Assembly: GCA_963737155.1 (NCBI GenBank)
Contig: CAVTRN010000002.1
Coordinates: 640,001-704,000 of the forward strand
Direction: 5' to 3'
DNA length: 64,000 nucleotides
Origin: Nitrospirota bacterium
GTDB taxonomy: Bacteria > Nitrospirota > UBA9217
The notes beneath the pieces are model-generated. The model made no database searches. It saw only the letters and a program-made list of their open reading frames with translations, and had not been told where the DNA came from. Below are positions 1 through 64,000 of this stretch, piece after piece; positions within the stretch are counted from its first letter, which is position 1; the number at the start of each line of letters is the position of its first letter. The position numbers and the translations under genes were made by a program.

Positions 1-2363
1 AACGTTCGGAGGATCGCAGGCAAAGAAAACTCCGAAAAGCGAGCGGGTCTTATTCGCTTCGATGAAGGACTCCACCGTATAGACCAGTCCGGCCTGCTCG
101 CGCAGATCATGATACAGCCGGGAGGCGTAAAATGCTCCCGACAATACATGATTGCCAAGCACAAGTTTGTAATAGTCGGGGGAGGAGCGCGTGATACCCA
201 TCGTCTCGGCCAGCGTTACCTGGTCCTGGATCTGCTCGCATCGGGCACCGTGTCCGTGGAGGGCTTGTTGGACGGTACGGGGGCGAGATCCGTTTCCGGC
301 TTGCTGCCGTGCGACTGCCATAAACCAAGATACTTTTCAACAATGTTCCTTGCTTGCTCGGGAGTTGTCTGACCGATGACAACAATCGTTGTCAGGTCGG
401 GGCGAAACACGGTATCATAATAAGACCTGAGGTCTTTTAAGGAAAGCTTGCCTACCGTCTCGGGCAAAGCCTGACGGAGGGATGGATCATTTTTGGGATA
501 GAGCGCTTCACGCATTGCGCGTCGTGAAAGATAGGAAGGGCTTTTTAGCAGACCGGGCAACGAGCTTACTTTTTGCTGCCGCAGGATTTCGAACGCGGGA
601 TCGGGTAGCGCAGGATTCAGCAGATTGTCGGCAAGAAGCTCTATGCCGCGGTCAAAGTGTTCGGAGAGAACCTTAACCGAAAAACTCGTGCCTGCTGAGA
701 TGGTTGCTCCGATGTCATCTTGTGCCTTCTGAAATGCCAGCCTGTCCAGGGACGTTGTGCCGTAAGAGAACAGGCTTTGCAGGAGTTCGGCGACCCCTTC
801 CTTACCCGCGGGCTCTTCAAGCTCCGGTTTGTTCTTGATTCGGCCCATGACCGTTATCGTCGGGCTCACGTTTTCCGGTTGAACGATCAAGCGGATACCA
901 TTGGGCAATGTATAGAGCGTGGGTTTGACTTTGGAAATCGGGACGCCGGGCAATGATTCAACTTTCCTTGCCCAAACAGGAAGTTTGGCTTGAGTGGTCC
1001 CCGTCGGGGCAAACGATTCATTGCCGCCAAACCCGCTTGTTGACACTGGTTTTCCCGAAGGGCTAGGTGTAAGTACGGCGGTAATAGCAGCATCATTTAC
1101 AAGGTATTCTTTGAGAACGCGGTTCACGTCTGCCACGGTTACTTTTTTGATCGCCACGATATCGTCATCCGGAGAGGAACGGCCCTCCACGGCAAGCGCC
1201 TGAGACCAAACCGCAGCGAGCCCGGAAATGGAGTTGGACTGAAATTCGACTTCCGTAATCTCATGGCGCTTTGACGCCTCAACAATGTCGGCTGGGACGC
1301 CGTTTTTCACGTAATCGGACACTATATTTTTTATTGTGGCGACTAGTGCGGAACCATCTCCTCCGGAGGGAAACGCTGCTGTGGCGTATCCGAACGATGC
1401 CTTTGGCAGTGACCCGCCATCGAATCCGGTAAAGAGCGCCTTGCCTTCGGTAACCAGCGTATAGAGGCTTCCCCTGCTACTGTCCAGAACATCAGCAAGG
1501 ATCTGGCCAGCGGCATAGTCAGGGCTGTCGTAGCCGGGCAGACGGAATGCCACGATGGCAAGCCCGTAGGGAAGGTCAGTATCGAGCTTGATCTCAGTTG
1601 GCTTGAGTGCCTCGAGATGAATCTGCGGGCGCGCTGGCAAATGTTTAGAAGGGATCGATTCGTACAGTTCCTTCACCATTTTCATGGTCTTGGCCGGATC
1701 AACATCGCCTGTAATAATAAGAATGGCATTGTTCGGTGCATACCACGTATCATAGAAATTCTTGAGCATCGCACCGGTCGTCTTGTCGAACGAAGGGCGC
1801 GTTCCCAGGGCATCATGGGCATAGGGCGTATTGCTGAACATGTCCTCCAGAAGCCGTATGGAAAAAACGTACTCGGGACTCGAAAGGTCCCGCGCCACCT
1901 CCTGCTCGATTGCTCCTCGTTCTTTCGCCCAAAGCTCTTCTGAGTCGAGGACGCCGCGCATGCGCACCGCTTCCACGTGCAGGGCAATATCAAGGTCCTC
2001 CTTGGGTACCGTAAGGAAATACTGGGTTACGGTCTGCTGCGTGTCTGCGTTGAATTCGCCTCCCATCAAGGCGGTAACGTTTGCAAGCTGGGCGGCAGAC
2101 ATCCCCGGGTTGCCGCGAAACATCATATGCTCCTGGGCATGAGCCATTCCCGGAAACCCATCGGGCGCTTCATCCGAACCCACGAGATAGTTCACTTCAG
2201 TGGTGACTACGGGCGCCAGGTCATTCGGCACGATTACCACCCGCAGACCGTTCGCAAGAGTCGCGCGGACAACATCAACGGCTGCGGTTGCCCGCGTCGG
2301 CGTCGGCAAAAGCAGAAACCATACGGCTGCGCCCCATAGGAAAGTTGCTTTCCAATTATGCAT
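1..2363 (-). pseudogene. Exported M16 family zinc peptidase (PqqL/insulinase-like), frameshifted at about 230; C-terminus runs off the window start
   Basis: Signal peptide (MHNWKATFLWGAAVWFLLLPTPTRATA) after an AGAAAGGA RBS; inverted zinc motif HAQEH; two LxNG-RxxI M16 halves. The ORF stops at 216 (…VPDASRSRTR*), but another frame continues with no stop to base 1 as QDQVTLAETMGITRSSPDYYKLVLGNHVLSGAFYASRLYHDLREQAGLVY, a typical M16 C-terminus. Confidence 0.85.
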
Positions 2364-2433
2364 ATGAATTCCTTTCTGTTTGATTTCATCCCTGTCCATC
2401 TTCAAGAGGAAGAAAGGACGAGAGCCTCATTTC

Positions 2434-3894
2434 TTACTGCTGTATCGTGAGATAGACCGACCCGCCGCCCCGGTAGACCAACAGGAGGACCGTGTCGTGC
2501 CTGCCGATCTTCGAAACGATCTCCTCGTATTCCTGCACGCTCCGGATGGATTTGCGGTCCACTTCCTGGATCACATCGTTCGCCTGCAGCAATCCTTGGG
2601 CCGGACTGTCCGACCCGACTTCGGTGACCACGACCCCGACGATACCTTCCGACAGGTCCAGCTTGTCCCGCAGGCTCGGAGTGAGCTCCTGGACCGTGAC
2701 TCCCTTAAGCGCATTCTCGTACTCCGTCTTCTTTACTATTTGTTTTTCTTTATACTCGCCGAGTGTTGCCGTAATCGACTGTTCCTTCCCGTTCCTGATG
2801 ATCTTGAAATCTACCCGTGTTCCTGGCGCCCTGTCTGCGACCATATTGCGAAGGCTCGTAACATCGGGAATCTTTTTACCGTTCATTTCAGTGATAAGAT
2901 CGCCCCGCTTGAAGCCCGCCTTGTCCGCGGGACTGTCGTTTTCGACGCCTGTTATCAGGGCGCCTTCCGTCTCCTTGATCCCCAATGATTTAGCAAGCTC
3001 GGGTGTAAGGTCCTGAATGCTTACGCCTAGCCAGCCGCGGATCACCTTGCCGTATTTGATGATGCTGTCCATGACCGTTTTCGCCATGTCTGACGGGATG
3101 GAGAACCCGACCCCCATGTAACCGCCACTGGTCGAAAAAATCGCCGTATTGATTCCCACAAGCTCCCCGCTGCCGTTTACCAGCGCTCCGCCGGAGTTGC
3201 CCGGGTTGATCGCCGCATCGGTCTGGATGAAATCCTCGAAATCGGCCAGCCCGATGTTCGAGCGGCCCACTGCGCTCACGATCCCCATGGTAATGGTCTG
3301 GTTCAGGCCAAAGGGATTGCCGACCGCCAGCACGATATCGCCGGTTTTCAGTTTGCCGGAATCACCAAACGAAAGGGTCGGCAGATCTTTCGCATTGATC
3401 TTGATCACAGCAAGGTCCGTTCGCGGATCAGTGCCGACGACCTTGCCCTTGAATTCACGCTTGTCATAGAGGATGACCTTGATCTCTTCCGCACCCTTTA
3501 CTACGTGATTGTTCGTCAGGATGTAACCATTTTCAGATACAATTACCCCGGAGCCGAGGGCCGATGATTTAAATTTCCGCTTCTGCCCCGGTTGGCCAAA
3601 CTGGTCGCCGAAAAAATGTCTAAAGAGGGGGTCGTTGAACATGTCGCCGAAGGGGTTGTCCTCCATGGTCTCGATCGAGGTCGTTGATATGTTCACGACC
3701 GCAGGGCGTACCGCCTCAGCGACCTCAGACAGGGCTTCGCTCAGCCTGCTGAGCGTTTTTATAGATTCCTGCGATATGACCTTTTCCCTGGCCGACACAA
3801 CGCCAACCGCGGAAAAACTTCCTGTTAGAAAAATCGCTACTGATAAAGCAAGAGAGTTGCGTAGGAGTGTAGTATATTTCTTCTTCACAAACAT
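2434..3894 (-). CDS. degP: Do/DegP-DegQ (HtrA) periplasmic serine endoprotease with two PDZ domains
   Basis: Signal peptide; TNNHV (His), DLAVIK (Asp), INPGNSGG (Ser); two C-terminal PDZ domains (SPADKAG, SPAQGLL). Confidence 0.95.
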   Translation of the reverse strand: MFVKKKYTTLLRNSLALSVAIFLTGSFSAVGVVSAREKVISQESIKTLSRLSEALSEVAEAVRPAVVNISTTSIETMEDNPFGDMFNDPLFRHFFGDQFGQPGQKRKFKSSALGSGVIVSENGYILTNNHVVKGAEEIKVILYDKREFKGKVVGTDPRTDLAVIKINAKDLPTLSFGDSGKLKTGDIVLAVGNPFGLNQTITMGIVSAVGRSNIGLADFEDFIQTDAAINPGNSGGALVNGSGELVGINTAIFSTSGGYMGVGFSIPSDMAKTVMDSIIKYGKVIRGWLGVSIQDLTPELAKSLGIKETEGALITGVENDSPADKAGFKRGDLITEMNGKKIPDVTSLRNMVADRAPGTRVDFKIIRNGKEQSITATLGEYKEKQIVKKTEYENALKGVTVQELTPSLRDKLDLSEGIVGVVVTEVGSDSPAQGLLQANDVIQEVDRKSIRSVQEYEEIVSKIGRHDTVLLLVYRGGGSVYLTIQQ

Positions 3895-4017
3895 TGATAG
3901 CCTCCCGATGAGATGTTCTTTCGGATTAAAGAATCTGTTTTTAAGTATACTACATAAAAATCTGAAAGGAGGGCTTGCTACACAGGAAAGCCATCATGGT
4001 TGCAGGTGCAGGATTTA

Positions 4018-4033
4018 TGCAACTTAAGTTGCA
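4018..4033. promoter_or_regulatory. Perfect 16-bp palindrome upstream of degP, possible operator
   Basis: TGCAACTTAAGTTGCA, about 125 bp upstream of the degP start; function not established. Confidence 0.25.
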
Positions 4034-4312
4034 GAGCTTATGCTTAAAATATAAATTTTGTATTGAAGTTTAGCAATACTCAGCATCCTAGAATTTAGCC
4101 GCAAAAATTCTGCGCCATTCCCCCGGAACGCGGATTCCCCTTTCTTGACGACGCTTCCTATACTGGCCATAGCTTCCAATCGTCCGGCTAAAGTCCGCTT
4201 TGAACGGGATATAATTAAGAGCTAGCCGCTTTATGAACTTTGTTCGGTAGATTTTGGAGGTCGTCGAGGTTTGAGCCTTCCTTGCCTTGGTGCACAAGGC
4301 ACACTGTGAGGC

Positions 4313-5290
4313 TCAATATTTAGCAGGATTTTTCGTTCCCGTCACTATGACCGTTTCCCCAAGTGCCTTTGTTCTGATGCCCTTGAATCCCGCCTTCGTG
4401 AGCCATCCTCTTATTTCCTGGACCGTATAGGACCGGCCGGTTGCGGTATTTACGAGCATATTTACGGAGAACAGAGCAGCTGGAACAGGATGGGCCCGGT
4501 CCTTTTCGAGCAGAAATTCATGGATAACGATCCGGCCCGCCGGTCTCATGGCATCTCGTGACTTCTCAATGAGCGCCAGGCTTTCATCGGCCGAGAGAGA
4601 ATGAACAATTTGACTGATGAAGACAAGATCGTACCCGCTGCCGAAATTATCGGTATGAAAATCTCCGACCGCGTAATTAATATTTTTAAAACCGTGTTCG
4701 CCTACGATCTCCTTCGCGATGGCTATTGCTTCCGGAAGATCAAACACGGTGACTTCGATTTTATTCCGGGCAAGTTCCATGCTATACGTTCCCGGGCCGC
4801 CGCCTAGATCGAGCGCGCGCCTGACTCCCTTGAGGTCGATGGCCGATATGACTCCTTTCGCCCGAAATATTGCATTGTTATGCATGGCCCTGATAAAAGA
4901 GTTGTAATCACGCCCTCCTGAACGGTTCGGCAAGCCGGTTCTTACGACTTCGTCCAGGCCGGACCAGCTCTTCCAAAGACTGTCGGCATGGCGCAACATG
5001 TCCCCCTGATACAGAGGGCTGCCCTTTACCAGGAACTTTCTAGCCGTCTCGGTGTTGCGATAGGCATCACCCGATTTTTTGAGCAGCCCCACTGCGCATA
5101 TGGCATCGAGCAAGATCTCCATGGCCCGCGGATCAGCGCTTAGAATGCGAGCTATATCCTTGGCGGTCTTCGGAGCCTTCAAATGATCGAATATCCGGTA
5201 ATTGTTGGCAGTGAGAACCACGCGGGAAGCCCTGAACCCTCCCCAAAGATTAGTAAACTCCTCAATTTGCTTTGTAAGTTTCTTACTCAT
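4313..5290 (-). CDS. SAM-dependent O-methyltransferase (Methyltransf_2 with N-terminal dimerisation domain)
   Basis: LDLGGGPG SAM motif, VFDLP, GDFH and SQIVH motifs; winged-helix-like N-terminus. Confidence 0.85.
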   Translation of the reverse strand: MSKKLTKQIEEFTNLWGGFRASRVVLTANNYRIFDHLKAPKTAKDIARILSADPRAMEILLDAICAVGLLKKSGDAYRNTETARKFLVKGSPLYQGDMLRHADSLWKSWSGLDEVVRTGLPNRSGGRDYNSFIRAMHNNAIFRAKGVISAIDLKGVRRALDLGGGPGTYSMELARNKIEVTVFDLPEAIAIAKEIVGEHGFKNINYAVGDFHTDNFGSGYDLVFISQIVHSLSADESLALIEKSRDAMRPAGRIVIHEFLLEKDRAHPVPAALFSVNMLVNTATGRSYTVQEIRGWLTKAGFKGIRTKALGETVIVTGTKNPAKY

Positions 5291-5512
5291 AATGCTTCCC
5301 CCTTCCCGGCCCTATGTACGAGTTCATCATAGGGAAAAAGGCTGTGAAAGTCAAATGCGACAAAGGGAACGTTAGAGAGCTCCGGCTATCACGCGAAATG
5401 GCTCACGATATAGATATACTCATTCGAATATTGAATTTTATATTTTTGGGCTCATAAAATATCGTTACAGGAACGATACCCTGAACAGAAGAGTTAATTT
5501 GCTTAACTGACA

Positions 5513-5688
5513 ACTGTCAGGACATCGTGGACACGGATAAACCGCCGCAACATCGAGGCATTATGCTGGTTTCCCACTTGACCATGTAATGATCAAAGTC
5601 TTTCTCCTAATGCGGATGCAATTAAAATCGTCTCTCTGAATTTCGAGCAACCTCACTTAAAAGAAAGCGTCCACGATGTCCTGACAGT
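5513..5688. mobile_element. MITE-like non-autonomous element bounded by perfect 20-bp inverted repeats
   Basis: ACTGTCAGGACATCGTGGAC (5513-5532) and its exact reverse complement GTCCACGATGTCCTGACAGT (5669-5688); no transposase inside; IR resembles IS3/IS481-type ends. Confidence 0.7.
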
Positions 5689-5840
5689 AAAAACGGTCCA
5701 CTATCTTGTTGTTGCCTCGCTGAATCTAGGCAACGCTTTACCAGAGTTTCTCGTGATTGCCGGAATGCGAAATTCCTGCTCACTATAGAATTCTCGCGTA
5801 TCTGTTATACTTTAATTGAGACCTTTGATTTGGACATTGT

Positions 5841-6902
5841 ATGAATAAACTATCTTTTATTTTGATCACCATTACGTTTCTGTTTTGTCTTTCAACAGAT
5901 GCTCAGGAGTGGCGGGATGTTGCTCCCGGCGATTCCGTAACGTTGCCAAAGGACCTTTACGTTCGGAACGGATATCGCACTCAATGGTGGTATTTCTCGG
6001 GCCATCTGTACGACGCGCATGGGAGGGAATTCGGGTATGAACTCACGTTCTTTATCGCAGGCGTTCAAAAGAGAAAATATAAATCGAAATTTGGCGTGGA
6101 CACGATCTATCTCTCTCACTTCGCAATCTCCGATATCGAAGGAAAAAAATTTTATCATTCCAGCAATGCTGATTCCGGGGCATACAGTTTCGCAGGAGCG
6201 GACAGCGCAAAGCTGCATGTATGGATAGACAAGGACGGATTGGAAGGAAATTTGAAAAGGATGCACATTACGGCACACGCAAACAAGTCGGATCTTGATC
6301 TCGTCCTCTTGCCAAGAAAGCCTTTTGTCTTGAACGGCGACAGGGGGTATTCCCGGAAATCCGAAGAATCGCCGCTTATCGCGTCACTCTACGTTTCCTG
6401 CACTGACTTGGAAACAACAGGGACCTTGAAACTGGGCACTATTCTTTTCCCAGTGACAGGCAAGAGCTGGTTTGACCGGGAGATCTCGTCACAAGGCCTG
6501 GCGAAGAACGAGGTTGGGTGGGACTGGTTTGCGGTGCAGCTCGATGACGGACAAGAGATCATGCTGTACGTTATAAGAAAAAAAGACGGGTCACTTGACC
6601 GATACTCCTCCGGGACACTGGTAGATACTGAGGGCAACTTCAGGCATCTTGAAAAGGGTGATTACCGGATTGAGGTTATCAGATCGTATTCTTCGGAAAA
6701 GACCAATATTCGCTATCCTTCGAAATGGGAAATTACGATTCCACGGGAAAAAATGCGGCTCGTTGTCACCCCCTTGATGGAAGACCAGGAATTTACGGGA
6801 GGACTGATGAGAGGGAATTCATACTGGGAAGGTACATGCAAGGTTGAAGGCAGCGCGCAAGGACGGGCGTATGTGGAATTGACGGGATATGAAAAGAATT
6901 GA
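5841..6902 (+). CDS. Secreted lipocalin-like protein, AttH/CrtC (carotenoid 1,2-hydratase-like) family
   Basis: Signal peptide; QWWYFSG, SWFDREIS, GWDWFAVQLDDG, YPSKW, YWEG and YVELTGY motifs; upstream of an ABC ATPase/permease pair as in AttEFGH loci. Confidence 0.85.
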   Translation: MNKLSFILITITFLFCLSTDAQEWRDVAPGDSVTLPKDLYVRNGYRTQWWYFSGHLYDAHGREFGYELTFFIAGVQKRKYKSKFGVDTIYLSHFAISDIEGKKFYHSSNADSGAYSFAGADSAKLHVWIDKDGLEGNLKRMHITAHANKSDLDLVLLPRKPFVLNGDRGYSRKSEESPLIASLYVSCTDLETTGTLKLGTILFPVTGKSWFDREISSQGLAKNEVGWDWFAVQLDDGQEIMLYVIRKKDGSLDRYSSGTLVDTEGNFRHLEKGDYRIEVIRSYSSEKTNIRYPSKWEITIPREKMRLVVTPLMEDQEFTGGLMRGNSYWEGTCKVEGSAQGRAYVELTGYEKN

Positions 6903-6906
6903 ATCT

Positions 6907-7038
6907 GCCATGGGGAGACACGGAAGCGCAGAGGAAATCCAGTACATTGGGCACTGAAAGGCCATGCCAATAATTATCTTTCTCTCCGCGTCTCTGCTAG
7001 CACTCGTGTTTCGGCAACGGCAGGGTGTGTCCCTGTGG
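6907..7038. repeat. Degenerate intergenic inverted-repeat element (GAGACACGGA/CGCAGAG … CTCCGCGTCTCTG/TCCCTGTGG type)
   Basis: Imperfect complementary arms between the lipocalin and ATPase genes; resembles dispersed REP-like repeats. Confidence 0.3.
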
Positions 7039-7076
7039 TGTATTTCATTGCTAAACTCTATGTTTGATGAGGATAT

Positions 7077-7724
7077 ATGATTCAGCTTGAAAATGTCGAA
7101 AAATATTACGGTGCCAGGGCCGTATTCCGCGGGATCAACCTTGTTGTGGACAGCGGAGAGTTCGTTGCAATCATGGGCAGTTCAGGCTCAGGGAAGTCCA
7201 CGCTCCTGAACCTTATCGGAGGCATGGATGTTTTGGACCAGGGCAGGATCATAGTGGACAGAGACATCGTCTCATCGTATACCGAAGAAGAGCTCACGGT
7301 CTACCGGAGACAAAAGATTGGTTTCATATTCCAGTTCTTCAACCTTCTGCCGAATTTAACGGTCTCTGAAAATATCGAGATGCCGCTTCTCCTGAACAAC
7401 GAAGAGCATAAGGAAGTCAGGGTAGCGGAATATTTGCGAATGGTCGGTCTCGAAGGAAGAGAGAACGACTATCCCTCTGCCCTCTCGGGAGGGGAGCAGC
7501 AGCGGGTAGCCATTGCCCGGGCGCTCATTCACGAGCCTGGAATCATTCTTGCCGACGAGCCCACGGGCAATTTGGACAGTAAGACTGGTGGGTCAATAAT
7601 GCAGTTGATACAAATGGCAGCCGCACGAGACAGAAAGACCATTGTACTGGTAACCCATAACCAGGCCATAGCGGAATCTGCTGCCAGAATCATCAGGATA
7701 CGGGACGGGGCGCTGTTACCATGA
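7077..7724 (+). CDS. ABC transporter ATP-binding protein (LolD/MacB/AttE type)
   Basis: Walker [18 protein letters not shown] signature, [14 protein letters not shown]. Confidence 0.95.
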
Positions 7725-10246
7725 GATTTGCGAAACTATTGAAACGAATCGTACTCAGAAGCGTGAAAGAAGAACGGTTCCTTACCGCGCTGTCCGTTGT
7801 CGGCATAGCACTCGGCATTGGCCTTTTCTTGGGAGTAAATGTTGCGACGGAGAAGGCATTAGGGTCATTTGAAACAAACATCAGAGGAATCAATCCAACG
7901 TTCAACTACGAGGTCGTGGCCTCTTCGGGGATTGATTTCCCCGAGGAAGTGTATAAGTCCGTCAAGGCAATCGAGAACAACAGCTTGCCGATCTTGGCTG
8001 TAAACGCCTCTCTCTCTGCCTGGAATGAAACAATCAATATTGAGGGAATCTATACAATAAAGGCTCTCGCACTGACCGGTTTGTCCGGAGAACAAAAAGT
8101 CGATATTGAGGATTTTATCAAAAACCTGAACGGCCTGATCATAACAAGTGAATTCGGCCGAGTGCACAATCTCAAAAAGGGAGACTCCCTCAGCGCCTAC
8201 GTTTACAATAAGGAATACCGCCTGCTGATCGTGGATATGATCAGCGATCCTTTAGTCCCGGAGAACAGGGTATTTATGGACCTCGGGAATTTTCAGGAGT
8301 ATTTTCATAAAACCGGTTCACTCACCAGAATCGACTTGAGTGCGGATGCAAAAGAGGCAGCGGAGATCGCACGGGTCATTCCTCCAGGGCTTATTATTGA
8401 GAATAAAGAGCAGATCGTCCAGAACCAGAAGGCGCTCGTTAACGGTTTTCGGCTCAATTTGCGATTCGTCACGTTTCTTGCCGTACTTGTGGGAGTTTTT
8501 CTCCTATATAATACCATTTTTATCTCCGTTGTTAAACAAAGGGCGGAGATCGGCATTCTGCGTGGGCTCGGCATGGACAGAAAAACCGTTGTCGCCCTTT
8601 TCTCAATTCAGGGCTTGTTGCTCGGCTTCTTCGGCTCGATGCTCGGCATCGCCTTCGGACAGCTCTTTGCATGGTTTTCCATCCTGGCAGTGGAGAAGAC
8701 AATCACCCGTTTCTATCAAAGCGTCGCAATCTCCGATTTTTTCATAACGGGAAAAGATATGCTCTTGACTCTGCTCTTGGGCCTCGGTGTATCCTTTCTC
8801 GCCTCAATCATGCCTGCGTTAGAATCAGCCAACGTGAGACCGAACGAAAGCTCGCGGGAAGGTACGTTCGAGCAATCCTATAAAAGCCGGCAGAAGTATC
8901 TTTCAGTCATTGGCGCCATCGCAATCCTGTGTGGGGCACTTATCATCTACGCTGACTACCGATTCGTCCCGTTTCCTTTCCCGTGGTTGTCATATGCGGG
9001 GATAGTTCTATTTATAGGAGGCTGCACGCTGAACGCGCCGGCATACCTGGGGGCAAGTCTGGAAGCATTTCGGAGACCGTTCTACAAAGTGTTCAAAGCG
9101 AGCGCACGCTTGGCAATCGGAGACACAAAGGGAAGCCGCTACCGGTTCTCGATCGCGCTCATGAGCGTTGCTGTAAGCTCCGCCTTGATTGTTGCAATCG
9201 TTACGTCGGTTCATTCGCTGAAAACCTCTTTCATCGATTGGATCAACACTTACATTGTTGCCGATGTTTACATAAGTCCCGCATCCTGTGCGTCGAATTT
9301 CTGTTTTTCACCCCTCGCTGATGAAATCGTAAAGTCCGTGGAGGCCCTTCCGGGCGTGGAACATGTCGGAAAATATCGCGCAGTCCATCTTGATTTTCTT
9401 GGCCAAAAGGTTGTCGCAGGGTTCGGGAATTCGGAACTTCTCTGGAAGTACCGGCCTCATATCAAGCCGGAAGAAAAAGACCGGCTGCAGAGGCTTGCGC
9501 GATACCGGGAGATATCAGTCTCCGATTACCTGAAGGTAAAATACGGTTTAAAACGAGGGGACGTAGTACATCTCCAGACGCCAAAAGGTGAAGTCGATTT
9601 CACCATCAACAATACTTCAATCAGTTATTCGACGATGTCCGGCTTCATCTATATGGACAGGAGATGGCTCAAGGAATATTGGGGACTCGATGATGCGACA
9701 CAGCTCAGTGTGTACCTCGCGAAGGGACAGTCCGCCGTCAAATTCAAGCAGCAACTCGAGCATGCGATCGGCAACACCCACACACTCGATGTATCGGACA
9801 ACAATGAACTCAGGCAGGCCGTGCTCGGGATCTTCGACAAGAGCTTCGCGCTCACCTATACCATAGAGCTGATTGCTATCGTCATCTCCCTTATCGGCGT
9901 GGTGAATGCCCTTCTCATCCTCGTATTCGAGCGGAAACGGGAGATTTCTATATTGCGGTACCTCGGAGCGACGTGGCAACAAATCAGGCAGGTCATGGTC
10001 CTGTCAGCGGGTATCATAGGAATAGCAGGAATTGCGCTCGGCTTCCTAATGGGGTTCGTCATCAGCATCGTGATCACGCACGTGATCAATAGAGTCTCAT
10101 TCGGATGGGAAGTAAGCGTCCGAATGCCGGTTCTCACTGTTTTTCTGCTTATGACGCTGCTGCTCGTAACGACGCTCTCCGCCGGCCTTGTGCCTTCCTA
10201 CTTTGCTAGAAAAATTGACCCGAAAGCCTTCATCAGTTACGAATGA
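7721..10246 (+). CDS. ABC transporter permease with duplicated MacB/FtsX domains (AttF/G-like)
   Basis: Two repeats of TM-periplasmic domain-FtsX ([25 protein letters not shown]); ATGA overlap with the ATPase. Confidence 0.9.
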
Positions 10247-10533
10247 CCGCATAAGGCATGGTTATTCCAGTTTCTCATTTTACTGCATTCTTAAAGAATG
10301 ATGGATGAGCATTGACCTGTCAAAAACGGGATTCACAAGCATCGATGTTGCTGCCCCGGCCGTCGACCTCTAAACTATCACGGTATGGGATAAATGCGCG
10401 TCACACGTCACGTCATGAAATAACGTATGCGGTTCAGGCCCGGCCGTTGCGACGTCCACCAGCTCGCATGCAATCGAAATTAGTCGAAACTACTCGTTAT
10501 TTCGAGGTGAGACTTAAAATCGCATTGATTTCG

Positions 10534-10938
10534 TCATAGATTAGACACATTCGTTCCTAACAAGCTGTCCAGAACGCTCTCTAAATTTTCCCTGAATTTG
10601 GCAAGGTCTGTTACCTTGTGCAGGAAATTGTCTGCCCCTGCCTTGATGGCTGCATGTTCGTCCGATTGCAGAATGGAATGTGTGACTATGACCACCGGAA
10701 TGCTGCCGAAATTCTTGTCGCCGCGTATCTTTCGTAGGACCTCGATGCCGTCCATCCCGGGCATCTTGAGGTCGAGAAGGATCAGGTTTGGAGGGGGGGC
10801 CCCCTGCAGGAGCGCGAGGCCAGCTTCTCCGCTCGAAGCAACCTCTGTTCTGAAACCTCGTGCGATTTTCGAGAGTGCCATTTTCGTCAACAGGACATCG
10901 TCTTCGTTGTCGTCAACTATGAGGATTGTTGGTTGCAT
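10534..10938 (-). CDS. Single-domain response regulator (Rcp1/CheY-like)
   Basis: ILIVDDNEDD, LLDLKMPGMDG (phospho-Asp), IPVVIVT, FLHK; directly downstream of a histidine kinase. Confidence 0.9.
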   Translation of the reverse strand: MQPTILIVDDNEDDVLLTKMALSKIARGFRTEVASSGEAGLALLQGAPPPNLILLDLKMPGMDGIEVLRKIRGDKNFGSIPVVIVTHSILQSDEHAAIKAGADNFLHKVTDLAKFRENLESVLDSLLGTNVSNL

Positions 10939-11036
10939 GATAATCTCCGATTAATGTGAACTCTGTTAACGAGAACTGTTGACAGGTCATGAAACACTGG
11001 CGTCACAATCGTCCCTCATCAGTCAGTCCTTTTTCT

Positions 11037-14000
11037 CTATCCCAGCGTGAAAGAGATTGTAGCCCCTTTCCCGATTTCTCCCTCTGCCCAGACACTTCCT
11101 TCGTGGCGGCGAATGATCCGTTCGACAATAGCGAGACCGATTCCCGTTCCCTCAAACTCTTTTTCTGAATGAAGCCGCTGGAAGGGAAGGAACATCTTCT
11201 CGGCATAGGCAGGATCGAACCCGGCGCCGTTGTCTTTGACGAAATAAACGATCTTCGAGTCTTTTTCTGTAGCACCGAATTCGATGCGCGCATTCTCTGT
11301 ATTGGAAGTAAATTTCCAGGCGTTGTCTAACAGGTTTGTAAGCGCTATTTTCATGAGGCTGGGATCAACAACGGCGCGCAAGCCTTCGGCGACGACCACC
11401 TCGACGTTTCTCGCAGGAGCGCTTTCGTGAAGGTTGTTAACAACGGTGAATGCAAGTGTGCTTAAATCATAATCCATCCGCTCGATATTCTGACGTGATA
11501 TGTGCGACAGCCTCAGAAGATCTTCAATAAGCTGACTCATCCGGTCCGAGCCGTTCTTGATGCGGGCAAGATAGTCTCTGCCCTGTGCATCGAGCTTGTC
11601 CGCATAGTCTTCATATACAATTCTGGAGAATCCCGATACAGTCCGAAGGGGCGCTCTCAAATCATGCGACACGGAATAATTGAAGGCATCAAGCTCCTTA
11701 TTCACAGATTCAAGCTCCTGGTTCCTGGCCGCCATGTTTGCGTTCAATTGAGTGACATCCGCTTCGGCTTTCTTTCGCTCGGTGATGTCGAAAAACACCA
11801 CGGCGAAGCGGTTAGGCTCCGTCCGGTAGACGCTGACGTCGTAGCAACGCCCCAAGGGCCCGAACCATTCCTCAAAGCGTGCTGGTTCCCCGGTAAGGGC
11901 CACCTTCCCGTAGCGTTCGAACCAAGTGCGCTCTGCTGTAGGAAACAACTCGAGCGTGGTCCGCCCGACAATATCCGCGGCCTTCAGACCCGTATGATGC
12001 TGGAACGCCGGGTTGACCTCCAAATAGCGGAGATCAATGGGCCTCCCCGTGTCATCCAGGATGATCTCGTTGATCGAGAATCCCTCACTCATCGTATCGA
12101 AGAGGTTCCGGTATCGCGTCTCGCTCGCCCGAAGGGCCGTCTCTGCCGCTTTGCGTTCAGCTCTTATCCGAAGGGTCGTGATCCCGTAAGACAGATCGTC
12201 CGCCAGTTCAGTCAGCAATTTCACCTCTTCCTCGGAGAAGGGATCGGCTTCTTTGGAGTAGATGGTGATCGCCCCGAACACCTTGTCGCCAGACCACAGC
12301 GGGAAGACGATCGAGGATGCATAGCCGCGCCTGTGAGCCTCTTCACGCCAAAGCGTGAAAGCGGGATCGGTCAGCATGTTTCTGCAAACTGCGACTTTGC
12401 CAGTGCGGATGGCCATGCCGGTTGGGCCCTGGCCCCGTTCGGTGTCGGCCCACGTTAGCTGAAGTGTTTCAAGGTAACCTTCCTCGAAGCCTGCGTGTGC
12501 AACGGGACGAACTGATTTTGCATCGTCGTTTTCTGCAAAGCCTATCCAGGCCATGCTGAATCCGCAGTCTTTAACGATAATCGCGCATACATTACTCATG
12601 AATGATGTTTCGTCTTCGGCGCGGCTGACAGCCTTTCTGCCGTTACTGAGGGCTTTTAGTGCCCTATTTGATTTGTGCAGTGCCTCCTCTGCCCGCTTAT
12701 ACTCGCTAATATCATTGAAAAGAATTGCGACATTTTGGTCCTCCGGGTTGCCGACGCGATATGCATAAACATCATACCAGCGATTTAATGCTCTGGCTTC
12801 GTTCACAAAACGCAGCGGCTCACCGGTCAACGCGATTTTCCCATAAATCTCGAACCAATGTGCCTCATGAGCCGGGGCAAGCTCACGCATTAATTTCCCC
12901 GTCGCTTCATGAAGCCCGGTTTGCTTTTCAAACGCTGCGTTGACCTCAAGGAAGCGGTAATCGACGGGCCTGCCCTGCGCGTCAAAAACCATCTTGACGA
13001 TGCAAAAACCTTCGTCCATCGTGTTAAACAAATTGCGATATCGCTCTTCGCTTTCCTGCAGCGCCTCGTCAACGCGGAACTTCGCCAGCGCTACAGCAAG
13101 ATAGTCTGCCAGCTGTTCCCAGAGGCTTATCGTCGAGGAAGTAAACCGTCCCTTTCGTCTATCGTTCAATTGCAGGAGGCCCAATCGTTCTTCTCCAAGT
13201 GTTAGGCCGATCAGGGCAACCGACTCGTATCCCTCGCCGTTGCACCGGTTGCGTGTCCGGGCCTGCCTATCCGCTTCCGTTGTAGTTGCAAGCAGCGCGG
13301 TAGTGCCGTTGGTCCAGAAGTTGCCTCTTTTCGTAAAGAAGGGTTTCGACGGATCGAACCGTCCGCAAATCACGTTGCCGCACATGCACGCCAGAATAGG
13401 ATTACCGGCGCTATCGAGGATAGGATTCCCCTCCTTGTCGCAGGAGCACAATCTGTTCTCCAGCTGAACGAACTCATTCGAAAAGCCTCGTGTCTCAAAA
13501 TAGGGGTAGTCGTGTTTTTCACGAAGCCTAATGCCCACGGCCTCGCAGCCTGAATGTTGCTGGAAAAAAACCGTTGCTGCCCGGACCAGATCCGATGTCC
13601 CCCCGCATTCATTCACGAGACGCAGGAATGCCACGGTTTTCTCCCGCTCCTCCTGTGCCCGTTTCCGTTCGGTGATGTCGTGAGCGATCTTGGATGCGCC
13701 TATCGTCTTTCCGTTTGCATCCCTGATCGCGGAGAACGTCAAGGAAACGGGAATAATCGCGCCGTCCTTCCGCATCCGTACAGTCTCGAAATTCTCTATG
13801 TGTTCGCCCTGCGATAACCGCATCAGAATTTCGGGAACTTCGTCTGTATGCCCGGGAGGGACAAGAAGAGAAATATTTTTGCCAATCATCTCCTCCGCCG
13901 TATAGCCGAAAATTATCTCTGCGCCCACGTTCCACGTCTGAATAACACCATTCAGGTCCTTGCTGATGATTGCATCTTCCGCGCTCGCGACGATGGCCGC

Positions 14001-16832
14001 CAGACGACCCTGTACCTCCTCTGCCTTCTTGCGCTCCGTGATTTCATAGGCATAAATGCGCGCGACATTGAATTGAGGAATCAGTTCAATGTTCTCGCTG
14101 AAGAACCTGTCCTTGATCATGATCTCGCGATAGATGGAGGATTCGCTTTTTTTCTCCAGGTCTTTTAAAATGATATCCATGTCTTTCGGGAGGAATACCA
14201 ATGTTTCTCCCGTATTCAGACCCTGGTTTTCAAGGACCTTTTCCGTACTCAGATTAGCGAAGATGATGTTGCCGGAGGCATCCACCTCGAGAACCGGATT
14301 CGGATTGAGCTGCGGAAATGAGGCAAGGTTCTGGGTGCGTTCCTCTGCATGTTTGAGTTCGGTAACGTCGTTGTAAGTAATGACGACGCCCTCTATGCGG
14401 TTGTCCGCGGTGCGGTAGGGAAGCGTTGTTCGGACGTACCATGTGCTGTTGATCCTGATCTCCTTAGTAATCGGCACAAGTGTTTCAAGGACGCTCTGCG
14501 TGTTGACTAGGAGGTCTGGTCCGAGGTTCTCCTGGGACAGGTCAATGATCGGGCGACCCACATCCGAGGGGATCAGCTTGATGAGATTTGATATTGCGGG
14601 GGTATATCGCTTCACGCGGAAGTGGATGTCCAGAAAGATTGTGGGGATGTTCGTGCTCGCGAGGAAGTTGTTCAGATCGTTGTTCGTTACGTCCTGCTCC
14701 TCAATCTTGCACTGGAGTTGGGAGTTTACCGTGATTAGCTCTTCGTTCAGCGATTGAAGCTCTTCGCGCGACGTTTCGAGTTCCTCGTTCGCTGCCTGCA
14801 ATTCCTCGTTCGAGGACTGGAGCTCTTCGTTAAGGCTTTTTAGCTGTTCTATGTGGCTCTGAACGTCACTACGGGTCGCGGAAAGCTCGCTTTCAAGCTG
14901 GTGGATCGCAGTTTCATCGATTATAGTGGCATCGGGCTGCGCAGCGACTTCTTTCTTTGAGGAGGCGCCTTTCTCCTGAAAAACGACGATGAGCAGGTTC
15001 TCCTGCGCCTTCGTAATCCTGAGCGAGACTTGTCTTTTGCGGTTGTCATCTCCCGCCATGCTCGTGCGGATTGCCACCGGTTTATCTTCCTTGTGCGCTC
15101 GGTAGATCGCTCCGCGCAACCTGCTTCGGATGTTCTCAGGCACAAGCTCTAAAAGGCTCTGGGTCGGCACACCGCGGGGCTGGCGAAGATAGCGGTGTGT
15201 GGGACCGTTGTGGTAGATGATCTCGTGATTGTGGTCTATGGCCACAGAGGCCGGTCCGTATTCTTCAAGCAGTTTATCCTGGATGATTTCTGTGATAGAT
15301 CGACTCCTCACCATCATTTGCTCTTGTTTGGCGGGCAGCGCCTGTCGTTCTGTTGTATAAGGGACCGAGATAGGAAGTCTCGAAGCAAGTGTTGTCTCGA
15401 TCTTCAAGTATACACGGCATTGCTTGTGGCCTATGCTCTTAAAGAGCGAGCTCTTTCTGCCCACTGTTTCTGCGTTTCCGAGGAAGAGGTAGCCGCCCTC
15501 TTTGAGCGCGTAGTGGAAGAGCATGATACATTTTTCCTGGGCCTCGGGCTCCAGGTAGATAAGGAAGTTCCGGCAAATGATGATGTCGAGCTTGGAAAAA
15601 GGGGGGTCGGTCAAAAGGTCCTGCTTGGCGAAGACCACGCACTCCCGCACGTCCTTGTTGACGACAAAAAAATTGCCGTCATCAGTTGGAGTAAAGTACT
15701 TCTGTACATACTCTTGTGAAACGTCCGCTGCTATGCTCGCGGGATACTTGCCGTCGCGCGCCTTCTCCAGCGCACGGTCGTTTACGTCTGTGGCGAAGAC
15801 CTGGATATCTCTTTTTTTTCCGGCTAGACCGAGTTCCTGCAGAAGCATCATGGCGATGGAGTAAGCCTCTTCGCCCGTGGCGCTCGAAGGGGCCCAGACC
15901 CGGACAGGAAGGTCGGTGCGTACGGCAGCGATTTTCCGAACCGCCTCCATGTTCAGTGCTTTCCATGCCACCCGATCGCGGAAAAAAGAGGTTACGCCGA
16001 TCATGAGGTCGGATGCGAGAAGGGCAGCCTCGAAGTCACTGGTTGAGATGAGGTCCAGGTAATCTTTGATCGCTGAGAGCTCGTGAAGGTACATGCGTCT
16101 TCTGATCCTTCGGCCGACGACACTTTTCTTGTAGTTGTTGAAGCGGGAGCCGGTCTTCTCCTGGAGTATCCGGAAGAAACCATCGTATTCTTCCGGCGTG
16201 ATCGGGTACTCGCGGCCAACAGCGGTTTGGCCGATTCCCTGGAGCTTAAGGAGCTCCCCCGCCACGTTTTCGGGAGAGAGCACGGCATCCGCCTTGCCAG
16301 TTGCGATAGCCGCAAGCGGCATGCTGTCAAATTCCGCGGTCTGTGGGTCCTGAACGATCACGGTTCCGCCGAGTGACCGGACGGCCTGGCAGCCGCGGGC
16401 CCCATCGGTGCCCGCGCCGGAGAAGATCACGGCGATGGACCGTTCACCCGCATCTTCGGCGAGGGAGGCAAGAAATTCGTCAATAGGAAGGTGGATAAGC
16501 CCCTCGGGATGGACGGTCGTCCGGAAAAGGCCGTCCCGTAGGCGGACCTCCTTGCCCGGCCGGGAGAGGTATAGTCTTCCGGGCTGCACCTTGAGACCGT
16601 CGGATATCTCCTGGATGACAAGAGAGGGCTGTCTTGCAGAGATGAGTTCGGAGAGAATACTCTTGTGTTTCGATGAAAGATGCTGGATGAAGACCAGGGC
16701 GAAGCCGAAATCGGTCGGAAGAACGGAGAGAAACCGCTGCAGGGCGCCAAGGCCCCCTGCCGAGGCCCCGATGCCCACGATCGGGAAAGAAGGGCCCGAG
16801 TTCATATTCGTCTGGGTATTTCCCGATTGCAT
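11037..16832 (-). CDS. CheB-CheR fusion hybrid sensor histidine kinase with PAS and GAF domains (1931 aa)
   Basis: CheB triad GASAGG / IQHL / GTDG; CheR TSFFRD, ATGEEAYS, CRNFLIY; EELQS coiled coil; several PAS domains; two GAF-like domains; HisKA SHDLRAPL; HATPase DNGAGF / GTGIGL. Confidence 0.93.
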   Translation of the reverse strand: MQSGNTQTNMNSGPSFPIVGIGASAGGLGALQRFLSVLPTDFGFALVFIQHLSSKHKSILSELISARQPSLVIQEISDGLKVQPGRLYLSRPGKEVRLRDGLFRTTVHPEGLIHLPIDEFLASLAEDAGERSIAVIFSGAGTDGARGCQAVRSLGGTVIVQDPQTAEFDSMPLAAIATGKADAVLSPENVAGELLKLQGIGQTAVGREYPITPEEYDGFFRILQEKTGSRFNNYKKSVVGRRIRRRMYLHELSAIKDYLDLISTSDFEAALLASDLMIGVTSFFRDRVAWKALNMEAVRKIAAVRTDLPVRVWAPSSATGEEAYSIAMMLLQELGLAGKKRDIQVFATDVNDRALEKARDGKYPASIAADVSQEYVQKYFTPTDDGNFFVVNKDVRECVVFAKQDLLTDPPFSKLDIIICRNFLIYLEPEAQEKCIMLFHYALKEGGYLFLGNAETVGRKSSLFKSIGHKQCRVYLKIETTLASRLPISVPYTTERQALPAKQEQMMVRSRSITEIIQDKLLEEYGPASVAIDHNHEIIYHNGPTHRYLRQPRGVPTQSLLELVPENIRSRLRGAIYRAHKEDKPVAIRTSMAGDDNRKRQVSLRITKAQENLLIVVFQEKGASSKKEVAAQPDATIIDETAIHQLESELSATRSDVQSHIEQLKSLNEELQSSNEELQAANEELETSREELQSLNEELITVNSQLQCKIEEQDVTNNDLNNFLASTNIPTIFLDIHFRVKRYTPAISNLIKLIPSDVGRPIIDLSQENLGPDLLVNTQSVLETLVPITKEIRINSTWYVRTTLPYRTADNRIEGVVITYNDVTELKHAEERTQNLASFPQLNPNPVLEVDASGNIIFANLSTEKVLENQGLNTGETLVFLPKDMDIILKDLEKKSESSIYREIMIKDRFFSENIELIPQFNVARIYAYEITERKKAEEVQGRLAAIVASAEDAIISKDLNGVIQTWNVGAEIIFGYTAEEMIGKNISLLVPPGHTDEVPEILMRLSQGEHIENFETVRMRKDGAIIPVSLTFSAIRDANGKTIGASKIAHDITERKRAQEEREKTVAFLRLVNECGGTSDLVRAATVFFQQHSGCEAVGIRLREKHDYPYFETRGFSNEFVQLENRLCSCDKEGNPILDSAGNPILACMCGNVICGRFDPSKPFFTKRGNFWTNGTTALLATTTEADRQARTRNRCNGEGYESVALIGLTLGEERLGLLQLNDRRKGRFTSSTISLWEQLADYLAVALAKFRVDEALQESEERYRNLFNTMDEGFCIVKMVFDAQGRPVDYRFLEVNAAFEKQTGLHEATGKLMRELAPAHEAHWFEIYGKIALTGEPLRFVNEARALNRWYDVYAYRVGNPEDQNVAILFNDISEYKRAEEALHKSNRALKALSNGRKAVSRAEDETSFMSNVCAIIVKDCGFSMAWIGFAENDDAKSVRPVAHAGFEEGYLETLQLTWADTERGQGPTGMAIRTGKVAVCRNMLTDPAFTLWREEAHRRGYASSIVFPLWSGDKVFGAITIYSKEADPFSEEEVKLLTELADDLSYGITTLRIRAERKAAETALRASETRYRNLFDTMSEGFSINEIILDDTGRPIDLRYLEVNPAFQHHTGLKAADIVGRTTLELFPTAERTWFERYGKVALTGEPARFEEWFGPLGRCYDVSVYRTEPNRFAVVFFDITERKKAEADVTQLNANMAARNQELESVNKELDAFNYSVSHDLRAPLRTVSGFSRIVYEDYADKLDAQGRDYLARIKNGSDRMSQLIEDLLRLSHISRQNIERMDYDLSTLAFTVVNNLHESAPARNVEVVVAEGLRAVVDPSLMKIALTNLLDNAWKFTSNTENARIEFGATEKDSKIVYFVKDNGAGFDPAYAEKMFLPFQRLHSEKEFEGTGIGLAIVERIIRRHEGSVWAEGEIGKGATISFTLG

Positions 16833-17065
16833 AAGGCCTCCGGAAATGCTTTGCTGAAAGGCGTAAGGTATAACAGTTTATCACAATGATTGGGGGGATG
16901 TAAATGGTATTCAGAATTTGTATTACGAACATGAAACTTTAGGGGCATACGAGAATGCCACTCCGTTCACAGTGTTCTGCATCTTTCTTTAAAGCAGGAA
17001 GGCACTCTCAATGGCAGTAGAGCAGGTAGATAATCAGAAGAGGACAAATGGCATTGGGCTATTGA

Positions 17066-17330
17066 ATTGCTTTTGAACTTGCTCGTAAACCAGGCGACTA
17101 AGTCTTCACTCTTAATCGAGGTATTCAGCACCTCCTCATCATATAGCGCGTAACGTAGATCTGATTTTCGTTATTTGGCAATGACTATGACCGCTGCGTC
17201 CGACTTTTTTCCGCACCGGTTCGCACAATGTCAAGACTGGTCATTTTCAACACCTGCTTTGCGCTCGTAAACCTATGGGGCTCGTCGATGGCATCCAGCA
17301 CCTTTGTGAAGCTCGGTTTGATTTCGATGT
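17066..17330 (-). pseudogene. IS110-family transposase remnant
   Basis: KVLDAIDEPHRFTSAKQVLKMTSLD, then after a frameshift ANRCGKKSDAAVIVIAK*RKSDLRYALY…LVAWFTSK; matches the IS110 Transposase_20 pattern IGDxxRFxSAKQ…GL…SG…ISKxG…LRxALY. Confidence 0.65.
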
Positions 17331-17560
17331 TTACAAAAGATGAAACAATCATATATATTTTAGGAGAGATCACTCTTGTCCAAAATAGGTTTTATAGTGG
17401 ACAGTATTTTTATGGTATGGCTAGCAGCTCTTAAATCGAGAGCATTCCAAAGCATGATAAAAGCAGCTATTAGCGGCCCTGTGAGCGGCTTCTGTCAGGA
17501 AAACCGTAGATACCCTTGAATTCTGGAGTTTTGGACAGCATATTTATAAAAAACATCCTT

Positions 17561-18097
17561 GAATACCCAGCAGCTTGCTGCTGGGATGAAAAGGATATCC
17601 TGACGAAGTCAGGATGATTTTCTGATACAATACGGGCCATGAGCCCATTGAGAAGAAGCAGACATTGTGTCTATGATCTCAAGTACCATTTCGTATGGAT
17701 ACCGAAATATCGTAAAAAACTGTTCGACGTTCGGATGACGAAACGATTGAAAGAAATCTTTCGTGAGATAGCTGAACAGTACGATTTGGAAATAGATACG
17801 ATGGAAGTCATGGATGACCATGTACACTTGTTTTTGGTTGTTCCTCCGAAGTATGCGCCTGCGAAGGTAGTACAAATGATTAAAAGTATCTCCGCCAGAA
17901 TAATGTTCCAAGAGTTCCCGGAGATAAAGAAAAAGCTCTGGGGAGGGGAACTGTGGAACGATGGTTACTTTGTCCGTTCGGTTGGCGACAAAGTAACGGC
18001 GGAAGTGATTGGAAACTATATTCGGTATCAGCATGATGAGCAAATAGGTTTTAGATTCTAGTCAAAATGCCTCGCAGCTTGCTGCGGGGTTATTTAC
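17561..18097 (+). mobile_element. IS200/IS605-family element, tnpA only (IS200-like)
   Basis: Subterminal hairpins CCCAGCAGC-TT-GCTGCTGGG (17566-17585) and CCTCGCAGC-TT-GCTGCGGGG (18070-18089) flank tnpA; exact ends approximate. Confidence 0.85.
17639..18061 (+). CDS. tnpA: IS200/IS605 Y1 (HUH) transposase TnpA
   Basis: YHFVWIPKYR, HUH motif DHVHL, LWNDGYFV, catalytic Tyr in YIRYQ. Confidence 0.95.
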   Translation: MSPLRRSRHCVYDLKYHFVWIPKYRKKLFDVRMTKRLKEIFREIAEQYDLEIDTMEVMDDHVHLFLVVPPKYAPAKVVQMIKSISARIMFQEFPEIKKKLWGGELWNDGYFVRSVGDKVTAEVIGNYIRYQHDEQIGFRF

Positions 18098-18183
18098 TTC
18101 CGCGCCATGTCTATGCCAGCTGATATTCCCTTTTGGCCCTTCAAATTAAGTGTCATGAAATTGAATACGATTACTTTTCTCAT
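18098..18183 (-). pseudogene. 5' fragment of a dihydrofolate reductase/RibD-C family gene, truncated at the IS200 end
   Basis: AGGAGG RBS, then MRKVIVFNFMTLN, frameshift, FEGPKGNISWHRHGAE; matches the family N-terminus MRKxIxxxxxSLDGYFEGP. Confidence 0.55.
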
Positions 18184-18344
18184 GTTGCCTCCTGTGATTT
18201 ATTTCCCGGCAACCACCGTCAGCGTACTCCTTGATTTGAGCATATATATATTGTATTCGGAAGAATTCCCTGGAGATGTCAATGATGCCGTATAGGCAGA
18301 AAAACGGGTAGAGCACTGCCGAATACTGCTGAAAATTGTGATGT

Positions 18345-18418
18345 TGGGCTGGTAGCTAGCTAACCATTACCCTGGCCGGACCTCCACCGGCTAGAATAGA
18401 TAAGCTTGCTTGGCGCAC
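18345..18418 (-). ncRNA. Truncated group II intron 5' fragment (start of domain I)
   Basis: Minus strand reads GTGCGCCAAGCAAGCTTATCTATTCTAGCCGGTGGAGGTCCGGCCAGGGTAATGGTTAGCTAGCTACC: GUGYG 5' boundary plus the characteristic CCGGTGRAGGTCCGG stem-loop; no RT ORF or domain V seen. Confidence 0.55.
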
Positions 18419-18602
18419 CCAAGAATGGAAACTTCGACTGGATCAGGAAGGATTTGTAACCATGCAATACAGCCAGAATCTTTCACTTGACTCTGAAAAC
18501 AACCGATCCAAAGACCAGCTACAGTAGTACCTGAATACCGGGTTTCGCTTTTGCTCTACTCGACAAACGAAACTAGTTTTTTTTAGCGATCAGATTACCC
18601 GG

Positions 18603-18965
18603 TCATTTTTCGTCTTGCTTAGACTTCGCGGTCCGCTGGGGGTCCCCTTGCTTTAATGCGTCGAGGAATTCTCTGACAGGCGTCGGGTCGTATTTCCGCA
18701 TCAGCGTGCCTATATACTGCATCTGCCGGCTAAGAGGATTGTGTTTTTTAATGGTCCTTGCTGTTTTCACGGCAGCCAGGACGTTCCCAGGCAGATCGAT
18801 CCGTTTGAGCTGTTCATCCGATAACTTCACAAGTCGTTCACCCAGATCCTGCAATGACAGCGCTGCCTTCTTCTTCTGCGTTCTGCTTAAACGCACCGAC
18901 TGTTCACCGTGCACCTGCCCAGGCTGCACAGCTTTCTTCATCTCTTTTTTGTGTACCAGTCCCAT
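18603..18965 (-). CDS. yjgA: Ribosome-associated protein YjgA/DarP (DUF615), short form
   Basis: SRTQKKK…LQDLGERLVKL…LP…RQMQYIGTLMR family motifs; 120 aa. Confidence 0.8.
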   Translation of the reverse strand: MGLVHKKEMKKAVQPGQVHGEQSVRLSRTQKKKAALSLQDLGERLVKLSDEQLKRIDLPGNVLAAVKTARTIKKHNPLSRQMQYIGTLMRKYDPTPVREFLDALKQGDPQRTAKSKQDEK

Positions 18966-19081
18966 ACTTCAATCCTCGCAAACTTACATTGTTTTCAAAT
19001 ATCTAGTTTAGCAATGAATATGCCATTTCATTTAAACAACCTATTGACGAATATATCCCTGATGCTAATCGATGTCAATGA

Positions 19082-20429
19082 CATCGTATGGCAAGCCTCT
19101 TTAAGGTAAATTTGGTTTGTCGAAGACCAATATTTGCCGCAGGAGGACATTCCCATGAACAAGTTTAACGGTATTTTTGGACAGATTCTACAGATATTTC
19201 TCGTCAGGAATTTGTCAGGGCCGTACGAGAAACGATATCCGATAAGGGTGTAAAAGGATTCAGCTGTTGGGGCCAGTTCGTTGCGATGGTGTTCTGTCAA
19301 TTAGTCCAAGCGCACTCGATACAGGAGATTTGCGGAGGACTGGAAACCTGCCCGGGAAAACTTAAGCACTTCGGTATCGATGCAGCGCCCAAACACTCCA
19401 CCCTGGCTTATGCCAACGAGCATCGGCCGTGGCAGTCGTATCAGTAGGTGTTTTATCAGTTCTTGGCCAAATGCCGGGTACTGGCACGAGGCAAGAACCC
19501 GTTTCGGTTTAAGAACAAGCTGTTCAGCCTCGATGCCACGACCATTGAGCTTTGTGTGACATTATTTGACTGGGCGAAGTTTCGGCAGACGAAAGGTGCG
19601 GTCAAGTTTCACCTGTTTTTGGATCATGAAGGATATCTTCCAGTCTTTGCCAGTATAACCGAAGGGAATGTGCATGAAGTGAACATCGCGCATAAGCTCA
19701 CGTTTCCCAAGGGTTCCATACTGGCAATCGACCGTGGGTACGTGGACTATGAACAGTTTGCACAGTGGACGGATGCGGGAATATTCTTTGTCACGAGAGA
19801 AAAAGATAATGCCGCCTACCGGGTTGTCGAAAAACGAGAGGTTCCCAGCAACCGGAATATTATATGTGATCAGCTCATCGAGCTGACGGGCTACGAATCA
19901 ATCAAGAAGTGCCCGCATACCTTGCGACGGATAGAGGTCTGGGACGAAGAAAACGAGCGAATAATCGTTTTGTGGACGAATCATCTCGCCCTTGGCGCGA
20001 CGACCATAGCGAACATTTACAAGGACCGTTGGCAGATTGTGGTATTTTTCAAGACGATCAAACAGAATTTGAAAATCAAGACATTTGTGGGAACAAGCCG
20101 GAATGCTTTATTGACCCAGATTTGGACAACATTAATCGCGATCTTGGTGTTGAAGTATTTGAAGTTCCGATCCACGCTTGGCCGGTCACTGTCGAATCTG
20201 GTTGCCATGCTCCGTTACAATCTCTTTACGTATCGAGACTTGTGGAGGTGGCTAGATAGCCCGTTTGAAACGCCGCCGATAGTACCTTCTGCGGAGCAAC
20301 TTGTATTGAGTTATCGGTAATTGGACAGCAGAATGGGGAACCTGGATCGGAGCAAATGGATTTACCTGACTAAAAGCATTGATTGTCGAGGGTCAGCTTC
20401 AGAAAATCAGATTATCTTGGACAGCACTG
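19082..20429 (+). mobile_element. IS4-family insertion sequence (DUF4372-type transposase), inactive
   Basis: Right end …ATCTTGGACAGCACTG; weakly matching left end CATCGTATGGCAAG; encloses a disrupted transposase; no clear target duplication. Confidence 0.7.
19155..20320 (+). pseudogene. IS4-family DDE transposase pseudogene
   Basis: AGGAGG RBS and MNKFNGIFGQILQIF; frameshift near 19200; continues …QFVAMVFCQL…STLAYANEHRPW; in-frame TAG at 19445; LDATTI and DRGY intact, but YKDRWQIVVFFK has lost the catalytic Glu of WQIExFFK. Confidence 0.9.
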
Positions 20430-20478
20430 AGGAAAGATAAATACTGAATCGTAAGAGGTGCGCCTTATTATTAAGAAA

Positions 20479-20832
20479 TCAAGCTGTCCTTTTTAAGAAT
20501 ATCAAGGCGTCATCCTCATCCGCAAAGACATCTACACGCTTCATGAGACCAGTCATCTCGAAAATTTCGCGTTGGAAATCGTTCATATTGGTGAAACAAA
20601 CACAGCCACCCCTTGCGGATGTTGTCTGTAAGATACTCAAGAAGATTGAGATTCCGCGTGTATTTATCAACTCGACGTTGGAAAAATTTATGATGAATTT
20701 TTTATAACCTCTGTCGAGAAACTGTTCACTGGCTTTTTCGATCTGATGCGCGCCTACCTCACTGAGGTAACCTCTCGGAACCATGACAGCAACGTCCAGT
20801 TCTGATTTTGATGATAACGAGAACTTAATCAC
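20479..20832 (-). CDS. STAS-domain protein / anti-sigma factor antagonist
   Basis: IINFSNVELINTRGISIF (Thr at the usual phospho-Ser position), IFEMTGL, ADEDDAL. Confidence 0.8.
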   Translation of the reverse strand: MIKFSLSSKSELDVAVMVPRGYLSEVGAHQIEKASEQFLDRGYKKFIINFSNVELINTRGISIFLSILQTTSARGGCVCFTNMNDFQREIFEMTGLMKRVDVFADEDDALIFLKRTA

Positions 20833-21094
20833 AGCCTGTTGCCCTCCCTGCTACATATGTCCCAAAATATCCATTCTAAACAACAATAAAAGGTCAAACT
20901 CTCCGTCAGTAATTATCCTTCGGCACCTCGACCATCTCATTCTTTTAATATCCACCGCGTTCTGTCACACACTTGCGAAGGGTTTGAGTTTATCGCTTCC
21001 TATTTAAACATACCTGCGGGAAGCTGTCAATATATCCAATGGCTAAAAACTGAAATTCTACACCAATGCTGAAGTCAAATCATGCAGAAAGAAC

Positions 21095-21613
21095 TTAAGG
21101 CCTGACTTGTTCAACAAATCTACCTTGATATTTAGCATGACCGTCGCATTTTTCAAAGATAAATTGACAGATCGTGGTACCGGGATATAAGGCCAATGGT
21201 GCGCGTCCTAAATTTACTATTTCCAAGACTTGATGGTTAGAGATGCCTGGATGCATAAAACCTGCTGTAACATGAACTGCTAGTCCGAAGCGGGCAAATC
21301 TACTTCTCCCTTCAAGTCTACCAGATATGTTATCGGCAAGAGTAATTTTTTCTTTAGTGATTCCCAAAATCATCTCACTTGGCTTTACAACTATATAACC
21401 TCCATCTTTTACATGAACAGCATTGGTTATCTCCTGGAAATAAGAATCATTTTTTACATGATAGATCTTTGATCGTTTTTTAAATATCCTGAAATCATTG
21501 CCTAGAGTAAGATCAACAGAACCAGGTCCAATCTGTGATTTATGAAGGGGTTCGATACTAATCAAATTATTTTTTAAAGCTTTTTGGATTTCCTTTCCGA
21601 TTAGCACGCTCAT
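21095..21613 (-). CDS. dcd: dCTP deaminase
   Basis: QIGPGSVDLTLG, LEGRSRFARFGLAVHVTAG, LEIVN, ICQFIF, YQGRF; likely start MSVLIG. Confidence 0.88.
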   Translation of the reverse strand: MSVLIGKEIQKALKNNLISIEPLHKSQIGPGSVDLTLGNDFRIFKKRSKIYHVKNDSYFQEITNAVHVKDGGYIVVKPSEMILGITKEKITLADNISGRLEGRSRFARFGLAVHVTAGFMHPGISNHQVLEIVNLGRAPLALYPGTTICQFIFEKCDGHAKYQGRFVEQVRP

Positions 21614-22558
21614 ATTACTTAAACCTCTCAATTTATTTATTTTTCAATCAGTATTAGAAATTTGCATCCATCATGGATTCTCAAGATGTCCATCTCGCAG
21701 TTCATCTCCGGCAACATCTTTCGTCTTTGCAGGATTATTTTTTATTATCAAAAGCGAAGCAAAAGACTACGGTCATTAGCACGTGGATGAATGCGTCCCT
21801 CCTGTTTATGATGGAGAGTATTTCTGCAGCATTTATTCCCGCGTCAAAGAATATGCTAATTTCATCGATTTGCAACCTGCACTGCGGGCAGCTCAACCCC
21901 CGTAGCCGCTGTATTCGATCTTTTCTGATTCTGGTGGGTCCATGTCTTTGATGAGTTTCCTTCAAGTCTTTGATTTTAGCCGTTTTGTGAGGGCTTAGGC
22001 GCACAACGTCTTCGTGAACCCTTGGTGATAAAAAAATATTGCATTCTTGTTGTACTGTAGCCAGATTAATGATCAATGTCAATATGATGTTCTATGTGAT
22101 GAGTACAATTCCCGATGAAGGTTGGCCAACGTAGCCATAAATACATCAGCTTGCCCAACAAATAGATTGCTGCAGGTAAGAGGATCAGAAACGGAAGCAC
22201 GTTTCAATTAAATAAATGCATGCCAGAGATGAAGGAAGATTTATTGACTTCAAACTTCAACCGGTTAAGCGATACGTCTAAGGTATTTGTAGCCCCATAA
22301 GCTTCTGCAATCCAGAAGAATATACCATAAAAAAAGAAAATGAATTTATTTTGACCGCATGAGATTACCCAAAAGGCCTGCATCTTTAATATATGTTTGG
22401 ACCGTATATTTCTTCTCTAAAGTTTAGCAACCCGTCCGGCCTGAAAGTCTGCAACGTGACAGGCATTCCTTGGATTTACGGTCTAAAGAATTACTTCGCT
22501 AAACCAATATCACCGTGACTAAAAAAATGATATGCTACAATGGGATAAAGGGCGTTGC

Positions 22559-22861
22559 ATGAAAAGAATATCTATATTTATGGCGGTCAATATACACCTC
22601 CTTGCGTCTTGCCCGGTTATGCATATGGATGTGTGGAAATAGGGATTGGGATAGGATCGGTATGGCTGTGGTGTGGGCCGCCCGTTGTTATCCCGCAATA
22701 GGCCCCGCGTATACAAACAACAGGCGCCTCAGGCGGATGAACAACAGTATTACTGGTATTACTGTCAGGATACCAGGGCCTATTACCCGTACGTAAAACA
22801 ATGTCCCAGTGGGTGGCTTAGGGTTGTTCCAAACTCGAGTGCGCCAAAGGGAAAGGAGTGA
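22559..22861 (+). pseudogene. Degenerate small Pro/Tyr-rich exported protein gene
   Basis: Three consecutive frames give MKRISIF…, GYAYGCVEIGIGIGSVW…PPVVIPQ*, and VYKQQAPQADEQQYYWYYCQDTRAYYPYVKQCPSGWLRVVP (conserved YWYYC-x-YYPYV-x-CP-GW motif). Confidence 0.6.
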
Positions 22862-22867
22862 CGGCAT

Positions 22868-23260
22868 ATGGTGAAATTCAAGCAAATCATCGTGATATTT
22901 ATTCTTTTTCTGGTCGTGGGTGGATGCGCCACTTTCCCAACAGGGCCGTATTTTAATGAAGCGCCGCAGTTTGTCTATTCGCCTGAACTCGGTTTGTATG
23001 TTGCAGTCGGAGTTCCCGATGACCTGGTCTATACGGGGAATGATTACTTCTACTCTTACGGTGGACGTTGGTATCGCGGGCCATATTACAATGGCCCGTG
23101 GGTGCCTGCTGCCAGGACGGGTTTCCCGCTGGCTTTGCTCAGGTACCGGATTGACCAAATCCGACATTACCGAGACGCAGAGTTCGGACGATATAATCAG
23201 GATAGAGTGCACTATCGCGGACGATTCTACCGTCCCGAATTTCGCGGTGAAAGACGGTAA
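22868..23260 (+). CDS. Tyr/Arg-rich hypothetical lipoprotein
   Basis: Signal peptide with lipobox VVGG-C; YVAVGVP…YFYSYGGRWYRGPYYNGPW pattern. Confidence 0.75.
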   Translation: MVKFKQIIVIFILFLVVGGCATFPTGPYFNEAPQFVYSPELGLYVAVGVPDDLVYTGNDYFYSYGGRWYRGPYYNGPWVPAARTGFPLALLRYRIDQIRHYRDAEFGRYNQDRVHYRGRFYRPEFRGERR

Positions 23261-23262
23261 AT

Positions 23263-24897
23263 CCTAAAAAGAGCAGTTACCCTCAATCAGAGCCACTTAT
23301 CCACACCATAACGGCAGAAGTTCAGGCGCCTGCAACGGTTTTCCACCCAGCAGTTTGAAAAATGCACGGCTCAAGATACGTCGCCACCGTTCACCTGGAG
23401 TCAACTGCTCCGCAGTTGTTTTCAGGATGGCTAGAAAGCGGGATATCTCATCGAGAATGCGTTGAACTTTTCCAGAGCTTGCGTGCGCACTCGTGATGGT
23501 CATCATGGTCTGCCCTTGATGGCGTGTTTGTTTGCCAACCGCATGCAGAAGAAGTGGACGACTCGTAATTGCCTCCAAGTGTTTGTCCGGATGAGCAAGC
23601 CTCACGAAGAGCGACCACCAGTTGTAAACTAATGCTACGGTCCGCGCCATGAAGCCGCAGCGCTTAAGGTCCCGGGTCGTATATCCGCCCCACCCCCACT
23701 GATTCTTCAACTCGTCAAAAATATTCTCTGCATCCGCACGATCACGGTAGTGTTGGGCGATTGTGAGAATCTCGTCTTTGAGGGTGGTGGCTAGTACTGC
23801 ATACTCATATCGCTTGGCAACTCCGGGCGCTTCCACAAACCCAAGTTCCATCTGATCCTTCTGCTGCAGGCTTATTGCTACGTCTCCCGTGAGCACTCGT
23901 CGAAGGATAATAACGCGACGAGATTTCTGCCATCCCATGAGTTGAAGGGATTCTTCCACACCCTCCCAGCCCTGTCCGGCATCTACCCAATCGTTACTAT
24001 AGAATGCCTTCTCAATAAGCCTCCGCACGTTCTTCGTGAGGCGTAGCTTCACGAGATAGGGCAATTCTTTTTCTTCTGCCTGACTCATGAAGCCGTCCGT
24101 GCCCCAGCCTGAATCCCCCCGGAAAAAGGCAGGCCAAAAGCGACGCGGGAGTCGTTCCAGAAGCTGCCATAACCCCGGGGTGCTGTAACACGTTGCTGTT
24201 TTGTTTCCGGCCTGCACCTCAACATCCAAAACAAGCCGGGTATTGGCCATCAGGTAACTGTGATAGGTGTGAGACGGCCTGCCGGGCTTATGCGGGTTGT
24301 AACCAATGACCGCGCCCTCTTGTTTTCCGTACAACGGTTTGACTGTCGTATCTCCGTCCATAATCCATGGCATGCACAGGAGGGATTCATAACATCGCCT
24401 CATGTGCTCAGTAAGCCATGAGATGCCGGCATGCTCATCCATCTGCTTAAATCCCCGCCGTACGGTGTCTTCGCTCACGACCTTCGTCATGCCGAGTAGT
24501 GCCGGGTTGACATTATCGCTTCGAACGCTCGTCATGTGGGAATAACGATGGTGACCGGCTAGAACGGACAACAGGACTGTACCGAGAAGATCGCGCTTCT
24601 CGGGTGCGTTAGGACTCGTGTAGTGCAGTGGACAGTCTGCTACCCATGGTTCGTAGATTCCACCCGTCTTCAAAAAATCGATGAAGAACGCCAGCTGGCC
24701 CATTGGCGTAACGGCTGCTGTTGAATCCCATTCAACATGCACTTTTCCTGCAAAGGTATCGACTGCAATTCTATCTGTTTTATCTGTAGGTGGAGATGAA
24801 ATCGAGTCACCCATTGGGTGAGACCTCCTTGTTGAAAGAAGTATCATAGTATCCAATAGTTAACTCAGATTTGCAAGGCCCAACTGCCGTTTATAGG
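23263..24897 (-). mobile_element. IS1380-family insertion sequence, apparently intact
   Basis: Terminal IRs CCTAAAAAGAGCAGTT / CCTATAAACGGCAGTT (13 of 16 match); direct repeat TAAAT at 23258-23262 and 24898-24902. Confidence 0.88.
23297..24814 (-). CDS. IS1380-like DDE transposase
   Basis: MDGDTT, FRGDSGW, YRDRADAENIFDELK; AAGGAGG RBS before the ATG at 24814; uninterrupted ORF. Confidence 0.88.
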   Translation of the reverse strand: MGDSISSPPTDKTDRIAVDTFAGKVHVEWDSTAAVTPMGQLAFFIDFLKTGGIYEPWVADCPLHYTSPNAPEKRDLLGTVLLSVLAGHHRYSHMTSVRSDNVNPALLGMTKVVSEDTVRRGFKQMDEHAGISWLTEHMRRCYESLLCMPWIMDGDTTVKPLYGKQEGAVIGYNPHKPGRPSHTYHSYLMANTRLVLDVEVQAGNKTATCYSTPGLWQLLERLPRRFWPAFFRGDSGWGTDGFMSQAEEKELPYLVKLRLTKNVRRLIEKAFYSNDWVDAGQGWEGVEESLQLMGWQKSRRVIILRRVLTGDVAISLQQKDQMELGFVEAPGVAKRYEYAVLATTLKDEILTIAQHYRDRADAENIFDELKNQWGWGGYTTRDLKRCGFMARTVALVYNWWSLFVRLAHPDKHLEAITSRPLLLHAVGKQTRHQGQTMMTITSAHASSGKVQRILDEISRFLAILKTTAEQLTPGERWRRILSRAFFKLLGGKPLQAPELLPLWCG

Positions 24898-24940
24898 TAA
24901 ATAGATCTCAGGGAAGAACAGAAGCGAGGCAGTCGGTGTG

Positions 24941-24990
24941 AAAACAACCAAACGCGGAAACAGGTCATCCTGTCCGCGTTTGGTTGTTTT
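24941..24990. terminator. Bidirectional intrinsic terminator
   Basis: AAAACAACCAAACGCGGA…TCCGCGTTTGGTTGTTTT 18-bp stem with A/T tails, between convergent transcription units. Confidence 0.75.
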
Positions 24991-25147
24991 ATGCAATTTA
25001 ACATCTTTTGACTGTTTTCCGCCAGAAACCCAAAAAAATTTCTCTTGTGAATTCTGCCCTCGAAAAATTTTATTACAATTCTACGATCTAATTTGCACCT
25101 CCGGCTGGACTCGGTTTTTTCGCCTGCGGTTTATGTACAAGAATATC

Positions 25148-28100
25148 TTACTTCGGTATGACCTTTTTGAATAAGTCTGCCCTGACGTCGAAATAGGCGA
25201 GGATCGATTTGGCGAGGAGACTCTCCGTGTAAACACGATGGGCCTCGATCAGGGATTTCAGGCGTTCCTTGTCATTGTCGTCACAGTCTAAAGCCGTAAC
25301 GTATTGCGTATTCAACCGGCTGACCAGCACGTTGTCCTCATCGAGGACATACAGGGTTCCGCCGGTCATGCCCGCCCCGACATTAAACCCGGTCGGGCCG
25401 AGTACAACCACCTCGCCCATGGTCATGTATTCGCACAGATGCTGTCCCGCGCCTTCGATCACCGCCGTTGCACCGCTGTTTCGGACACAAAAACGTTCGC
25501 CCGCCTGACCTGCGGCAAAGAATTCACCGCCCGTTGCCCCATACAGAACCGTGTTTCCCATGATTACCTGTTTATGGGGTTCTCTGACGCAATCCGGTCT
25601 TATCACTATTTTCCCCCCGTGCATTCCTTTCCCGACATAGTCATTCGCCTCGCCGATTAAAATGAGTGTAAGGCCTTTGTGATTAAATGCTCCGAAGCTT
25701 TGGCCGGCGGAGCCTTGAAAGATGAGTGTAAGAGTGTCAGGAGGAAGCCCGTTTTCGCCGTACTTCCGCGCGATGTGATAATTGAGTCGTACCGGAATGC
25801 TCCTGTCAATATTCCGGATGGAGTACTCTTTTTTTACCGGAGTTGCTGTTTCGATAAAGGGCAGAACATCGGACAGGATCTCATCGTTCATCGTGGGGGA
25901 GGGATTATCATTACGGAATTGGGCGCTCCGAAGGGGCTTGCCTCGTCTGAAAAAATCAAGGAAGGGATCAAGCTTGATCCGCTTTGAAGCCGGGAAGTCC
26001 TTGTGATCGATAATCGTGAGAAGATCGGTCCGGCCGATGATCATATCCAGTCTACCGTATCCCATTAGTGCAAGGATCTCGCGAACTTCACCCGCGATGG
26101 AGTTAAAAAGAGACATCACTCCTTCACTCGTTCCCCTGAACCGGGACCTAAGCTTAGGGTCTTGGGTAGCGACACCGGTTGGGCAGGTATTGAGATGGCA
26201 CTGCCGGGCCATGACGCAGCCCGTAGCGATCATAGTCTCGGTGCCGAATCCGAACTCCTCTGCCCCCAGGAGTGCGGCGATGATGATGTCCTTGCCTGTT
26301 TTGATACCGCCGTCAACCCTGACCCTGATCCGCTCCCTGAGGCCGTTGTCGATCAGAATATGCTGCGTCTCCAAGAGTCCCAGTTCCCAGTAACTGCCTA
26401 CATTCTTGATTGAGGTCAATGGCGCGGCGCCGGTGCCGCCTTCATTTCCGCTGATCTGTACGATGTCAGCATACGCTTTTGCAACGCCTGCAGCAACGGT
26501 GCCCACCCCGATTTCCGATACGAGCTTGACTGCCACCTGTGCTTCGGGATTCGCCTGTTTAAGATCATGAATAAGCTGGTTCAGGTCTTCGATAGAATAG
26601 ATGTCATGGTGCGGGGGCGGTGAAATGAGGAGTGTGCCGGGTTTGCAATATCTGAGGCCAGCGATGTATTCATCCACTTTAAGCGCCGGGAGGTGGCCGC
26701 CTTCTCCGGGCTTTGCACCCTGCGCCATCTTGATCTCGATCTCGCGAGCCGAGGCAAGATAGTACGGTGTTACGCCGAAACGGCCTGAAGCTACCTGCTT
26801 GATGGCGCTGTTTTTTACGGTCTGGAATCTCTTTGAATCTTCACCGCCTTCTCCGCTGTTACTGCGCATGCCGAGACAATTGCAAGCTTCCGCGATGGTC
26901 TCATGGGCTTCCGGGGAAAGTGCGCCTACGGACATAGCGCCAGAGGTAAATCGTTTGAGGATTGATTTACCGGACTCGACCTTATCGAGAGAAAGGGGTT
27001 TGCCAGTCCTGTAACCCAAAAGATGTCTTAAGCTCGCGGGTCGTGCGTTTACCAAAGTAGTAAAGTTTTTGAAATCAGCGGGGGCACCGCTCTTGACGAA
27101 TTTAATCAAAGCCTGGACAGCGGGAGCCCCCCAGGCATGCCATTCCCCGTCTCGCTTATAGCGCAAGAATCCGCCCGGATCCATAACAGGGCCAGGGGTC
27201 TCAAAACCTGAAGAGTGCCGTTTGAGGAGAGAATCCTCGATCGCCTGAATGCCGTCCGATTCGATTCCAACCGGGATTTTTCCGAAGTAATCATGGACAA
27301 AATCCTGATTAAGACAAATTGGGTCAAAGAGTTGCGCGCCGTGATAGGAATTGACGGTCGATATCCCGTGTCGCGAAATCACTTTGAGGAATCCGTCCTC
27401 AAGTGATTTTTTGAAGTTGCGGGCCGCATCGGCAAAGGTAATATTGATCTCGCCTCGCGCGACAAGGTCTTTAATCGTCTGGAAAACGAGATAAGGACAG
27501 ATGGCTGACGCACCGAAACCTATGAGGCACGCGATATGGTGCACGTCTCTCGCTTCCCCTGTTTCAATAATGAGGCTCGCCGCATGGGCAAGATCCTTTC
27601 GAAACAGTCCCTGGAATGATGCCGCCACGGCGAGAAGAGACGGGATCGCAACCCTTTCTTTTGAAATGCCCCGGTCAGACAGTATGATGATCTCTGCGCC
27701 GGAAGCAACCGCATTCGTAACGTCATTCATAAGCGTTGCAACACCGGCTGAAAGATCAGTCGCGCCCTTCGCATAGGTGATCGGAACCTTCCTTATCTTG
27801 AACATCCCGCTTTGTTCGATCTCGGCGAGATGGTCGGCGCACAAGACGGGCGACTCTATCTGGAACCGTCTGGCTTGCTCCGGTGTCTCCATGAGGAAAC
27901 TTTTACGACCACCGAGGTTCATGAAGAGCGACATGACCATTCTTTCCCTTATGGGATCAATCGCGGGATTGGTGACTTGGGAAAAGCGCTGCTTAAAATA
28001 TTTGAAGAGAAGCTGCGGCTTTTCAGATAATGGCGGGATCGGAGTATCGTCACCCATCGAGAAGGTCAGTTCCGTTCCGGTCTCGGCCATGGTCTTTATA

Positions 28101-29464
28101 AGCATCTGCAACTCTTCAGCGGTATATCCAAAAGCAATCTGTTTTCGCACAAGGTCTGGATCCGGTTCCGGTGTGCCCGTACTTTCGAACAAACGGCCTA
28201 TGCGGTGGTTTTTAATCCAAGCGCGGTAGGGTTTTCTGCGTGCGAGTTCTTGCAGTATCTCTTTTGTCTTTTTGACCTTTCTCTTTGTGAAATCAACCGA
28301 GATGGTATCTCCCGGGCCAAGCCTCCCTTTTTCAAGGAACTTCCTTCCATGGAGGTCGATCATGCCTGCTTCTGATCCGCAGACCAGGACATTGTCTTCA
28401 GTCAGCGAATATCTGAGCGGCCTGAGGCCGTTCCGGTCCAGGTGTGCGCCCACCGTATCTCCATCTGTGAACACGATTGCGGCAGGACCGTCCCAAGGGG
28501 ACATCAAGAGGGACGAAAATTCGAAAAAGGCTCGCACTTCCGGGTTAAGATCCATGTGCTCCCAGGCAGGAGGAATGCAGAGGTTTACGGCGTGCTCCGG
28601 AGAAAAGCCTGAGCGTATCAGGAGTTCGATGATTTTGTCAAGAGAGGCGGAATCGCTTTCGTCATAAAGGACGAAGGGTGCGAGAACTTCCCTATTGTTT
28701 TCAAATCCGCTGAGAATTTCTTTTTCCAAGGCCTTTATCCAATTTCTGTTTCCCTGAAGGGTGTTGATTTCTCCATTGTGGCCAAGCACGCGAAAGGGCT
28801 GGGCTAGACACCACTCAGGCAGGGTATTTGTGGAGAAACGCTGATGAAATATGCAGAAAGTTGATTCGAAAGCCTCGTTCTTCAGGTCGGGATAGAACCG
28901 GTCTAGCTGGGGTGCGACGAGAAGGCCCTTATATAGTATTGTTTTTGAAGAGATACTCGGAATGCATATGTCCTTGCCTAGTTTATTTTCGATTGCCTTC
29001 CTTGCAAAAAAGAGCTTACGTTCCCGATCCTGACAGAATACGCCCTCTGTATCGATCAAAAGCTGCCTGATTCTCGGTTTTGTTCCAAGAGCCGCTTGAC
29101 CGAGCGCATCGTCATTGGTGGGCACATCGCGCCATCCCATAGGCCTGAAGCCGCATGTCGTGAGAGCTTCATCAATCTCGTGCTCCACAACGCCATAGAG
29201 GAAAAAAGTGCCCACGGCTAGGTTCCTGATATCGGAGATGGAAAAGCCGAGTTCCCTGATTATCGTATCAAAAAATTTCCGCGGGATTTCGGTGATGATT
29301 CCGGCGCCGTCACCGGTTTTGCCGTCGGCGCCAACCGCCCCGCGGTGCGTGAGGTTCTTAACCGCCTCGATGCCCCAAGCGACAATTTGCCTGTTGCTTT
29401 GGCCGGAGACGCTGCAAATAAAACCGACACCGCAGCTTGAATAAGGATTATTTCCCATGAACAC
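25148..29464 (-). CDS. gltB: Glutamate synthase large subunit (GltB/GlsF type)
   Basis: N-terminal CGVGF (Cys1 amidotransferase), HQRFSTNT, HNGEINT, QGAKPGEGG, 3Fe-4S GCVMARQCHLNTC, C-terminal GXGXG domain. Confidence 0.96.
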   Translation of the reverse strand: MFMGNNPYSSCGVGFICSVSGQSNRQIVAWGIEAVKNLTHRGAVGADGKTGDGAGIITEIPRKFFDTIIRELGFSISDIRNLAVGTFFLYGVVEHEIDEALTTCGFRPMGWRDVPTNDDALGQAALGTKPRIRQLLIDTEGVFCQDRERKLFFARKAIENKLGKDICIPSISSKTILYKGLLVAPQLDRFYPDLKNEAFESTFCIFHQRFSTNTLPEWCLAQPFRVLGHNGEINTLQGNRNWIKALEKEILSGFENNREVLAPFVLYDESDSASLDKIIELLIRSGFSPEHAVNLCIPPAWEHMDLNPEVRAFFEFSSLLMSPWDGPAAIVFTDGDTVGAHLDRNGLRPLRYSLTEDNVLVCGSEAGMIDLHGRKFLEKGRLGPGDTISVDFTKRKVKKTKEILQELARRKPYRAWIKNHRIGRLFESTGTPEPDPDLVRKQIAFGYTAEELQMLIKTMAETGTELTFSMGDDTPIPPLSEKPQLLFKYFKQRFSQVTNPAIDPIRERMVMSLFMNLGGRKSFLMETPEQARRFQIESPVLCADHLAEIEQSGMFKIRKVPITYAKGATDLSAGVATLMNDVTNAVASGAEIIILSDRGISKERVAIPSLLAVAASFQGLFRKDLAHAASLIIETGEARDVHHIACLIGFGASAICPYLVFQTIKDLVARGEINITFADAARNFKKSLEDGFLKVISRHGISTVNSYHGAQLFDPICLNQDFVHDYFGKIPVGIESDGIQAIEDSLLKRHSSGFETPGPVMDPGGFLRYKRDGEWHAWGAPAVQALIKFVKSGAPADFKNFTTLVNARPASLRHLLGYRTGKPLSLDKVESGKSILKRFTSGAMSVGALSPEAHETIAEACNCLGMRSNSGEGGEDSKRFQTVKNSAIKQVASGRFGVTPYYLASAREIEIKMAQGAKPGEGGHLPALKVDEYIAGLRYCKPGTLLISPPPHHDIYSIEDLNQLIHDLKQANPEAQVAVKLVSEIGVGTVAAGVAKAYADIVQISGNEGGTGAAPLTSIKNVGSYWELGLLETQHILIDNGLRERIRVRVDGGIKTGKDIIIAALLGAEEFGFGTETMIATGCVMARQCHLNTCPTGVATQDPKLRSRFRGTSEGVMSLFNSIAGEVREILALMGYGRLDMIIGRTDLLTIIDHKDFPASKRIKLDPFLDFFRRGKPLRSAQFRNDNPSPTMNDEILSDVLPFIETATPVKKEYSIRNIDRSIPVRLNYHIARKYGENGLPPDTLTLIFQGSAGQSFGAFNHKGLTLILIGEANDYVGKGMHGGKIVIRPDCVREPHKQVIMGNTVLYGATGGEFFAAGQAGERFCVRNSGATAVIEGAGQHLCEYMTMGEVVVLGPTGFNVGAGMTGGTLYVLDEDNVLVSRLNTQYVTALDCDDNDKERLKSLIEAHRVYTESLLAKSILAYFDVRADLFKKVIPK

Positions 29465-29741
29465 GCCTTTTTATGTATCACTGCTCATTTTCTTCAATTG
29501 TAGCAGGTGTTATAAGAGGTTGCCGGGACTCACTCGAATACGATATGAATAGAAGGGATCTGACGTTCCCATAGCTTTCAGCTATTATTGATTGTGGCCT
29601 GAAATATTTATCACTTATCATCCGCCCAGAGTCGGGCTGAAAGCACGTAAATTTGCAATATAATGGAAAAAAATACTGTGAATGTCGCGCGATGGCTAAA
29701 TGTTACGAATTGGGAAATATCGGCAAAAAGGGAGAACAACA

Positions 29742-30040
29742 ATGACTTACGTCCTTGTTAAAGAGAGAGCCAAAGATTTTTCGAAGTGAATAGAAATTTA
29801 GAACGCTCGCCAGAAGATTCGCATTGAGGCGGGATCGAAGACAAATATGTTTTACGAAGCGCTAGTGATTGCAATGAAGTCATACTTCTGTGGGAGGTCA
29901 AGGACATGGCCAGAGCAAAGGCTTTCATTGACGCACCACAATTGCGGGATGTCATGGAAAAGACAGGTGTCATCGGAAAATCTGATATTTACTACCTGAA
30001 TGATGACTATGGAGATTTAGCAAAAGCTTCCGGTTTTTGA
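29742..30040 (+). pseudogene. Small ferredoxin-fold 'cyclase'/ABM-like protein pseudogene
   Basis: GGGAG RBS; MTYVLVKERAKDFSK*IEI*NARQKIRIEAG, frameshift, EDKYVLRSASDCNEVILLWEVKDMARAKAFIDAPQLRDVMEKTGVIGKSDIYYL. Confidence 0.55.
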
Positions 30041-30347
30041 TGTCATTAATGCGAGCCGAGGTTTTTTTGTAATTTCGGACAGACATGTTGTAGGGCACTT
30101 CAAACTTATTTTTCTTGGTGCTACGCGACCACATCCTAAGCACGAAGAGATGTGACATGCGGATCAAGGGGGAGGATGCGCAGAGATTTTAAGGGGAGAA
30201 AAATTGCTGTCTCTCACAAGTCGATTGAGTTGTAAACTAGGTGAGAGTAATAGCAGCGATTGCGGGTCGCGGGAGCGTAGATGCCGATGTGAAGTATGGG
30301 TGAGGATGCAGTCTGCCTTATACGCCAAGCTAAAAATAATGGAATTT

Positions 30348-30385
30348 AATAAGGCCCGTCAGTCAATTGACTGACGGGCCTTATT
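30348..30385. terminator. Perfect 38-bp palindrome, probable bidirectional terminator
   Basis: AATAAGGCCCGTCAGTCAATTGACTGACGGGCCTTATT is its own reverse complement; lies downstream of the cytochrome c gene. Confidence 0.7.
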
Positions 30386-30570
30386 GTGTATCGACGATGT
30401 TCCTATGCAAATCACTATTTTGACCCGCTCGAGTCTGTGAGATTAGTTGTACGCAACGCATAACATGCCGAATCGCCATACACGGACCTTAACGCACGGT
30501 TGGTGTGACAGGAAAATTCTGTGAGGGACCAACCGACGTCAACGTTTTTATCAGGACGGCTTACTTCTTA

Positions 30571-31158
30571 TCACTGTTGAGGAGGTAGGGCCATAACGGG
30601 AGCGGGAACCTTATTCGTGATCGGCTTAAGGCTTTTGAGATAAGCAAAAATCGCTTTGAGATCCGCGTCCGTAAGTTTGGCATATTCGTTCCAAGGCATG
30701 GGAGGCAAAATGTCTCGCCCCGATCCCATGAACTTGCCGGTGCGTATAATTTTAATGAATAGTCCAACGTCCCAAGTTCCTGTTCCGGTTTCCGGATCAG
30801 GTGAAAGATTGGAAGTATAGCTTGTACCCCAAGGGCCGACCCACGCTGTTAAACCGTTGTTTGTGATGGCCCCCCATTTATTCGGGCCGAACATATCAGG
30901 TGGAATTGCGGGCAGGTTTTCATCGGATGGATGACCCGAAAGTAGCCGTGTCTCATCCAGGACCGGACCGGCGGGAGTCATTTTCTTCGGGGTATGACAG
31001 TCGTTGCATCCACCCAAAGTCACAAGGTATAGGCCTCTTTTGATGAGCGTTTTATTACCTTGTGCCGCCTTTTGTTCTGCTGTAAACGAGATCTTTGGTG
31101 CGAGGAACAAGCTGAGTAACCCTATCATTAGACATACTGCAAAAATTATCTTTTTCAT
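30571..31158 (-). CDS. Periplasmic monoheme c-type cytochrome
   Basis: Signal peptide; RGLYLV…GCNDCHTP heme motif; NLSPDPETG; PPMPW axial Met; DLKAIFAYLKSL. Confidence 0.88.
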   Translation of the reverse strand: MKKIIFAVCLMIGLLSLFLAPKISFTAEQKAAQGNKTLIKRGLYLVTLGGCNDCHTPKKMTPAGPVLDETRLLSGHPSDENLPAIPPDMFGPNKWGAITNNGLTAWVGPWGTSYTSNLSPDPETGTGTWDVGLFIKIIRTGKFMGSGRDILPPMPWNEYAKLTDADLKAIFAYLKSLKPITNKVPAPVMALPPQQ

Positions 31159-31921
31159 CCCATGATCTCCTTTCGTAAGGTATTTGGCTCTTGGTACGGA
31201 AATATGAGTTGATACATTTTAATATTTCTTAGTACGATCATTGCGGACGAATTGAAGTAAGGCAGATGGTTGTAACAATTGCAAGATTGAGGCTGCTGTG
31301 TGCTTCGTTCCGGGCAAAGGTAGCTCGTAAAAAAATCAATCCTCGACCCAATACTATCGGCTTAAGCTAATTACTGTAATGATAGCAGATACTCTTTAAC
31401 GTTTCAAGGAGGTCTGGATATGCATTCTAGGAATATTGGAATTATGGCTTAGACTACTGTTGGAAATTTCATTGAGTTAAATAAATGTGGGCCAGATTAT
31501 AATGGAATTAGACTCGCAGGGACGATTCTTGACAGTTTCTTTAGCACAGTACACGCTTTTTCGCGCACTCCAAACTAATAAAAAGGGGTGGGTTTGAGTC
31601 GTAGTCCTGCTGTTTTTTACCCTTGAAACCGCCGCGTGAAGCAGTTATACTCTCCCCGATATTTTTACATAAAATGCCATGGGGGAAGCGGACGAGAAAC
31701 GCCTGCCGAGATCCCCGGACGGCTGATCAGAAACCGATTCTGTAATGAATCCCTGGCGACAGGTAATCGAATATCATATAATCAACTCAAAGCTGGCCTC
31801 CTGGTTTCCGATGGCGAGCGAAAGGCCTTGGCCGAAATCAATATTGGGAAAATTCTGAAAGGTATTTGGCAGGAAGAAATAGAAAATTAGATTTAGAAAG
31901 GGGAATTCGCGGTTATTACTT

Positions 31922-32548
31922 ATGATGGATGATATTTTATTTGCAAAAGGGTTGGTTATCGGCTTTCTGATCGCTGTACCCGTGGGACCCATCGGCCTAC
32001 TGTGCTCGCGACGAACATTGACGCACGGCCGGATGACGGGTTTCCTCTCTGGCATGGGCGCATCTACGGCTGACGTACTCTACGGCTTTATCGCGGCTTT
32101 CGGTCTTACTTTCATATCAGACTTTCTCCACAGTAATCAGTTTTGGATAAGGCTTGCAGGCGGGGCGCTTTTGTGTTTCCTCGGCATCAAAACATACATC
32201 GAAAAACCAGAAGGGAAAGCCTATTTACCAGAATTAAATGAAAAAAAACGTATGGCCGTAATATATACATCCACGTTTCTCCTTACGCTTACGAATCCCA
32301 TGACCATTTTTTCCTTGGCTGCGGTTTTTGCCGGGTTCGGGATCTCAGGTACGAGGGGGAGCGTCCTCTCCGCGGGAGTTCTAATCCTGGGAGTGTTTCT
32401 GGGCTCGATGCTTTGGTGGTTGTTTCTTGTCGGGTTGTTTAGTTTATTCAAGAGAAGGTTCAAAAAACGCGAATTGCGATGGATCAACAGAATAGCGGGC
32501 GTGATTATTACGGCAAGCGGTTTGTTTGCGCTCGCCAGTCTGCTCTAA
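31922..32548 (+). CDS. LysE family translocator
   Basis: AVPVGPIG, GASTAD, LTLTNPMTI, GSMLWW, INRIAG; hydrophobic helices. Confidence 0.9.
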   Translation: MMDDILFAKGLVIGFLIAVPVGPIGLLCSRRTLTHGRMTGFLSGMGASTADVLYGFIAAFGLTFISDFLHSNQFWIRLAGGALLCFLGIKTYIEKPEGKAYLPELNEKKRMAVIYTSTFLLTLTNPMTIFSLAAVFAGFGISGTRGSVLSAGVLILGVFLGSMLWWLFLVGLFSLFKRRFKKRELRWINRIAGVIITASGLFALASLL

Positions 32549-32890
32549 ATGTATTGTGTTCCCGTCTGGTTAATATATTCAAAGCACCACGGAACAGGGA
32601 TTAAGAACACCAGCCAAAACTAAAAAGAGGTCAGCCGGGTTTTTTACCTCCGCCGACGAATGAACCTGCTGCGCAAGAAGAAAGATGGTGTCGATGAATC
32701 TGGGAAACAGAAAAACTTGCTCAGGAAGCTTGAGTCTGATTAGAACGTTATTTCGACACAGGAAGCTCTTATTTGCATTATTGAAGTGTGCCACTTTGAT
32801 TTTTCAATAATAATCTCGTTATGAAAAGCCAATTAGAATTTAGAAAATCCCTGCCGTATATTCGTTGAATTTTCTCCCGCGACCTTGCTT

Positions 32891-33964
32891 TTATCTTTTT
32901 CGGAGCAGATATGCATGGGCCGAGAGTCCCGCTCCGAAAGCAACCATGATGCACCATTCTCCTGAAGCAACACCTTGCACCTCAAGCTCTTGCAGCACGA
33001 ACCAGACGGTGGGCGATGACATGTTCCCGTACTTGGAAAGCACAGCACGCGTAGCAGAAACTTGTTCCTCCGACAGTCCGGGCTCGTCTCGGACGGCGTT
33101 TATGATTTTTTCTCCGCCATTGTGGAGGGCCCAGTGTTTGATATCGTTTGGTTTAAGCGAGCGCGGAACGAGGAGGTCGGCAACGACCTGTGCCGTAGCC
33201 TTACGGACCATGTCAGGTAGTCTGACCGAAAGTTGATTGTAAAGCTGTCCGTTTTTGTGGACGTAGCGGATTAATTCGCGCTCTTCCGGCACATACCGCC
33301 TTGCCGAGGCGACAAGCTCATAGCCTTGCGGCCTCGTCCATAGCACGGCGGCAGCAGCACCGTCTCCGAAAAGCGCGTTCGAGAGCAGGAGGCTGAGATC
33401 GTCATCCATCTGGAAAGTAGCGGTACAAATCTCTACGGATACACTTACGATGGCCATACCTTCCCGCTGTTGTAAGAGCGACTCGGAGATTTCGAGGTTG
33501 GGAATCGCCCCGCCACAACCGCTTCCGACCAGGTCGTACGCACGTACGCTGCGCGGGAGGCCAAGCCGCTCGATCAGATATGTTGAAATGCCAGGGCATA
33601 TATAACCCGTACACGTGTTCACGACCAGACCGGCCACCTCACCCTTGCCCAAGCCGGACTTTGCCAGCGCTTTTTCGATCGCCAGCGAAGAAAGTTCCAA
33701 TGACCAGTGCGTAAAACGTGCGATGCGCGCATCGGGGGCCTCATTGACAAGATTTTCAACATCGTCGATGGCGAAGTTACGCCGTTTGATACTCTGATGA
33801 GAGAAGAGCGTGCGGATAACCGACATGCTCAGCGGATTTAACCTCCCCTGATAATGCTTGCGCGCGAGCCGCCCAAGTTCCGCCTGGTCAAGGGTACAAG
33901 GAGGAGTCGCAACAGCCAATGACGCAATATGCGCCCTTGACGCGTTCGCATGCTCATCCATCAT
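32891..33964 (-). CDS. Type III polyketide synthase (chalcone/alkylresorcinol synthase-like)
   Basis: Cys-His-Asn triad: GSGCGG, WALHNGG, YGNMSS; also SVEICT, LFGDGAAA, AFGAG. Confidence 0.92.
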   Translation of the reverse strand: MMDEHANASRAHIASLAVATPPCTLDQAELGRLARKHYQGRLNPLSMSVIRTLFSHQSIKRRNFAIDDVENLVNEAPDARIARFTHWSLELSSLAIEKALAKSGLGKGEVAGLVVNTCTGYICPGISTYLIERLGLPRSVRAYDLVGSGCGGAIPNLEISESLLQQREGMAIVSVSVEICTATFQMDDDLSLLLSNALFGDGAAAAVLWTRPQGYELVASARRYVPEERELIRYVHKNGQLYNQLSVRLPDMVRKATAQVVADLLVPRSLKPNDIKHWALHNGGEKIINAVRDEPGLSEEQVSATRAVLSKYGNMSSPTVWFVLQELEVQGVASGEWCIMVAFGAGLSAHAYLLRKR

Positions 33965-34025
33965 ATCGCATTCCTTTCCATGATTCTGATTGATCAGAGG
34001 GGGAGAGACCTGCCCTTGTATTGCC

Positions 34026-35507
34026 TTATATTCGCATCCCCACTGATTTGAGCCCCCTTCGAATAAAACGCGTATAACGCCAGAGCGGTGGTTTAAGCCT
34101 CAGCCAATGTCCCAAGCGGCTTATATGGGGAAGATAGGAAAATGACAGCGATTCGCCGTTCATGAAGTTCATATGGCCGTTCAGGGATTGTTTCACCCGC
34201 GCCATGATCCAATCAGCGTCAACATCGGGAGAAACATAGAAGAGTGGCGCAAGCATACTGCCGGCAGGAAGGGAAAGCACGCCCTGATTGCGTGCGATGG
34301 TTTCCAGTTCGGTCCCTGGATATATGCGGATGCCGATGTTAAACAAAGCGGCATCCTGAGGCCTTATGAACTTCTCCGCGAAGTGCAGTGTTTCTCGCAC
34401 AGTATCACGTGTTTCACCCGGGCCACCGAGCAGGAAAATCCAAAGGCATGGCAGATGGTTGCGTTTTACGACTTCTGCTGCTGCATGAACGTCTCTCGAG
34501 GTAAAGCCTTTTCGAAGCCTCTTCAGGATCGGGTCGGATGCGCTTTCCACCGTAAGCCCCATTCCCACGAAGCCTGCCTGTTCCATAGCAAAGAGCAGAC
34601 GACTATCGAATGATGCCGGGCTCAGTTCGATGCTCTGAAGGCGCGCGCGGTTCTTTGAGCGAATAAGCGACTCACATACCGCAAGGGCATGGTCGTAGGG
34701 AGCATTGAAAACGTTATCAACGAATTCGATGTCGGTTAACCCCGCTGATGCATAACGAAGCGTGGCCTCGGCCACGCTCGCGGGGTCGCATAGCCGGTAG
34801 TCGTCGCCTTCGATCTTTTGGTAGGTGCAGTAGACACACCGAAATCGGCATCCCTGTTTTGTCTGAAGAGGGATCGTCGACAAATAGGAATGATAGGTCT
34901 TCATATTAACCCACCGACTATAATCAGGCCCTGCACAGGAATGCGCAGGACCATCTGCAGGGGTATTTGCACGGTATTTTCCACCCTCCAGGGATGCGAC
35001 ACCTGGCAGACCCTGCCATGGTTCCTTGCGAGCCAGTTTCGCGACCAAAGGGGGAAATATGGCTTCACCGTCTCCTATTACCGCACAGGAAACGCCTGTT
35101 GCGCGCATGATCTCCTCTGGCATGATCATGAGCGAAGCGCCTCCTAGGACAAGGTACGCATTGTTCGCGAACATGCGGATAGCATCAATGAGAGGGATGA
35201 GATCAACGATAAAATTCCGGGGAGCTACCATATCGATGTTGTCAATGTTCCGAACAGAAAGTCCTATGACATCGAACTTCGCCCTGTCGAGCACGGATTT
35301 AAGAGCACGGAGGGGGTTGGCGGCAAACATGAGGTCGAGAAACGATACCCTGTGTCCGGCCCGTTCAGCGGCTTCCGCGATCATGCAGACACCTGAAGGA
35401 AGGACAGGCACGGGATGGGCATTCCGGTTTGTACTGATGAGGAGAATATTCATGCTGCCGACAGCCGCAGGGTTTCCGCTCGGTGTCTTGTTATCCCCTC
35501 TACTCAT
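34026..35507 (-). CDS. B12-binding radical SAM protein (lipid-biosynthesis type)
   Basis: N-terminal cobalamin-binding Rossmann domain (ILLISTN…PVLPSG…GLSVRNID…GEA); CRFRCVYC motif; FVDNVFN, GGPGET, RIYPGT; overlaps the KS stop. Confidence 0.9.
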   Translation of the reverse strand: MSRGDNKTPSGNPAAVGSMNILLISTNRNAHPVPVLPSGVCMIAEAAERAGHRVSFLDLMFAANPLRALKSVLDRAKFDVIGLSVRNIDNIDMVAPRNFIVDLIPLIDAIRMFANNAYLVLGGASLMIMPEEIMRATGVSCAVIGDGEAIFPPLVAKLARKEPWQGLPGVASLEGGKYRANTPADGPAHSCAGPDYSRWVNMKTYHSYLSTIPLQTKQGCRFRCVYCTYQKIEGDDYRLCDPASVAEATLRYASAGLTDIEFVDNVFNAPYDHALAVCESLIRSKNRARLQSIELSPASFDSRLLFAMEQAGFVGMGLTVESASDPILKRLRKGFTSRDVHAAAEVVKRNHLPCLWIFLLGGPGETRDTVRETLHFAEKFIRPQDAALFNIGIRIYPGTELETIARNQGVLSLPAGSMLAPLFYVSPDVDADWIMARVKQSLNGHMNFMNGESLSFSYLPHISRLGHWLRLKPPLWRYTRFIRRGLKSVGMRI

Positions 35508-36732
35508 GTTTCTGCACGATCAGCACGGCGTTTGTTCCACCGAAGGCGAAAGAATTGGACATAGCCCTTCTCATATCAACTCCCGTTCTGGCTTTTCTGG
35601 GCACATAATCGAGATCGCATAGCGGGTCAGGCACCGCCAACGTTGCAGTAGGCGGTATAATCTGATTCTTAAGCGCGAGAACAGCAGCAACAAGCTCCAC
35701 GGCCCCGGCCGCTCCGAGGAGGTGTCCGTGCATGGACTTCGTGGAGCTGATTGGAATATCATAGGCCCGTGGGCCGAATACGTTCTTGATGGCCCGTGTT
35801 TCCACTTCATCATTGGCTATCGTGGCCGTTCCATGGGCGTTGATATAATCGATATGGCCAGGCCCCATCCTTGCCTCATCCAGGGCCGCCTGCATGGCAG
35901 ACGACTGGCCTACCATGGAGGGTTTCGTGATATGCTCTCCATCCGCGGAAGAACCGTAGCCAACTACCTCTCCGTAAATGCGGGCACCCCGCGTCATCGC
36001 CCGGTCCCATGATTCCAATACCAGGGCAGCAGCTCCCTCACCCAACACGAACCCTGTTCGGTCCTTGGAAAAAGGTCTGCAGGATGTCGATGGGTCTTCT
36101 GCTTCCAAGGCCAATGTCCCTATCGATTCCCAACTCATCATAATGCCGCAGGTAAGGAGCGATTCAGCGCCTCCGGCCAGCATGACATCGGTGTATCCGT
36201 GTTTGATCGATCGGAAGGCTTCTCCGATGGCGACTGATGAAGAGGAACATGCTGTGGAAAAGGTAAGACAGGGGCCTTTCAATCCATATTCGATGGAGAT
36301 GGCGGAAGCAGCAGCATTATTCATCACCATTACGATGGTGAGCGGATGCAGCCGCTTGACCTTGTGCTCAAAAAGCTGGACATAGGAGTCTTCAAGGGTT
36401 TTCGCTCCTCCCATACCTGTCCCAAGATAGACACCGGCACGCCTCTTGTTCTCCTCGGAAAGCTGTATCCCGGCGTCCTTCCAGGCCTGTGAGGCTGCGG
36501 CAAGGGCGAACTGGCTCACTCGGTCCAGCGTGCGGGCAATCTTTTTCGGGAAATGCTCCTCAACAATAAAATCCACCTCGGCGGCGATTCTTGTAGACAA
36601 CCGTTCCGAGAAGCACGAATGCATTCTCTTGATTCCCGATTTACCCGCTGCGATGCTGTCAAAAAATGTTTCACACGAATTCCCCAGCGGGGAAATAATG
36701 CCCATCCCTGTTATGGCTACCCGTCTCCTCAT
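35500..36732 (-). CDS. fabF: Beta-ketoacyl-ACP synthase (FabF-type KS)
   Basis: RRVAITGMG; catalytic STACSSS, NAHGTAT and KSMHGHLLGAAG; SNSFAFGGTN. Confidence 0.9.
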   Translation of the reverse strand: MRRRVAITGMGIISPLGNSCETFFDSIAAGKSGIKRMHSCFSERLSTRIAAEVDFIVEEHFPKKIARTLDRVSQFALAAASQAWKDAGIQLSEENKRRAGVYLGTGMGGAKTLEDSYVQLFEHKVKRLHPLTIVMVMNNAAASAISIEYGLKGPCLTFSTACSSSSVAIGEAFRSIKHGYTDVMLAGGAESLLTCGIMMSWESIGTLALEAEDPSTSCRPFSKDRTGFVLGEGAAALVLESWDRAMTRGARIYGEVVGYGSSADGEHITKPSMVGQSSAMQAALDEARMGPGHIDYINAHGTATIANDEVETRAIKNVFGPRAYDIPISSTKSMHGHLLGAAGAVELVAAVLALKNQIIPPTATLAVPDPLCDLDYVPRKARTGVDMRRAMSNSFAFGGTNAVLIVQKHE

Positions 36733-36748
36733 TTAGACGTCCTGGTGA

Positions 36749-36994
36749 TCATCTTGCCTTTTCTTGCTCGCGGAGCAAGCTTTCAATAACATTGATAATG
36801 TCCTGGATGGAATTAAGCGTAATTTCGCGATCGGGGATTTTAACATTGAATTCCTTTTCCAGGTCAAACAGAAATTCAATCTTGTCCAGCGAGTCGAGGC
36901 CTATGCTCTCGATTGTTGATTCCGGTTGGAGCATCTCGGCGGGAAAATCGTAGTTTTTTTGAAAAAGGCGTTTGACCCTTTCTAAGGTGCTCAC
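36749..36994 (-). CDS. Acyl carrier protein
   Basis: GLDSLD phosphopantetheine site; LEKEFNVKIPD; GTG start after GGGGAG. Confidence 0.9.
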   Translation of the reverse strand: MSTLERVKRLFQKNYDFPAEMLQPESTIESIGLDSLDKIEFLFDLEKEFNVKIPDREITLNSIQDIINVIESLLREQEKAR

Positions 36995-37041
36995 CGGTTT
37001 CTCCCCGTCATGAGAAAATATCAAAAGCAGAGTTCAATGAG

Positions 37042-38286
37042 TCAGAATTTTAGTTGCGTTTTTTTAAGACCCCACATCTCACCGGAATACATGTCGCCGA
37101 ATGCGTCCTCGTAGAGCTTAAGAAGCTCGGCGCGGTATGCCTCGTCGATTGTAACTGCCTTCCTTGCATACGAAGCGCACCAGCCGCAGGTTCCGCAGTC
37201 GGTCGAACGGCAGTTCCTATCCTTGAAGCCGGGGATGAAACCGGCCAATTTCCCGTTGTCGATATGAACGGGATCTCCCTCGAGAGGTGCAAGCATTCCA
37301 CGCCTGATGGTGAGGTCCTTAAGCTTCATGAGCTTCGACAGCCGGACCGTCTGCGGCCTGAACATATACTTCCACTTGTTAAATGGCCCTCTTGAGAGGG
37401 ACGCATCGCTTTTTTCTTTGTAGCCGAAAGGCTGTATGAGATCAAGGAGGTTCCCGTCGTACCGCCCCTCGGAGTAGGCTTTTATTCTTCTCATCAATAC
37501 GGGCGTGGGTGCGCCCCGTTCCAATACCTTGAAAGAGTCATAACCCATATCGAGATAAAGACCCAGATCCTCGGGCCTGATGAACTCGGAGCGCAGGTAC
37601 TGCATCGGATCTTTCAGCTTATCGTAGGAGCATTTCAACACGCACCAGTCTATCATGAATCCCCGTGTCGGGTGCCCCGTCTGCGATGCATGGGAGAGAT
37701 TCACCATATGCTGGCCCGAGAGAGGACAGAAAAGCTGGCAGTTTGCATTTACGATGAGCTGCAGCTCTATATTGAGTTTCCTCCGGAGAGCTGCGAGCAG
37801 TTCGAAGTCGCGGTTGACGCTCAGCGACTCAAGCGTTATGCAGTCCGCTCCGCCTTCCTCCCAGAACCTGGCCTTGACAATGCTGTCGACGCGGGCATAT
37901 ACGCCCACACGGACCTTAAGCCGCGGATGGCGCTTCTTTATTATTGGCAACAAAAAGGGAAGCGATATCGTTACGGCACTCACCCCCGCGCCCTCGATGT
38001 ATTCTAAGAGTGTCTCAATCTTTCTCTGCCCCTGCCTGGTGTACTCGAGGTTGTTCATGCATGCAGGATTGAGGAGATAATTGAATCCTATGCCTTTCGA
38101 TCGAGCCGTCTGGACATGGAGCTCAAACCGTTTGCGCGAGAGCGGCGGCAGCGCAAAGGATGCCCTACCGCCGCCAACCGGGTCGCATGACAGCTTTCCA
38201 AAGACCTCTGTCACCGGATAAACCGAAATGGCATCAAGGAGGCCGTCATCGAAATTGGTCGCGACCGACAGTCCGAATTTCTTCAT
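37042..38286 (-). CDS. Peptidase U32-family Fe-S protein (candidate O2-independent hydroxylase)
   Basis: Start MKKFGLSVATNFD just after the methyltransferase stop; FNYLLN, NRDF, LIVNANC-x3-C-x27-C-x3-C, FIRPEDL, FKVLER; extra C-terminal C-x4-C-x2-C-x2-C. Confidence 0.85.
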   Translation of the reverse strand: MKKFGLSVATNFDDGLLDAISVYPVTEVFGKLSCDPVGGGRASFALPPLSRKRFELHVQTARSKGIGFNYLLNPACMNNLEYTRQGQRKIETLLEYIEGAGVSAVTISLPFLLPIIKKRHPRLKVRVGVYARVDSIVKARFWEEGGADCITLESLSVNRDFELLAALRRKLNIELQLIVNANCQLFCPLSGQHMVNLSHASQTGHPTRGFMIDWCVLKCSYDKLKDPMQYLRSEFIRPEDLGLYLDMGYDSFKVLERGAPTPVLMRRIKAYSEGRYDGNLLDLIQPFGYKEKSDASLSRGPFNKWKYMFRPQTVRLSKLMKLKDLTIRRGMLAPLEGDPVHIDNGKLAGFIPGFKDRNCRSTDCGTCGWCASYARKAVTIDEAYRAELLKLYEDAFGDMYSGEMWGLKKTQLKF

Positions 38287-38287
38287 C

Positions 38288-39016
38288 TCAGCCCTTCCTC
38301 CCGGAGAGCACCATAAGCCAGAACGGTTCTGCTGCAACTTTGCAGCCGGTAAGACCCGCTTTTCCGGCCAGGGTCTCAAGCTCGGGAACCGTGAATGACC
38401 GGAGAACCGACAATGGCCCATCATGCCAGGTAATCCTATTCCTTGTAAAGAGCCTAGTAAGCATTGTGATGAGCGCCCATGCCACCCAGCTCCGTCTGAG
38501 ATCCAGGACAATATAACCGATGGCAGCTACTCTGCCTATTTCCTGCAGCAGCCTGAGCGTGGCCTCCTCATCGAAGTGGTGAAGAGTTTTGGCGCACAAT
38601 ACAACGTCGAAGCTTTCATTTTCGAACGGAAGCGAAAAGCAGTCGGCGACGGCAACAGTAATTTCAGGGTACCCCACAGTGAAAGCAGCTGCTTCGCGGA
38701 CTGCGATGGGGTTGTTATCAACGGCGGTTACGTTGATCCGAAGTCCCCTCTTGCGGGCCCATCTGACAATGGCGGCAGGAATATCGGCTGAGCCAGTCGC
38801 GATGTCCAGCACTCTGATCGATCTGGCTAGTGTTCCCGCATCAGCCTGTAAAAGGGACGAAAAGTGCTTGAGCGTCGTGCGATAATCGCCTAGAAAACGG
38901 TTGACTTTTCTTATGTCCGCAAGGCTTCCGGTATATTCGTGCAGGTTATCATTCTCAATGGGGAGGTCTATCAGCTCCGGGCTTCGCCTCCGCTCAGGCA
39001 ACAACGACATTATCAT
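38288..39016 (-). CDS. SAM-dependent methyltransferase of the type III PKS-associated family
   Basis: RRRSPELID…VNRFLG, VLDIATGSADIP, LHHF, DLRRS, HDGPLSV-RSFT-EL motifs. Confidence 0.85.
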   Translation of the reverse strand: MIMSLLPERRRSPELIDLPIENDNLHEYTGSLADIRKVNRFLGDYRTTLKHFSSLLQADAGTLARSIRVLDIATGSADIPAAIVRWARKRGLRINVTAVDNNPIAVREAAAFTVGYPEITVAVADCFSLPFENESFDVVLCAKTLHHFDEEATLRLLQEIGRVAAIGYIVLDLRRSWVAWALITMLTRLFTRNRITWHDGPLSVLRSFTVPELETLAGKAGLTGCKVAAEPFWLMVLSGRKG

Positions 39017-39081
39017 CGAAAGATCTTTCTCTGGAGGGTAGGCGATGCGGGATTGGTTCCTTGAGAATCATAATAGTACTA

Positions 39082-39090
39082 ATTATAGCA
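39082..39090 (-). promoter_or_regulatory. Extended -10 promoter element for the PKS operon
   Basis: TGCTATAAT (TGn-TATAAT) on the minus strand about 65 bp upstream of the first gene. Confidence 0.4.
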
Positions 39091-39788
39091 TGTACAAATT
39101 GTGATTTTTTCAGATCAAGGGGGACCACATACTTTTTTATCCGCATGACAATCAGCTAAGATTTCCTCATGCTGATTCTTATGCAAGCAGCTTTCAAAAT
39201 GGTGATTCGGCGGCTGAAATTGGGTTTCCTGTCCGAGAAGACGTGTTTGACTGAACAGGCGAATCCTGCGGTAATTAAAAAAGCCATAGTTCTAGCACTT
39301 GGCGTCATATCCCGCAGGTAAGCCAATCCGGTGAAATCGCAACGAACCTGAGTTCTTTATGGACAGATGCTGCGGATTTGGGGTTAACGTGTATCAGGTG
39401 CAAGGAAAGGTGACTGAGATAATTCCCCCGGCTCAAGGATCTGTGCTGTTTGTCACAAGAAGACGGCAAGGATAGAATTTTCATCTGCTTTCGGTATGGT
39501 ATACTGAAAATTAGTTGGCGCTGCTCGACTCTTGCAAAAAAGTACAACTACATTTCCAAGAGTGAGCATGCTGGAAACTAGGCAAGAACGTCAGGAAGAA
39601 CGGCGTGATTCGACGATTGTCTGAATAATAATAACCGATTAACGAACAGGATGTTGCTTCAAGGGGAAACGCAGATGTGCGAAACCACGCGCTTAACCGC
39701 ATATAGCAAGTTAATGGGATATATAAAAGTGTTTATATGCGCCACGCGGTCGGGTTATATGAATTTAAAAACAGCAGAGGGGAACGAT

Positions 39789-40739
39789 ATGAAACGGATG
39801 AAAGCAATGCCAACGATTGTTGTGATATTTGTTGCTGCTTTTTCTCTTTTACCAGCGTTTGCTGGAGCTGCCAATAATTCAGATCTGCTCGTTGATGCGG
39901 GGTGGCTTGCCGGCAAGCCTAACGTGGTTATAGTGGATGTAAGGGCCAGCGATGCGTACCTGAAGGTGCACATTGCCGGTGCGATAAACATAGACGTGAA
40001 TGACCTCCAGACCAAACCCGATGCTATCATGTTTCCTGTCGCCCGGGAGGAGAAGATACTCGGGGAGAAAGGCCTTGATATAAACAGCAATGTTGTTTTG
40101 TACGGTGCCGGGAGGGAAATGGCATATCTGGAATTCTGGATGTTTGATTATCTGGGGATGACCAAGATCCATATCTTAAACGGCGGTCTAGAAGAATGGA
40201 AGGGGGAGCTTTCAACCGAAGAGGTAAAACTTCCGTCTACCGTATTCAAAGCAAAACCCGATCCGTCAAGATATGCCACAACTACCTATGTTCGCGCGCA
40301 CCTCAGGAAGCCGGATGTCGTACTTCTTGACGCCCGTACTGCCGGTGAATATCAGGGGACGGATGTGAGGTCATTACGGGGCGGGCATATCCCCGGAGCT
40401 ATAAACTTGAATTATGCGGAGAACTTCCAGAACGACACGACGAATCTCAAATCCATTGAAGAATTAAAAAAGATGTATGCAAAAATAGACCCCAAAAAGG
40501 AGGTAGTTACTTATTGCCAAACTGGAACCAGGGCGGCAAATTCCTATTTTGTACTGCGAGAACTGGGTTTTCCGAAGGTCAGGGTCTATGATGCATCATG
40601 GATTGAATGGGGAAGTAACTCTAGCCTTCCCGCCGATGATGTGAGCTACTTTAATTTTGTTTCCGTCTTGAACTCAATTAAAGAACTGCAAAGGGAAATA
40701 ACGGATCTCGAAGAAAAGCAGGCTGCGGGCGTGAAATAA
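39789..40739 (+). CDS. Exported tandem-rhodanese sulfurtransferase
   Basis: Signal peptide (…AFSLLPAFAGA); two rhodanese domains (VDVR…HIAGA; LDAR…GHIPGA); active loop YCQTGTRA; YDASWIEW. Confidence 0.88.
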   Translation: MKRMKAMPTIVVIFVAAFSLLPAFAGAANNSDLLVDAGWLAGKPNVVIVDVRASDAYLKVHIAGAINIDVNDLQTKPDAIMFPVAREEKILGEKGLDINSNVVLYGAGREMAYLEFWMFDYLGMTKIHILNGGLEEWKGELSTEEVKLPSTVFKAKPDPSRYATTTYVRAHLRKPDVVLLDARTAGEYQGTDVRSLRGGHIPGAINLNYAENFQNDTTNLKSIEELKKMYAKIDPKKEVVTYCQTGTRAANSYFVLRELGFPKVRVYDASWIEWGSNSSLPADDVSYFNFVSVLNSIKELQREITDLEEKQAAGVK

Positions 40740-40812
40740 CAAAAAATGAAGCGGCTTGAATATTAGAAATTACGTCTCTCCCCGAGGATGGGGTTATCGT
40801 ACCTGTCGTTAA

Positions 40813-41616
40813 TTAATTTTTGCCTCCTGCAAGTTCTCCTTGTGTGGTTTTACGTGCGATGAGAAAGAGCCTTTTAAATGGATAGAGAATTCGCCCGTCG
40901 CTTTGAGGATGGTACTGTTCTTGAGAGGCAGTTAATACTGTCTGCTCGAATTCCCCCCTAGAATCATCGGTCGGCAGGCTCTCGAGAAAAGGTTTCATCG
41001 CGGTGCTCTTATACCACTCAACAAGATTTTGGTGGGATTTCAAAATGTGATAGTAAGTCGTTTCCCAAAGGGTGATGTCCTTCGTTAAGGAAACGAGCTG
41101 CTCATAATAATATGTGGCATTATGGTGCGTTATCAGCCCGTCGCAACCAGAGGTGAACGTACTCCATTTACTGTTCTGGGCAACTTTCAATATGATTTTG
41201 TATAAAGGCGATTCGTAATTAGCAGGCACCTGGATCGCCAGTATCCCGTTGTTCCTTACTATTTGGAACAATCGCGAAATTAACCTCGGGTGATCAGAGA
41301 TCCATTGTATAGCCGCATTGGAAAAAACAATATCATATGCCCGGTCAGTTTCCACTCTTGAAGCATCCCCTATCACCCATGTTTGACCAGGATAATCCGT
41401 GCGCGCTCGTTCTATCATCTTAACGGATTTGTCGAGGCCGACGATGTCGGCGTAAGGCCATCGCTTGCGCAGGACCTGGGTACTGTTTCCTGGGCCGCAG
41501 CCTATATCGATAATAGATTCGGGATCGGCCAGGGGAATTCGTAACACGAGGTCTATGGATGGCTGCGTTCTTTCTTGCTCAAACTGCAGGTACTGTTCTG
41601 GATCCCAATTGTGCAT
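40813..41616 (-). CDS. tam: Trans-aconitate 2-methyltransferase-like protein
   Basis: WDPEQYLQFEQERTQP, IDIGCGPGNST, SNAAIQW, LAIQVP, YPFKRLF. Confidence 0.85.
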   Translation of the reverse strand: MHNWDPEQYLQFEQERTQPSIDLVLRIPLADPESIIDIGCGPGNSTQVLRKRWPYADIVGLDKSVKMIERARTDYPGQTWVIGDASRVETDRAYDIVFSNAAIQWISDHPRLISRLFQIVRNNGILAIQVPANYESPLYKIILKVAQNSKWSTFTSGCDGLITHHNATYYYEQLVSLTKDITLWETTYYHILKSHQNLVEWYKSTAMKPFLESLPTDDSRGEFEQTVLTASQEQYHPQSDGRILYPFKRLFLIARKTTQGELAGGKN

Positions 41617-42078
41617 TGCAACCCTTCCGTTATTCCAGACAGCTCTGTCAATTGTACTGCAATCGCTGCAATCAAAAAAGTGATGAACACTGCAGGGCAA
41701 ACAGCATCGAAGGCGCCGGTTCTATAAAACAGGGGACTTGAAAATATTTTGTGATTAAATTGAGATTTTAAGCTCAGGGGATATATGTGTCAAATAATAT
41801 CTTCCAGAGAAGACCTCCGCCAATCGCCGGCTGAGGGAAAGGGTACCGCGGAGGAGGTGGACGGTTCTCGGTGTTCGGTCCGGGAGGTTCAAATTATAAA
41901 GCAATTGCGGAAACTGATCTTCCCAGGGATGGTGCCTAGGATTATGGTCGCTGTTGTTTCATGCATGACTCGATTGGGCAAGCATTGCGCAAACAATTCA
42001 AAATTTATGCTGCAATTTCACGAAGATTATGCTGTCGCGGGCTATAGGATGTGCTTTCCCGCCGTACACTGCCTCTTA

Positions 42079-42564
42079 TTAGTCATTTTGTCGCAATAGA
42101 AAGCGGAGCAGCACCGGCACCCACTGAAATATCGAGGCCAGTTTGACGCCACCAAAGCTTGTTAAACCGGTTACGGTGGTACGAATCCGCTTGATATCGT
42201 CCTGCAGATCTGCGACCTCGGTCTTAATACGCTTCGCATCCGCGGCAAGACTTTCGATTGCGGCCTCGCGTAGGGCCCCAGCGTCATCAACTTCAGGACC
42301 GAGGTGCAGATGACCTGCAACACCGACCGCCACCACGGCCAGCACAATATCGACGATGGCGACCATGAGAGCGGCAACGGCATTATCAAGACGCGGCGCG
42401 AGGTACAGATAGAGGGCGATATTCAGCATGACCGTAGCCAGAAAAACTAGAAGAACGGCTGCGATGTAAAACGCTCCTTGCCGGACGGTGTGACGCAATT
42501 GGAGGCGAAACAGGATTAACTCCGCCTTCAGTAATAGGTGCAACTTTACCAGGATCTCATCCAT
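42079..42564 (-). CDS. Membrane protein, holin-X/YqjE-like (DUF1469) family
   Basis: KAELILFR followed by two TM helices and a coiled coil; follows an ElaB/YqjD-like gene. Confidence 0.6.
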   Translation of the reverse strand: MDEILVKLHLLLKAELILFRLQLRHTVRQGAFYIAAVLLVFLATVMLNIALYLYLAPRLDNAVAALMVAIVDIVLAVVAVGVAGHLHLGPEVDDAGALREAAIESLAADAKRIKTEVADLQDDIKRIRTTVTGLTSFGGVKLASIFQWVPVLLRFLLRQND

Positions 42565-42568
42565 ATTT

Positions 42569-42859
42569 CTACCCCTTGCGACTGAGCAGTCGACCCATGA
42601 GGACCCCGAGCGCAAAGATCACGAGTGCTGTCTTGGCGGGTACGTCCTTGAACTGAAAGTCCAAACCTCCCATCAGTTCCTCAGCCTGTTTTATCAAGTC
42701 CCGCAGCCAGGTTCCCGCCTCTCCTTGGGTTTCTTCCTGAGGTCCCTGCCCCGGCTCCTCTGAGGCGCCCTGCGTGTCTGCATGGCCTTTGGCTGCCTCA
42801 AGCGCCTGCAGCTGTTTTTTCAACTCCTTTATCTCCTGCATGATGTCAAGATCTGACAT
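42569..42859 (-). CDS. Hypothetical protein with C-terminal membrane anchor (ElaB/YqjD-like)
   Basis: AGGAG RBS; coiled coil; C-terminal P-x-x-ALVIFALGVLMGRLLSR. Confidence 0.65.
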   Translation of the reverse strand: MSDLDIMQEIKELKKQLQALEAAKGHADTQGASEEPGQGPQEETQGEAGTWLRDLIKQAEELMGGLDFQFKDVPAKTALVIFALGVLMGRLLSRKG

Positions 42860-43232
42860 GGCTCATGTTCTCCTTCCTGATTTCCATAAGATCCTCTTGC
42901 AAGATTATCATAGATAGTGACATCGTGGCAAGGGAATCTCCTTTTTTAATCATTTTTTGCATTACCGTGCGTTGTTGGCTTCGGCATCCAAATCCGGCTT
43001 ATCCCAGCTATAATTAAGAATATCAAAGTAAGTACCCATGTACATTTCTCATGTCACCTTAATATCAAAACTATAAACGTTATATTACCCATCTGTTTGG
43101 CGCGAAAGCCTCCTAATGTATAGTGCAAGGCGAACGAAAAGAATTTAAGAACGCATAAAGATCCGAGTTACTGGCAGAATTGACCATCCCGAATCATTCT
43201 GATATCCAGACCGTCATGCGAGGGGGGGGAAT

Positions 43233-44765
43233 ATGGATTTCCTTAAGAGCTTAGGCATTGAGAACCGGAATTCAGGGGCGTCTACCGGCAAATGGTGGGA
43301 CAGGGAAAACAACGGCGTTATACTGGATATCGTTACTCCGGTAGACGGCAAGACCGTCGCGGCTATAAATCAGGTTTCCACGCAGGCATATGAAAAGGTA
43401 GTACGGACTGCCCAGTCTGCATTTGCCGTATGGCGCGCAGTCCCGGCACCGAAGCGGGGCGAGATTGTCCGGCAGATCGGGCTCAAGCTCCGGGCCGTCA
43501 AAGAACCGTTGGGCATGCTGGTCTCCTATGAGATGGGCAAGTCCCTTCAAGAGGGGCTGGGCGAGGTGCAGGAGATGATCGATATTTGTGACTTCGCGGT
43601 AGGGCAGTCGCGGATGCTATACGGTTTCACTATGCATTCTGAGAGGGGGCTGCACCGGATGTACGAGCAGTATCATCCGCTGGGGCCTGTCGGCATAGTG
43701 ACATCTTTCAATTTTCCCGTGGCGGTGTGGTCCTGGAATGCCATGATCGCTGCGGTGTGCGGTGACGTGACAATCTGGAAACCCTCGTCCAAGGTCCCAC
43801 TTTCGGCCATTGCTGTGCAGAAAGTCCTTACCGAAGTGATGATAGAGAATAACCTGCCTGACGGGATTTTCTCCCTCGTAATCGGCCAGGGCTCCACCAT
43901 CGGCGAGGCGCTGCTTGGTGATCGACGAGTTCCGCTCATCTCCTTCACTGGCTCGGTGCCTGTGGGCCGCCATGCAGCCGAGGTTGTGGCAAAACGACTG
44001 GGGAGGACCATCCTGGAACTTTCCGGCAACAACGCAGTCATCCTGACTGAGTTCACGGACCTTCCGCTTGCCCTTCGTGCTGTCGTGTTCGGTGCTGTCG
44101 GGACGGCAGGCCAGCGCTGCACAACCATACGCAGATTGATCGTTCATAATGCGGTCTATGACAGGGTTCGGGAGGCACTGATAAAAGCCTATGAAGGGCT
44201 TCGCATCGGGAATCCGCTGGATGAAAAGAATAATGTCGGACCGTTGATCGACAGGGACGCTGTCGCTGCTTTTACCGAGGCCCTAGCAAAGTGCCGTGAG
44301 CAGGGGTGCCGCCTGGTTTACGGCGGAAAGGTGCTTAGGGGGAGTGGATTTGAGTCGGGCTGCTATGTGGTCCCCGCAATCGTTGAGGCGGAGAACCATT
44401 TTCCCATCGTTCAGGAGGAGACCTTCGGTCCGCTGCTCTATCTCATACGATACAGCGGCGACGTGTCCGAGGCAATTGCCCTGCAAAACGACGTGAAGCT
44501 TGGCCTCTCATCTGCCATTTTCACCACCGACCTGAGGCAGGCAGAGGCGTTTCTCTCATTCGCGGGCTCCGACTGCGGCATTGCGAATGTCAACGTCGGC
44601 ACCTCGGGTGCCGAGATCGGTGGTGCCTTCGGGGGCGAGAAGGAAACGGGCGGTGGCCGGGAATCTGGCTCCGATGCTTGGAAGGCCTACATGCGCCGCC
44701 AGGCGGTTACCGTCAATTACGGCACCGAGCTGCCCCTGGCCCAGGGGATAAAATTCGATACATAA
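43233..44765 (+). CDS. amaB: Aldehyde dehydrogenase family 7 (piperideine-6-carboxylate / 2-aminoadipate semialdehyde dehydrogenase, AmaB/Pcd)
   Basis: FNFPVAVWSWN, FTGS, LELSGNN, GQRCTT (catalytic Cys), GTSGAEIGGAFGGEKETGGGRESGSDAWKAYM ALDH7 signature; adjacent to lat. Confidence 0.88.
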   Translation: MDFLKSLGIENRNSGASTGKWWDRENNGVILDIVTPVDGKTVAAINQVSTQAYEKVVRTAQSAFAVWRAVPAPKRGEIVRQIGLKLRAVKEPLGMLVSYEMGKSLQEGLGEVQEMIDICDFAVGQSRMLYGFTMHSERGLHRMYEQYHPLGPVGIVTSFNFPVAVWSWNAMIAAVCGDVTIWKPSSKVPLSAIAVQKVLTEVMIENNLPDGIFSLVIGQGSTIGEALLGDRRVPLISFTGSVPVGRHAAEVVAKRLGRTILELSGNNAVILTEFTDLPLALRAVVFGAVGTAGQRCTTIRRLIVHNAVYDRVREALIKAYEGLRIGNPLDEKNNVGPLIDRDAVAAFTEALAKCREQGCRLVYGGKVLRGSGFESGCYVVPAIVEAENHFPIVQEETFGPLLYLIRYSGDVSEAIALQNDVKLGLSSAIFTTDLRQAEAFLSFAGSDCGIANVNVGTSGAEIGGAFGGEKETGGGRESGSDAWKAYMRRQAVTVNYGTELPLAQGIKFDT

Positions 44766-44861
44766 GGCATGAATCAATACAAGATTTTAAATCTTGGTGA
44801 AATTTAACGACAATGTTTATAATACAGGAACATGGTGCGTATTTGAAATTGTGCTCGGGAA

Positions 44862-46253
44862 TTGATGTCTGTTCTGAATCTGGAGGTGGCGGTGATTGAA
44901 CCCAAAAACGTGAAAGCAACCCTGTCCAGGCATCTTTTGGCGGAGGGATTCGACATGATCTTTGATGAGAAAAAATCGAGCGGAAGCTGGCTCGTGGACA
45001 AGCGCAACGGTGACCGCTACCTCGACTTCTTCTCCATGTACGCATCCATGGCGGTGGGCTACAACCATCCACGTCTGGTCGAGGCACGGAACCAGCTGGG
45101 GCTCCTGGCAATCAACAAACCGTCTAATTCTGACGTGTACTCGACCGCCTTTGCGGAATTAGTCGAGGTCTTTTCCCGAATAGGCATCCCCGCCCATCTT
45201 CCCCACGTATTCTTCATAGATGGGGGCACGTTGGCCGTGGAAAACGCCCTTAAGGCCGCCTTTGATTGGAAAGTCCGAAAAAATCTCAGTCGAGCAGAAG
45301 GACGCGAGGTTGGGACCAAGGTCATCCACTTCCAGCAGGCCTTTCACGGCCGGAGTGGTTACTGCCTCTCTCTCACGAACACTTTCGATCCCCGAAAGAC
45401 CAAGTTTTTCCCAAAATTCCCCTGGCCGCGCATTATCAATCCGAAAATCACTTTTCCGCTCACTGCGGGAAATTTGGCGGCAGTCCGTAAATGCGAGGGT
45501 GAGGCCCTTGATGAAATCCGCCGCGCCATCGACCAGGAGGGCGGGGACATAGCGGCCCTGATTATCGAGCCGATCCAGGGCGAAGGCGGGGACAACCATT
45601 TCAGGCCGGAGTTCTTCCGGGCCCTTCGCATGATCTGCGACGAGCGAGAGATCATATTCATCCTGGATGAGGTCCAGACCGGCGTGGGCCTTACCGGGAG
45701 ATTCTGGGCTTACGAGCACTTCGATGCAAAGCCGGACATCCTTGTGTTCGGCAAGAAGGCACAGGTATGCGGGATACTCGCCTCCCGTCGCGTTGAGGAG
45801 GTGGGCTGCCACGTGTTCAGTGAGCGTAGCCGCATCAGCTCGACCTTCGGCGGCAACCTCGTGGACATGGCCCGATTTACTCATATCCTTCGCATCATCG
45901 CGGAGGAACGGCTGGTTGAAAACGCACGCGTCCAGGGGGACCTCCTGCTCCGTGAACTGCAGACGCTGGCTGCGGAGTTCCCCGACATCATTTCCAATCC
46001 TCGAGGCCGGGGACTGATGTGCGCCATGGATGCGCCGGACAGCGGGACGCGGGACAGACTCCTCATTGCCTTCCTGCAGGAAAAACTGCTGATCGTGGGA
46101 AGCGGCGAGCGAAGCATCCGTTTTCGCCCCCATCTCGTTGTTACAGAAGACGAGATTTTGCAGGGAATCGGGATTATTCGTGGTGTTTTGAAAAATGGCA
46201 ACTTTGCCAGGATTGAGCTTACTGCGGACGCCTGCCCCGGGGGCGGGACATGA
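44862..46253 (+). CDS. lat: L-lysine 6-aminotransferase (true start may be GTG at 44892)
   Basis: YLDFFSMYAS, NKPSNSD, AVENALKAAFDWK, FHGRSGY, EPIQGEGGDNHF, DEVQTG, FGKK (PLP Lys), SSTFGG. Confidence 0.92.
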   Translation: MMSVLNLEVAVIEPKNVKATLSRHLLAEGFDMIFDEKKSSGSWLVDKRNGDRYLDFFSMYASMAVGYNHPRLVEARNQLGLLAINKPSNSDVYSTAFAELVEVFSRIGIPAHLPHVFFIDGGTLAVENALKAAFDWKVRKNLSRAEGREVGTKVIHFQQAFHGRSGYCLSLTNTFDPRKTKFFPKFPWPRIINPKITFPLTAGNLAAVRKCEGEALDEIRRAIDQEGGDIAALIIEPIQGEGGDNHFRPEFFRALRMICDEREIIFILDEVQTGVGLTGRFWAYEHFDAKPDILVFGKKAQVCGILASRRVEEVGCHVFSERSRISSTFGGNLVDMARFTHILRIIAEERLVENARVQGDLLLRELQTLAAEFPDIISNPRGRGLMCAMDAPDSGTRDRLLIAFLQEKLLIVGSGERSIRFRPHLVVTEDEILQGIGIIRGVLKNGNFARIELTADACPGGGT

Positions 46254-47815
46254 TACGCGCCATGGAAAAACTTCAGGAACTCGTGCAGGGACATGTGCTA
46301 ACCGGCCAGGATGCCGTGCGGAAATATTCCCGGGACCAGAGCATCTATGAGATCAGGCCAATGGCAGTGGTTCTTCCCGAACACATTGAGGATGTGAAAA
46401 AGATCGTTGAATTTGCACGAGGGGAAGGCCTGCCTGTCACTGCCCGCGGCGGAGGATCGGGCCTTGCCGGAAGCGCACTGGGCCACGGGCTCGTCATGGC
46501 CCTGCCACAAAATGAATTCTGGGACAGTATTAGCGGCTTTTCAGAGACTCACGGCGCGGCGCGGGTCTCAGCCGGGGCAGGGGTAAATCACAGTGATCTC
46601 CAGATGTTTCTCAAGGAAAGAGGTTATTTTCTTCCGGCCGATGTCACAAGCGCCAAAATCAGCCGTGTAGGCGGCAACATTGCCACCAAAGCGAGCGGTC
46701 CCCACGCGCTCAAGTACGGATCCATAGATCGCTTTGTGGAGTCCTTAGAATTCATCACCGCGGAGGGAGAGCTGGTGGACACCGCCGATGAATTGACGAT
46801 ACCAGGACGGATCGCAATGAGGCTTGCGGACCTTGAGAGAAGGATCCGGGGGGACGCGGTGGCGTGGAAATTTCTTGAATCGCGGAAGGGGTTGAAAACA
46901 GCTAGTGGCTACAACCTCTTCGCCTTTGTGAAAGAACTCTCTGCAGGAGAACGGATTGCGCAGCTTCTGGTCGGCAGCGTCGGGACGTTGGGGTTGATCA
47001 CGAGAGCAAGTCTTCGGGCCGAAGTCCATGAGCCTGAGCGGGCTGCCATCCTTCTCTATTTTGACGACCTGGAACAGGCCGGAAGGGCCGTCTGGTTCTT
47101 GCGGGAGTTGGATATCGCCGCCATAGAACTGATCAGCCGGGAGACCCTCCGCATTATCCGCGAGCGCACGCTATTACCCCACGTCCTGTCCATTGACGCC
47201 AATGTGCTGCTGATGGAGCTGGCAGGCACCGACCTACGGAGCCGGATTGAACAGATCACCATGCACATTGGGCGAAGCGATCTTAAAATGAGTATGCCGC
47301 CTGCTGCCATAGCCGAGAGCGAGATCGAAAATCTCTGGGATGTACGAAAACGGATTTTGTGGCTGATCGAACACCCAAAACGAGGCCTCCGTGCACTCGC
47401 CGTAGTCAATGACGTGGCTGTCCCCCTCCCGCGTTTGGCGGAGTTCATCGGCGACGCGCAGAAGGTATTCGCCGCGCACAGGATGACGGCGCTCATATAC
47501 GGTCACGCCGGAAACGGGAACCTCCATCTGAGGCCGCTCTTTGATACGACCCTGCCGGATCTCGCGGGACGCGTCCGGCGGCTTGCGGATGATGTCTACG
47601 AAGTGGTGTTCCGTTATAATGGCACCGTGACTGCCGAGCATGGCATGGGAAGGTTGCGGGCGCCCTATCTGAAAAGGGAGTGGGGCGATGTGCTCTATAC
47701 TTATATGCGGGAAGTCAAGACCATCTTCGATCCGCAAGATATATTCAATCCGGGGGCTATGTTCAACGACGAGCCTATTACCGACAACATGAGGCTGGAT
47801 CTGTTGGAACCTTGA
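46250..47815 (+). CDS. FAD-linked 2-hydroxyacid dehydrogenase (GlcD/D-LDH/YdiJ N-terminal type)
   Basis: RGGGSGLAG, GGNIAT-ASG, SGYNL, GSVGTLG, GHAGNGNLH, TAEHGMG, FDP-IFNPG; no C-terminal Fe-S domain. Confidence 0.85.
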   Translation: MIRAMEKLQELVQGHVLTGQDAVRKYSRDQSIYEIRPMAVVLPEHIEDVKKIVEFARGEGLPVTARGGGSGLAGSALGHGLVMALPQNEFWDSISGFSETHGAARVSAGAGVNHSDLQMFLKERGYFLPADVTSAKISRVGGNIATKASGPHALKYGSIDRFVESLEFITAEGELVDTADELTIPGRIAMRLADLERRIRGDAVAWKFLESRKGLKTASGYNLFAFVKELSAGERIAQLLVGSVGTLGLITRASLRAEVHEPERAAILLYFDDLEQAGRAVWFLRELDIAAIELISRETLRIIRERTLLPHVLSIDANVLLMELAGTDLRSRIEQITMHIGRSDLKMSMPPAAIAESEIENLWDVRKRILWLIEHPKRGLRALAVVNDVAVPLPRLAEFIGDAQKVFAAHRMTALIYGHAGNGNLHLRPLFDTTLPDLAGRVRRLADDVYEVVFRYNGTVTAEHGMGRLRAPYLKREWGDVLYTYMREVKTIFDPQDIFNPGAMFNDEPITDNMRLDLLEP

Positions 47816-47983
47816 GCGGGAACTCGCGCACAGCCACGGTCCCCGCGGTGCATAAAAACAGTAAGCTGGACATACAGGTGAACATGACTTCATGTTTTTC
47901 AGGCCGTGAATCCTGAACTTCGTTACTTACGGTAAGCGACGAAGTCGCTAGTCATTAAAACATCCTGACATAGAGAGGAAACT

Positions 47984-49354
47984 ATGAAACTCGAAAAAGG
48001 ATTCTATTGGGAACGGCAAGCCGAAGCAGAAAAGGCGTGTGTTGACCTTCTCGACGACTATAAGCGGAAGAACTCCGTTCTTGGGCGTTTTGAGCAGAAA
48101 CTCATCCTCCGAACCAGCTCTCGACTGCTTGATTGGGTGGACCACATTCTTGTCCAGGACACAAAACGAATGAGGGAAAAACTTAACGACGTTGGATTCG
48201 TGAAACACACGGGCACAAGGTATGAGGCAATGTACCATCCCGGCGCGCTCTTGCCAAGGATAGTTCTCGCTGGACAGAACTCCGGTATGGACCAGGGTGT
48301 GGCCTTGCGAGTGGAAAGCATCAGCGATTTTCTGCAAGCAAACGGGTTCCGCGCCGGGATCGAGGGCGGACCTTTCGGCCCCTATCGGCGGGCCGTAGTA
48401 GGCATGGAGGGGGGGGTCGGCATGATGGTTGTGGAACGCAGAGGGACCATGGATTATGACCCTGCTTCCCTATCCGATGGCCATCTCCGGAACTATCTGG
48501 AAGGAGTGGAGGCGTGGCAAAACAGGCCGCGGCACGGCGAGACCGAAGACGACACCTTCAGGGGAATCTTTCGGATCGCGGATCGCCTTGTTTATCAAGT
48601 GGGAGCGGACATGGCTGCCTCCATCGTCTGCCAATGCGAGCGGGTTTACTGGCTATCCCGAAACTTCGCGGCCCGAATGCAGCGAGCACGCCACGACACG
48701 CTCGGATTGGGATGGGCTAATCACGACCATCACACGTTTCGCAGTTCGCGACGAAATTTTTTCAGGCTTGTGGACCTCTTCACCAGACTGGGGTTCCAAA
48801 ACCGGGAGCGGTTTTATGCCGGCGCGGAAGCGGGCTGGGGTGCCCAGATTATGGAAAACGTAGCGGCCGGGCTCGTTCTTTTTCTCGATGTAGATCTGGT
48901 GCCCAACGAAGTGGCTACGGAGTTTTCCAAGGAGGAACTCAAGGATTTAGACCAACTCAGCACGGTGGGATTGTGGTGCGCTCTCCATGGCGACTCCATC
49001 CTCCACGCCGGGATGCACCATTTTGCCGCCCGGTTCGATTTTGACCGCCTGATCGCGGACCTTGCCCGCTTGGGCGTCGGATACATGGCACCGTTCAGCA
49101 ACTTCCCTTATTTCAAACAGGCATTCAGCGTTGCCGAGCGATGGGAGGTAGATTCGGCGAGAGTGGAGAAGCTAACCAGGGAAAAATCCATCACCAATGA
49201 ACAGGGCGAGCTGTTCCTCAATCAGGGAGCAGTTGGCAGCCACCTCGAGAACATCGAACGGAGGGAAGGATATAAAGGATTCAACAGAAAGAATGTGAGC
49301 GCCATTATCCGGCAGACAGACCCGAGAAGGAACATGGCAACGGACGGCAATTGA
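47984..49354 (+). CDS. Hypothetical VOC-fold protein; candidate 2-oxoacid dioxygenase (HglS/HPPD-like)
   Basis: GAGGA RBS; motifs NHDHHTFRS, GMHHFA, KQAFS, HLENIER, GFNRKNVSAI; last gene of the lysine cluster. The gene is well supported; the function is inferred. Confidence 0.6.
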   Translation: MKLEKGFYWERQAEAEKACVDLLDDYKRKNSVLGRFEQKLILRTSSRLLDWVDHILVQDTKRMREKLNDVGFVKHTGTRYEAMYHPGALLPRIVLAGQNSGMDQGVALRVESISDFLQANGFRAGIEGGPFGPYRRAVVGMEGGVGMMVVERRGTMDYDPASLSDGHLRNYLEGVEAWQNRPRHGETEDDTFRGIFRIADRLVYQVGADMAASIVCQCERVYWLSRNFAARMQRARHDTLGLGWANHDHHTFRSSRRNFFRLVDLFTRLGFQNRERFYAGAEAGWGAQIMENVAAGLVLFLDVDLVPNEVATEFSKEELKDLDQLSTVGLWCALHGDSILHAGMHHFAARFDFDRLIADLARLGVGYMAPFSNFPYFKQAFSVAERWEVDSARVEKLTREKSITNEQGELFLNQGAVGSHLENIERREGYKGFNRKNVSAIIRQTDPRRNMATDGN

Positions 49355-49386
49355 TATCCTCCCCAGCCTGAAGGCCTGGGATTCCC
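49351..49386 (-). mobile_element. Orphan IS605/IS1341-type right-end hairpin
   Basis: Minus strand GGGAATCCCAGGCCTTCAGGCTGGGGAGGATATCAA matches the GGAATCCCC..CTTCAGG..GGGGAGGATGTCAA right-end pattern ending in TCAA. Confidence 0.55.
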
Positions 49387-49613
49387 AAATCAGGCTCTGC
49401 CAATGCTCCGAGCCACTATGTTCGCAGATGCGGCAGTGATGTTTGCCACGTCAAAATCAAAATGCTGTCCAAAACAAGCTTTATCTTGGACGGGTATGGA
49501 ATGTGATCCAAAATGTGGCTTTTTTGTATGAAGCCATAATGAAAGGGAAATCGTTGAGATTACGCGGAAGTTCCTGGAGTGCCCCAAATGCTAGCGCCGT
49601 GAGGCTGCATGAG

Positions 49614-50501
49614 TTATTTGAGACGGGATTTATCCTCTCCCATCCCGAGTGCTTTCAGTATCTCGCTCACCGAATCTGACCGGTTCATGGTGTAAAAGTG
49701 GAAGTAGTTCACGCCGTGTTTTTTCAAATCAACGCACTGTTTGACCGCGAATTCCACACCCAGCTTCCGGATTTCCTGGGGCATGTCCATCACCGGCTCC
49801 ATCCTGTCCAGGATGTCCTGCGGCACGGATGTGTTGCAGAAACCAGCAAACTCCTTAATTTTTCTGCAGTCGATGATCGGCATAATGCCCGGCAGAATAG
49901 GGATCGTGATGCCGATCCTCTCTGCCCGCTCCATGAACTCGTAATAGTAACGGTTGTCGAAGAACATCTGGGTTATGCCGAAATCAGCGCCCGCGTCGAT
50001 TTTTTGCTTCGTATACTCCATGTCCTTCTCAATGCTCGGCGATTGGCCATGACCTTCGGGGTATACGGCAACGGCAATGGAAAAATGGCCGTCTTTTTTG
50101 ACGAACTCAACTAAATCCCGGGCATAGTTGAACTCTCCCCGCGCTGGGTCGAAATCAGGTGCGTTCTTCGGCCTGTCTCCGCGAAGTGCAAGGATGTTTT
50201 CGATGCCGTGGTCATGGTAATCCCTCAGGAGAGCATCCATAGACGCCCTGGTCGCGCCAATACACGTGAGGTGGGACATTACAGAGAGATCCGTTTCCTG
50301 TTTTAGCCACTGGAGCGTGCTGCTGGTCCTATCCTGGGTCGTACCGCCTGCGCCGTAAGTCACAGAAACATAGAATGGATCATAGACGCTCAAATCCCTC
50401 ACAACCTTCATGAACGCGTCTTTCCCTTCTGTCGACTTCGGCGGGAAAAATTCTAGAGAAATCCCCTGTTTTAGCTCTTCAAATTTGTCGCGTATTCTCA
50501 T
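49614..50501 (-). CDS. metF: 5,10-methylenetetrahydrofolate reductase
   Basis: SLEFFPPK, SVTYGAGG, HLTC, LALRGD, YPEGH, TQMFFD, HFYTMN. Confidence 0.95.
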   Translation of the reverse strand: MRIRDKFEELKQGISLEFFPPKSTEGKDAFMKVVRDLSVYDPFYVSVTYGAGGTTQDRTSSTLQWLKQETDLSVMSHLTCIGATRASMDALLRDYHDHGIENILALRGDRPKNAPDFDPARGEFNYARDLVEFVKKDGHFSIAVAVYPEGHGQSPSIEKDMEYTKQKIDAGADFGITQMFFDNRYYYEFMERAERIGITIPILPGIMPIIDCRKIKEFAGFCNTSVPQDILDRMEPVMDMPQEIRKLGVEFAVKQCVDLKKHGVNYFHFYTMNRSDSVSEILKALGMGEDKSRLK

Positions 50502-50867
50502 ATTTTAATAATAATCTAAAAAAGACCCAATTTGGGGTTGTTTTTCTGAGCTGCAGAAAGTGGTAAAATTCATTATGTATCGGAATTGCAAGAATTCGTA
50601 ATTATTATAATTATCGAGAAACGGAGGTGAGCAACATACTGCTCATCAATGGATTGAATACAGAAGAACTTACGGGGCCGGCTCATGGATCGGCACAAAA
50701 GCAATCTTGACAGAAGAAATGCACCGTGTTATGAATTCGTCAGAGAGCAATTGTTCCATGGTGCATGCAAAAGAAATCCAGCCAACCGCTCTCCTTGTTT
50801 TTTATTGTGCTTATACGAAGGGAAGAGCAGCGTTCTTGAACGCTGAATCGTTTGAGGGAGCTTCAAG

Positions 50868-53228
50868 ATGGGAACAGGGACTGAGAATATCAGAACACGA
50901 AAAGAATTTGCTATCGACAAAAAATTATACGAAAGCATCATGGACGGGATTACGTCTGGTGTCTGGGTGGCGGACAAGAATAACGTCATCTACTATGCGA
51001 ATAAAGCAATGGAGATGATAGCAGGAGTGACGCAACAGAAACTGATCGGGTCAAAGGTCTTCCCTAATAACGCGGAGCATGCGACAAAGGAATTTAGGCT
51101 CCACTACGATGAGGCGCAGGAGACTCTTCGGCCGGTGTATTATTCCGGGGCCTCCATCCTTACGTCGGCGGGAAAGCAGACATACCAGTCGGGGTGGCTG
51201 ATTCCGAAGATGAAAAAAGGATCTTACGACGGCATGATCTGCACGGTTGAGGATATTACAAATGAGAAACAGACAAGGAAAGCGCTAAAAGAGAGTGAAG
51301 CCAAATATCAGCAGCTTGTGGAAAGCGCCAACAGCATTATTCTGTGGATGGACAGCAAAGGTGTTATTACGTTCATTAATCCTTTTGCACGAAATTTATT
51401 CGGTTACGGCGAGCAGGAGATTATTGGTAAAAATATCTTGGGAACTATCGTGCCAGCAACGGAAAGCACCAGGCGGAATATGGAGACCATGCTGCAAAAC
51501 ATCGGGAACAATCCCGAGCAACATTCGAGCACTGAATATGAGATAATCCGGAAGAACGGAGACACTGTCTGGATATCCTTGTCGAACAAGGCGCTCTTCA
51601 GCGATAGTGGAACAATGAGCGGTATCCTCTGCATAGGCAATGATGTAACGATCCAGAAGCACCACGAAGCCCTTCTGACAAAGTGGAGCAGTGAGCTGGA
51701 AGAGAGAGTGAAGCTCGGCACCCTGCAGCTCAGCATTGCGAACGAGGAGCTCCAGCAGGAGATCGTCGAGCGCAAATGGATGGAGCAGAGCCTGCGGAAA
51801 TCGGAAGAAAAATACCGTCTCGTGGTTGAGTATGCGAATGAAGGCATCCTGATAACGCAGGATAATTACTTCCAGTATTTGAATCCCAAGGCGGTAAAGA
51901 TTTTGGGGCATCCCAAGGAAGAACTCACAGAAAGGCCATTCACCGATTTCATCTATCCCGACGACAGGGCGATGGTGACGGAGCGGCATCTGAAGAGAAT
52001 CAAGGGGGACAGTGTACCGCATTATTATTCCTGCAGAATCGTGGATGGTGAAGGGAACACCAAATGGCTGGAGATCAACTCGGTCCTGATCACATGGATG
52101 GGCAGGCCCGCCACGCTCGCCTTCTTCAACAACATCACGGAACGAAAGAAGGCCGAGGAGATGCTGCGACTGACAGAATCGGCGATTCAGCAGGCGGGAG
52201 ACTCTGTCGTCATTACAACGGCGAACCCTGTACGCTCTTCATCACGCATCGTTTTTTTCAATCCGGCTTTTACCAAAATGACGGGATATACGGCGGAAGA
52301 AGTTACTGACAAGCTCTCGCTTTTCCAGGGGCCGTTCACCGACGTCACGCAGTGGAAAAAGCTGGAGTCCGGTACATCGCAGAGCAAGGCCTTTTATCTT
52401 GAGACGGTGGCCACCCGGAAAGACGGAACGCAGTTTAATATGGAATGGCAGATTACCCCTCTGCGAGATGAAAGGGGAAAGGTCACTCATTTTGTCTCGG
52501 TCCAGCGGGACATAACCGAGAGGAAAAAGATCGAGGGGCAGGTTCACGCCTACCAGGAGCAGCTGCGGCTCCTGGCCTCGGAGCTGCTGCTCGCCGAGGA
52601 GCGGGAGCGAAGGCGCATCGCCATGGACCTTCACGATAATATCGGGCAGATGCTCGCCTTAACGAGGATCAAGCTCGGGGTACTCAGAAAATCGCTGTCC
52701 CGGGACGTCCACGAGGATGCCGTTAGCGGCATCGTTGAGCTCATCGATCAGTCGATCAGTTACACGAAATCCTTGTCCTTTGAGCTGAGTCCGCCGCTTC
52801 TGTATGATATCGGCATCGAAGCGACAATCGAATGGCTCGCAGAACATATGCAGAAACAGCATTACATTCTGTTCTACTGCAAAAATGACGGCAGCCCCAA
52901 GCCCTTGATGCGGGATGTCAGCATTCTCCTGTTCCAGACCGTGCGGGAGCTGTTCATGAATATTGTGAAGCACTCCCAGGCGCACCAGGTGAATGTCGGC
53001 ATCAGCCGCGAAGCCGATGACATTAAAATCGTCGTCGAAGACGACGGGATCGGATTCGATGCTTCGAAGATCGACACAAGCAGGACCTTTGGATTCTTCA
53101 GTATTCGGGAACGGTTAAAGTACCTTGGTGGCTCCCTGTCAATTGATACAGTGCCCGGCAGGGGCACTCGGGTTACAGTAACCTCACCTCTTGGCCAAAA
53201 AGATGTGAGGGAAGGAGTATCGTTATGA
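50868..53228 (+). CDS. Cytoplasmic four-PAS sensor histidine kinase (HisKA_3, NarX/UhpB type)
   Basis: Four PAS/PAC repeats ending in DIT/DVT/NIT; EERERRRIAMDLHDNIGQ; NIVKHS, DDGIGF; no TM segment seen. Confidence 0.92.
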   Translation: MGTGTENIRTRKEFAIDKKLYESIMDGITSGVWVADKNNVIYYANKAMEMIAGVTQQKLIGSKVFPNNAEHATKEFRLHYDEAQETLRPVYYSGASILTSAGKQTYQSGWLIPKMKKGSYDGMICTVEDITNEKQTRKALKESEAKYQQLVESANSIILWMDSKGVITFINPFARNLFGYGEQEIIGKNILGTIVPATESTRRNMETMLQNIGNNPEQHSSTEYEIIRKNGDTVWISLSNKALFSDSGTMSGILCIGNDVTIQKHHEALLTKWSSELEERVKLGTLQLSIANEELQQEIVERKWMEQSLRKSEEKYRLVVEYANEGILITQDNYFQYLNPKAVKILGHPKEELTERPFTDFIYPDDRAMVTERHLKRIKGDSVPHYYSCRIVDGEGNTKWLEINSVLITWMGRPATLAFFNNITERKKAEEMLRLTESAIQQAGDSVVITTANPVRSSSRIVFFNPAFTKMTGYTAEEVTDKLSLFQGPFTDVTQWKKLESGTSQSKAFYLETVATRKDGTQFNMEWQITPLRDERGKVTHFVSVQRDITERKKIEGQVHAYQEQLRLLASELLLAEERERRRIAMDLHDNIGQMLALTRIKLGVLRKSLSRDVHEDAVSGIVELIDQSISYTKSLSFELSPPLLYDIGIEATIEWLAEHMQKQHYILFYCKNDGSPKPLMRDVSILLFQTVRELFMNIVKHSQAHQVNVGISREADDIKIVVEDDGIGFDASKIDTSRTFGFFSIRERLKYLGGSLSIDTVPGRGTRVTVTSPLGQKDVREGVSL

Positions 53229-53872
53229 AACTCAAGGTCCTTCTGGCCGACGACCACGTTATGATGCGCGGCGGCCTTCGAATGTTACTCGAGCAGAATC
53301 CGGAACTTGCGGTAGTTGGAGAAGCCGAGGACGGCAGGGAGACAGTCCGTTTAGTCAGAAAACTGTCGCCGGACGTGGTAATCATGGACATTGCCATGCC
53401 CGATATGAACGGCATCGAAGCCACGCGCCAGGTTCTTGAAGGGCATCCCGGCATTAAAGTGATTGCGCTCTCCATGCATTCCGAGCGGCATTTCGTATCG
53501 GAGATGCTGAAAGCCGGGGCTTCAGCCTATCTCCTCAAGCAATGTGCCGTCGATGAACTTCTCACTGCCATCAAGACGGTGATGAAGAACCAGACCTATC
53601 TCAGCTCCTGCATTTCCGGTATAGTTGTAGACCATTTTGTGCGCAATGCATCGAAATCGGAGTCTACCGCATTCTCCCACCTGACCGACCGGGAGCGGGA
53701 GGTTCTCCAGCTCATGGCCGAAGGAATGACCTCCAAAGCGATAGCCAGTCAGCTGAATCTGAGCATCAAGACCATCGAAAGTCACCGGATGAATATAATG
53801 GAAAAGCTCAATATCCATACCGTCGCTGAATTGACGAAATACGCGATCCGCGAAGGACTGACCTCACTTTAG
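53225..53872 (+). CDS. NarL/LuxR-family response regulator
   Basis: LADDH, MDIAMP, LTDREREVLQL…SIKTIESHR HTH; ATGA overlap with the kinase. Confidence 0.95.
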   Translation: MKLKVLLADDHVMMRGGLRMLLEQNPELAVVGEAEDGRETVRLVRKLSPDVVIMDIAMPDMNGIEATRQVLEGHPGIKVIALSMHSERHFVSEMLKAGASAYLLKQCAVDELLTAIKTVMKNQTYLSSCISGIVVDHFVRNASKSESTAFSHLTDREREVLQLMAEGMTSKAIASQLNLSIKTIESHRMNIMEKLNIHTVAELTKYAIREGLTSL

Positions 53873-53949
53873 CACACTCCGATGCTGCTCAGCGCAACGC
53901 TGGCAATTACCCCGTACAACTTTCTTTGTATCCAAGTACCTTTCACTTC

Positions 53950-53990
53950 ATCAGTATTTCTCCTCCCCTAAAATCAGGGTTCTCCCTATT
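53950..53990 (+). promoter_or_regulatory. Candidate response-regulator binding sites upstream of the methyltransferase operon
   Basis: ATCAGTATTTCTCCT and ATCAGGGTTCTCCCT start 23 bp apart; the second lies in an imperfect palindrome (AATCAGGG-TTCT-CCCTATT). Confidence 0.35.
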
Positions 53991-54112
53991 TGTTTTCCAC
54001 TGGCAAAAAGATACATTAATGATCATACGAAGCAGTGTTCCCGGTCAAGCCCGGACCTGCTCACAAAAGCAATCATAATATGCAAACAAAAGACAAAGAG
54101 AAAGGAGTTTAT

Positions 54113-55147
54113 ATGGCAAACAAACTGACACCGAGGGAGAGGGTGCTGAAGTTACTTCATGGGGAACAGGTTGACCGTCCTCCCATCTTCAGTGGAATGG
54201 GAAACGTCATCAAGCCGGTATTCGATAAATACGGGATCCTATTTTCAAAGGTTCACCGGGACCCTGAACTCATGGCAAAAGCAGCTGGAGGGATGTACCG
54301 CGAGTACGGTTTTGAAGGCGCCGTCGTACCTTTCGACCTCGGAGTCGAGGCAGAAGTGCTTGGAGCGAAGCTAAATTTTTACGATGATGTCGAAGGCATC
54401 CTGTATCCGACCGTGAAAGAAAAGTCCGTGAAGGATGCGAGTGACGTACACATTCCCGACGATCTTGCACATGCCGGCAGGTTGCCGGTGGTGGTCGGCG
54501 CGATAAAGGCTCTGCGCAGGGAGCTGGGAAACGACGTGGCCATCGGGACTTATGTTCTCGGACCCTTTACCCTCGCCGGCCAGGTCAAGGAGCTCGATGC
54601 CCTCTACGAAGAATCTTTTCTCGAGCCGGAAAAGACCAGCAAATTGCTGGAGAGGCTCTCTGATTTCATCATCCGGATCTTCAAGATCTACCAGGCTGCG
54701 GGAGCGGACTATTTCACTCTCAGAGAAATGGGAGGAACTTCGGATGTCATGAGTCCTAGGAGCTTCAAGAGCCTTATTAAACCTCATTTGCAGAGGATAC
54801 TCTCTGAGATGCCCCGGCCCAGCATTCTTCATATCTGCGGAGACACGAACGCCATCATAATCGACATGGCAGAGTGTGGGGCCGATGCGGTCAGCGTGGA
54901 CCACAAGAACTGTCTGACTGAGACAAGACAGAAGCTGGGGCCGAAAGCCATTATCCTGGGCAATTTCGACCCCATCAAGGTCCTCCACAAGGGAGCAGCT
55001 AAAGATGTGGGCCCCGCCGTCATCGAATCTATCAATGGCGGGGCGAATGCTGTATGGCCCGGTTGTGACCTGTGGCCTGAGGTGTCGAAGGAAAATATGG
55101 AAGCGCTTATGAATGCTTTGAAAGAAATCAACGTAAAGGTCGCCTGA
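54113..55147 (+). CDS. MtaA/CmuA-family (UroD-fold) corrinoid methyltransferase 1
   Basis: AAAGGAG RBS; LTPRERV, DLGVEAEVLG, GPFTLA; zinc motif LHICG…PGCD; GNFDP. Confidence 0.88.
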   Translation: MANKLTPRERVLKLLHGEQVDRPPIFSGMGNVIKPVFDKYGILFSKVHRDPELMAKAAGGMYREYGFEGAVVPFDLGVEAEVLGAKLNFYDDVEGILYPTVKEKSVKDASDVHIPDDLAHAGRLPVVVGAIKALRRELGNDVAIGTYVLGPFTLAGQVKELDALYEESFLEPEKTSKLLERLSDFIIRIFKIYQAAGADYFTLREMGGTSDVMSPRSFKSLIKPHLQRILSEMPRPSILHICGDTNAIIIDMAECGADAVSVDHKNCLTETRQKLGPKAIILGNFDPIKVLHKGAAKDVGPAVIESINGGANAVWPGCDLWPEVSKENMEALMNALKEINVKVA

Positions 55148-55170
55148 CCGGAAGGTATGGAACTAATCCA

Positions 55171-55788
55171 ATGCGGCTCGTGCAAGTGGCGGGATGGCTC
55201 GGCTCGGGGAAGACGACCCTGATTATAGCCCTCAGTAAGGGGCTTTCTCAAAAGGGTGTTAAGGTCGCTGTACTCGTGAACGAGATCGGCGCAATTCCAG
55301 TAGACGGCAGAGTGATCCAGGACTATGGTCTCACGGTGAAGGACCTCGGAGGGGGCTGTATCTGCTGTCAAATGGCAGGCAGCATGATGAAGACGCTGAG
55401 ACTCCTTCGGGAAGGACCGAATCCCGATGTTGTCATTCTCGAGCCCTCGGGCATCGCGGTGCCGCATGCGGTCAAGGAAACGATTCTCTCTACGTCGCCA
55501 TCCAGAGAGATAACCCTTGGCCCGACAATCGTGCTATTCGACACCACGCGCGCAACAAAGCTCTTGGGCTATGAAACGTTACAAAGAGTCATCACCACCC
55601 AGTTAAAAGACGCTGATATCATCGCGCTTAGCAAAAGCGATGCGATAGCGGGTGAGGCTTTTGCGAAGGCAGGTGAATCGGTTCGAGCTATCAACCCTCG
55701 CGCGCAGATCATCCGCCTGTCGGTGACGAACGGTGACGGGATGGCGGCACTCACTCAGGCGGTGGAGGAGATGGCCATACAGGCATGA
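55171..55788 (+). CDS. G3E-family P-loop GTPase metallochaperone (CobW/HypB/UreG nucleotide-binding domain)
   Basis: GWLGSGKTT, VNEIG, GGCICC metal motif, EPSG, SKSD. Confidence 0.88.
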   Translation: MRLVQVAGWLGSGKTTLIIALSKGLSQKGVKVAVLVNEIGAIPVDGRVIQDYGLTVKDLGGGCICCQMAGSMMKTLRLLREGPNPDVVILEPSGIAVPHAVKETILSTSPSREITLGPTIVLFDTTRATKLLGYETLQRVITTQLKDADIIALSKSDAIAGEAFAKAGESVRAINPRAQIIRLSVTNGDGMAALTQAVEEMAIQA

Positions 55789-56198
55789 ACAACCTTCGGA
55801 TACATCCTCTTCATGAGGGCACGAGCGCCTATGCGACGGCCTGTTTCCTGTCGAGAGGAGGCAATATGGATAGCGCAGAGCTGCGCAGATTTGCGGAACG
55901 GTTGATGCATGCCATCTCGTCCTCTTCGATTAAGCGGGGCGCCAAGGTGATCGGGCACATCAAGGCTTACATTGAGCACCAGGATGGTTTCCTCCATGCC
56001 CATACCGTCGGAGAACCGGGAGACATCACCGTCGACGGCAGGGACGCAGGCCCGGTGGGACGGTTCAAACTCGTCGTGAATGCTATCATCTTCGGGCTCT
56101 CTGAGGAAGCGGTTAAGAACGCCGCGGATGAAGCAATCCGGGAAACTGCGGCCCTTTTCGATCTCGTGTGGGAGCCGGCCGGTTTATCAGGGGAATAA
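55785..56198 (+). CDS. Hypothetical protein with IGHIK motif, coupled to the G3E GTPase
   Basis: ATGA overlap; VIGHIKAY, LHAH, VNAIIFGL. Confidence 0.7.
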   Translation: MNNLRIHPLHEGTSAYATACFLSRGGNMDSAELRRFAERLMHAISSSSIKRGAKVIGHIKAYIEHQDGFLHAHTVGEPGDITVDGRDAGPVGRFKLVVNAIIFGLSEEAVKNAADEAIRETAALFDLVWEPAGLSGE

Positions 56199-56216
56199 AA
56201 AAGGAGAAAGATCACC

Positions 56217-57047
56217 ATGCGAGATACCATCCATCAAATACCGCTCGAGATCAACATGCAGGATTATCGGGTCATGAAGGAACCTTTTTATCTTCCCGTG
56301 CAGGACGAGGTGAAACTCTTCGAGATCGCCTATGAAAACAAGCTACCGTTGATGCTGAAAGGCCCCACGGGCTGCGGCAAGACAAGGTTCCTTTCCTACA
56401 TGGCGTATAAACAGGGCCTTCCCCTTATCACGGTGGGATGCCATGAAGACCTTACCGCCAGCGATCTTGTCGGCCGATATCTCCTCGATGGGGCCTCCAC
56501 GCGCTGGCAGGATGGCCCGATAACCCTTGCGGTCAAACATGGCGGGATCTGCTATCTCGACGAGATTGTTGAGGCGAGGAAGGACACCACGGTACTTATC
56601 CATCCCCTGACTGATGACAGGCGGGTCCTGCCGATTGAGAAGCGGGGTCAGATCATCGAAGCGGCGGACAATTTCATGATCGCCATTTCCTACAACCCCG
56701 GTTATCAGACGGTGCTCAAGGACCTCAAGCAGAGCACCAAGCAGCGCTTTATTTCGATCGATTTCGACTACCCGCCTGCACAGATTGAAGAAGAGATCAT
56801 CGTCCACGAGAGTGGCGTAGACCGAAACAATGCAGCGGTTCTTAGGAAGATCGCGGAAAAATTCCGCGCCATGAAGGGGCGGGGACTGGACGAAGGGGTA
56901 AGCACGAGGCTCCTGATCTATGCGGGGGTATTGATCCTGAAGGGAGTCGATCCCCGGCGGGCAAGCAGCGTTGCCCTCATAAAACCGATCACCGACGACC
57001 CGGAGATCCAGAAGACACTGGAAGAGATCGTCGCAGCGGTCGTGTAG
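56217..57047 (+). CDS. CbbQ/NirQ/NorQ-family MoxR AAA+ ATPase
   Basis: EPFY, Walker [22 protein letters not shown], Walker [30 protein letters not shown]. Confidence 0.93.
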
Positions 57048-57059
57048 GCGGATGACCTA

Positions 57060-59771
57060 ATGAGAGAGAATGGCATGGAAACCGGGCAGGCAGTCATTGC
57101 GGAGTTGGAGCAAACTCTAATCGATAAGATTGGTCATGATGAGGCTGCCCTTAAAACCATTGCCAGAGTAAGGGAACTCCTCGATGAACAGGGGAGGAAA
57201 GCATACCTCCTTCTCGTTGAGTCCTTCCTTTCTGTGGACGCTCCCTTTGCGAATCTCCTGATCAGAACCGGATACGAGACGCTATCCAGCATCCAGGGGC
57301 GGTCAGACCGCCGCGAGTCCCTCGAAGCGCTCCTCGGAATGGGAAGATCGAAATGGAGCGTCGTGGAACATGCCTACCTAAAGCTGCCGCAAATCGGCAG
57401 TGTTCCGGGTGAGTTCGTTCCCCGATGGCTGGGTTGGGGCAGAAGCCTTGCCGACATCGACCAGGACGTGGCGTTGCAGTATTTTGACTCCAGTCCAGCC
57501 GTGATAGGGAACATTGGCCATGAAAGAATGGAACGCTGGGCGCTGTCCGGTCTCGCGCTGGCAAAGAAGTCATGGAAGGCGGCAAGGGAATATTTCAAGT
57601 CGAGCCCGGAAATCACCAAAAAGATGGACCTCTGCGATCTCGATCGATGGGCGCGTATCGGCATGTATCTGATTGAAAAGAGTCCCCAGATGAAAGCTGG
57701 CTATGATGCCCATAGTCTCCTCGCGCAGGGCACCGGAGCAGGCAAGTCAAAGATCATGGATTCGGCCGTCCAATATTTCAAATCGGCCCCCCAGATACTG
57801 GGAAGACTTTCCCTGGATGATCTGGAAAACTGGGTGCAGAAGGGACTCGAGATCACCGGCACCGGAAACCGGAAGGGCGAGGCATACTTCTCCCTCAGGA
57901 CAAGCGCGAGCCATAAGGAGATGGATTTTCTCGTAAAGGGCATGGAGCTTAAGGACATTCATACGGTCCTCGACTCCTATGCAGAGTCCCTCATGGGACG
58001 GAAGGTGCGGATACGATCATCCTCTGTCTTTTACAAGAACCTGCCAGGGCTCGGCAGGTCATTCTCGGTGTCTGATGGATCGAGGGTTTTTATTCCGTCC
58101 CGCATGGAGATTTTCAACGAAGAAGAGCTCAATTTCAAAACCTATAAATGGGTGTTGACCCACGAACTCTCCCATCTCCTGTTCGGGACGTTTGCGATCA
58201 CCCAGGACGATAGGAAGCACCTCGCACAGTTCCAAGCCGCAGTTCCGTCATTCAAGATTTTTGAATTTCTCGAGGATGAGCGTGTTGACTTTCTTATGGG
58301 ACATCTTTATCCCGGTCTCGAAAAGGACAGGCAACTTATCATGAATGCGTTTGCCGCACAAATGGGCCGGAAGGACGAGCTCGGGCGGTCAGTCTTCGCG
58401 TCCGTCGGATTCCGGTTATCGGAAAAGCCGGATTCCTCGTCCCTTCGTCATAATCGTCTCAGTGGGCTCCTCTGCGAGGCGGTCTCCCGGGTGACGGTCC
58501 CGGATTGTACCATTCAAGACGTCCTTGCCCTCACCCTTAGGCTCTGCGAGGCGTGGGACGGCGCGGCCGCTTGTGAGCCCGGTGAAAGTCGGGAAACGGC
58601 AGACCGTCTCTTTTACCGCGGAGTACTCGATTTCAAGCTCGTTGAAGAGACGCGCATCGGCATGTCGAATCTGGTTGCCGGGATGGTCGAGCGTTTCCGG
58701 GAAAATAATAATGGGGCAACTCCTTTGAACATCGAGAAGGCTCTCGACAGGATCGATGAAGCCGAAGGTCCGGAATCTGAGATGCTCCTTTGGCAGATAA
58801 CGGACCCCGACGGCCTGGCGGAGCTCGCCCAACAGGTGGAGAGCGAACTCGAGGAAATTGAAAAGGAGAGTCGCTTCAGAAGGACCGTGCTCTACGACGA
58901 GTGGGACAACACCCTGGAGGACTACAAAAAGGAATGGTGCCGGGTGAGAGAGATTGATATGCCCTCCACATCACTCCTGTTTTACGACCGGACGGTGCAA
59001 CAGTATTACGGTATGGTCAGTCTCTTGCGGAGGCATTTCGGACTGCTTCGGCCCGACCGGATAAAACGTTATTTCCGCGAAGAGCGCGGGGATGACCTCG
59101 ATATTGATGCCCTCATCGAATCGGTTGTTGAGCGCCATGCGGGGATAACCCCCTCGGACCGCGTGTACATTCGCCGCGATAAGAAACTGCGTGACGTCTC
59201 GGTTGCCTTTCTCGTGGACATGAGCTTTTCGACCGGCGAAGCGCTCCCTTCAGGAAAAAGGATCATCGACGTCGAAAGTGAAGGGCTCGTCTTGATGGCC
59301 GAAGCCCTCGAAAGCATCGGCGACAGGTGGGCGGTATACGGATTTTCCACGGAGCGGAGAGACAAGGTGGATTTCTATGTGATCCGCGATTTCGATGAGC
59401 CTTTTAACGATGACGTGAAGATGCGCTTTGAGGGCATCAAACCCATGGCACAGACGAGGCTCGGAGCGGCCATCCGGCATGCAAACCGGTTGCTTGGGCG
59501 GCAGGATTCACTGATCCGGCTCCTGATCCTTCTCTCCGACGGCAGGCCCTATGACGTCGACTACGGAGACGTGGACTACGCAGTGGAGGACACGAAAATG
59601 GCCCTTTGGGAGGGCAGGGCCAAAGGGATCAGTTCCTACTGCATCACCGTCGATAAAAAGTCCAGGGACTATCTGCCCCATATGTATGGAGAGGCAAACT
59701 ACACCATCATCGACAACATCGATGCGCTGCCGATCAGCCTCCCCTTGATATATAAAAAACTTACCGTGTAG
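57060..59771 (+). CDS. NorD/CbbO-family VWA-domain adaptor protein
   Basis: N-terminal helical repeats (YFxSxP); HELSH…LEDERV; YDEWD…WC; MIDAS DMSFS, TRLGAAIRH, LSDGRP. Confidence 0.9.
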   Translation: MRENGMETGQAVIAELEQTLIDKIGHDEAALKTIARVRELLDEQGRKAYLLLVESFLSVDAPFANLLIRTGYETLSSIQGRSDRRESLEALLGMGRSKWSVVEHAYLKLPQIGSVPGEFVPRWLGWGRSLADIDQDVALQYFDSSPAVIGNIGHERMERWALSGLALAKKSWKAAREYFKSSPEITKKMDLCDLDRWARIGMYLIEKSPQMKAGYDAHSLLAQGTGAGKSKIMDSAVQYFKSAPQILGRLSLDDLENWVQKGLEITGTGNRKGEAYFSLRTSASHKEMDFLVKGMELKDIHTVLDSYAESLMGRKVRIRSSSVFYKNLPGLGRSFSVSDGSRVFIPSRMEIFNEEELNFKTYKWVLTHELSHLLFGTFAITQDDRKHLAQFQAAVPSFKIFEFLEDERVDFLMGHLYPGLEKDRQLIMNAFAAQMGRKDELGRSVFASVGFRLSEKPDSSSLRHNRLSGLLCEAVSRVTVPDCTIQDVLALTLRLCEAWDGAAACEPGESRETADRLFYRGVLDFKLVEETRIGMSNLVAGMVERFRENNNGATPLNIEKALDRIDEAEGPESEMLLWQITDPDGLAELAQQVESELEEIEKESRFRRTVLYDEWDNTLEDYKKEWCRVREIDMPSTSLLFYDRTVQQYYGMVSLLRRHFGLLRPDRIKRYFREERGDDLDIDALIESVVERHAGITPSDRVYIRRDKKLRDVSVAFLVDMSFSTGEALPSGKRIIDVESEGLVLMAEALESIGDRWAVYGFSTERRDKVDFYVIRDFDEPFNDDVKMRFEGIKPMAQTRLGAAIRHANRLLGRQDSLIRLLILLSDGRPYDVDYGDVDYAVEDTKMALWEGRAKGISSYCITVDKKSRDYLPHMYGEANYTIIDNIDALPISLPLIYKKLTV

Positions 59772-59779
59772 AAAGGAGA

Positions 59780-60019
59780 ATGACCATGGAAGTCTGTTAC
59801 AAATGCGGAAGAGCGGCTGAATACATTTGCCCCGATTGCGGGACGAAGGTCTGCAAGGCGCATATGGAGCTCCGGTATGCGGGACCGGACCGGGGTTTCA
59901 AGTCCCGTTATATGTGCCCGGAATGCTGGAAAGTCAAGAGGAAGATGCTGAACGAGCAAATGATAAAAGCGCAGCAGTATTTGGCGAAACAGTATTTCTT
60001 TTTTCCAGGAAAAGGTTAG
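59780..60019 (+). CDS. Small zinc-finger-like protein (79 aa)
   Basis: GAAAGGAG RBS; CxxC-x7-CxxC-x4-CxxH…CxxC. Confidence 0.75.
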   Translation: MTMEVCYKCGRAAEYICPDCGTKVCKAHMELRYAGPDRGFKSRYMCPECWKVKRKMLNEQMIKAQQYLAKQYFFFPGKG

Positions 60020-60031
60020 GGCAGGGGTGGC

Positions 60032-60730
60032 ATGCGGACACTGACAGCAACAGCGAAAAAAACGACGCGGGAGCGAGCGGCCGGTCGCGAAAAAATCAGA
60101 CAGCTTGAATGCTTTTCGATCGAACGCGGGGCGTACCGTGCACGGGCATTTTCCGCTCGAGGGGTCGTCATCGATGAACGGGTGAGGTTGAAGTGCCAGA
60201 TACCGCTCTGTCCTCACTATGGCAGAACGCTTACCTGCCCGCCCAACGTTCCTCCCTTTGAAGAATTCGTCAAAGCCGTGCGGCGTTATCAGACAGCCCT
60301 GCTCGTACAGACCCGGAGCGCACTGACTGGCGATATCGCGGTCTGCGACAGAGAGGAGGTCTTGAAATTCTTCGCGTCTCCGGGTGCGGCACAAAAGGAA
60401 AAAGGAGGTGAAAAGACTGGAACCGGCCAGAATCTTGACGCCATGAAGATCGCAGCTATTCGGCTGCACAAGCTCGTGAACGAGGTGGAACAAAAGGCCA
60501 TGTCCATGGGTTTTCCCTACGCGTTGGGACTCATAGGCGGTGAGTGTATGCTGTGCCAGGAATGTGCTGGCGCGGGTTCGGGAAAGGCATGCCGGCGTCC
60601 CTATGAAGCACGGCCTTCCATGGAGGGAGTCGGGATCGATGTCATCAAGACGAGCGCCGCGGCGGGGCTGCCCTTCGAACTACCCCCGAAACAGGAGATC
60701 GTCTGGTCAGGTTTAATACTGATCGATTAA
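60032..60730 (+). CDS. DUF2284-like predicted metal-binding protein
   Basis: DERVRLKC-x3-C-x2-YG-x3-CPP; GECMLCQEC; CRRP-ARPSMEGVGIDV. Confidence 0.85.
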   Translation: MRTLTATAKKTTRERAAGREKIRQLECFSIERGAYRARAFSARGVVIDERVRLKCQIPLCPHYGRTLTCPPNVPPFEEFVKAVRRYQTALLVQTRSALTGDIAVCDREEVLKFFASPGAAQKEKGGEKTGTGQNLDAMKIAAIRLHKLVNEVEQKAMSMGFPYALGLIGGECMLCQECAGAGSGKACRRPYEARPSMEGVGIDVIKTSAAAGLPFELPPKQEIVWSGLILID

Positions 60731-60807
60731 GGCAGGAGACGGTCTTGCATGGTCAAGGCTGTCTGGAAACCACATTGTTAGGTGCACAACGACCACAGGA
60801 GGCAAAT

Positions 60808-61872
60808 ATGACTGACAGTATGAACGGACTTGAAAGAATAGCGACAGCTTTCCAGATGAAGGAAGCGGACAGGGTCCCGGTTGCGCCCCTGGTATGCGGA
60901 GCGACTCATCGGGCTGCAGGTATGACATATGGCGAATGGTCACGGATGACGGATGTCGATGCAATGGTAAGAGGCCATGTAGATTCGCTGGATCTTATAG
61001 GACATGACGGCGTCGTGATGCTTGTCGATCTGTCCGTAGAGGCCCAGACTTTTGGATGCGAAGTCATTTTCCCCGAAAACGACACAGCACACCCGAATTA
61101 CGATGACCCATTCATCAAAGGCCCCGAAGATTACAAAAAAATCAAGAAGATCAACCCGAGGAAAACAGGAAGAATGAAAGGCGTGATTGACCTCACATCG
61201 GGACTGTCCAAAGTGATCGGCAAAACCCATGGGATCGTGGGGTTCGTATATGGGTCCCTGGGGGTGCTGAGCATGATGCGCGGACCCGAGGCCTTCTTCA
61301 TGGACTTGATGGAACACCCGAAAGAGGTCATGGATGCCGTAAATATCATGGATGAGGCGCTTATAGATTACGCCGTGGCCCAGGCCGAGGCGGGAGCACA
61401 TTCTGTCTGCTATGACAACCTCTATGCATCCCAGAGCATTCTGAGCAAGGAACTTTGGGAAAAGTTCGAAGGACCATCGGTAAAGAAGGTATGCGATGCA
61501 ATACGCAAGGCAGGGGCCTTCGTGAGCTTTCACAATTGCGGCAACGGCATCTACTTCGATATGACAGAAAAATGGGGAAACCCCACAGCCATCTCCCATG
61601 CCTATGTAGCCGACGATGTGGACAGCTGGGAAGAGCATAAAGCCAAGTGGGGGAAGAAGATTACCACAATTGGATGGGTGCCGCCGGGACCGGTTGCGAT
61701 GCTCGGCACGCCCGAAGAAATAGAGGAGGAATGCAAGGCCGAGCTTGAGATTTTTGCAAAAGGCGGAGGATTTATTCTGTCTACGGGATGCGAGTTCGGG
61801 CCGAACGCGCCTCTCAGGAACGCAAAGAGGATCGTGGAAGCGTCCAAGAAATACGGTGTGTACCGGAAGTAG
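60808..61872 (+). CDS. MtaA/CmuA-family (UroD-fold) corrinoid methyltransferase 2
   Basis: AGGAGG RBS; DRVPVAP, DLSVEAQTFG, MMRG; zinc motif FHNCG…STGCE; GGFIL. Confidence 0.88.
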   Translation: MTDSMNGLERIATAFQMKEADRVPVAPLVCGATHRAAGMTYGEWSRMTDVDAMVRGHVDSLDLIGHDGVVMLVDLSVEAQTFGCEVIFPENDTAHPNYDDPFIKGPEDYKKIKKINPRKTGRMKGVIDLTSGLSKVIGKTHGIVGFVYGSLGVLSMMRGPEAFFMDLMEHPKEVMDAVNIMDEALIDYAVAQAEAGAHSVCYDNLYASQSILSKELWEKFEGPSVKKVCDAIRKAGAFVSFHNCGNGIYFDMTEKWGNPTAISHAYVADDVDSWEEHKAKWGKKITTIGWVPPGPVAMLGTPEEIEEECKAELEIFAKGGGFILSTGCEFGPNAPLRNAKRIVEASKKYGVYRK

Positions 61873-62031
61873 ACGCAATACGGTTCCCTTTTTGCCGGGG
61901 CGGGAATGACCATCGTTTTAGCGATTGAGGAACGATAACGCAATCGGGAACCAGGCGCAAGACTCCCTGCAGCGGAGTTGCAGGATGTAAATTCTATGAG
62001 CTGAAGCAAATCACGATAAGGAGATAAAAAC

Positions 62032-62703
62032 ATGGCTACGGAAGAAAAAGAGAAAGAGCTCATCAAGAGACTTCAAGAGGCGGTGATCAACTTCAAAGTG
62101 GAGGATTCGCGGAAGGCGGCCCAGGAGGCCGTCGCGGTTGGCGCAAACGCCTATCGGATGACGATGGAGGGTCTTGCGGGAGGGATGGAGGTCGTAAGCC
62201 AGAAGTTCGACTGCCATGAGTATTTCGTGCCTGAGACCCTACTCTGTGCGAAGGCGCTTTATGCTGCGCTCGACGTCCTGAAACCTCATATCAAGGTCGA
62301 GGGAGAAGTAAAAAAAGGGCAGGTCGTTCTCGGTGTTATGCAGGGTGATGTCCACGATCTCGGAAAAAACCTCATCAAGGCCATCTTCGAGGCTTCTGGC
62401 TGGACCGTGCATGACCTTGGTCGGGATGTCCCGCTCAATAAATTCGTGGAAGAGCAGCTCAAGACTGACTCCGACATCATCATGCTCTCCGCCATGATGA
62501 CGACTTCGATGGTGGGCATCAAGAAGCTAATCCCGATGATCAAGGAGAAGAACCCGAAAGTGAAGATCATGATCGGGGGCGCTCCGGTGACCGAGAAAGC
62601 TGTTGAGGAGTACGGCGCCGATACCACGGCCGACAACGCGCCGAATGCCCTCAAGGAAGCGATGAAGATGCTCGACACCCTGAGAAAGGGAAAGGCAGCA
62701 TAG
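62032..62703 (+). CDS. Methyltransferase corrinoid protein (MtaC/MtbC/MttC-like)
   Basis: N-terminal cap domain (EYFVPE); B12 motif GDVHDLGKN; LSAMMTTSM; MIGGAP. Confidence 0.93.
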   Translation: MATEEKEKELIKRLQEAVINFKVEDSRKAAQEAVAVGANAYRMTMEGLAGGMEVVSQKFDCHEYFVPETLLCAKALYAALDVLKPHIKVEGEVKKGQVVLGVMQGDVHDLGKNLIKAIFEASGWTVHDLGRDVPLNKFVEEQLKTDSDIIMLSAMMTTSMVGIKKLIPMIKEKNPKVKIMIGGAPVTEKAVEEYGADTTADNAPNALKEAMKMLDTLRKGKAA

Positions 62704-62849
62704 GAAGATAGAGGCCCTCAAACCCGCAGTTTATCCGCGAGAAGCCTGACTGTCGGGGAGCGTGCAGAAGAATGCAGGTGAGGTTATCACGCTTGGAGTT
62801 ACACAGCTGACACCGCGGACAGCATGTTTGTGAGGAGGATTAAGGGGAT

Positions 62850-64000
62850 ATGGATCATACGATTATTTTTCAGCCCTCTGGCCGGCGCGGCCAGGTACCG
62901 GAAGGCACCACCATTCTCGATGCGGCGAGAAGGCTGGGGGTGGGCATCGAGGCAGTATGCGGAGAGCAGCTCGTGTGCGGAAAGTGCCGCGTCAAGGTGA
63001 TGGAGGGGAATTTCCCGAAGGAAGGCATAACATCCTCCATGAGTCACCTGAGTGGGCTTGACGAGAAGGAGATAAAAGTCCTGAAGCGCAAGGACTCCGA
63101 TGAGCATCTCCGCCTGGCCTGTTCTACAAAAATCCTAGGGGATGTGCTCGTCTTTGTTCCCGAGGCCAGCCGTACGGGAAAGCAGGTCGTGAGCAAAGCG
63201 GCCGGAGCGATCAAGGTCACGCTGAAGCCGGCCGTAAAAAAATATTACATCGAGCTTCCGGAGCCGGCTCTTGGCGATCCGCTCGGAGATTTCGAGCGGG
63301 TCGAGAACGTTCTTGCAAAAAAGCACGGACTGAAGCGGCTCTCCATTGATTACCGCACCCTCCAGAAACTTCCTGATGTGGCCAGAAAGGGCGAGTGGAA
63401 GATTACGGTAACGGTGTGGAACAATGCGGAGATCATCAGGGTCGAACCGGGCAGGGTCGAAACGAATATCGGTCTAGCCGTTGACATCGGCACGACAACC
63501 GTGGCAGGCTACCTGACAGACCTCAATACCGGTAAAGTGCTCATAACGGAGTCGATGATGAACCCCCAGGTGCGTTACGGGGAAGACGTCATGTCCCGCA
63601 TCACCTACTGTATGATGAATGAGACGTCGGGCCTTAAGGAGCTGCAGGATACAATCATCGAGGGGCTGAATACGATCGCAAAACAGTCCGCGGAAAAGGC
63701 GGGATTTACTGCGGAAGACATCAGCGAAATGACTCTCGTGGGAAACACCGCCATGCATCACATCCTCCTTGGGATCAATCCTGAGTTTACCGGGGTGGCG
63801 CCTTTTACCCCGGCCCTCCATCGCTCCGTCGATGTCAAGGCGGACCGGTTCGGGATCCAGATCCTTCCCTCGGGCAATATCCATGTGTTACCTATCGAGG
63901 CGGGCTTCGTGGGTGCGGACAATGTGGGTTGCCTTCTTGCCGATGCTCCTCACAAGCGCAAGGAGATGACGCTTCTCATCGACATCGGCACCAACGGGGA
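62850..64000 (+). CDS. ATP-dependent corrinoid reductive activase (RACo/RamA-like, ASKHA with N-terminal 2Fe-2S); truncated by the window end
   Basis: Absent from the ORF track because it has no stop in the window. Manual translation: MDHTIIFQPSGRRG…CGEQLVCGKC…RLAC…AVDIGTTT…NPQVRYGEDVMSRI…GNTAMHH…GFVGAD…IDIGTNG. Confidence 0.92.
   Translation, partial: MDHTIIFQPSGRRGQVPEGTTILDAARRLGVGIEAVCGEQLVCGKCRVKVMEGNFPKEGITSSMSHLSGLDEKEIKVLKRKDSDEHLRLACSTKILGDVLVFVPEASRTGKQVVSKAAGAIKVTLKPAVKKYYIELPEPALGDPLGDFERVENVLAKKHGLKRLSIDYRTLQKLPDVARKGEWKITVTVWNNAEIIRVEPGRVETNIGLAVDIGTTTVAGYLTDLNTGKVLITESMMNPQVRYGEDVMSRITYCMMNETSGLKELQDTIIEGLNTIAKQSAEKAGFTAEDISEMTLVGNTAMHHILLGINPEFTGVAPFTPALHRSVDVKADRFGIQILPSGNIHVLPIEAGFVGADNVGCLLADAPHKRKEMTLLIDIGTNG

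What the first reader, a model, noticed from the sequence alone, without database searches (positions are those of the whole stretch)
32891..39016. Six-gene type III PKS operon in which a U32 Fe-S protein occupies the place of the usual flavin hydroxylase: candidate anaerobic alkylresorcinol/alkylquinone lipid pathway
Seen: methyltransferase, U32, ACP, FabF-KS, B12 radical SAM and type III PKS lie on one strand with overlaps or gaps of at most about 60 bp, all catalytic motifs are intact, and no flavin monooxygenase is present. Established: bacterial type III PKS phenolic-lipid clusters (e.g. Streptomyces srsABC) pair the PKS with a methyltransferase and an O2-dependent FAD hydroxylase to make alkyl(hydro)quinones; U32 proteins UbiU/UbiV, TrhP and RlhA are Fe-S enzymes for O2-independent hydroxylation. 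Inference: the dedicated ACP and KS build an acyl starter, the B12 radical SAM modifies it, the PKS forms the ring, the U32 protein hydroxylates it without O2, and the methyltransferase caps it, giving an unknown membrane phenolic lipid or redox-active quinone. I do not know of this gene combination being characterised.
Basis: partly seen in the sequence, partly recalled or inferred. Interest (0 to 1): 0.88.

Follow-up and report, generated by a model that had tools for sequence, protein, structure and literature searches.

The report
Phenolic-lipid operon with iron-sulfur U32 enzyme
A soil Nitrospirota bacterium carries a six-gene operon for a plant-like polyketide (phenolic lipid) in which an unstudied iron-sulfur protein of the U32 family sits where related operons carry an oxygen-dependent flavin enzyme, so it may add oxygen atoms to the lipid without using O2.

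Summary
Six co-directional genes lie at 32891-39016 (- strand): class I SAM methyltransferase (MT), divergent U32-like protein, ACP, FabF-type KS, B12-radical SAM (rSAM) and type III PKS. Motifs are intact, and spacing runs from an 8-nt overlap to a 61-nt gap.

Comparative genomics splits the operon into modules:
- rSAM-PKS3 is the constant core. It is adjacent in 16 of 16 relatives that lack U32.
- MT-U32 is a tightly coupled accessory pair, found in 8 of 63 sampled genomes of the host's family.
- ACP-KS is optional and is a remnant in the nearest relatives.

The U32-like gene sits next to a type III PKS in five separate clades (40-88% identity) and in several gene orders. One order, MT-U32-PKS3, matches the published MT-FAD oxidoreductase-PKS3 order of hidABC-type operons. 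No recurrent flavin monooxygenase appears in these loci.

The protein is a true but remote U32 member. It has a variant four-Cys site and a second C-terminal Cys cluster.

O2-independent ring hydroxylation followed by methylation is the best reading but is unproven. The host is not a strict anaerobe: it has two heme-copper oxidase genes. I found no published characterisation. I rate it a new variant of a known kind, interest 0.7.

The parts
38288..39016 (-). Class I SAM-dependent methyltransferase (242 aa), first gene of the operon. It forms a tight pair with the U32-like gene.
   Evidence: Pfam Methyltransf_25/11 and Ubie_methyltran. NCBIfam NF004851 scores 147 bits, below its cut-off of 243. 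It lies within 400 bp of the U32-like gene in 24 of 32 loci that have at least 5 kb on both sides. There are 25 invariant columns across 21 homologues.
37042..38286 (-). Divergent U32-superfamily protein (414 aa), a putative Fe-S enzyme. The ATG lies 1 nt after the MT stop. Invariant Cys are C76, C183, C187, C215, C219, C364, C367 and C370; C359 is at least 90% conserved.
   Evidence: PF01136 at 25.7 bits against 22.4. PDB 5d88 (MK0906 U32): sequence E 3.6e-7, fold E 2.2e-11 with TMt 0.75. AF2 model pLDDT 87.9. hhalign against UbiU, UbiV and 12 canonical U32 proteins: 98.1%, E 7.4e-14. Cys conservation. It is the only PF01136 match in the genome.
36749..37024 (-). Acyl carrier protein (91 aa, TTG start) with an LDSL phosphopantetheine site.
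   Evidence: PF00550 at 43 bits. TIGR00517 scores 44 bits, below its cut-off. Within 600 bp of the U32-like gene in 8 of 32 full loci.
35500..36732 (-). FabF-type beta-ketoacyl-ACP synthase II (410 aa) with Cys-His-His intact.
   Evidence: TIGR03150 at 497.1 bits against a cut-off of 493.75. Reduced to a 60-95 aa remnant in the nearest relatives L002, L017 and L018, and absent in L027 and L030.
34026..35507 (-). B12-binding radical SAM enzyme (493 aa) with CX3CX2C. It is the constant partner of the PKS.
   Evidence: PF02310 plus PF04055. TIGR04072 'lipid biosynthesis B12-binding/radical SAM' at 293 bits (cut-off 360); next best is BzaD at 166 bits. Adjacent to the PKS3 orthologue in 16 of 16 U32-less relatives.
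32891..33964 (-). Type III polyketide synthase (357 aa) with the Cys-His-Asn triad, last gene of the operon.
   Evidence: Chal_sti_synt_N/C and FAE1_CUT1_RppA. 104 PDB sequences at E <= 1e-10, best being stilbene and chalcone synthases at 2.6e-30, plus PKS18. Orthologues in 43 of 301 sampled Nitrospirota genomes.
39067..39096 (-). Sigma-70-like promoter match about 50 nt upstream of the MT start. This is a consensus match only.
   Evidence: 9 of 12 matches. The region as a whole has 12 sites against 6.5 +/- 2.6 in shuffles, so this is weak.

Best explanation
The operon is a biosynthetic cluster for a tailored type III-PKS phenolic lipid. It is built from modules.

- Core (shown by synteny): the type III PKS and the B12-radical SAM enzyme work together. 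The PKS condenses malonyl units onto an acyl starter to give a resorcinol- or pyrone-type ring. The rSAM most likely adds a methyl group to an unactivated carbon of the product. Both chemical steps are inferred.
- Optional feeder (inferred): the dedicated ACP and FabF-type KS supply or extend an ACP-bound acyl starter.
- Accessory tailoring pair (association shown, chemistry inferred): the U32-like Fe-S protein hydroxylates the aromatic ring without O2, in the manner proposed for UbiU/UbiV, TrhP and RlhA. The translationally coupled class I methyltransferase then methylates the ring, most simply the new hydroxyl.

The product would be a methoxy-alkylresorcinol or alkyl-hydroquinone/quinone of the hierridin or polyketide-quinone type. 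The U32-like protein therefore does the job that an FAD-dependent oxidoreductase does in srs, pkq and hid operons. Whether the product serves as a membrane or protective lipid or as a redox carrier is open.
For: 1. All six genes are intact and tightly spaced.
2. rSAM-PKS3 are adjacent in 16 of 16 U32-less relatives.
3. Of 32 U32-like loci with at least 5 kb on both sides: MT is adjacent in 24, PKS3 is within 5 kb in 17, KS is within 2 kb in 14, and PKS3 or KS is present in 23.
4. PKS3 adjacency occurs in five separate clades of an 87-row tree. Gene orders differ: MT-U32-ACP-KS-rSAM-PKS3, MT-U32-PKS3, PKS3-U32-MT, U32-MT-PKS3 and PKS3-U32.
5. Where a type III PKS is missing (family f3, 0 of 12 genomes), MT-U32 is followed by a Polyketide_cyc/SRPBCC protein and a KS.
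6. All 8 other U32-positive genomes of the host's family also have the PKS3.
7. U32 membership rests on Pfam, fold and profile-profile comparison at 98.1%. C183 falls in the column of UbiU's cluster ligand C169, and C215 in the fourth canonical Cys column.
8. Precedents from papers (passages read):
   - MT-FAD oxidoreductase-PKS3 operons make hydroxylated, methylated alkylresorcinols (PMC10896814; PMC9927152).
   - U32 hydroxylases sit in one operon with an O-methyltransferase that methylates the new hydroxyl, yrrMNO (PMC6599085).
   - UbiU and UbiV hydroxylate a lipid-tailed phenol ring using prephenate oxygen (PMC10990095; PMC6747719).
9. No recurrent flavin monooxygenase in the flanks.
Against: - No biochemical datum exists for this clade. 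No U32 protein has shown hydroxylase activity in vitro (PMC10990095, discussion).
- Similarity to UbiU is remote (single-sequence hhalign 13.9%) and there is none to UbiV.
- The Cys pattern is CX3CX27CX3C, not the canonical CX6CX15CX3/4C. Only 2 of 4 positions align.
- The host has heme-copper oxidases, so there is no obvious need to avoid O2.
- 9 of 32 full loci have neither PKS3 nor KS nearby. These include a Holophagales subclade at 77-80% identity whose neighbours are other genes.
- U32-positive genomes of families f2, f3 and f18 show no PKS3 with this query.
- Whether the MT methylates O or C is unknown.
- The PKS product type (resorcinol or pyrone) was not determined.
Confidence: 0.5

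Rival explanations
1. The U32-like protein does act on the same polyketide, but it performs other Fe-S redox chemistry. Candidates are reductive dehydroxylation or dearomatisation, dehydration, desaturation, ring closure, or electron transfer to the B12-rSAM. The MT then methylates a hydroxyl or a carbon made by the PKS itself.
For: The synteny is the same as for the best explanation. The clade is very remote from the hydroxylase-linked U32 families. It has an extra C-terminal Cys cluster (C359, C364, C367, C370) and a rearranged four-Cys site, so its chemistry may have diverged. An rSAM lies within 5 kb in 16 of 32 loci, which fits a redox-partner role.
Against: All U32 members with a genetic phenotype are linked to O2-independent hydroxylation (PMC10990095, PMC6599085, PMC6747719; passages read). 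The hydroxylase-plus-methyltransferase pairing and the MT-X-PKS3 order match known hydroxylating operons (PMC10896814).
Confidence: 0.25
2. ACP, KS and rSAM make a modified (for example methyl-branched) fatty acid or other membrane lipid. In this reading the PKS3 is a FabH-like primer or terminator, and MT-U32 modify that lipid rather than an aromatic ring.
For: The best rSAM match is the family NCBI names 'lipid biosynthesis B12-binding/radical SAM' (293 bits). The KS passes the FabF equivalog cut-off. In loci without a PKS, a KS follows MT-U32.
Against: The rSAM score is below the family cut-off of 360. rSAM-PKS3 occur without ACP or KS in 13 of 16 U32-less relatives. The KS is a remnant in the nearest relatives. 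The PKS has chalcone/stilbene-synthase domains and triad. In the KS-type loci a Polyketide_cyc/SRPBCC protein sits between U32 and KS.
Confidence: 0.1
3. MT-U32 is an RNA-modification module (hydroxylation plus methylation of a base, like TrhP/TrmR or RlhA). On this view it lies beside the PKS genes only by chance or by co-transfer.
For: B. subtilis yrrM-yrrN-yrrO is exactly an MT plus U32 operon acting on tRNA U34 (PMC6599085). The U32-like gene occurs without PKS3 or KS in 9 of 32 full loci. This genome has no other U32 gene.
Against: The pair is adjacent to PKS3, or to cyclase plus KS, in many independent orders and clades. It sits inside the operon, upstream of ACP with a 17-nt gap. Its distribution is patchy (8 of 63 in the family, 26 of 301 in the phylum), unlike a translation factor. 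The MT is UbiE-like class I, not the catechol-O-MT type described for YrrM.
Confidence: 0.07

Closest known systems
hidABC (hierridin), planctomycetal mtr-fdo-t3pks, srsABC and pkqABC operons: type III PKS plus methyltransferase plus FAD-dependent oxidoreductase
   Same: A type III PKS with an adjacent methyltransferase and one more tailoring enzyme. In 10 related loci the order MT-X-PKS3 is the same as that reported for hidABC and for 58 of 96 planctomycetal PKS genes (PMC10896814, passages). The products there are hydroxylated and methylated alkylresorcinols or alkylquinones (PMC10896814, PMC9927152).
   Different: X is a U32-like Fe-S protein, not a flavoprotein. A B12-radical SAM enzyme is the constant PKS partner. 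ACP and KS are present in this window. The MT is class I, whereas the MT next to a PKS3 in L016 is ICMT-type. Homology of this MT and PKS to HidA and HidC was not tested, because no sequences were on hand.
UbiU/UbiV(/UbiT): O2-independent hydroxylation in ubiquinone biosynthesis
   Same: U32 superfamily. Conserved Cys lie in the same region of the barrel, and C183 falls in the UbiU C169 column. The presumed substrate is likewise a lipid-tailed phenolic ring. Methylation steps follow the hydroxylations.
   Different: There is one U32 gene, not a heterodimer pair. Similarity is remote. The spacing is CX3CX27CX3C, and there is an extra C-terminal CX4CX2CX2C. There is no SCP2 (UbiT) gene in the operon; sister loci instead carry an SRPBCC/Polyketide_cyc protein. 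The substrate is polyketide-derived, not a prenylated 4-HB derivative.
B. subtilis yrrM-yrrN-yrrO (TrmR plus TrhP2/TrhP1)
   Same: A methyltransferase and a U32 protein in one operon, with hydroxylation followed by O-methylation of the new hydroxyl (PMC6599085, passages).
   Different: The substrate there is tRNA U34, it uses two U32 paralogues, and the MT is of catechol-O-MT type. Here the pair is embedded in PKS, ACP and KS genes.
TIGR04072 'lipid biosynthesis B12-binding/radical SAM protein' family
   Same: It is the best NCBIfam match for the rSAM here (293 bits) and for its relatives (316 and 334 bits).
   Different: All scores are below the cut-off of 360. Pairing with a type III PKS was not found in print.
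MK0906 (PDB 5d88), archaeal U32 'peptidase' of unknown function
   Same: It is the best sequence and fold match among solved structures.
   Different: It covers only the barrel (about residues 55-182 by sequence). It is 254 aa long, and the match does not reach the Cys-rich half of this protein.

Membership tests
Peptidase U32 superfamily (PF01136) | Match to the Pfam model above the gathering score | tested here: met
   25.7 bits against 22.4, which is marginal. More distant paralogues of the same clade score 44-51 bits.
Peptidase U32 superfamily (PF01136) | Homology to canonical members over the barrel | tested here: met
   hhalign of 45 clade members against UbiU, UbiV and 12 canonical Nitrospirota U32 proteins: 98.1%, E 7.4e-14, 245 columns. 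The top PDB fold hit is 5d88.
Peptidase U32 superfamily (PF01136) | Conserved four-Cys motif CX6CX15CX3/4C that binds a [4Fe-4S] cluster (PMC6747719) | tested here: inconclusive
   Four invariant Cys lie in the same region but are spaced CX3CX27CX3C. Only the first and fourth align to canonical columns. Cluster binding is not testable here.
UbiU/UbiV-type O2-independent hydroxylase system | Two U32 paralogues forming a heterodimer | tested here: not met
   There is one PF01136 match in the whole genome.
UbiU/UbiV-type O2-independent hydroxylase system | Accessory SCP2 lipid-binding protein (UbiT) | not tested
   None of the six proteins matched an SCP2 family in Pfam, but the genome was not searched. 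Sister loci carry an SRPBCC protein between U32 and KS.
UbiU/UbiV-type O2-independent hydroxylase system | Hydroxylation that is O2-independent and prephenate-dependent | not testable with these tools
   Needs genetics and isotope labelling.
srs/pkq/hid-type PKS3-MT-oxidoreductase operon | Type III PKS with the Cys-His-Asn triad | tested here: met
srs/pkq/hid-type PKS3-MT-oxidoreductase operon | Methyltransferase in the same operon | tested here: met
   It is a class I MT. Orthology to HidA, SrsB or PkqB was not tested.
srs/pkq/hid-type PKS3-MT-oxidoreductase operon | FAD-dependent oxidoreductase/hydroxylase in the operon | tested here: not met
   None among the six genes. No PF01494 hit in the window. 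Not among the 25 most frequent families in 126 flanking ORFs.
TIGR04072 lipid-biosynthesis B12-rSAM | Score above the curated cut-off (360 bits) | tested here: not met
   293.3 bits.
FabF, beta-ketoacyl-ACP synthase II (TIGR03150) | Score above the curated cut-off (493.75 bits) and Cys-His-His | tested here: met
   497.1 bits. Motifs read.

The most novel reading that the evidence does not exclude
This clade is the first U32-family, O2-independent (prephenate-type) hydroxylase dedicated to a polyketide. It would be a single polypeptide with two Fe-S sites doing the work of the UbiU-UbiV heterodimer. It has repeatedly displaced the FAD-dependent oxidoreductase in MT-X-PKS3 operons across Nitrospirota, Thermodesulfobacteriota-like, Myxococcota-like and other lineages. 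Together with the B12-rSAM C-methylase, it builds a ubiquinone-like, fully substituted methoxy/methyl alkyl-(hydro)quinone. That product would be an oxygen-independent 'polyketide quinone' that supplements menaquinone as an electron carrier.
Probability: 0.3. Interest if true: 0.88.

Novelty: new variant of a known kind. Interest (0 to 1): 0.7.

Why it matters
U32 proteins are a large family (12 subfamilies, most uncharacterised; PMC10990095). Their only known roles are O2-independent hydroxylation in ubiquinone synthesis and of RNA bases. No in vitro assay exists for any of them.

A U32 enzyme wired into a small, portable polyketide operon would:
1. extend this chemistry to natural-product and lipid tailoring;
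2. give a simple heterologous read-out, the mass of one lipid, for studying the mechanism and the oxygen donor;
3. show how phenolic lipids or quinones of the hierridin and polyketide-quinone type can be made where O2 is scarce.

The family has more than 1,200 members at E <= 0.001. These include cultured Geomonas, so experiments are feasible.

Tried and rejected
- RNA evidence: the look-up of sequencing runs listed no RNA holder.
- Complex of U32-like protein with MT: complex prediction gave no verdict (score 0.00, mark 0.32). It counts neither for nor against binding.
- Riboswitch or other RNA family in 30000-42000: none at E <= 0.1.
- tRNAs in the window: none.
- Terminators: 7 found against 7.2 expected, which is uninformative.
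- DUF2147, which follows the PKS3 in several relatives, is not present in this window. The two tblastn hits are overlaps with the PKS3 end.
- Single-sequence hhalign to E. coli UbiU (13.9%) and UbiV (0.3%) was too weak. It was replaced by a family-against-family comparison.
- MpqE (methyl-plastoquinone MT) as the identity of the MT: rejected. It scores 20 bits on this MT, and the best genome hit lies elsewhere and is below cut-off.
- 'Strictly anaerobic host': rejected.
- Simple swap of U32 for an FAD monooxygenase within the host's own family: rejected. U32-less relatives have no flavin enzyme at the locus among conserved neighbours.
- Model coordinates are not exposed, so Cys-Cys distances in the AF2 model could not be measured.
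- Supplementary files of papers were not consulted. The supplementary figures and data of PMC6747719 and PMC6599085, and the list of U32 subfamilies behind them, might show whether this clade is one of the 12 described subfamilies.
- Literature searches that found no characterised cluster of this type. The library holds open-access papers and bioRxiv only.

Full report
**What is there.** On the minus strand of the window, six ORFs run head to tail from 39016 to 32891.

| Gene | Coordinates | Evidence |
|---|---|---|
| Class I SAM methyltransferase | 38288-39016 | Methyltransf_25/11, Ubie_methyltran |
| U32-like protein | 37042-38286 | PF01136, 25.7 bits against 22.4 |
| ACP | 36749-37024 | PP-binding |
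| FabF-type KS | 35500-36732 | TIGR03150, 497.1 bits against cut-off 493.75 |
| B12-binding radical SAM | 34026-35507 | TIGR04072 'lipid biosynthesis B12-binding/radical SAM', 293 bits, below cut-off 360; next best BzaD, 166 bits |
| Type III PKS | 32891-33964 | Chalcone/stilbene-synthase domains |

The mechanical ORF for the U32-like gene starts at a TTG at 38511 and overlaps the MT. Homologues begin at MKKFGLSVATNF, so the true start is the ATG at 38286, one base after the MT stop. The other junctions are 17 nt, 16 nt, an 8-nt overlap and 61 nt.

The catalytic motifs can be read directly in the translations:
- Cys-His-Asn in the PKS;
- Cys-His-His in the KS;
- the serine site in the ACP;
- CX3CX2C in the rSAM;
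- the glycine-rich SAM loop in the MT.

The unit is bounded upstream by a divergent rhodanese gene and downstream by a convergent LysE gene. A promoter-like site lies about 50 nt upstream of the MT, but it is only a consensus match. No Rfam family matches the region.

**The host.** The window is G000:C2:640001-704000 of a 4.84-Mb, two-contig genome. Its closest relatives in public records are labelled Nitrospirota MAGs. It is not a strict anaerobe.
- It has two COX1 genes, at 491 and 203 bits.
- It has two futalosine-pathway MqnA-type genes, so it presumably makes menaquinone.
- The U32-like gene is the only PF01136 match in the genome.
- None of the eight weak-to-moderate FAD_binding_3 matches lies in the window.

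**The U32-like protein.**
- By sequence it reaches only the archaeal U32 protein MK0906 among solved structures (5d88, E 3.6e-7, residues 55-182).
- An AlphaFold2 model from a 45-sequence alignment is confident (pLDDT 87.9, pTM 0.89). Its best PDB fold match is again 5d88 (E 2.2e-11, TM 0.75 on the target), followed by generic TIM barrels.
- Single-sequence comparison with E. coli UbiU is weak (13.9%) and with UbiV is null.
- The clade profile against an alignment of UbiU, UbiV and 12 canonical Nitrospirota U32 proteins gives 98.1% probability, E 7.4e-14, over 245 columns. That spans residues 6-274 here and 4-291 of UbiU.
- More distant paralogues of the clade hit PF01136 at 44-51 bits.

It is therefore a real but remote U32 member.

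Eight Cys are invariant in 45 sequences (C76, C183, C187, C215, C219, C364, C367, C370), and C359 is at least 90% conserved.
- Published work puts the [4Fe-4S] ligands of U32 proteins in a CX6CX15CX3/4C motif (PMC6747719, passages read). Here the spacing is CX3CX27CX3C.
- In the profile alignment, C183 falls in the column of UbiU C169 and C215 falls in the fourth canonical Cys column. C187 and C219 are displaced.
- The C-terminal CX4CX2CX2C group has no counterpart in the canonical proteins aligned.

A cluster site in the canonical place plus a second metal site is a reasonable inference. Nothing more can be said without protein work. Model coordinates are not exposed.

**Conservation: the operon is modular.** I collected 15 genome loci and 80 metagenome loci that encode relatives of the U32-like protein. 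I located the six proteins in them by tblastn.

Among the 32 loci that have at least 5 kb on both sides of the U32-like gene:

| Neighbour | Loci of 32 |
|---|---|
| MT within 400 bp | 24 |
| Type III PKS within 5 kb | 17 |
| rSAM within 5 kb | 16 |
| KS within 2 kb | 14 |
| PKS3 or KS | 23 |

The nine without either partner are:
- two Nitrospirota genomes in which the cluster is split (L003, L006);
- two Holophagales;
- five distant paralogues (at most 51% identity).

Gene orders differ between clades:
- MT-U32-ACP-KS-rSAM-PKS3 in the Nitrospirota type, with 79-88% U32 identity;
- rSAM...MT-U32-PKS3, with a second, BchE-like rSAM on the other strand, at about 60-65% identity;
- PKS3-U32-MT and U32-MT-PKS3 at about 40%;
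- PKS3-U32 at about 50%.

In a FastTree of 87 U32-like sequences, the PKS-adjacent loci fall into five separate, well-supported groups. The tree is quick, and long branches are flagged in its output.

The flanking genes used as queries (GltB, LysE, rhodanese, second MT) are found in none of these loci, and the cytochrome c query hits only L009 at 25% identity. So the block moves as a unit.

In a sample of 301 Nitrospirota genomes:
- the U32-like gene is in 26 (8 of 63 in the host's family, 3 of 14 in its genus);
- the PKS3 orthologue is in 43 (37 of 63 in the family);
- all eight other U32-positive genomes of the family also have the PKS3, on the same contig within about 1.6-3.3 kb in five of them.

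**What the U32-less relatives show.** I cut out 16 PKS3 loci from family members that have no U32-like gene.
- The B12-rSAM gene is directly next to the PKS3 in 16 of 16.
- ACP-KS is present in 3 of 16, in divergent orientation.
- MT and U32 are present in none.

Their conserved neighbours are not flavin enzymes:
- a heme-copper oxidase operon (COX1 in 7 loci, with COX2, COX3 and an SCO1-like gene);
- a DUF5714/MbdU-like protein in 8 loci;
- rubredoxin and rubrerythrin.

So rSAM-PKS3 is the core, MT-U32 is an accessory pair, and ACP-KS is optional. ACP-KS is missing in L027 and L030, and the KS is a 60-95 aa remnant in the window's nearest relatives L002, L017 and L018. It also shows that, within this lineage, U32 does not replace a flavoprotein gene for gene.

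**Loci without a type III PKS.** In another Nitrospirota family (f3), 9 of 12 sampled genomes have the U32-like gene and 0 of 12 have a PKS3 with this query. There the order is [rSAM]-MT-U32-(151-aa Polyketide_cyc/SRPBCC protein)-KS.

That keeps the pair in polyketide or lipid company. The SRPBCC protein may be a cyclase, or a lipid-binding helper in the way SCP2-type UbiT serves UbiU/V. This is inference.

In Holophagales, the U32-like gene is 77-80% identical and nested inside the Nitrospirota clade, which suggests transfer. It has lost the MT. It sits between a DAO/Rieske flavoprotein gene and a gene with a MauG-like di-heme C-terminus. A PKS3-ICMT methyltransferase-acyl-AMP ligase cluster lies 6.4 kb away.

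**Comparison with what is known.**
- Type III PKS operons with a methyltransferase and an FAD-dependent oxidoreductase are widespread. Examples are srsABC, pkqABC (PMC9927152, passages), hidABC, and 58 of 96 planctomycetal type III PKS genes. The gene order is MT-oxidoreductase-PKS. The products include hierridin B, a 5-alkylresorcinol that is hydroxylated at C4 and O-methylated (PMC10896814, passages). The contiguous MT-U32-PKS3 order in ten loci (L045, L046, L048, L049, L051, L052, L054, L055, L065, L075) is the same with the middle gene exchanged.
- A Pfam census of 126 flanking ORFs (at least 200 aa, within 7 kb of the U32-like gene) from 27 loci shows no flavin monooxygenase family among the 25 most frequent. 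The least frequent of those 25 have two members each. Seven long ORFs were left out.
- On the U32 side, UbiU/UbiV are needed for three ring hydroxylations of a lipid-tailed phenol with prephenate as the O donor. TrhP and RlhA are linked to RNA hydroxylation. No in vitro activity is yet shown for any of them (PMC10990095, PMC6747719, passages).
- B. subtilis yrrM-yrrN-yrrO places an O-methyltransferase and two U32 proteins in one operon. The methyltransferase acts on the newly made hydroxyl (PMC6599085, passages).

The MT-U32 pair here fits that logic of hydroxylate, then methylate. These are analogies, not tests.

**Mechanism proposed, and its status.**
- Shown: gene content, intact motifs, operon structure, modular conservation, U32 membership, and the absence of a recurrent flavin monooxygenase.
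- Inferred:
  1. The PKS makes an alkylresorcinol- or pyrone-type ring from an acyl starter, which ACP and KS help to supply when present.
  2. The rSAM C-methylates the product. Its nearest named relatives beyond the lipid family are C-methylases such as BzaD and tryptophan 2-C-methyltransferase.
  3. The U32-like Fe-S enzyme hydroxylates the ring without O2.
  4. The MT methylates it.

I put 0.5 on this reading, and the rivals as follows:
- 0.25 on other redox chemistry by the U32-like protein on the same polyketide;
- 0.1 on a non-aromatic lipid product;
- 0.07 on an RNA substrate.

Whether the product is a protective lipid or a redox carrier is open. Two observations are only hints, and kin are not independent samples. 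One is the cox-operon neighbourhood of the core pair in relatives. The other is the published role of polyketide quinones in hypoxic mycobacteria (cited in PMC10896814).

**Novelty and verdict.** Eight full-text searches found no paper that links a U32 protein or a B12-rSAM with a type III PKS. The library covers open-access papers and bioRxiv only. Supplements were closed, so I cannot say whether this clade is one of the 12 U32 subfamilies already catalogued.

The finding is a new variant of a known kind: a type III PKS phenolic-lipid cluster. It comes with a well-supported, testable hypothesis that would extend U32 chemistry to polyketides. The label 'anaerobic pathway' should be softened to 'O2-independent tailoring in a host that also respires oxygen'. 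Interest 0.7.

Noticed in passing
L111-L114, L119, L121, L123 (relatives without U32; loci cut): In 7 of 16 relatives the rSAM-PKS3 pair lies directly beside a heme-copper oxidase operon (COX2 with a cytochrome c domain, COX3, COX1, SCO1-like). In 8 of 16 it is followed by a DUF5714/MbdU-like metal-binding protein, then rubredoxin and rubrerythrin. This may link the core product to respiration or oxygen stress. The genomes are close kin, so these are not independent cases.
   Followed up: partly
L125-L128 (Nitrospirota family f3): The architecture is [rSAM]-MT-U32-Polyketide_cyc/SRPBCC (151 aa)-KS, in genomes where no type III PKS was found with P0002. The same genomes carry a second paralogue at 35-39% identity, about 5 kb from a KS-KS-ACP set and next to PadR and an aldehyde:ferredoxin oxidoreductase gene.
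   Followed up: partly
L008, L010, L016, L026, L032, L034 (Holophagales/Acidobacteriota): The U32-like gene is 77-80% identical to the window's and is nested inside the Nitrospirota clade, which suggests recent transfer. It has no MT. A 472-aa protein with a MauG-like di-heme C-terminus overlaps its end. In L016 a DAO plus Rieske flavoprotein gene is divergent from it, and a PKS3-ICMT MT-AMP-ligase cluster lies 6.4 kb away.
   Followed up: partly
L002, L017, L018: In the window's nearest relatives (86-87% U32 identity) the KS is reduced to a 60-95 aa remnant, while the ACP and the other genes are kept. L013 lacks the rSAM and its PKS3 is split. L007 has a split rSAM. Some of these breaks may be long-read assembly errors.
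   Followed up: no
window 42079-42615 (-); L008:3468-5090: A 178-aa Holin-X-like (PF07332) membrane protein lies 3 kb upstream of the operon. In Holophagales a 540-aa protein with the same C-terminal domain sits directly upstream of the U32-like gene. This may be coincidence.
   Followed up: no
L048, L049, L052, L054, L088: A conserved protein of about 300 aa with no Pfam or NCBIfam match lies between the rSAM and the MT in the 60-65% identity clade. DUF2147 occurs in 10 loci, and alpha/beta hydrolase, OmpA-like and pirin genes recur nearby.
   Followed up: no
window 40813-41700 (-) and 39651-40739 (+): A second class I methyltransferase (295 aa) and a double-rhodanese protein lie just upstream of the operon. 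Neither is found in the related loci, so they are probably not part of it.
   Followed up: partly
window 11037-16832 (-) and 47984-49354 (+): There is a 1931-aa ORF that was not analysed, and a 456-aa ORF with no Pfam match.
   Followed up: no

Follow-up and report, generated by a model that had tools for sequence, protein, structure and literature searches.

A corrinoid methyl-transfer cassette of a Nitrospirota bacterium with a putative NorQ/NorD-like metal-centre assembly or repair module

In a 64,000-nt stretch of Nitrospirota DNA (hereafter the window), ten consecutive genes combine corrinoid methyl-transfer enzymes with an AAA+ ATPase and a von Willebrand factor A (VWA) protein. With moderate confidence, we favour reading this region as a corrinoid methyl-transfer cassette equipped with its own metal-centre assembly or repair module, the second of its two methyltransferases (MT2) being the likeliest client. 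Gene content, motifs, homology to CbbQ/NorQ and NorD, linkage in other genomes and strict co-distribution with MT2 were established directly. The conserved arrangement suggests a class of enzyme not described before as a client of NorQ/NorD-type chaperones. Only the AAA+/VWA part, on which we found no paper, appears to be new; an association of COG0523 GTPases with corrinoid methyltransferases had been noted in 2009 (PMC2770081).

All coordinates are positions in the window and domains were assigned with Pfam unless stated otherwise (Table 1). The domain scan covered the 34 ORFs of the window and 10 ORFs downstream, the other non-shadow frames all being shorter than 250 aa. A sequence-only reading of this DNA had listed ten plus-strand genes separated by short gaps, and the ORF list and Pfam place all of them where it had put them. 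The gene of the RACo-type activase extends beyond the window: complete, it encodes 649 aa, with a stop codon 800 bases past the window end and a RACo_C_ter domain (6.9e-99). Five of the cassette's ten proteins carry motifs of the zinc type. The sensor histidine kinase encoded upstream, whose gene shares 4 bases with that of the response regulator, is a probable regulator of the cassette; a kinase homologue upstream of the cassette was found in 18 of the 47 linked loci described below, and a response regulator likewise in 18 of 47.

Table 1. Genes of the cassette and of the two-component system preceding it
Feature	Position	Strand	Family and score
Sensor histidine kinase	50868..53228	+	Pfam several PAS + HisKA_3 + HATPase_c
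LuxR/GerE-type response regulator	53225..53872	+	Pfam
MT1, MtaA-like URO-D corrinoid methyltransferase	54113..55147; ORF open from 54035	+	Pfam URO-D 2.7e-65
Short COG0523/CobW-type G3E GTPase	55171..55788	+	Pfam cobW 7.6e-35
p137, 137 aa, contains IGHIK	55785..56198	+	none
CbbQ/NorQ-type MoxR AAA+ ATPase	56217..57047	+	Pfam AAA_5 + CbbQ_C, 7e-30
VWA adaptor, 903 aa	57060..59771	+	Pfam VWA weak, 0.0045; NorD by profile, 1e-62
Cys-rich zinc ribbon, 79 aa	59780..60019	+	zf-HIT 7.8e-4, under Pfam cut-off
DUF2284 protein	60032..60730	+	Pfam DUF2284 2e-41
MT2, divergent URO-D methyltransferase	60808..61872; ORF open from 60745	+	Pfam URO-D 2.1e-55
Corrinoid carrier protein	62032..62703	+	Pfam B12-binding_2 + B12-binding
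RACo-type ATP-dependent reductive activase	62850..64000 and on	+	Pfam Fer2, RACo_linker, Raco_middle

The first methyltransferase, MT1, is close to MtaA: it scores 253.1 bits against NCBIfam PRK06252 (cut-off 244) and aligns with the solved MtaA 4ay7 at 3.1e-45, HIC and GC included, so that the H-x-C...C zinc ligands are retained. Since the MtaA alignment begins at residue 30 of the open frame, its start is likely the ATG at 54113, as the earlier reading had it. MT2, likely starting at the ATG at 60808, matches 4ay7 at only 3.5e-14; its zinc ligands are H-N-C...C, and H242, C244 and C328 are invariant in 23 sequences. The DxHxxG motif of the corrinoid carrier is of the base-off/His-on type. 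The Type 1 mlp clusters described by Kountz and Balskus (PMC10418091) resemble the cassette: multiple MtaA-like URO-D proteins, each with a His-Cys-Cys zinc site, are encoded alongside a corrinoid protein and a RACo/RACE activase, and an obvious tetrahydrofolate methyltransferase is missing from both. In contrast to the gene content of the cassette, the terms AAA, VWA, von Willebrand, CobW, MoxR and DUF2284 do not occur in the main text of PMC10418091.

The ATPase is a typical CbbQ/NorQ protein, with Walker A GPTGCGKT and Walker B YLDE, whose best match among solved structures is CsoCbbQ 5c3c (5.9e-113), NorQ 9qh4 matching at 1.2e-98. The sequence-only reading had stated that CbbQ/CbbO act on Rubisco and NorQ/NorD on NO reductase, in agreement with published work. 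As in NorQ/NorD, which supply the FeB non-haem iron of cytochrome c-dependent NO reductase, the two genes are adjacent and the ATPase comes first. The profile of the VWA protein matches NorD (9qhd_G) at positions 587-889 only, corresponding to a NorD-like VWA domain at residues ~600-903 whose MIDAS (DxSxS-T-D) is intact and conserved. Unlike that of NorD (~340 residues), the N-terminal part comprises 600 residues and bears no significant NorD match (score -1.8 for the first stretch). It contains predicted helical repeats (residues 1-210), followed in the middle part by HExxH...ED.R (H368, E369, H372, E405, D406, R408), invariant except in Actinomycetota versions, which lack HExxH. The Pfam SprT-like match has an E-value of only 0.053 and a model of the N-terminal 600 residues found no significant match among solved structures in a fold search, so that a zincin-like site at HExxH would be no more than putative.

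We suggest the following mode of action, taking the NorQD mechanism described in PMC13036017 as a model. The cassette would be self-contained and inducible, comprising two thiol-type (His-Cys-Cys) zinc methyltransferases, the corrinoid carrier and the RACo activase. The module proper would be formed by the CxCC COG0523 GTPase with p137 as partner, the CbbQ/NorQ-type AAA+ ring and the NorD-type VWA adaptor, to which the Nitrospirota-type module would add the zinc-ribbon protein and the DUF2284 metal protein. The VWA domain would plug into the ATPase ring, and the client would be gripped by the MIDAS site together with the long helical-repeat/HExxH region, then opened through ATP-driven twisting. 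This would allow the insertion of a metal ion, most likely Zn2+ delivered by the GTPase, or the clearing of an inactive state. Binding, client, metal and direction of the reaction are what we infer. MtaA-type enzymes generally come out with zinc from ordinary expression hosts, so it is not obvious why inserting it should require ATP-driven machinery.

The GTPase (205 aa) has the Walker A motif GSGKT and the metal motif GCICC (GCxCC), no CobW_C C-terminal domain, and a score of 113.5 bits against NCBIfam CobW_rel_Se, under the cut-off of 180. The p137 protein is a candidate partner of the GTPase: its gene shares 4 bases with that of the GTPase and is kept beside it in 39 of the 47 linked loci. 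It has no match in Pfam or NCBIfam, and its nearest Atlas clusters are unnamed. The zinc ribbon has CxxC pairs at 6/9, 17/20 and 46/49 plus C25 and H28; it was found in 31/47 linked loci, every one with the Nitrospirota-type gene order. The DUF2284 protein (34/47 loci) carries CxxCxxC...C, which probably forms a site for Fe-S or for some other metal, and 7 kb downstream a DUF2284 domain is fused to a BzaC-like methyltransferase. Haas et al. 2009 (PMC2770081) places genes of COG0523 subfamily 13 GTPases in clusters with mtaA/mtaB/mtaC-type genes and an activase, a setting shared by the cassette GTPase. Unlike in the cassette, MoxR, AAA and von Willebrand are absent from the main text of that study.

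Found together in a B12 setting, a G3E GTPase bearing a metal motif, an AAA+ protein related to MoxR and a VWA protein recall the CobW and CobS/CobT proteins of aerobic cobaltochelatase. The three proteins could thus form a class I chelatase motor inserting cobalt during cobamide biosynthesis, placed here only owing to cobamide genes nearby. The trio does mirror CobW + CobST as these are described in the literature, and cobamide genes lie 9-16 kb downstream. We nevertheless consider such a motor very improbable: a search of the whole genome, which is 100% complete, gave no match to the CobN/ChlH family; Pfam and NCBIfam give CbbQ_C but not CobS for the ATPase, and no CobT for the VWA protein; and the nearest solved relatives are CbbQ, NorQ and NorD. 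Moreover, the neighbours in the cassette are enzymes that use B12, not a subunit of a chelatase, and in other phyla the pair accompanies methyltransferase genes and not cobamide genes.

The sequence-only reading had proposed a maturation or repair machine for a methyltransferase and had asked for the neighbourhoods of homologues. Defining linkage as a URO-D methyltransferase or corrinoid protein gene within 8 kb of the gene of a VWA-protein relative, we found 47 of 70 such loci to be linked, with three gene orders. The complete ten-gene order is present in 24 loci, and 10 further loci cut by contig ends are collinear as far as they extend. This arrangement is far beyond chance, given its recurrence in these 24 complete and 10 cut loci of other genomes and the presence of only four loci with such methyltransferase/corrinoid genes in the 4.84 Mb of the genome itself. 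It spans several bacterial phyla and is rearranged in Actinomycetota (RACo-MT-CP-AAA-VWA-CobW-p137-CobW-MT, CP being the corrinoid protein), in Peptococcaceae/Desulfotruncus (CP-CobW-AAA-VWA-DUF2284-MT-CP-RACo) and in one Methanosarcinaceae archaeon (locus L071). Against the favoured reading, locus L077 has no GTPase. In the tree, one clade (support 95/84) contains 43 linked loci and 2 others, and since the linked loci all fall in one clade, the linkages are not of independent origins. The conserved linkage and the DNA downstream, described next, run contrary to both outcomes that the sequence-only reading had named as refuting it, and lend the maturation or repair reading comparative support. 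Which protein is the client, and whether it receives a metal, is loaded with cobamide or is freed from an inhibited state, is what we infer.

The earlier reading's observation that no Rubisco, NO reductase (NorB) or glycyl-radical enzyme is encoded in the window holds for all 34 ORFs scanned. Past base 64000, where it had asked for another client to be sought, the 10 ORFs over 18 kb include no known MoxR client; this DNA carries the remainder of RACo, DUF1638, a SAM methyltransferase, FolD, a bzaC-bzaD-bzaE-cobT-ThiC-type benzimidazole cluster and cobQ. Unlike the NorQ/NorD genes, the pair has no nor genes nearby (window and downstream ORFs), and it stands with a COG0523 GTPase in a corrinoid methyltransferase operon. 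It resembles CbbQ/CbbO, the chemoautotroph Rubisco activase, in joining a MoxR ATPase, closest to CsoCbbQ, to a large VWA adaptor; in contrast, no solved CbbO chain is among the matches of the VWA-protein profile, and the genome's only Rubisco-family gene (RuBisCO_large, C2:2465662) is 1.7 Mb away. The latter gene and the COX1-family genes (C2:2509876, C1:1694297) leave the idea that the pair ended up in the operon by accident and serves a distant known client, either a haem-copper/NorB-like oxidase or a protein of the Rubisco-like type. This is extremely improbable and near refutation because of the conserved linkage: the operon position is kept in the 34 same-order loci and, rearranged, in other phyla. 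In addition, the candidate genes are 1.7 Mb off or on another contig, and a second AAA/VWA pair (C2:1500051-1503269) could serve them.

The same linkage would be expected if the pair built no metal centre and remodelled complexes of the cassette, as CbbQO frees inhibited Rubisco, for instance if the carrier became trapped with a methyltransferase or RACo in a dead-end complex and had to be released, or if a wrongly alkylated state or an inhibited one had to be cleared. The ATPase is equally close to CbbQ and NorQ, and RACo systems pass through transient complexes and oxidation-prone Co(I), as described in PMC10418091. We regard such remodelling as quite unlikely: the company of the pair, which includes a GTPase with CxCC, a zinc ribbon and a DUF2284 protein that binds metal, suggests metal handling, reductive reactivation is already the task of RACo, and paralogous systems do without the pair. 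For instance, the genome itself encodes a paralogous set of MT1 (49%), CP (54%) and RACo (56%) with no AAA/VWA genes, the URO-D protein of which is only 24% identical to MT2.

Metal-centre assembly or repair with MT2 as client is consistent with this paralogous set and with gene distribution in a sample of 401 genomes of the phylum (E<=1e-60 for MT1 and MT2). Orthologues of the VWA N-terminal part occur in 10 of them and MT2 in exactly the same 10. MT1 occurs in 74, and the 64 without the VWA orthologue carry only 46-54% paralogues. Since every other cassette-specific gene co-distributes equally, the match between VWA protein and MT2 narrows the choice of client without singling one out.

The client could instead be the corrinoid carrier, the AAA+/VWA pair loading, exchanging or extracting the cobamide in its base-off/His-on pocket, comparably to ATP-dependent B12-dehydratase reactivases and to the G-protein-gated B12 loading of methylmalonyl-CoA mutase. 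In favour of this, MeaB, which gates the latter loading, is a sister G3E GTPase. MeaB is not known to have a CxCC motif, and the presence of this metal-ion motif in the cassette GTPase argues against the carrier. So do L047 and L049, which have the pair, GTPases and MT2 and no CP within 8 kb, although their flanks extend ~10 kb in both directions, as well as the functioning without the pair of the 54%-identical CP of the same genome and of MT1/CP/RACo-type systems in many others. Unlikely as we consider it, the carrier has gene order in its favour: in Actinomycetota and Peptococcaceae the CP gene directly precedes AAA or CobW-AAA, and in L071 it directly follows AAA-VWA with neither a URO-D gene nor a GTPase within 8 kb. 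It would also be consistent with the second DUF2284 gene located a few kb past the cassette in the window locus, L023, L027 and L041, which for the window locus is part of the benzimidazole/cobamide biosynthesis cluster.

Ten closely spaced frames on the + strand run from position 54035 to the window end, and Pfam gave names to eight of them (see the table). ORF calls, Pfam and the profile comparison with NorD agree with the gene description of the sequence-only reading, both in the ten frames and in the families named, and two corrections were added: the GTPase lacks a C-terminal domain and the gene of the activase RACo continues beyond the window. In what follows, MT1 and MT2 are the first and second URO-D methyltransferases, p137 is the 137-aa product of the third frame, the pair is the CbbQ/NorQ-type ATPase with the VWA protein, and the module is the pair with the GTPase and p137. 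C1 and C2 denote contigs of the same genome, and L followed by a number denotes a surveyed locus.

Coordinates of the cassette genes and of related loci in the same genome (window coordinates unless a contig or locus is named)
Feature	Coordinates	Strand	Basis and remarks
MT1, URO-D methyltransferase	54035 (open frame) or 54113 to 55147	+	Pfam
cobW-type G3E GTPase	55171-55788	+	Pfam cobW, 7.6e-35
p137	55785-56198	+	no family; 4-base overlap with GTPase gene; letters IGHIK
ATPase	56217-57047	+	Pfam AAA_5 8.6e-28, CbbQ_C 7.2e-30, both over cut-offs
VWA protein	57060-59771	+	weak Pfam VWA match
Zinc ribbon	59780-60019	+	weak Pfam match; three CxxC pairs
DUF2284	60032-60730	+	Pfam; motif CxxCxxC...C
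MT2, URO-D methyltransferase	60745 (open frame) or 60808 to 61872	+	Pfam
Corrinoid protein	62032-62703	+	Pfam B12-binding_2 and B12-binding; DxHxxG motif
RACo activase	62850 to 800 bases past the window	+	Pfam
Second ATPase/VWA pair	C2:1500051-1503269 = L011:12052-15270	-	
Paralogous corrinoid methyltransferase locus	C1:905392-914484		no AAA/VWA pair
Benzimidazole lower-ligand cluster and CobQ	L006:7083-16366 = C2:709082-718365		just past the window

The ATPase is a MoxR AAA+ protein of the CbbQ/NorQ type, with an AAA_5 core and a C-terminal domain, intact Walker A (GPTGCGKT, residues 48-55) and Walker B (YLDE, residues 113-116) motifs, and end-to-end likeness to solved members (5.9e-113 with CsoCbbQ, 5c3c, over residues 7-272; 1.2e-98 with NorQ, 9qh4). 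For its partner, a profile was built from the window's 903-aa protein and 15 relatives. It matched solved NorD at 1e-62, the last 300 residues aligning to NorD 344-643. The MIDAS residues (DxSxS, T and D) are aligned and conserved, and DMS[YF]S was present in all full-length relatives of the protein's clade. The VWA protein shares the C-terminal MIDAS VWA domain of NorD/CbbO-type adaptors but not the NorD N-terminal domain, for which profile comparison returned a single non-significant stretch of 27 residues (score -1.8). In the solved NorQD complexes (PMC13036017), a finger of the VWA protein lies inside the pore of the ring that the ATPase forms. The client is proposed there to be gripped at two places, the MIDAS site and the N-terminal domain, and to be opened for metal insertion by a rotation in steps. 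Judged by sequence, our pair appears to have every feature required for the ring-adaptor part.

Residues 1-600 of the VWA protein were modelled with a mean pLDDT of 81.4 and are predicted to form about ten repeat-type helices with a mixed region after them. A search for similar folds with this model gave no match at E<=0.001 and only a metalloprotease at E 0.46; the model of the whole protein (mean pLDDT 70.7) matched in its VWA domain only, to NorD. Pfam searches at E values up to 10 yielded chance-level matches only for this region and for p137 (SprT-like 0.053, AfsA 0.095, Fe_dep_repr_C 0.016). In an HExxH region, residues H368, E369, H372, E405, D406 and R408 are invariant in an alignment of 20 sequences that covers three types of gene order; the motif is absent from the Actinomycetota versions, the Acidobacteria relatives and the paralogue in the same genome.

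The GTPase has the nucleotide-binding domain of COG0523/CobW proteins and their CxCC metal motif (GCICC at residues 62-66), but Pfam found no CobW_C domain and the protein stops after 205 aa. Comparing p137 by hhalign with roughly aligned long CobW frames gave a probability of 0.2, so that p137 is not shown to stand in for that domain; an Atlas search with p137 returned unnamed clusters only. Both methyltransferases share the URO-D fold and the zinc ligands of MtaA/CmuA-type enzymes. The HIC and GC of MT1 align with MtaA (4ay7), the H-x-C...C ligands being kept, and so do the HNC and GC of MT2, which are invariant in 23 sequences. Kountz and Balskus (PMC10418091) give these ligands as a sign of sulfur- or selenium-directed enzymes. 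Only MT1 passes the 244-bit cut-off of the MtaA subfamily (NCBIfam PRK06252), with 253.1 bits against 130.2 for MT2. The full 649-aa RACo matched all four expected families (Fer2, linker, middle and ASKHA C-terminal domains).

To survey gene neighbourhoods, the VWA alignment was scanned against one genome per species, and the resulting 70 loci were searched by tblastn with the window proteins and with profiles made for each family from the matches. All ten genes stand in the window's order at 24 of the 70 loci and 10 further loci are collinear with the window as far as contig ends allow; the taxon labels of these loci are Nitrospirota, Nitrospinota, Thermodesulfobacteriota and one Rokubacteria bin. 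A URO-D methyltransferase or corrinoid protein gene lies at most 8 kb from the VWA gene at 47 loci, called linked hereafter, showing that the corrinoid/methyltransferase linkage noticed in the window is conserved around VWA homologues. These 47 loci contain a methyltransferase (46), p137 (39), the ATPase (41), the GTPase (38), the corrinoid protein (35), DUF2284 (34), RACo (31) and the zinc ribbon (31), counts in which many absences are contig ends and the GTPase absences in L019, L023 and L039 are artefacts of the overlap filter, the gene being present by tblastn. Other gene orders were also found: RACo-MT-CP-AAA-VWA-CobW-p137-CobW-MT in Actinomycetota (MT, methyltransferase; CP, corrinoid protein), regulator-CP-CobW(long)-AAA-VWA-DUF2284-MT-CP-RACo-MtrH-like-PNPOx-MT in Desulfotruncus arcticus and a Peptococcaceae bin, and AAA-VWA-CP with DUF1638 nearby in a Methanosarcinaceae bin. 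The carriers are uncultured Nitrospirota, Nitrospinota, Desulfobacterota and Actinomycetota, with at least one cultured strain, D. arcticus DSM 17038 (L052), which makes experiments possible.

The tree of VWA domains has a clade (support 95/84) that comprises 43 linked loci together with L055 and L062; the archaeal sequence falls outside this clade on a long branch. L062 is a contig of 3.5 kb. In L055, from an Actinomycetota bin, the pair directly follows LarB-like (AIRC) and LarC-like (Ni_insertion) genes (L055:6614-12304), which is another metal-cofactor setting. The linked loci are therefore kin, and point to a single old association that survived rearrangement rather than to many independent ones. 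The 23 unlinked loci comprise one fragmentary protein of the window's type, three very weakly matching loci from Blautia, proteins of about 670 aa with a convergent ATPase gene (Binatia and deltaproteobacterial bins) and proteins of about 1000 aa without an adjacent ATPase gene (Acidobacteria and others). The last family (L045, L048, L053, L063, L065 and L078) has a portion of the N-terminal region (about residues 110-390) in common with the window's protein; its members at the surveyed loci lack the HExxH motif and have no corrinoid genes beside them, and their neighbours vary (ResB-like, cpYpsA, patatin-like). VWA C-terminal sequences are identical between L025 (Nitrospina) and L051 (Desulfobacteraceae) and between L046 (Clostridia) and L067 (Acidobacteriota), and nearly so between L063 (Blastocatellia) and L065 (Actinomycetota), so that some taxon labels are probably wrong.

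We then examined co-distribution in 401 genomes of the window's phylum. Near-full-length orthologues of the N-terminal 600 residues of the VWA protein were detected in 8 other genomes (E<=1.6e-133, 44-58% identity) and a fragment in one genome of the same genus; 63 further genomes gave weak matches only (22-32% identity over parts of residues 71-518), which are proteins of the 1000-aa kind. At a threshold of E<=1e-60, MT2 has matches in exactly the 10 genomes with a VWA orthologue, the window's own included, and in none of the others, and these matches lie on the same contig as the VWA orthologue, a few kb away. Within this sample MT2 never occurs without the pair. At the same threshold MT1 matches in 74 of the 401 genomes: the same 10 at 73-100% identity, and 64 with paralogues at 46-54%. 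Other cassette-specific genes are distributed like MT2, and the client is thereby narrowed down, not proven. A complex predicted from alignments between MT2 and the VWA N-terminal 600 residues, run without controls, scored 0.00 (mark 0.32), which weighs neither for nor against an interaction.

Paralogues in the same genome bear on this point. The C1 locus encodes relatives of MT1 (49% identical), the corrinoid protein (54%; one of two adjoining 230-aa frames) and RACo (56%). Its URO-D genes number two, the neighbouring URO-D protein there being only 24% identical to MT2, and the opposite strand carries the gene of a longer COG0523 GTPase. Such pair-less paralogues indicate that MT1-, carrier- and activase-type proteins work without the pair. 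A machine that loads, swaps or exchanges the cobamide of the carrier protein is a minority reading, to which we would give a small but real chance. Just past the window the remainder of RACo is followed by DUF1638, a SAM methyltransferase, FolD, the benzimidazole cluster and CobQ; the cluster encodes a BzaC-like O-methyltransferase/DUF2284 fusion, two B12-binding radical SAM proteins, a CobT phosphoribosyltransferase and a ThiC-type protein. L023, L027 and L041 also have a second DUF2284 gene a few kb beyond RACo.

Known clients of MoxR/VWA pairs are Rubisco, NO reductase, CO dehydrogenase, methanol dehydrogenase and class I chelatases. Whereas NorD/CbbO genes sit beside nor genes or Rubisco, neither is found in the frames scanned here: Rubisco, haem-copper/NorB and glycyl-radical families are missing from 34 frames of the window, those outside the scan all being shorter than 250 aa, and from 10 frames in the 18 kb downstream. 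The absence of a known client claimed for the window thus holds, and extends to the region past 64000. The genome does contain a RuBisCO_large-family gene 1.7 Mb away and COX1-family genes at two far sites, and service to such a distant client is scarcely plausible in our view. It is also very unlikely that the pair is the motor of a CobNST-like chelatase: the cobaltochelatase family signatures are not found, no cassette protein matching the CobS or CobT families of Pfam and NCBIfam, and its partner CobN (PF02514) has no match anywhere in the genome.

The ring-adaptor features, the metal-motif GTPase, the zinc ribbon and DUF2284, together with a divergent zinc methyltransferase that travels with them, favour a role at a metal centre. 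We consider it somewhat more probable than not that the module assembles or repairs a metal centre for the methyltransferase system. The favoured client is MT2, held with less assurance than the metal-centre role itself, and the favoured metal is zinc. Tentatively, the pair, GTPase and p137 could form an ATP/GTP-driven apparatus that inserts or repairs the metal in the active site of MT2-type enzymes; MT2 would then stay immature without the module and would typify a previously unrecognised family of corrinoid-dependent methyltransferases. A remodelling of dead-end complexes that involves no metal seems unlikely to us. The proposal that the pair matures or repairs a B12 methyltransferase, made in the sequence-only reading, has withstood both the downstream inspection and the neighbourhood survey, and is strengthened by the co-distribution of MT2.

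To our knowledge, MoxR/VWA pairs are common in genomes and few of their clients are known. Strict co-inheritance with a corrinoid methyltransferase system puts forward a further class of client, open to testing, and links the mechanism of a COG0523 GTPase with that of a MoxR machine. If the inserter reading is true, B12-dependent methyl transfer would have its first client of a MoxR/VWA pair, and a G3E metallochaperone and a MoxR machine would for the first time be seen to act as one apparatus outside the tetrapyrrole chelatases. Some such methyltransferases may need helpers for activity, which matters for their expression in biocatalysis and for methyl-sulfur, methyl-selenium and methoxy turnover in anoxic sediments.

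With two URO-D proteins, a corrinoid protein and RACo, the cassette resembles in composition the type 1 mlp cluster, which has at least Mlp2 and Mlp3 clade members, a corrinoid protein and an activase. The mlp clusters, as described in the main text of Kountz and Balskus (PMC10418091), have the methyltransferase/carrier/activase core and lack the pair, and the mec cassette is like them in this. Haas et al. 2009 (PMC2770081) already reported that COG0523 genes adjoin mtaABC and ramM; the main text of that paper contains no MoxR or VWA term. A full-text literature search, whose coverage excludes supplements and subscription journals, found no description of the cassette; papers joining corrinoid/methyltransferase with MoxR/VWA/CobW terms concerned cobaltochelatase, metal homeostasis reviews and genome surveys. 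In our reading, the cassette couples a G3E GTPase to a MoxR/VWA chaperone whose class of client is apparently undescribed.

Upstream of the cassette, Pfam identified a PAS histidine kinase and a LuxR-type regulator, preceded by a methylenetetrahydrofolate reductase on the opposite strand. Promoter and terminator counts over 49300-64000 were at shuffle level (11 vs 9.8 and 12 vs 13.5), and the search for sequencing runs listed no RNA run and seven DNA runs with shares of 0.10-0.27. Further upstream, 43233-49354 (+) encodes an aldehyde dehydrogenase, a class III aminotransferase, an FAD-linked oxidase and a 456-aa family-less protein, none of them conserved beside the cassette in other loci. The oxidase (46250-47815) is 32% identical to one upstream of the pair in L047; we take this likeness as coincidence, the 456-aa neighbour having no match to the Fe-S part of the L047 oxidase. 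A 1931-aa fusion of CheB methylesterase, CheR methyltransferase, several PAS/GAF domains and a histidine kinase lies at 11037-16832 (-).

In the second pair of the genome, the CbbQ/NorQ-type ATPase is 60% identical to that of the cassette, and the 767-aa VWA protein matches over the last 300 residues only (43%). This pair adjoins a DsrC-like gene and a 519-aa DDE transposase (L011:15534-17093, -), whose Pfam scores are identical to those of a 519-aa frame in the window (23297-24856, -); the two are probably copies of one insertion sequence.
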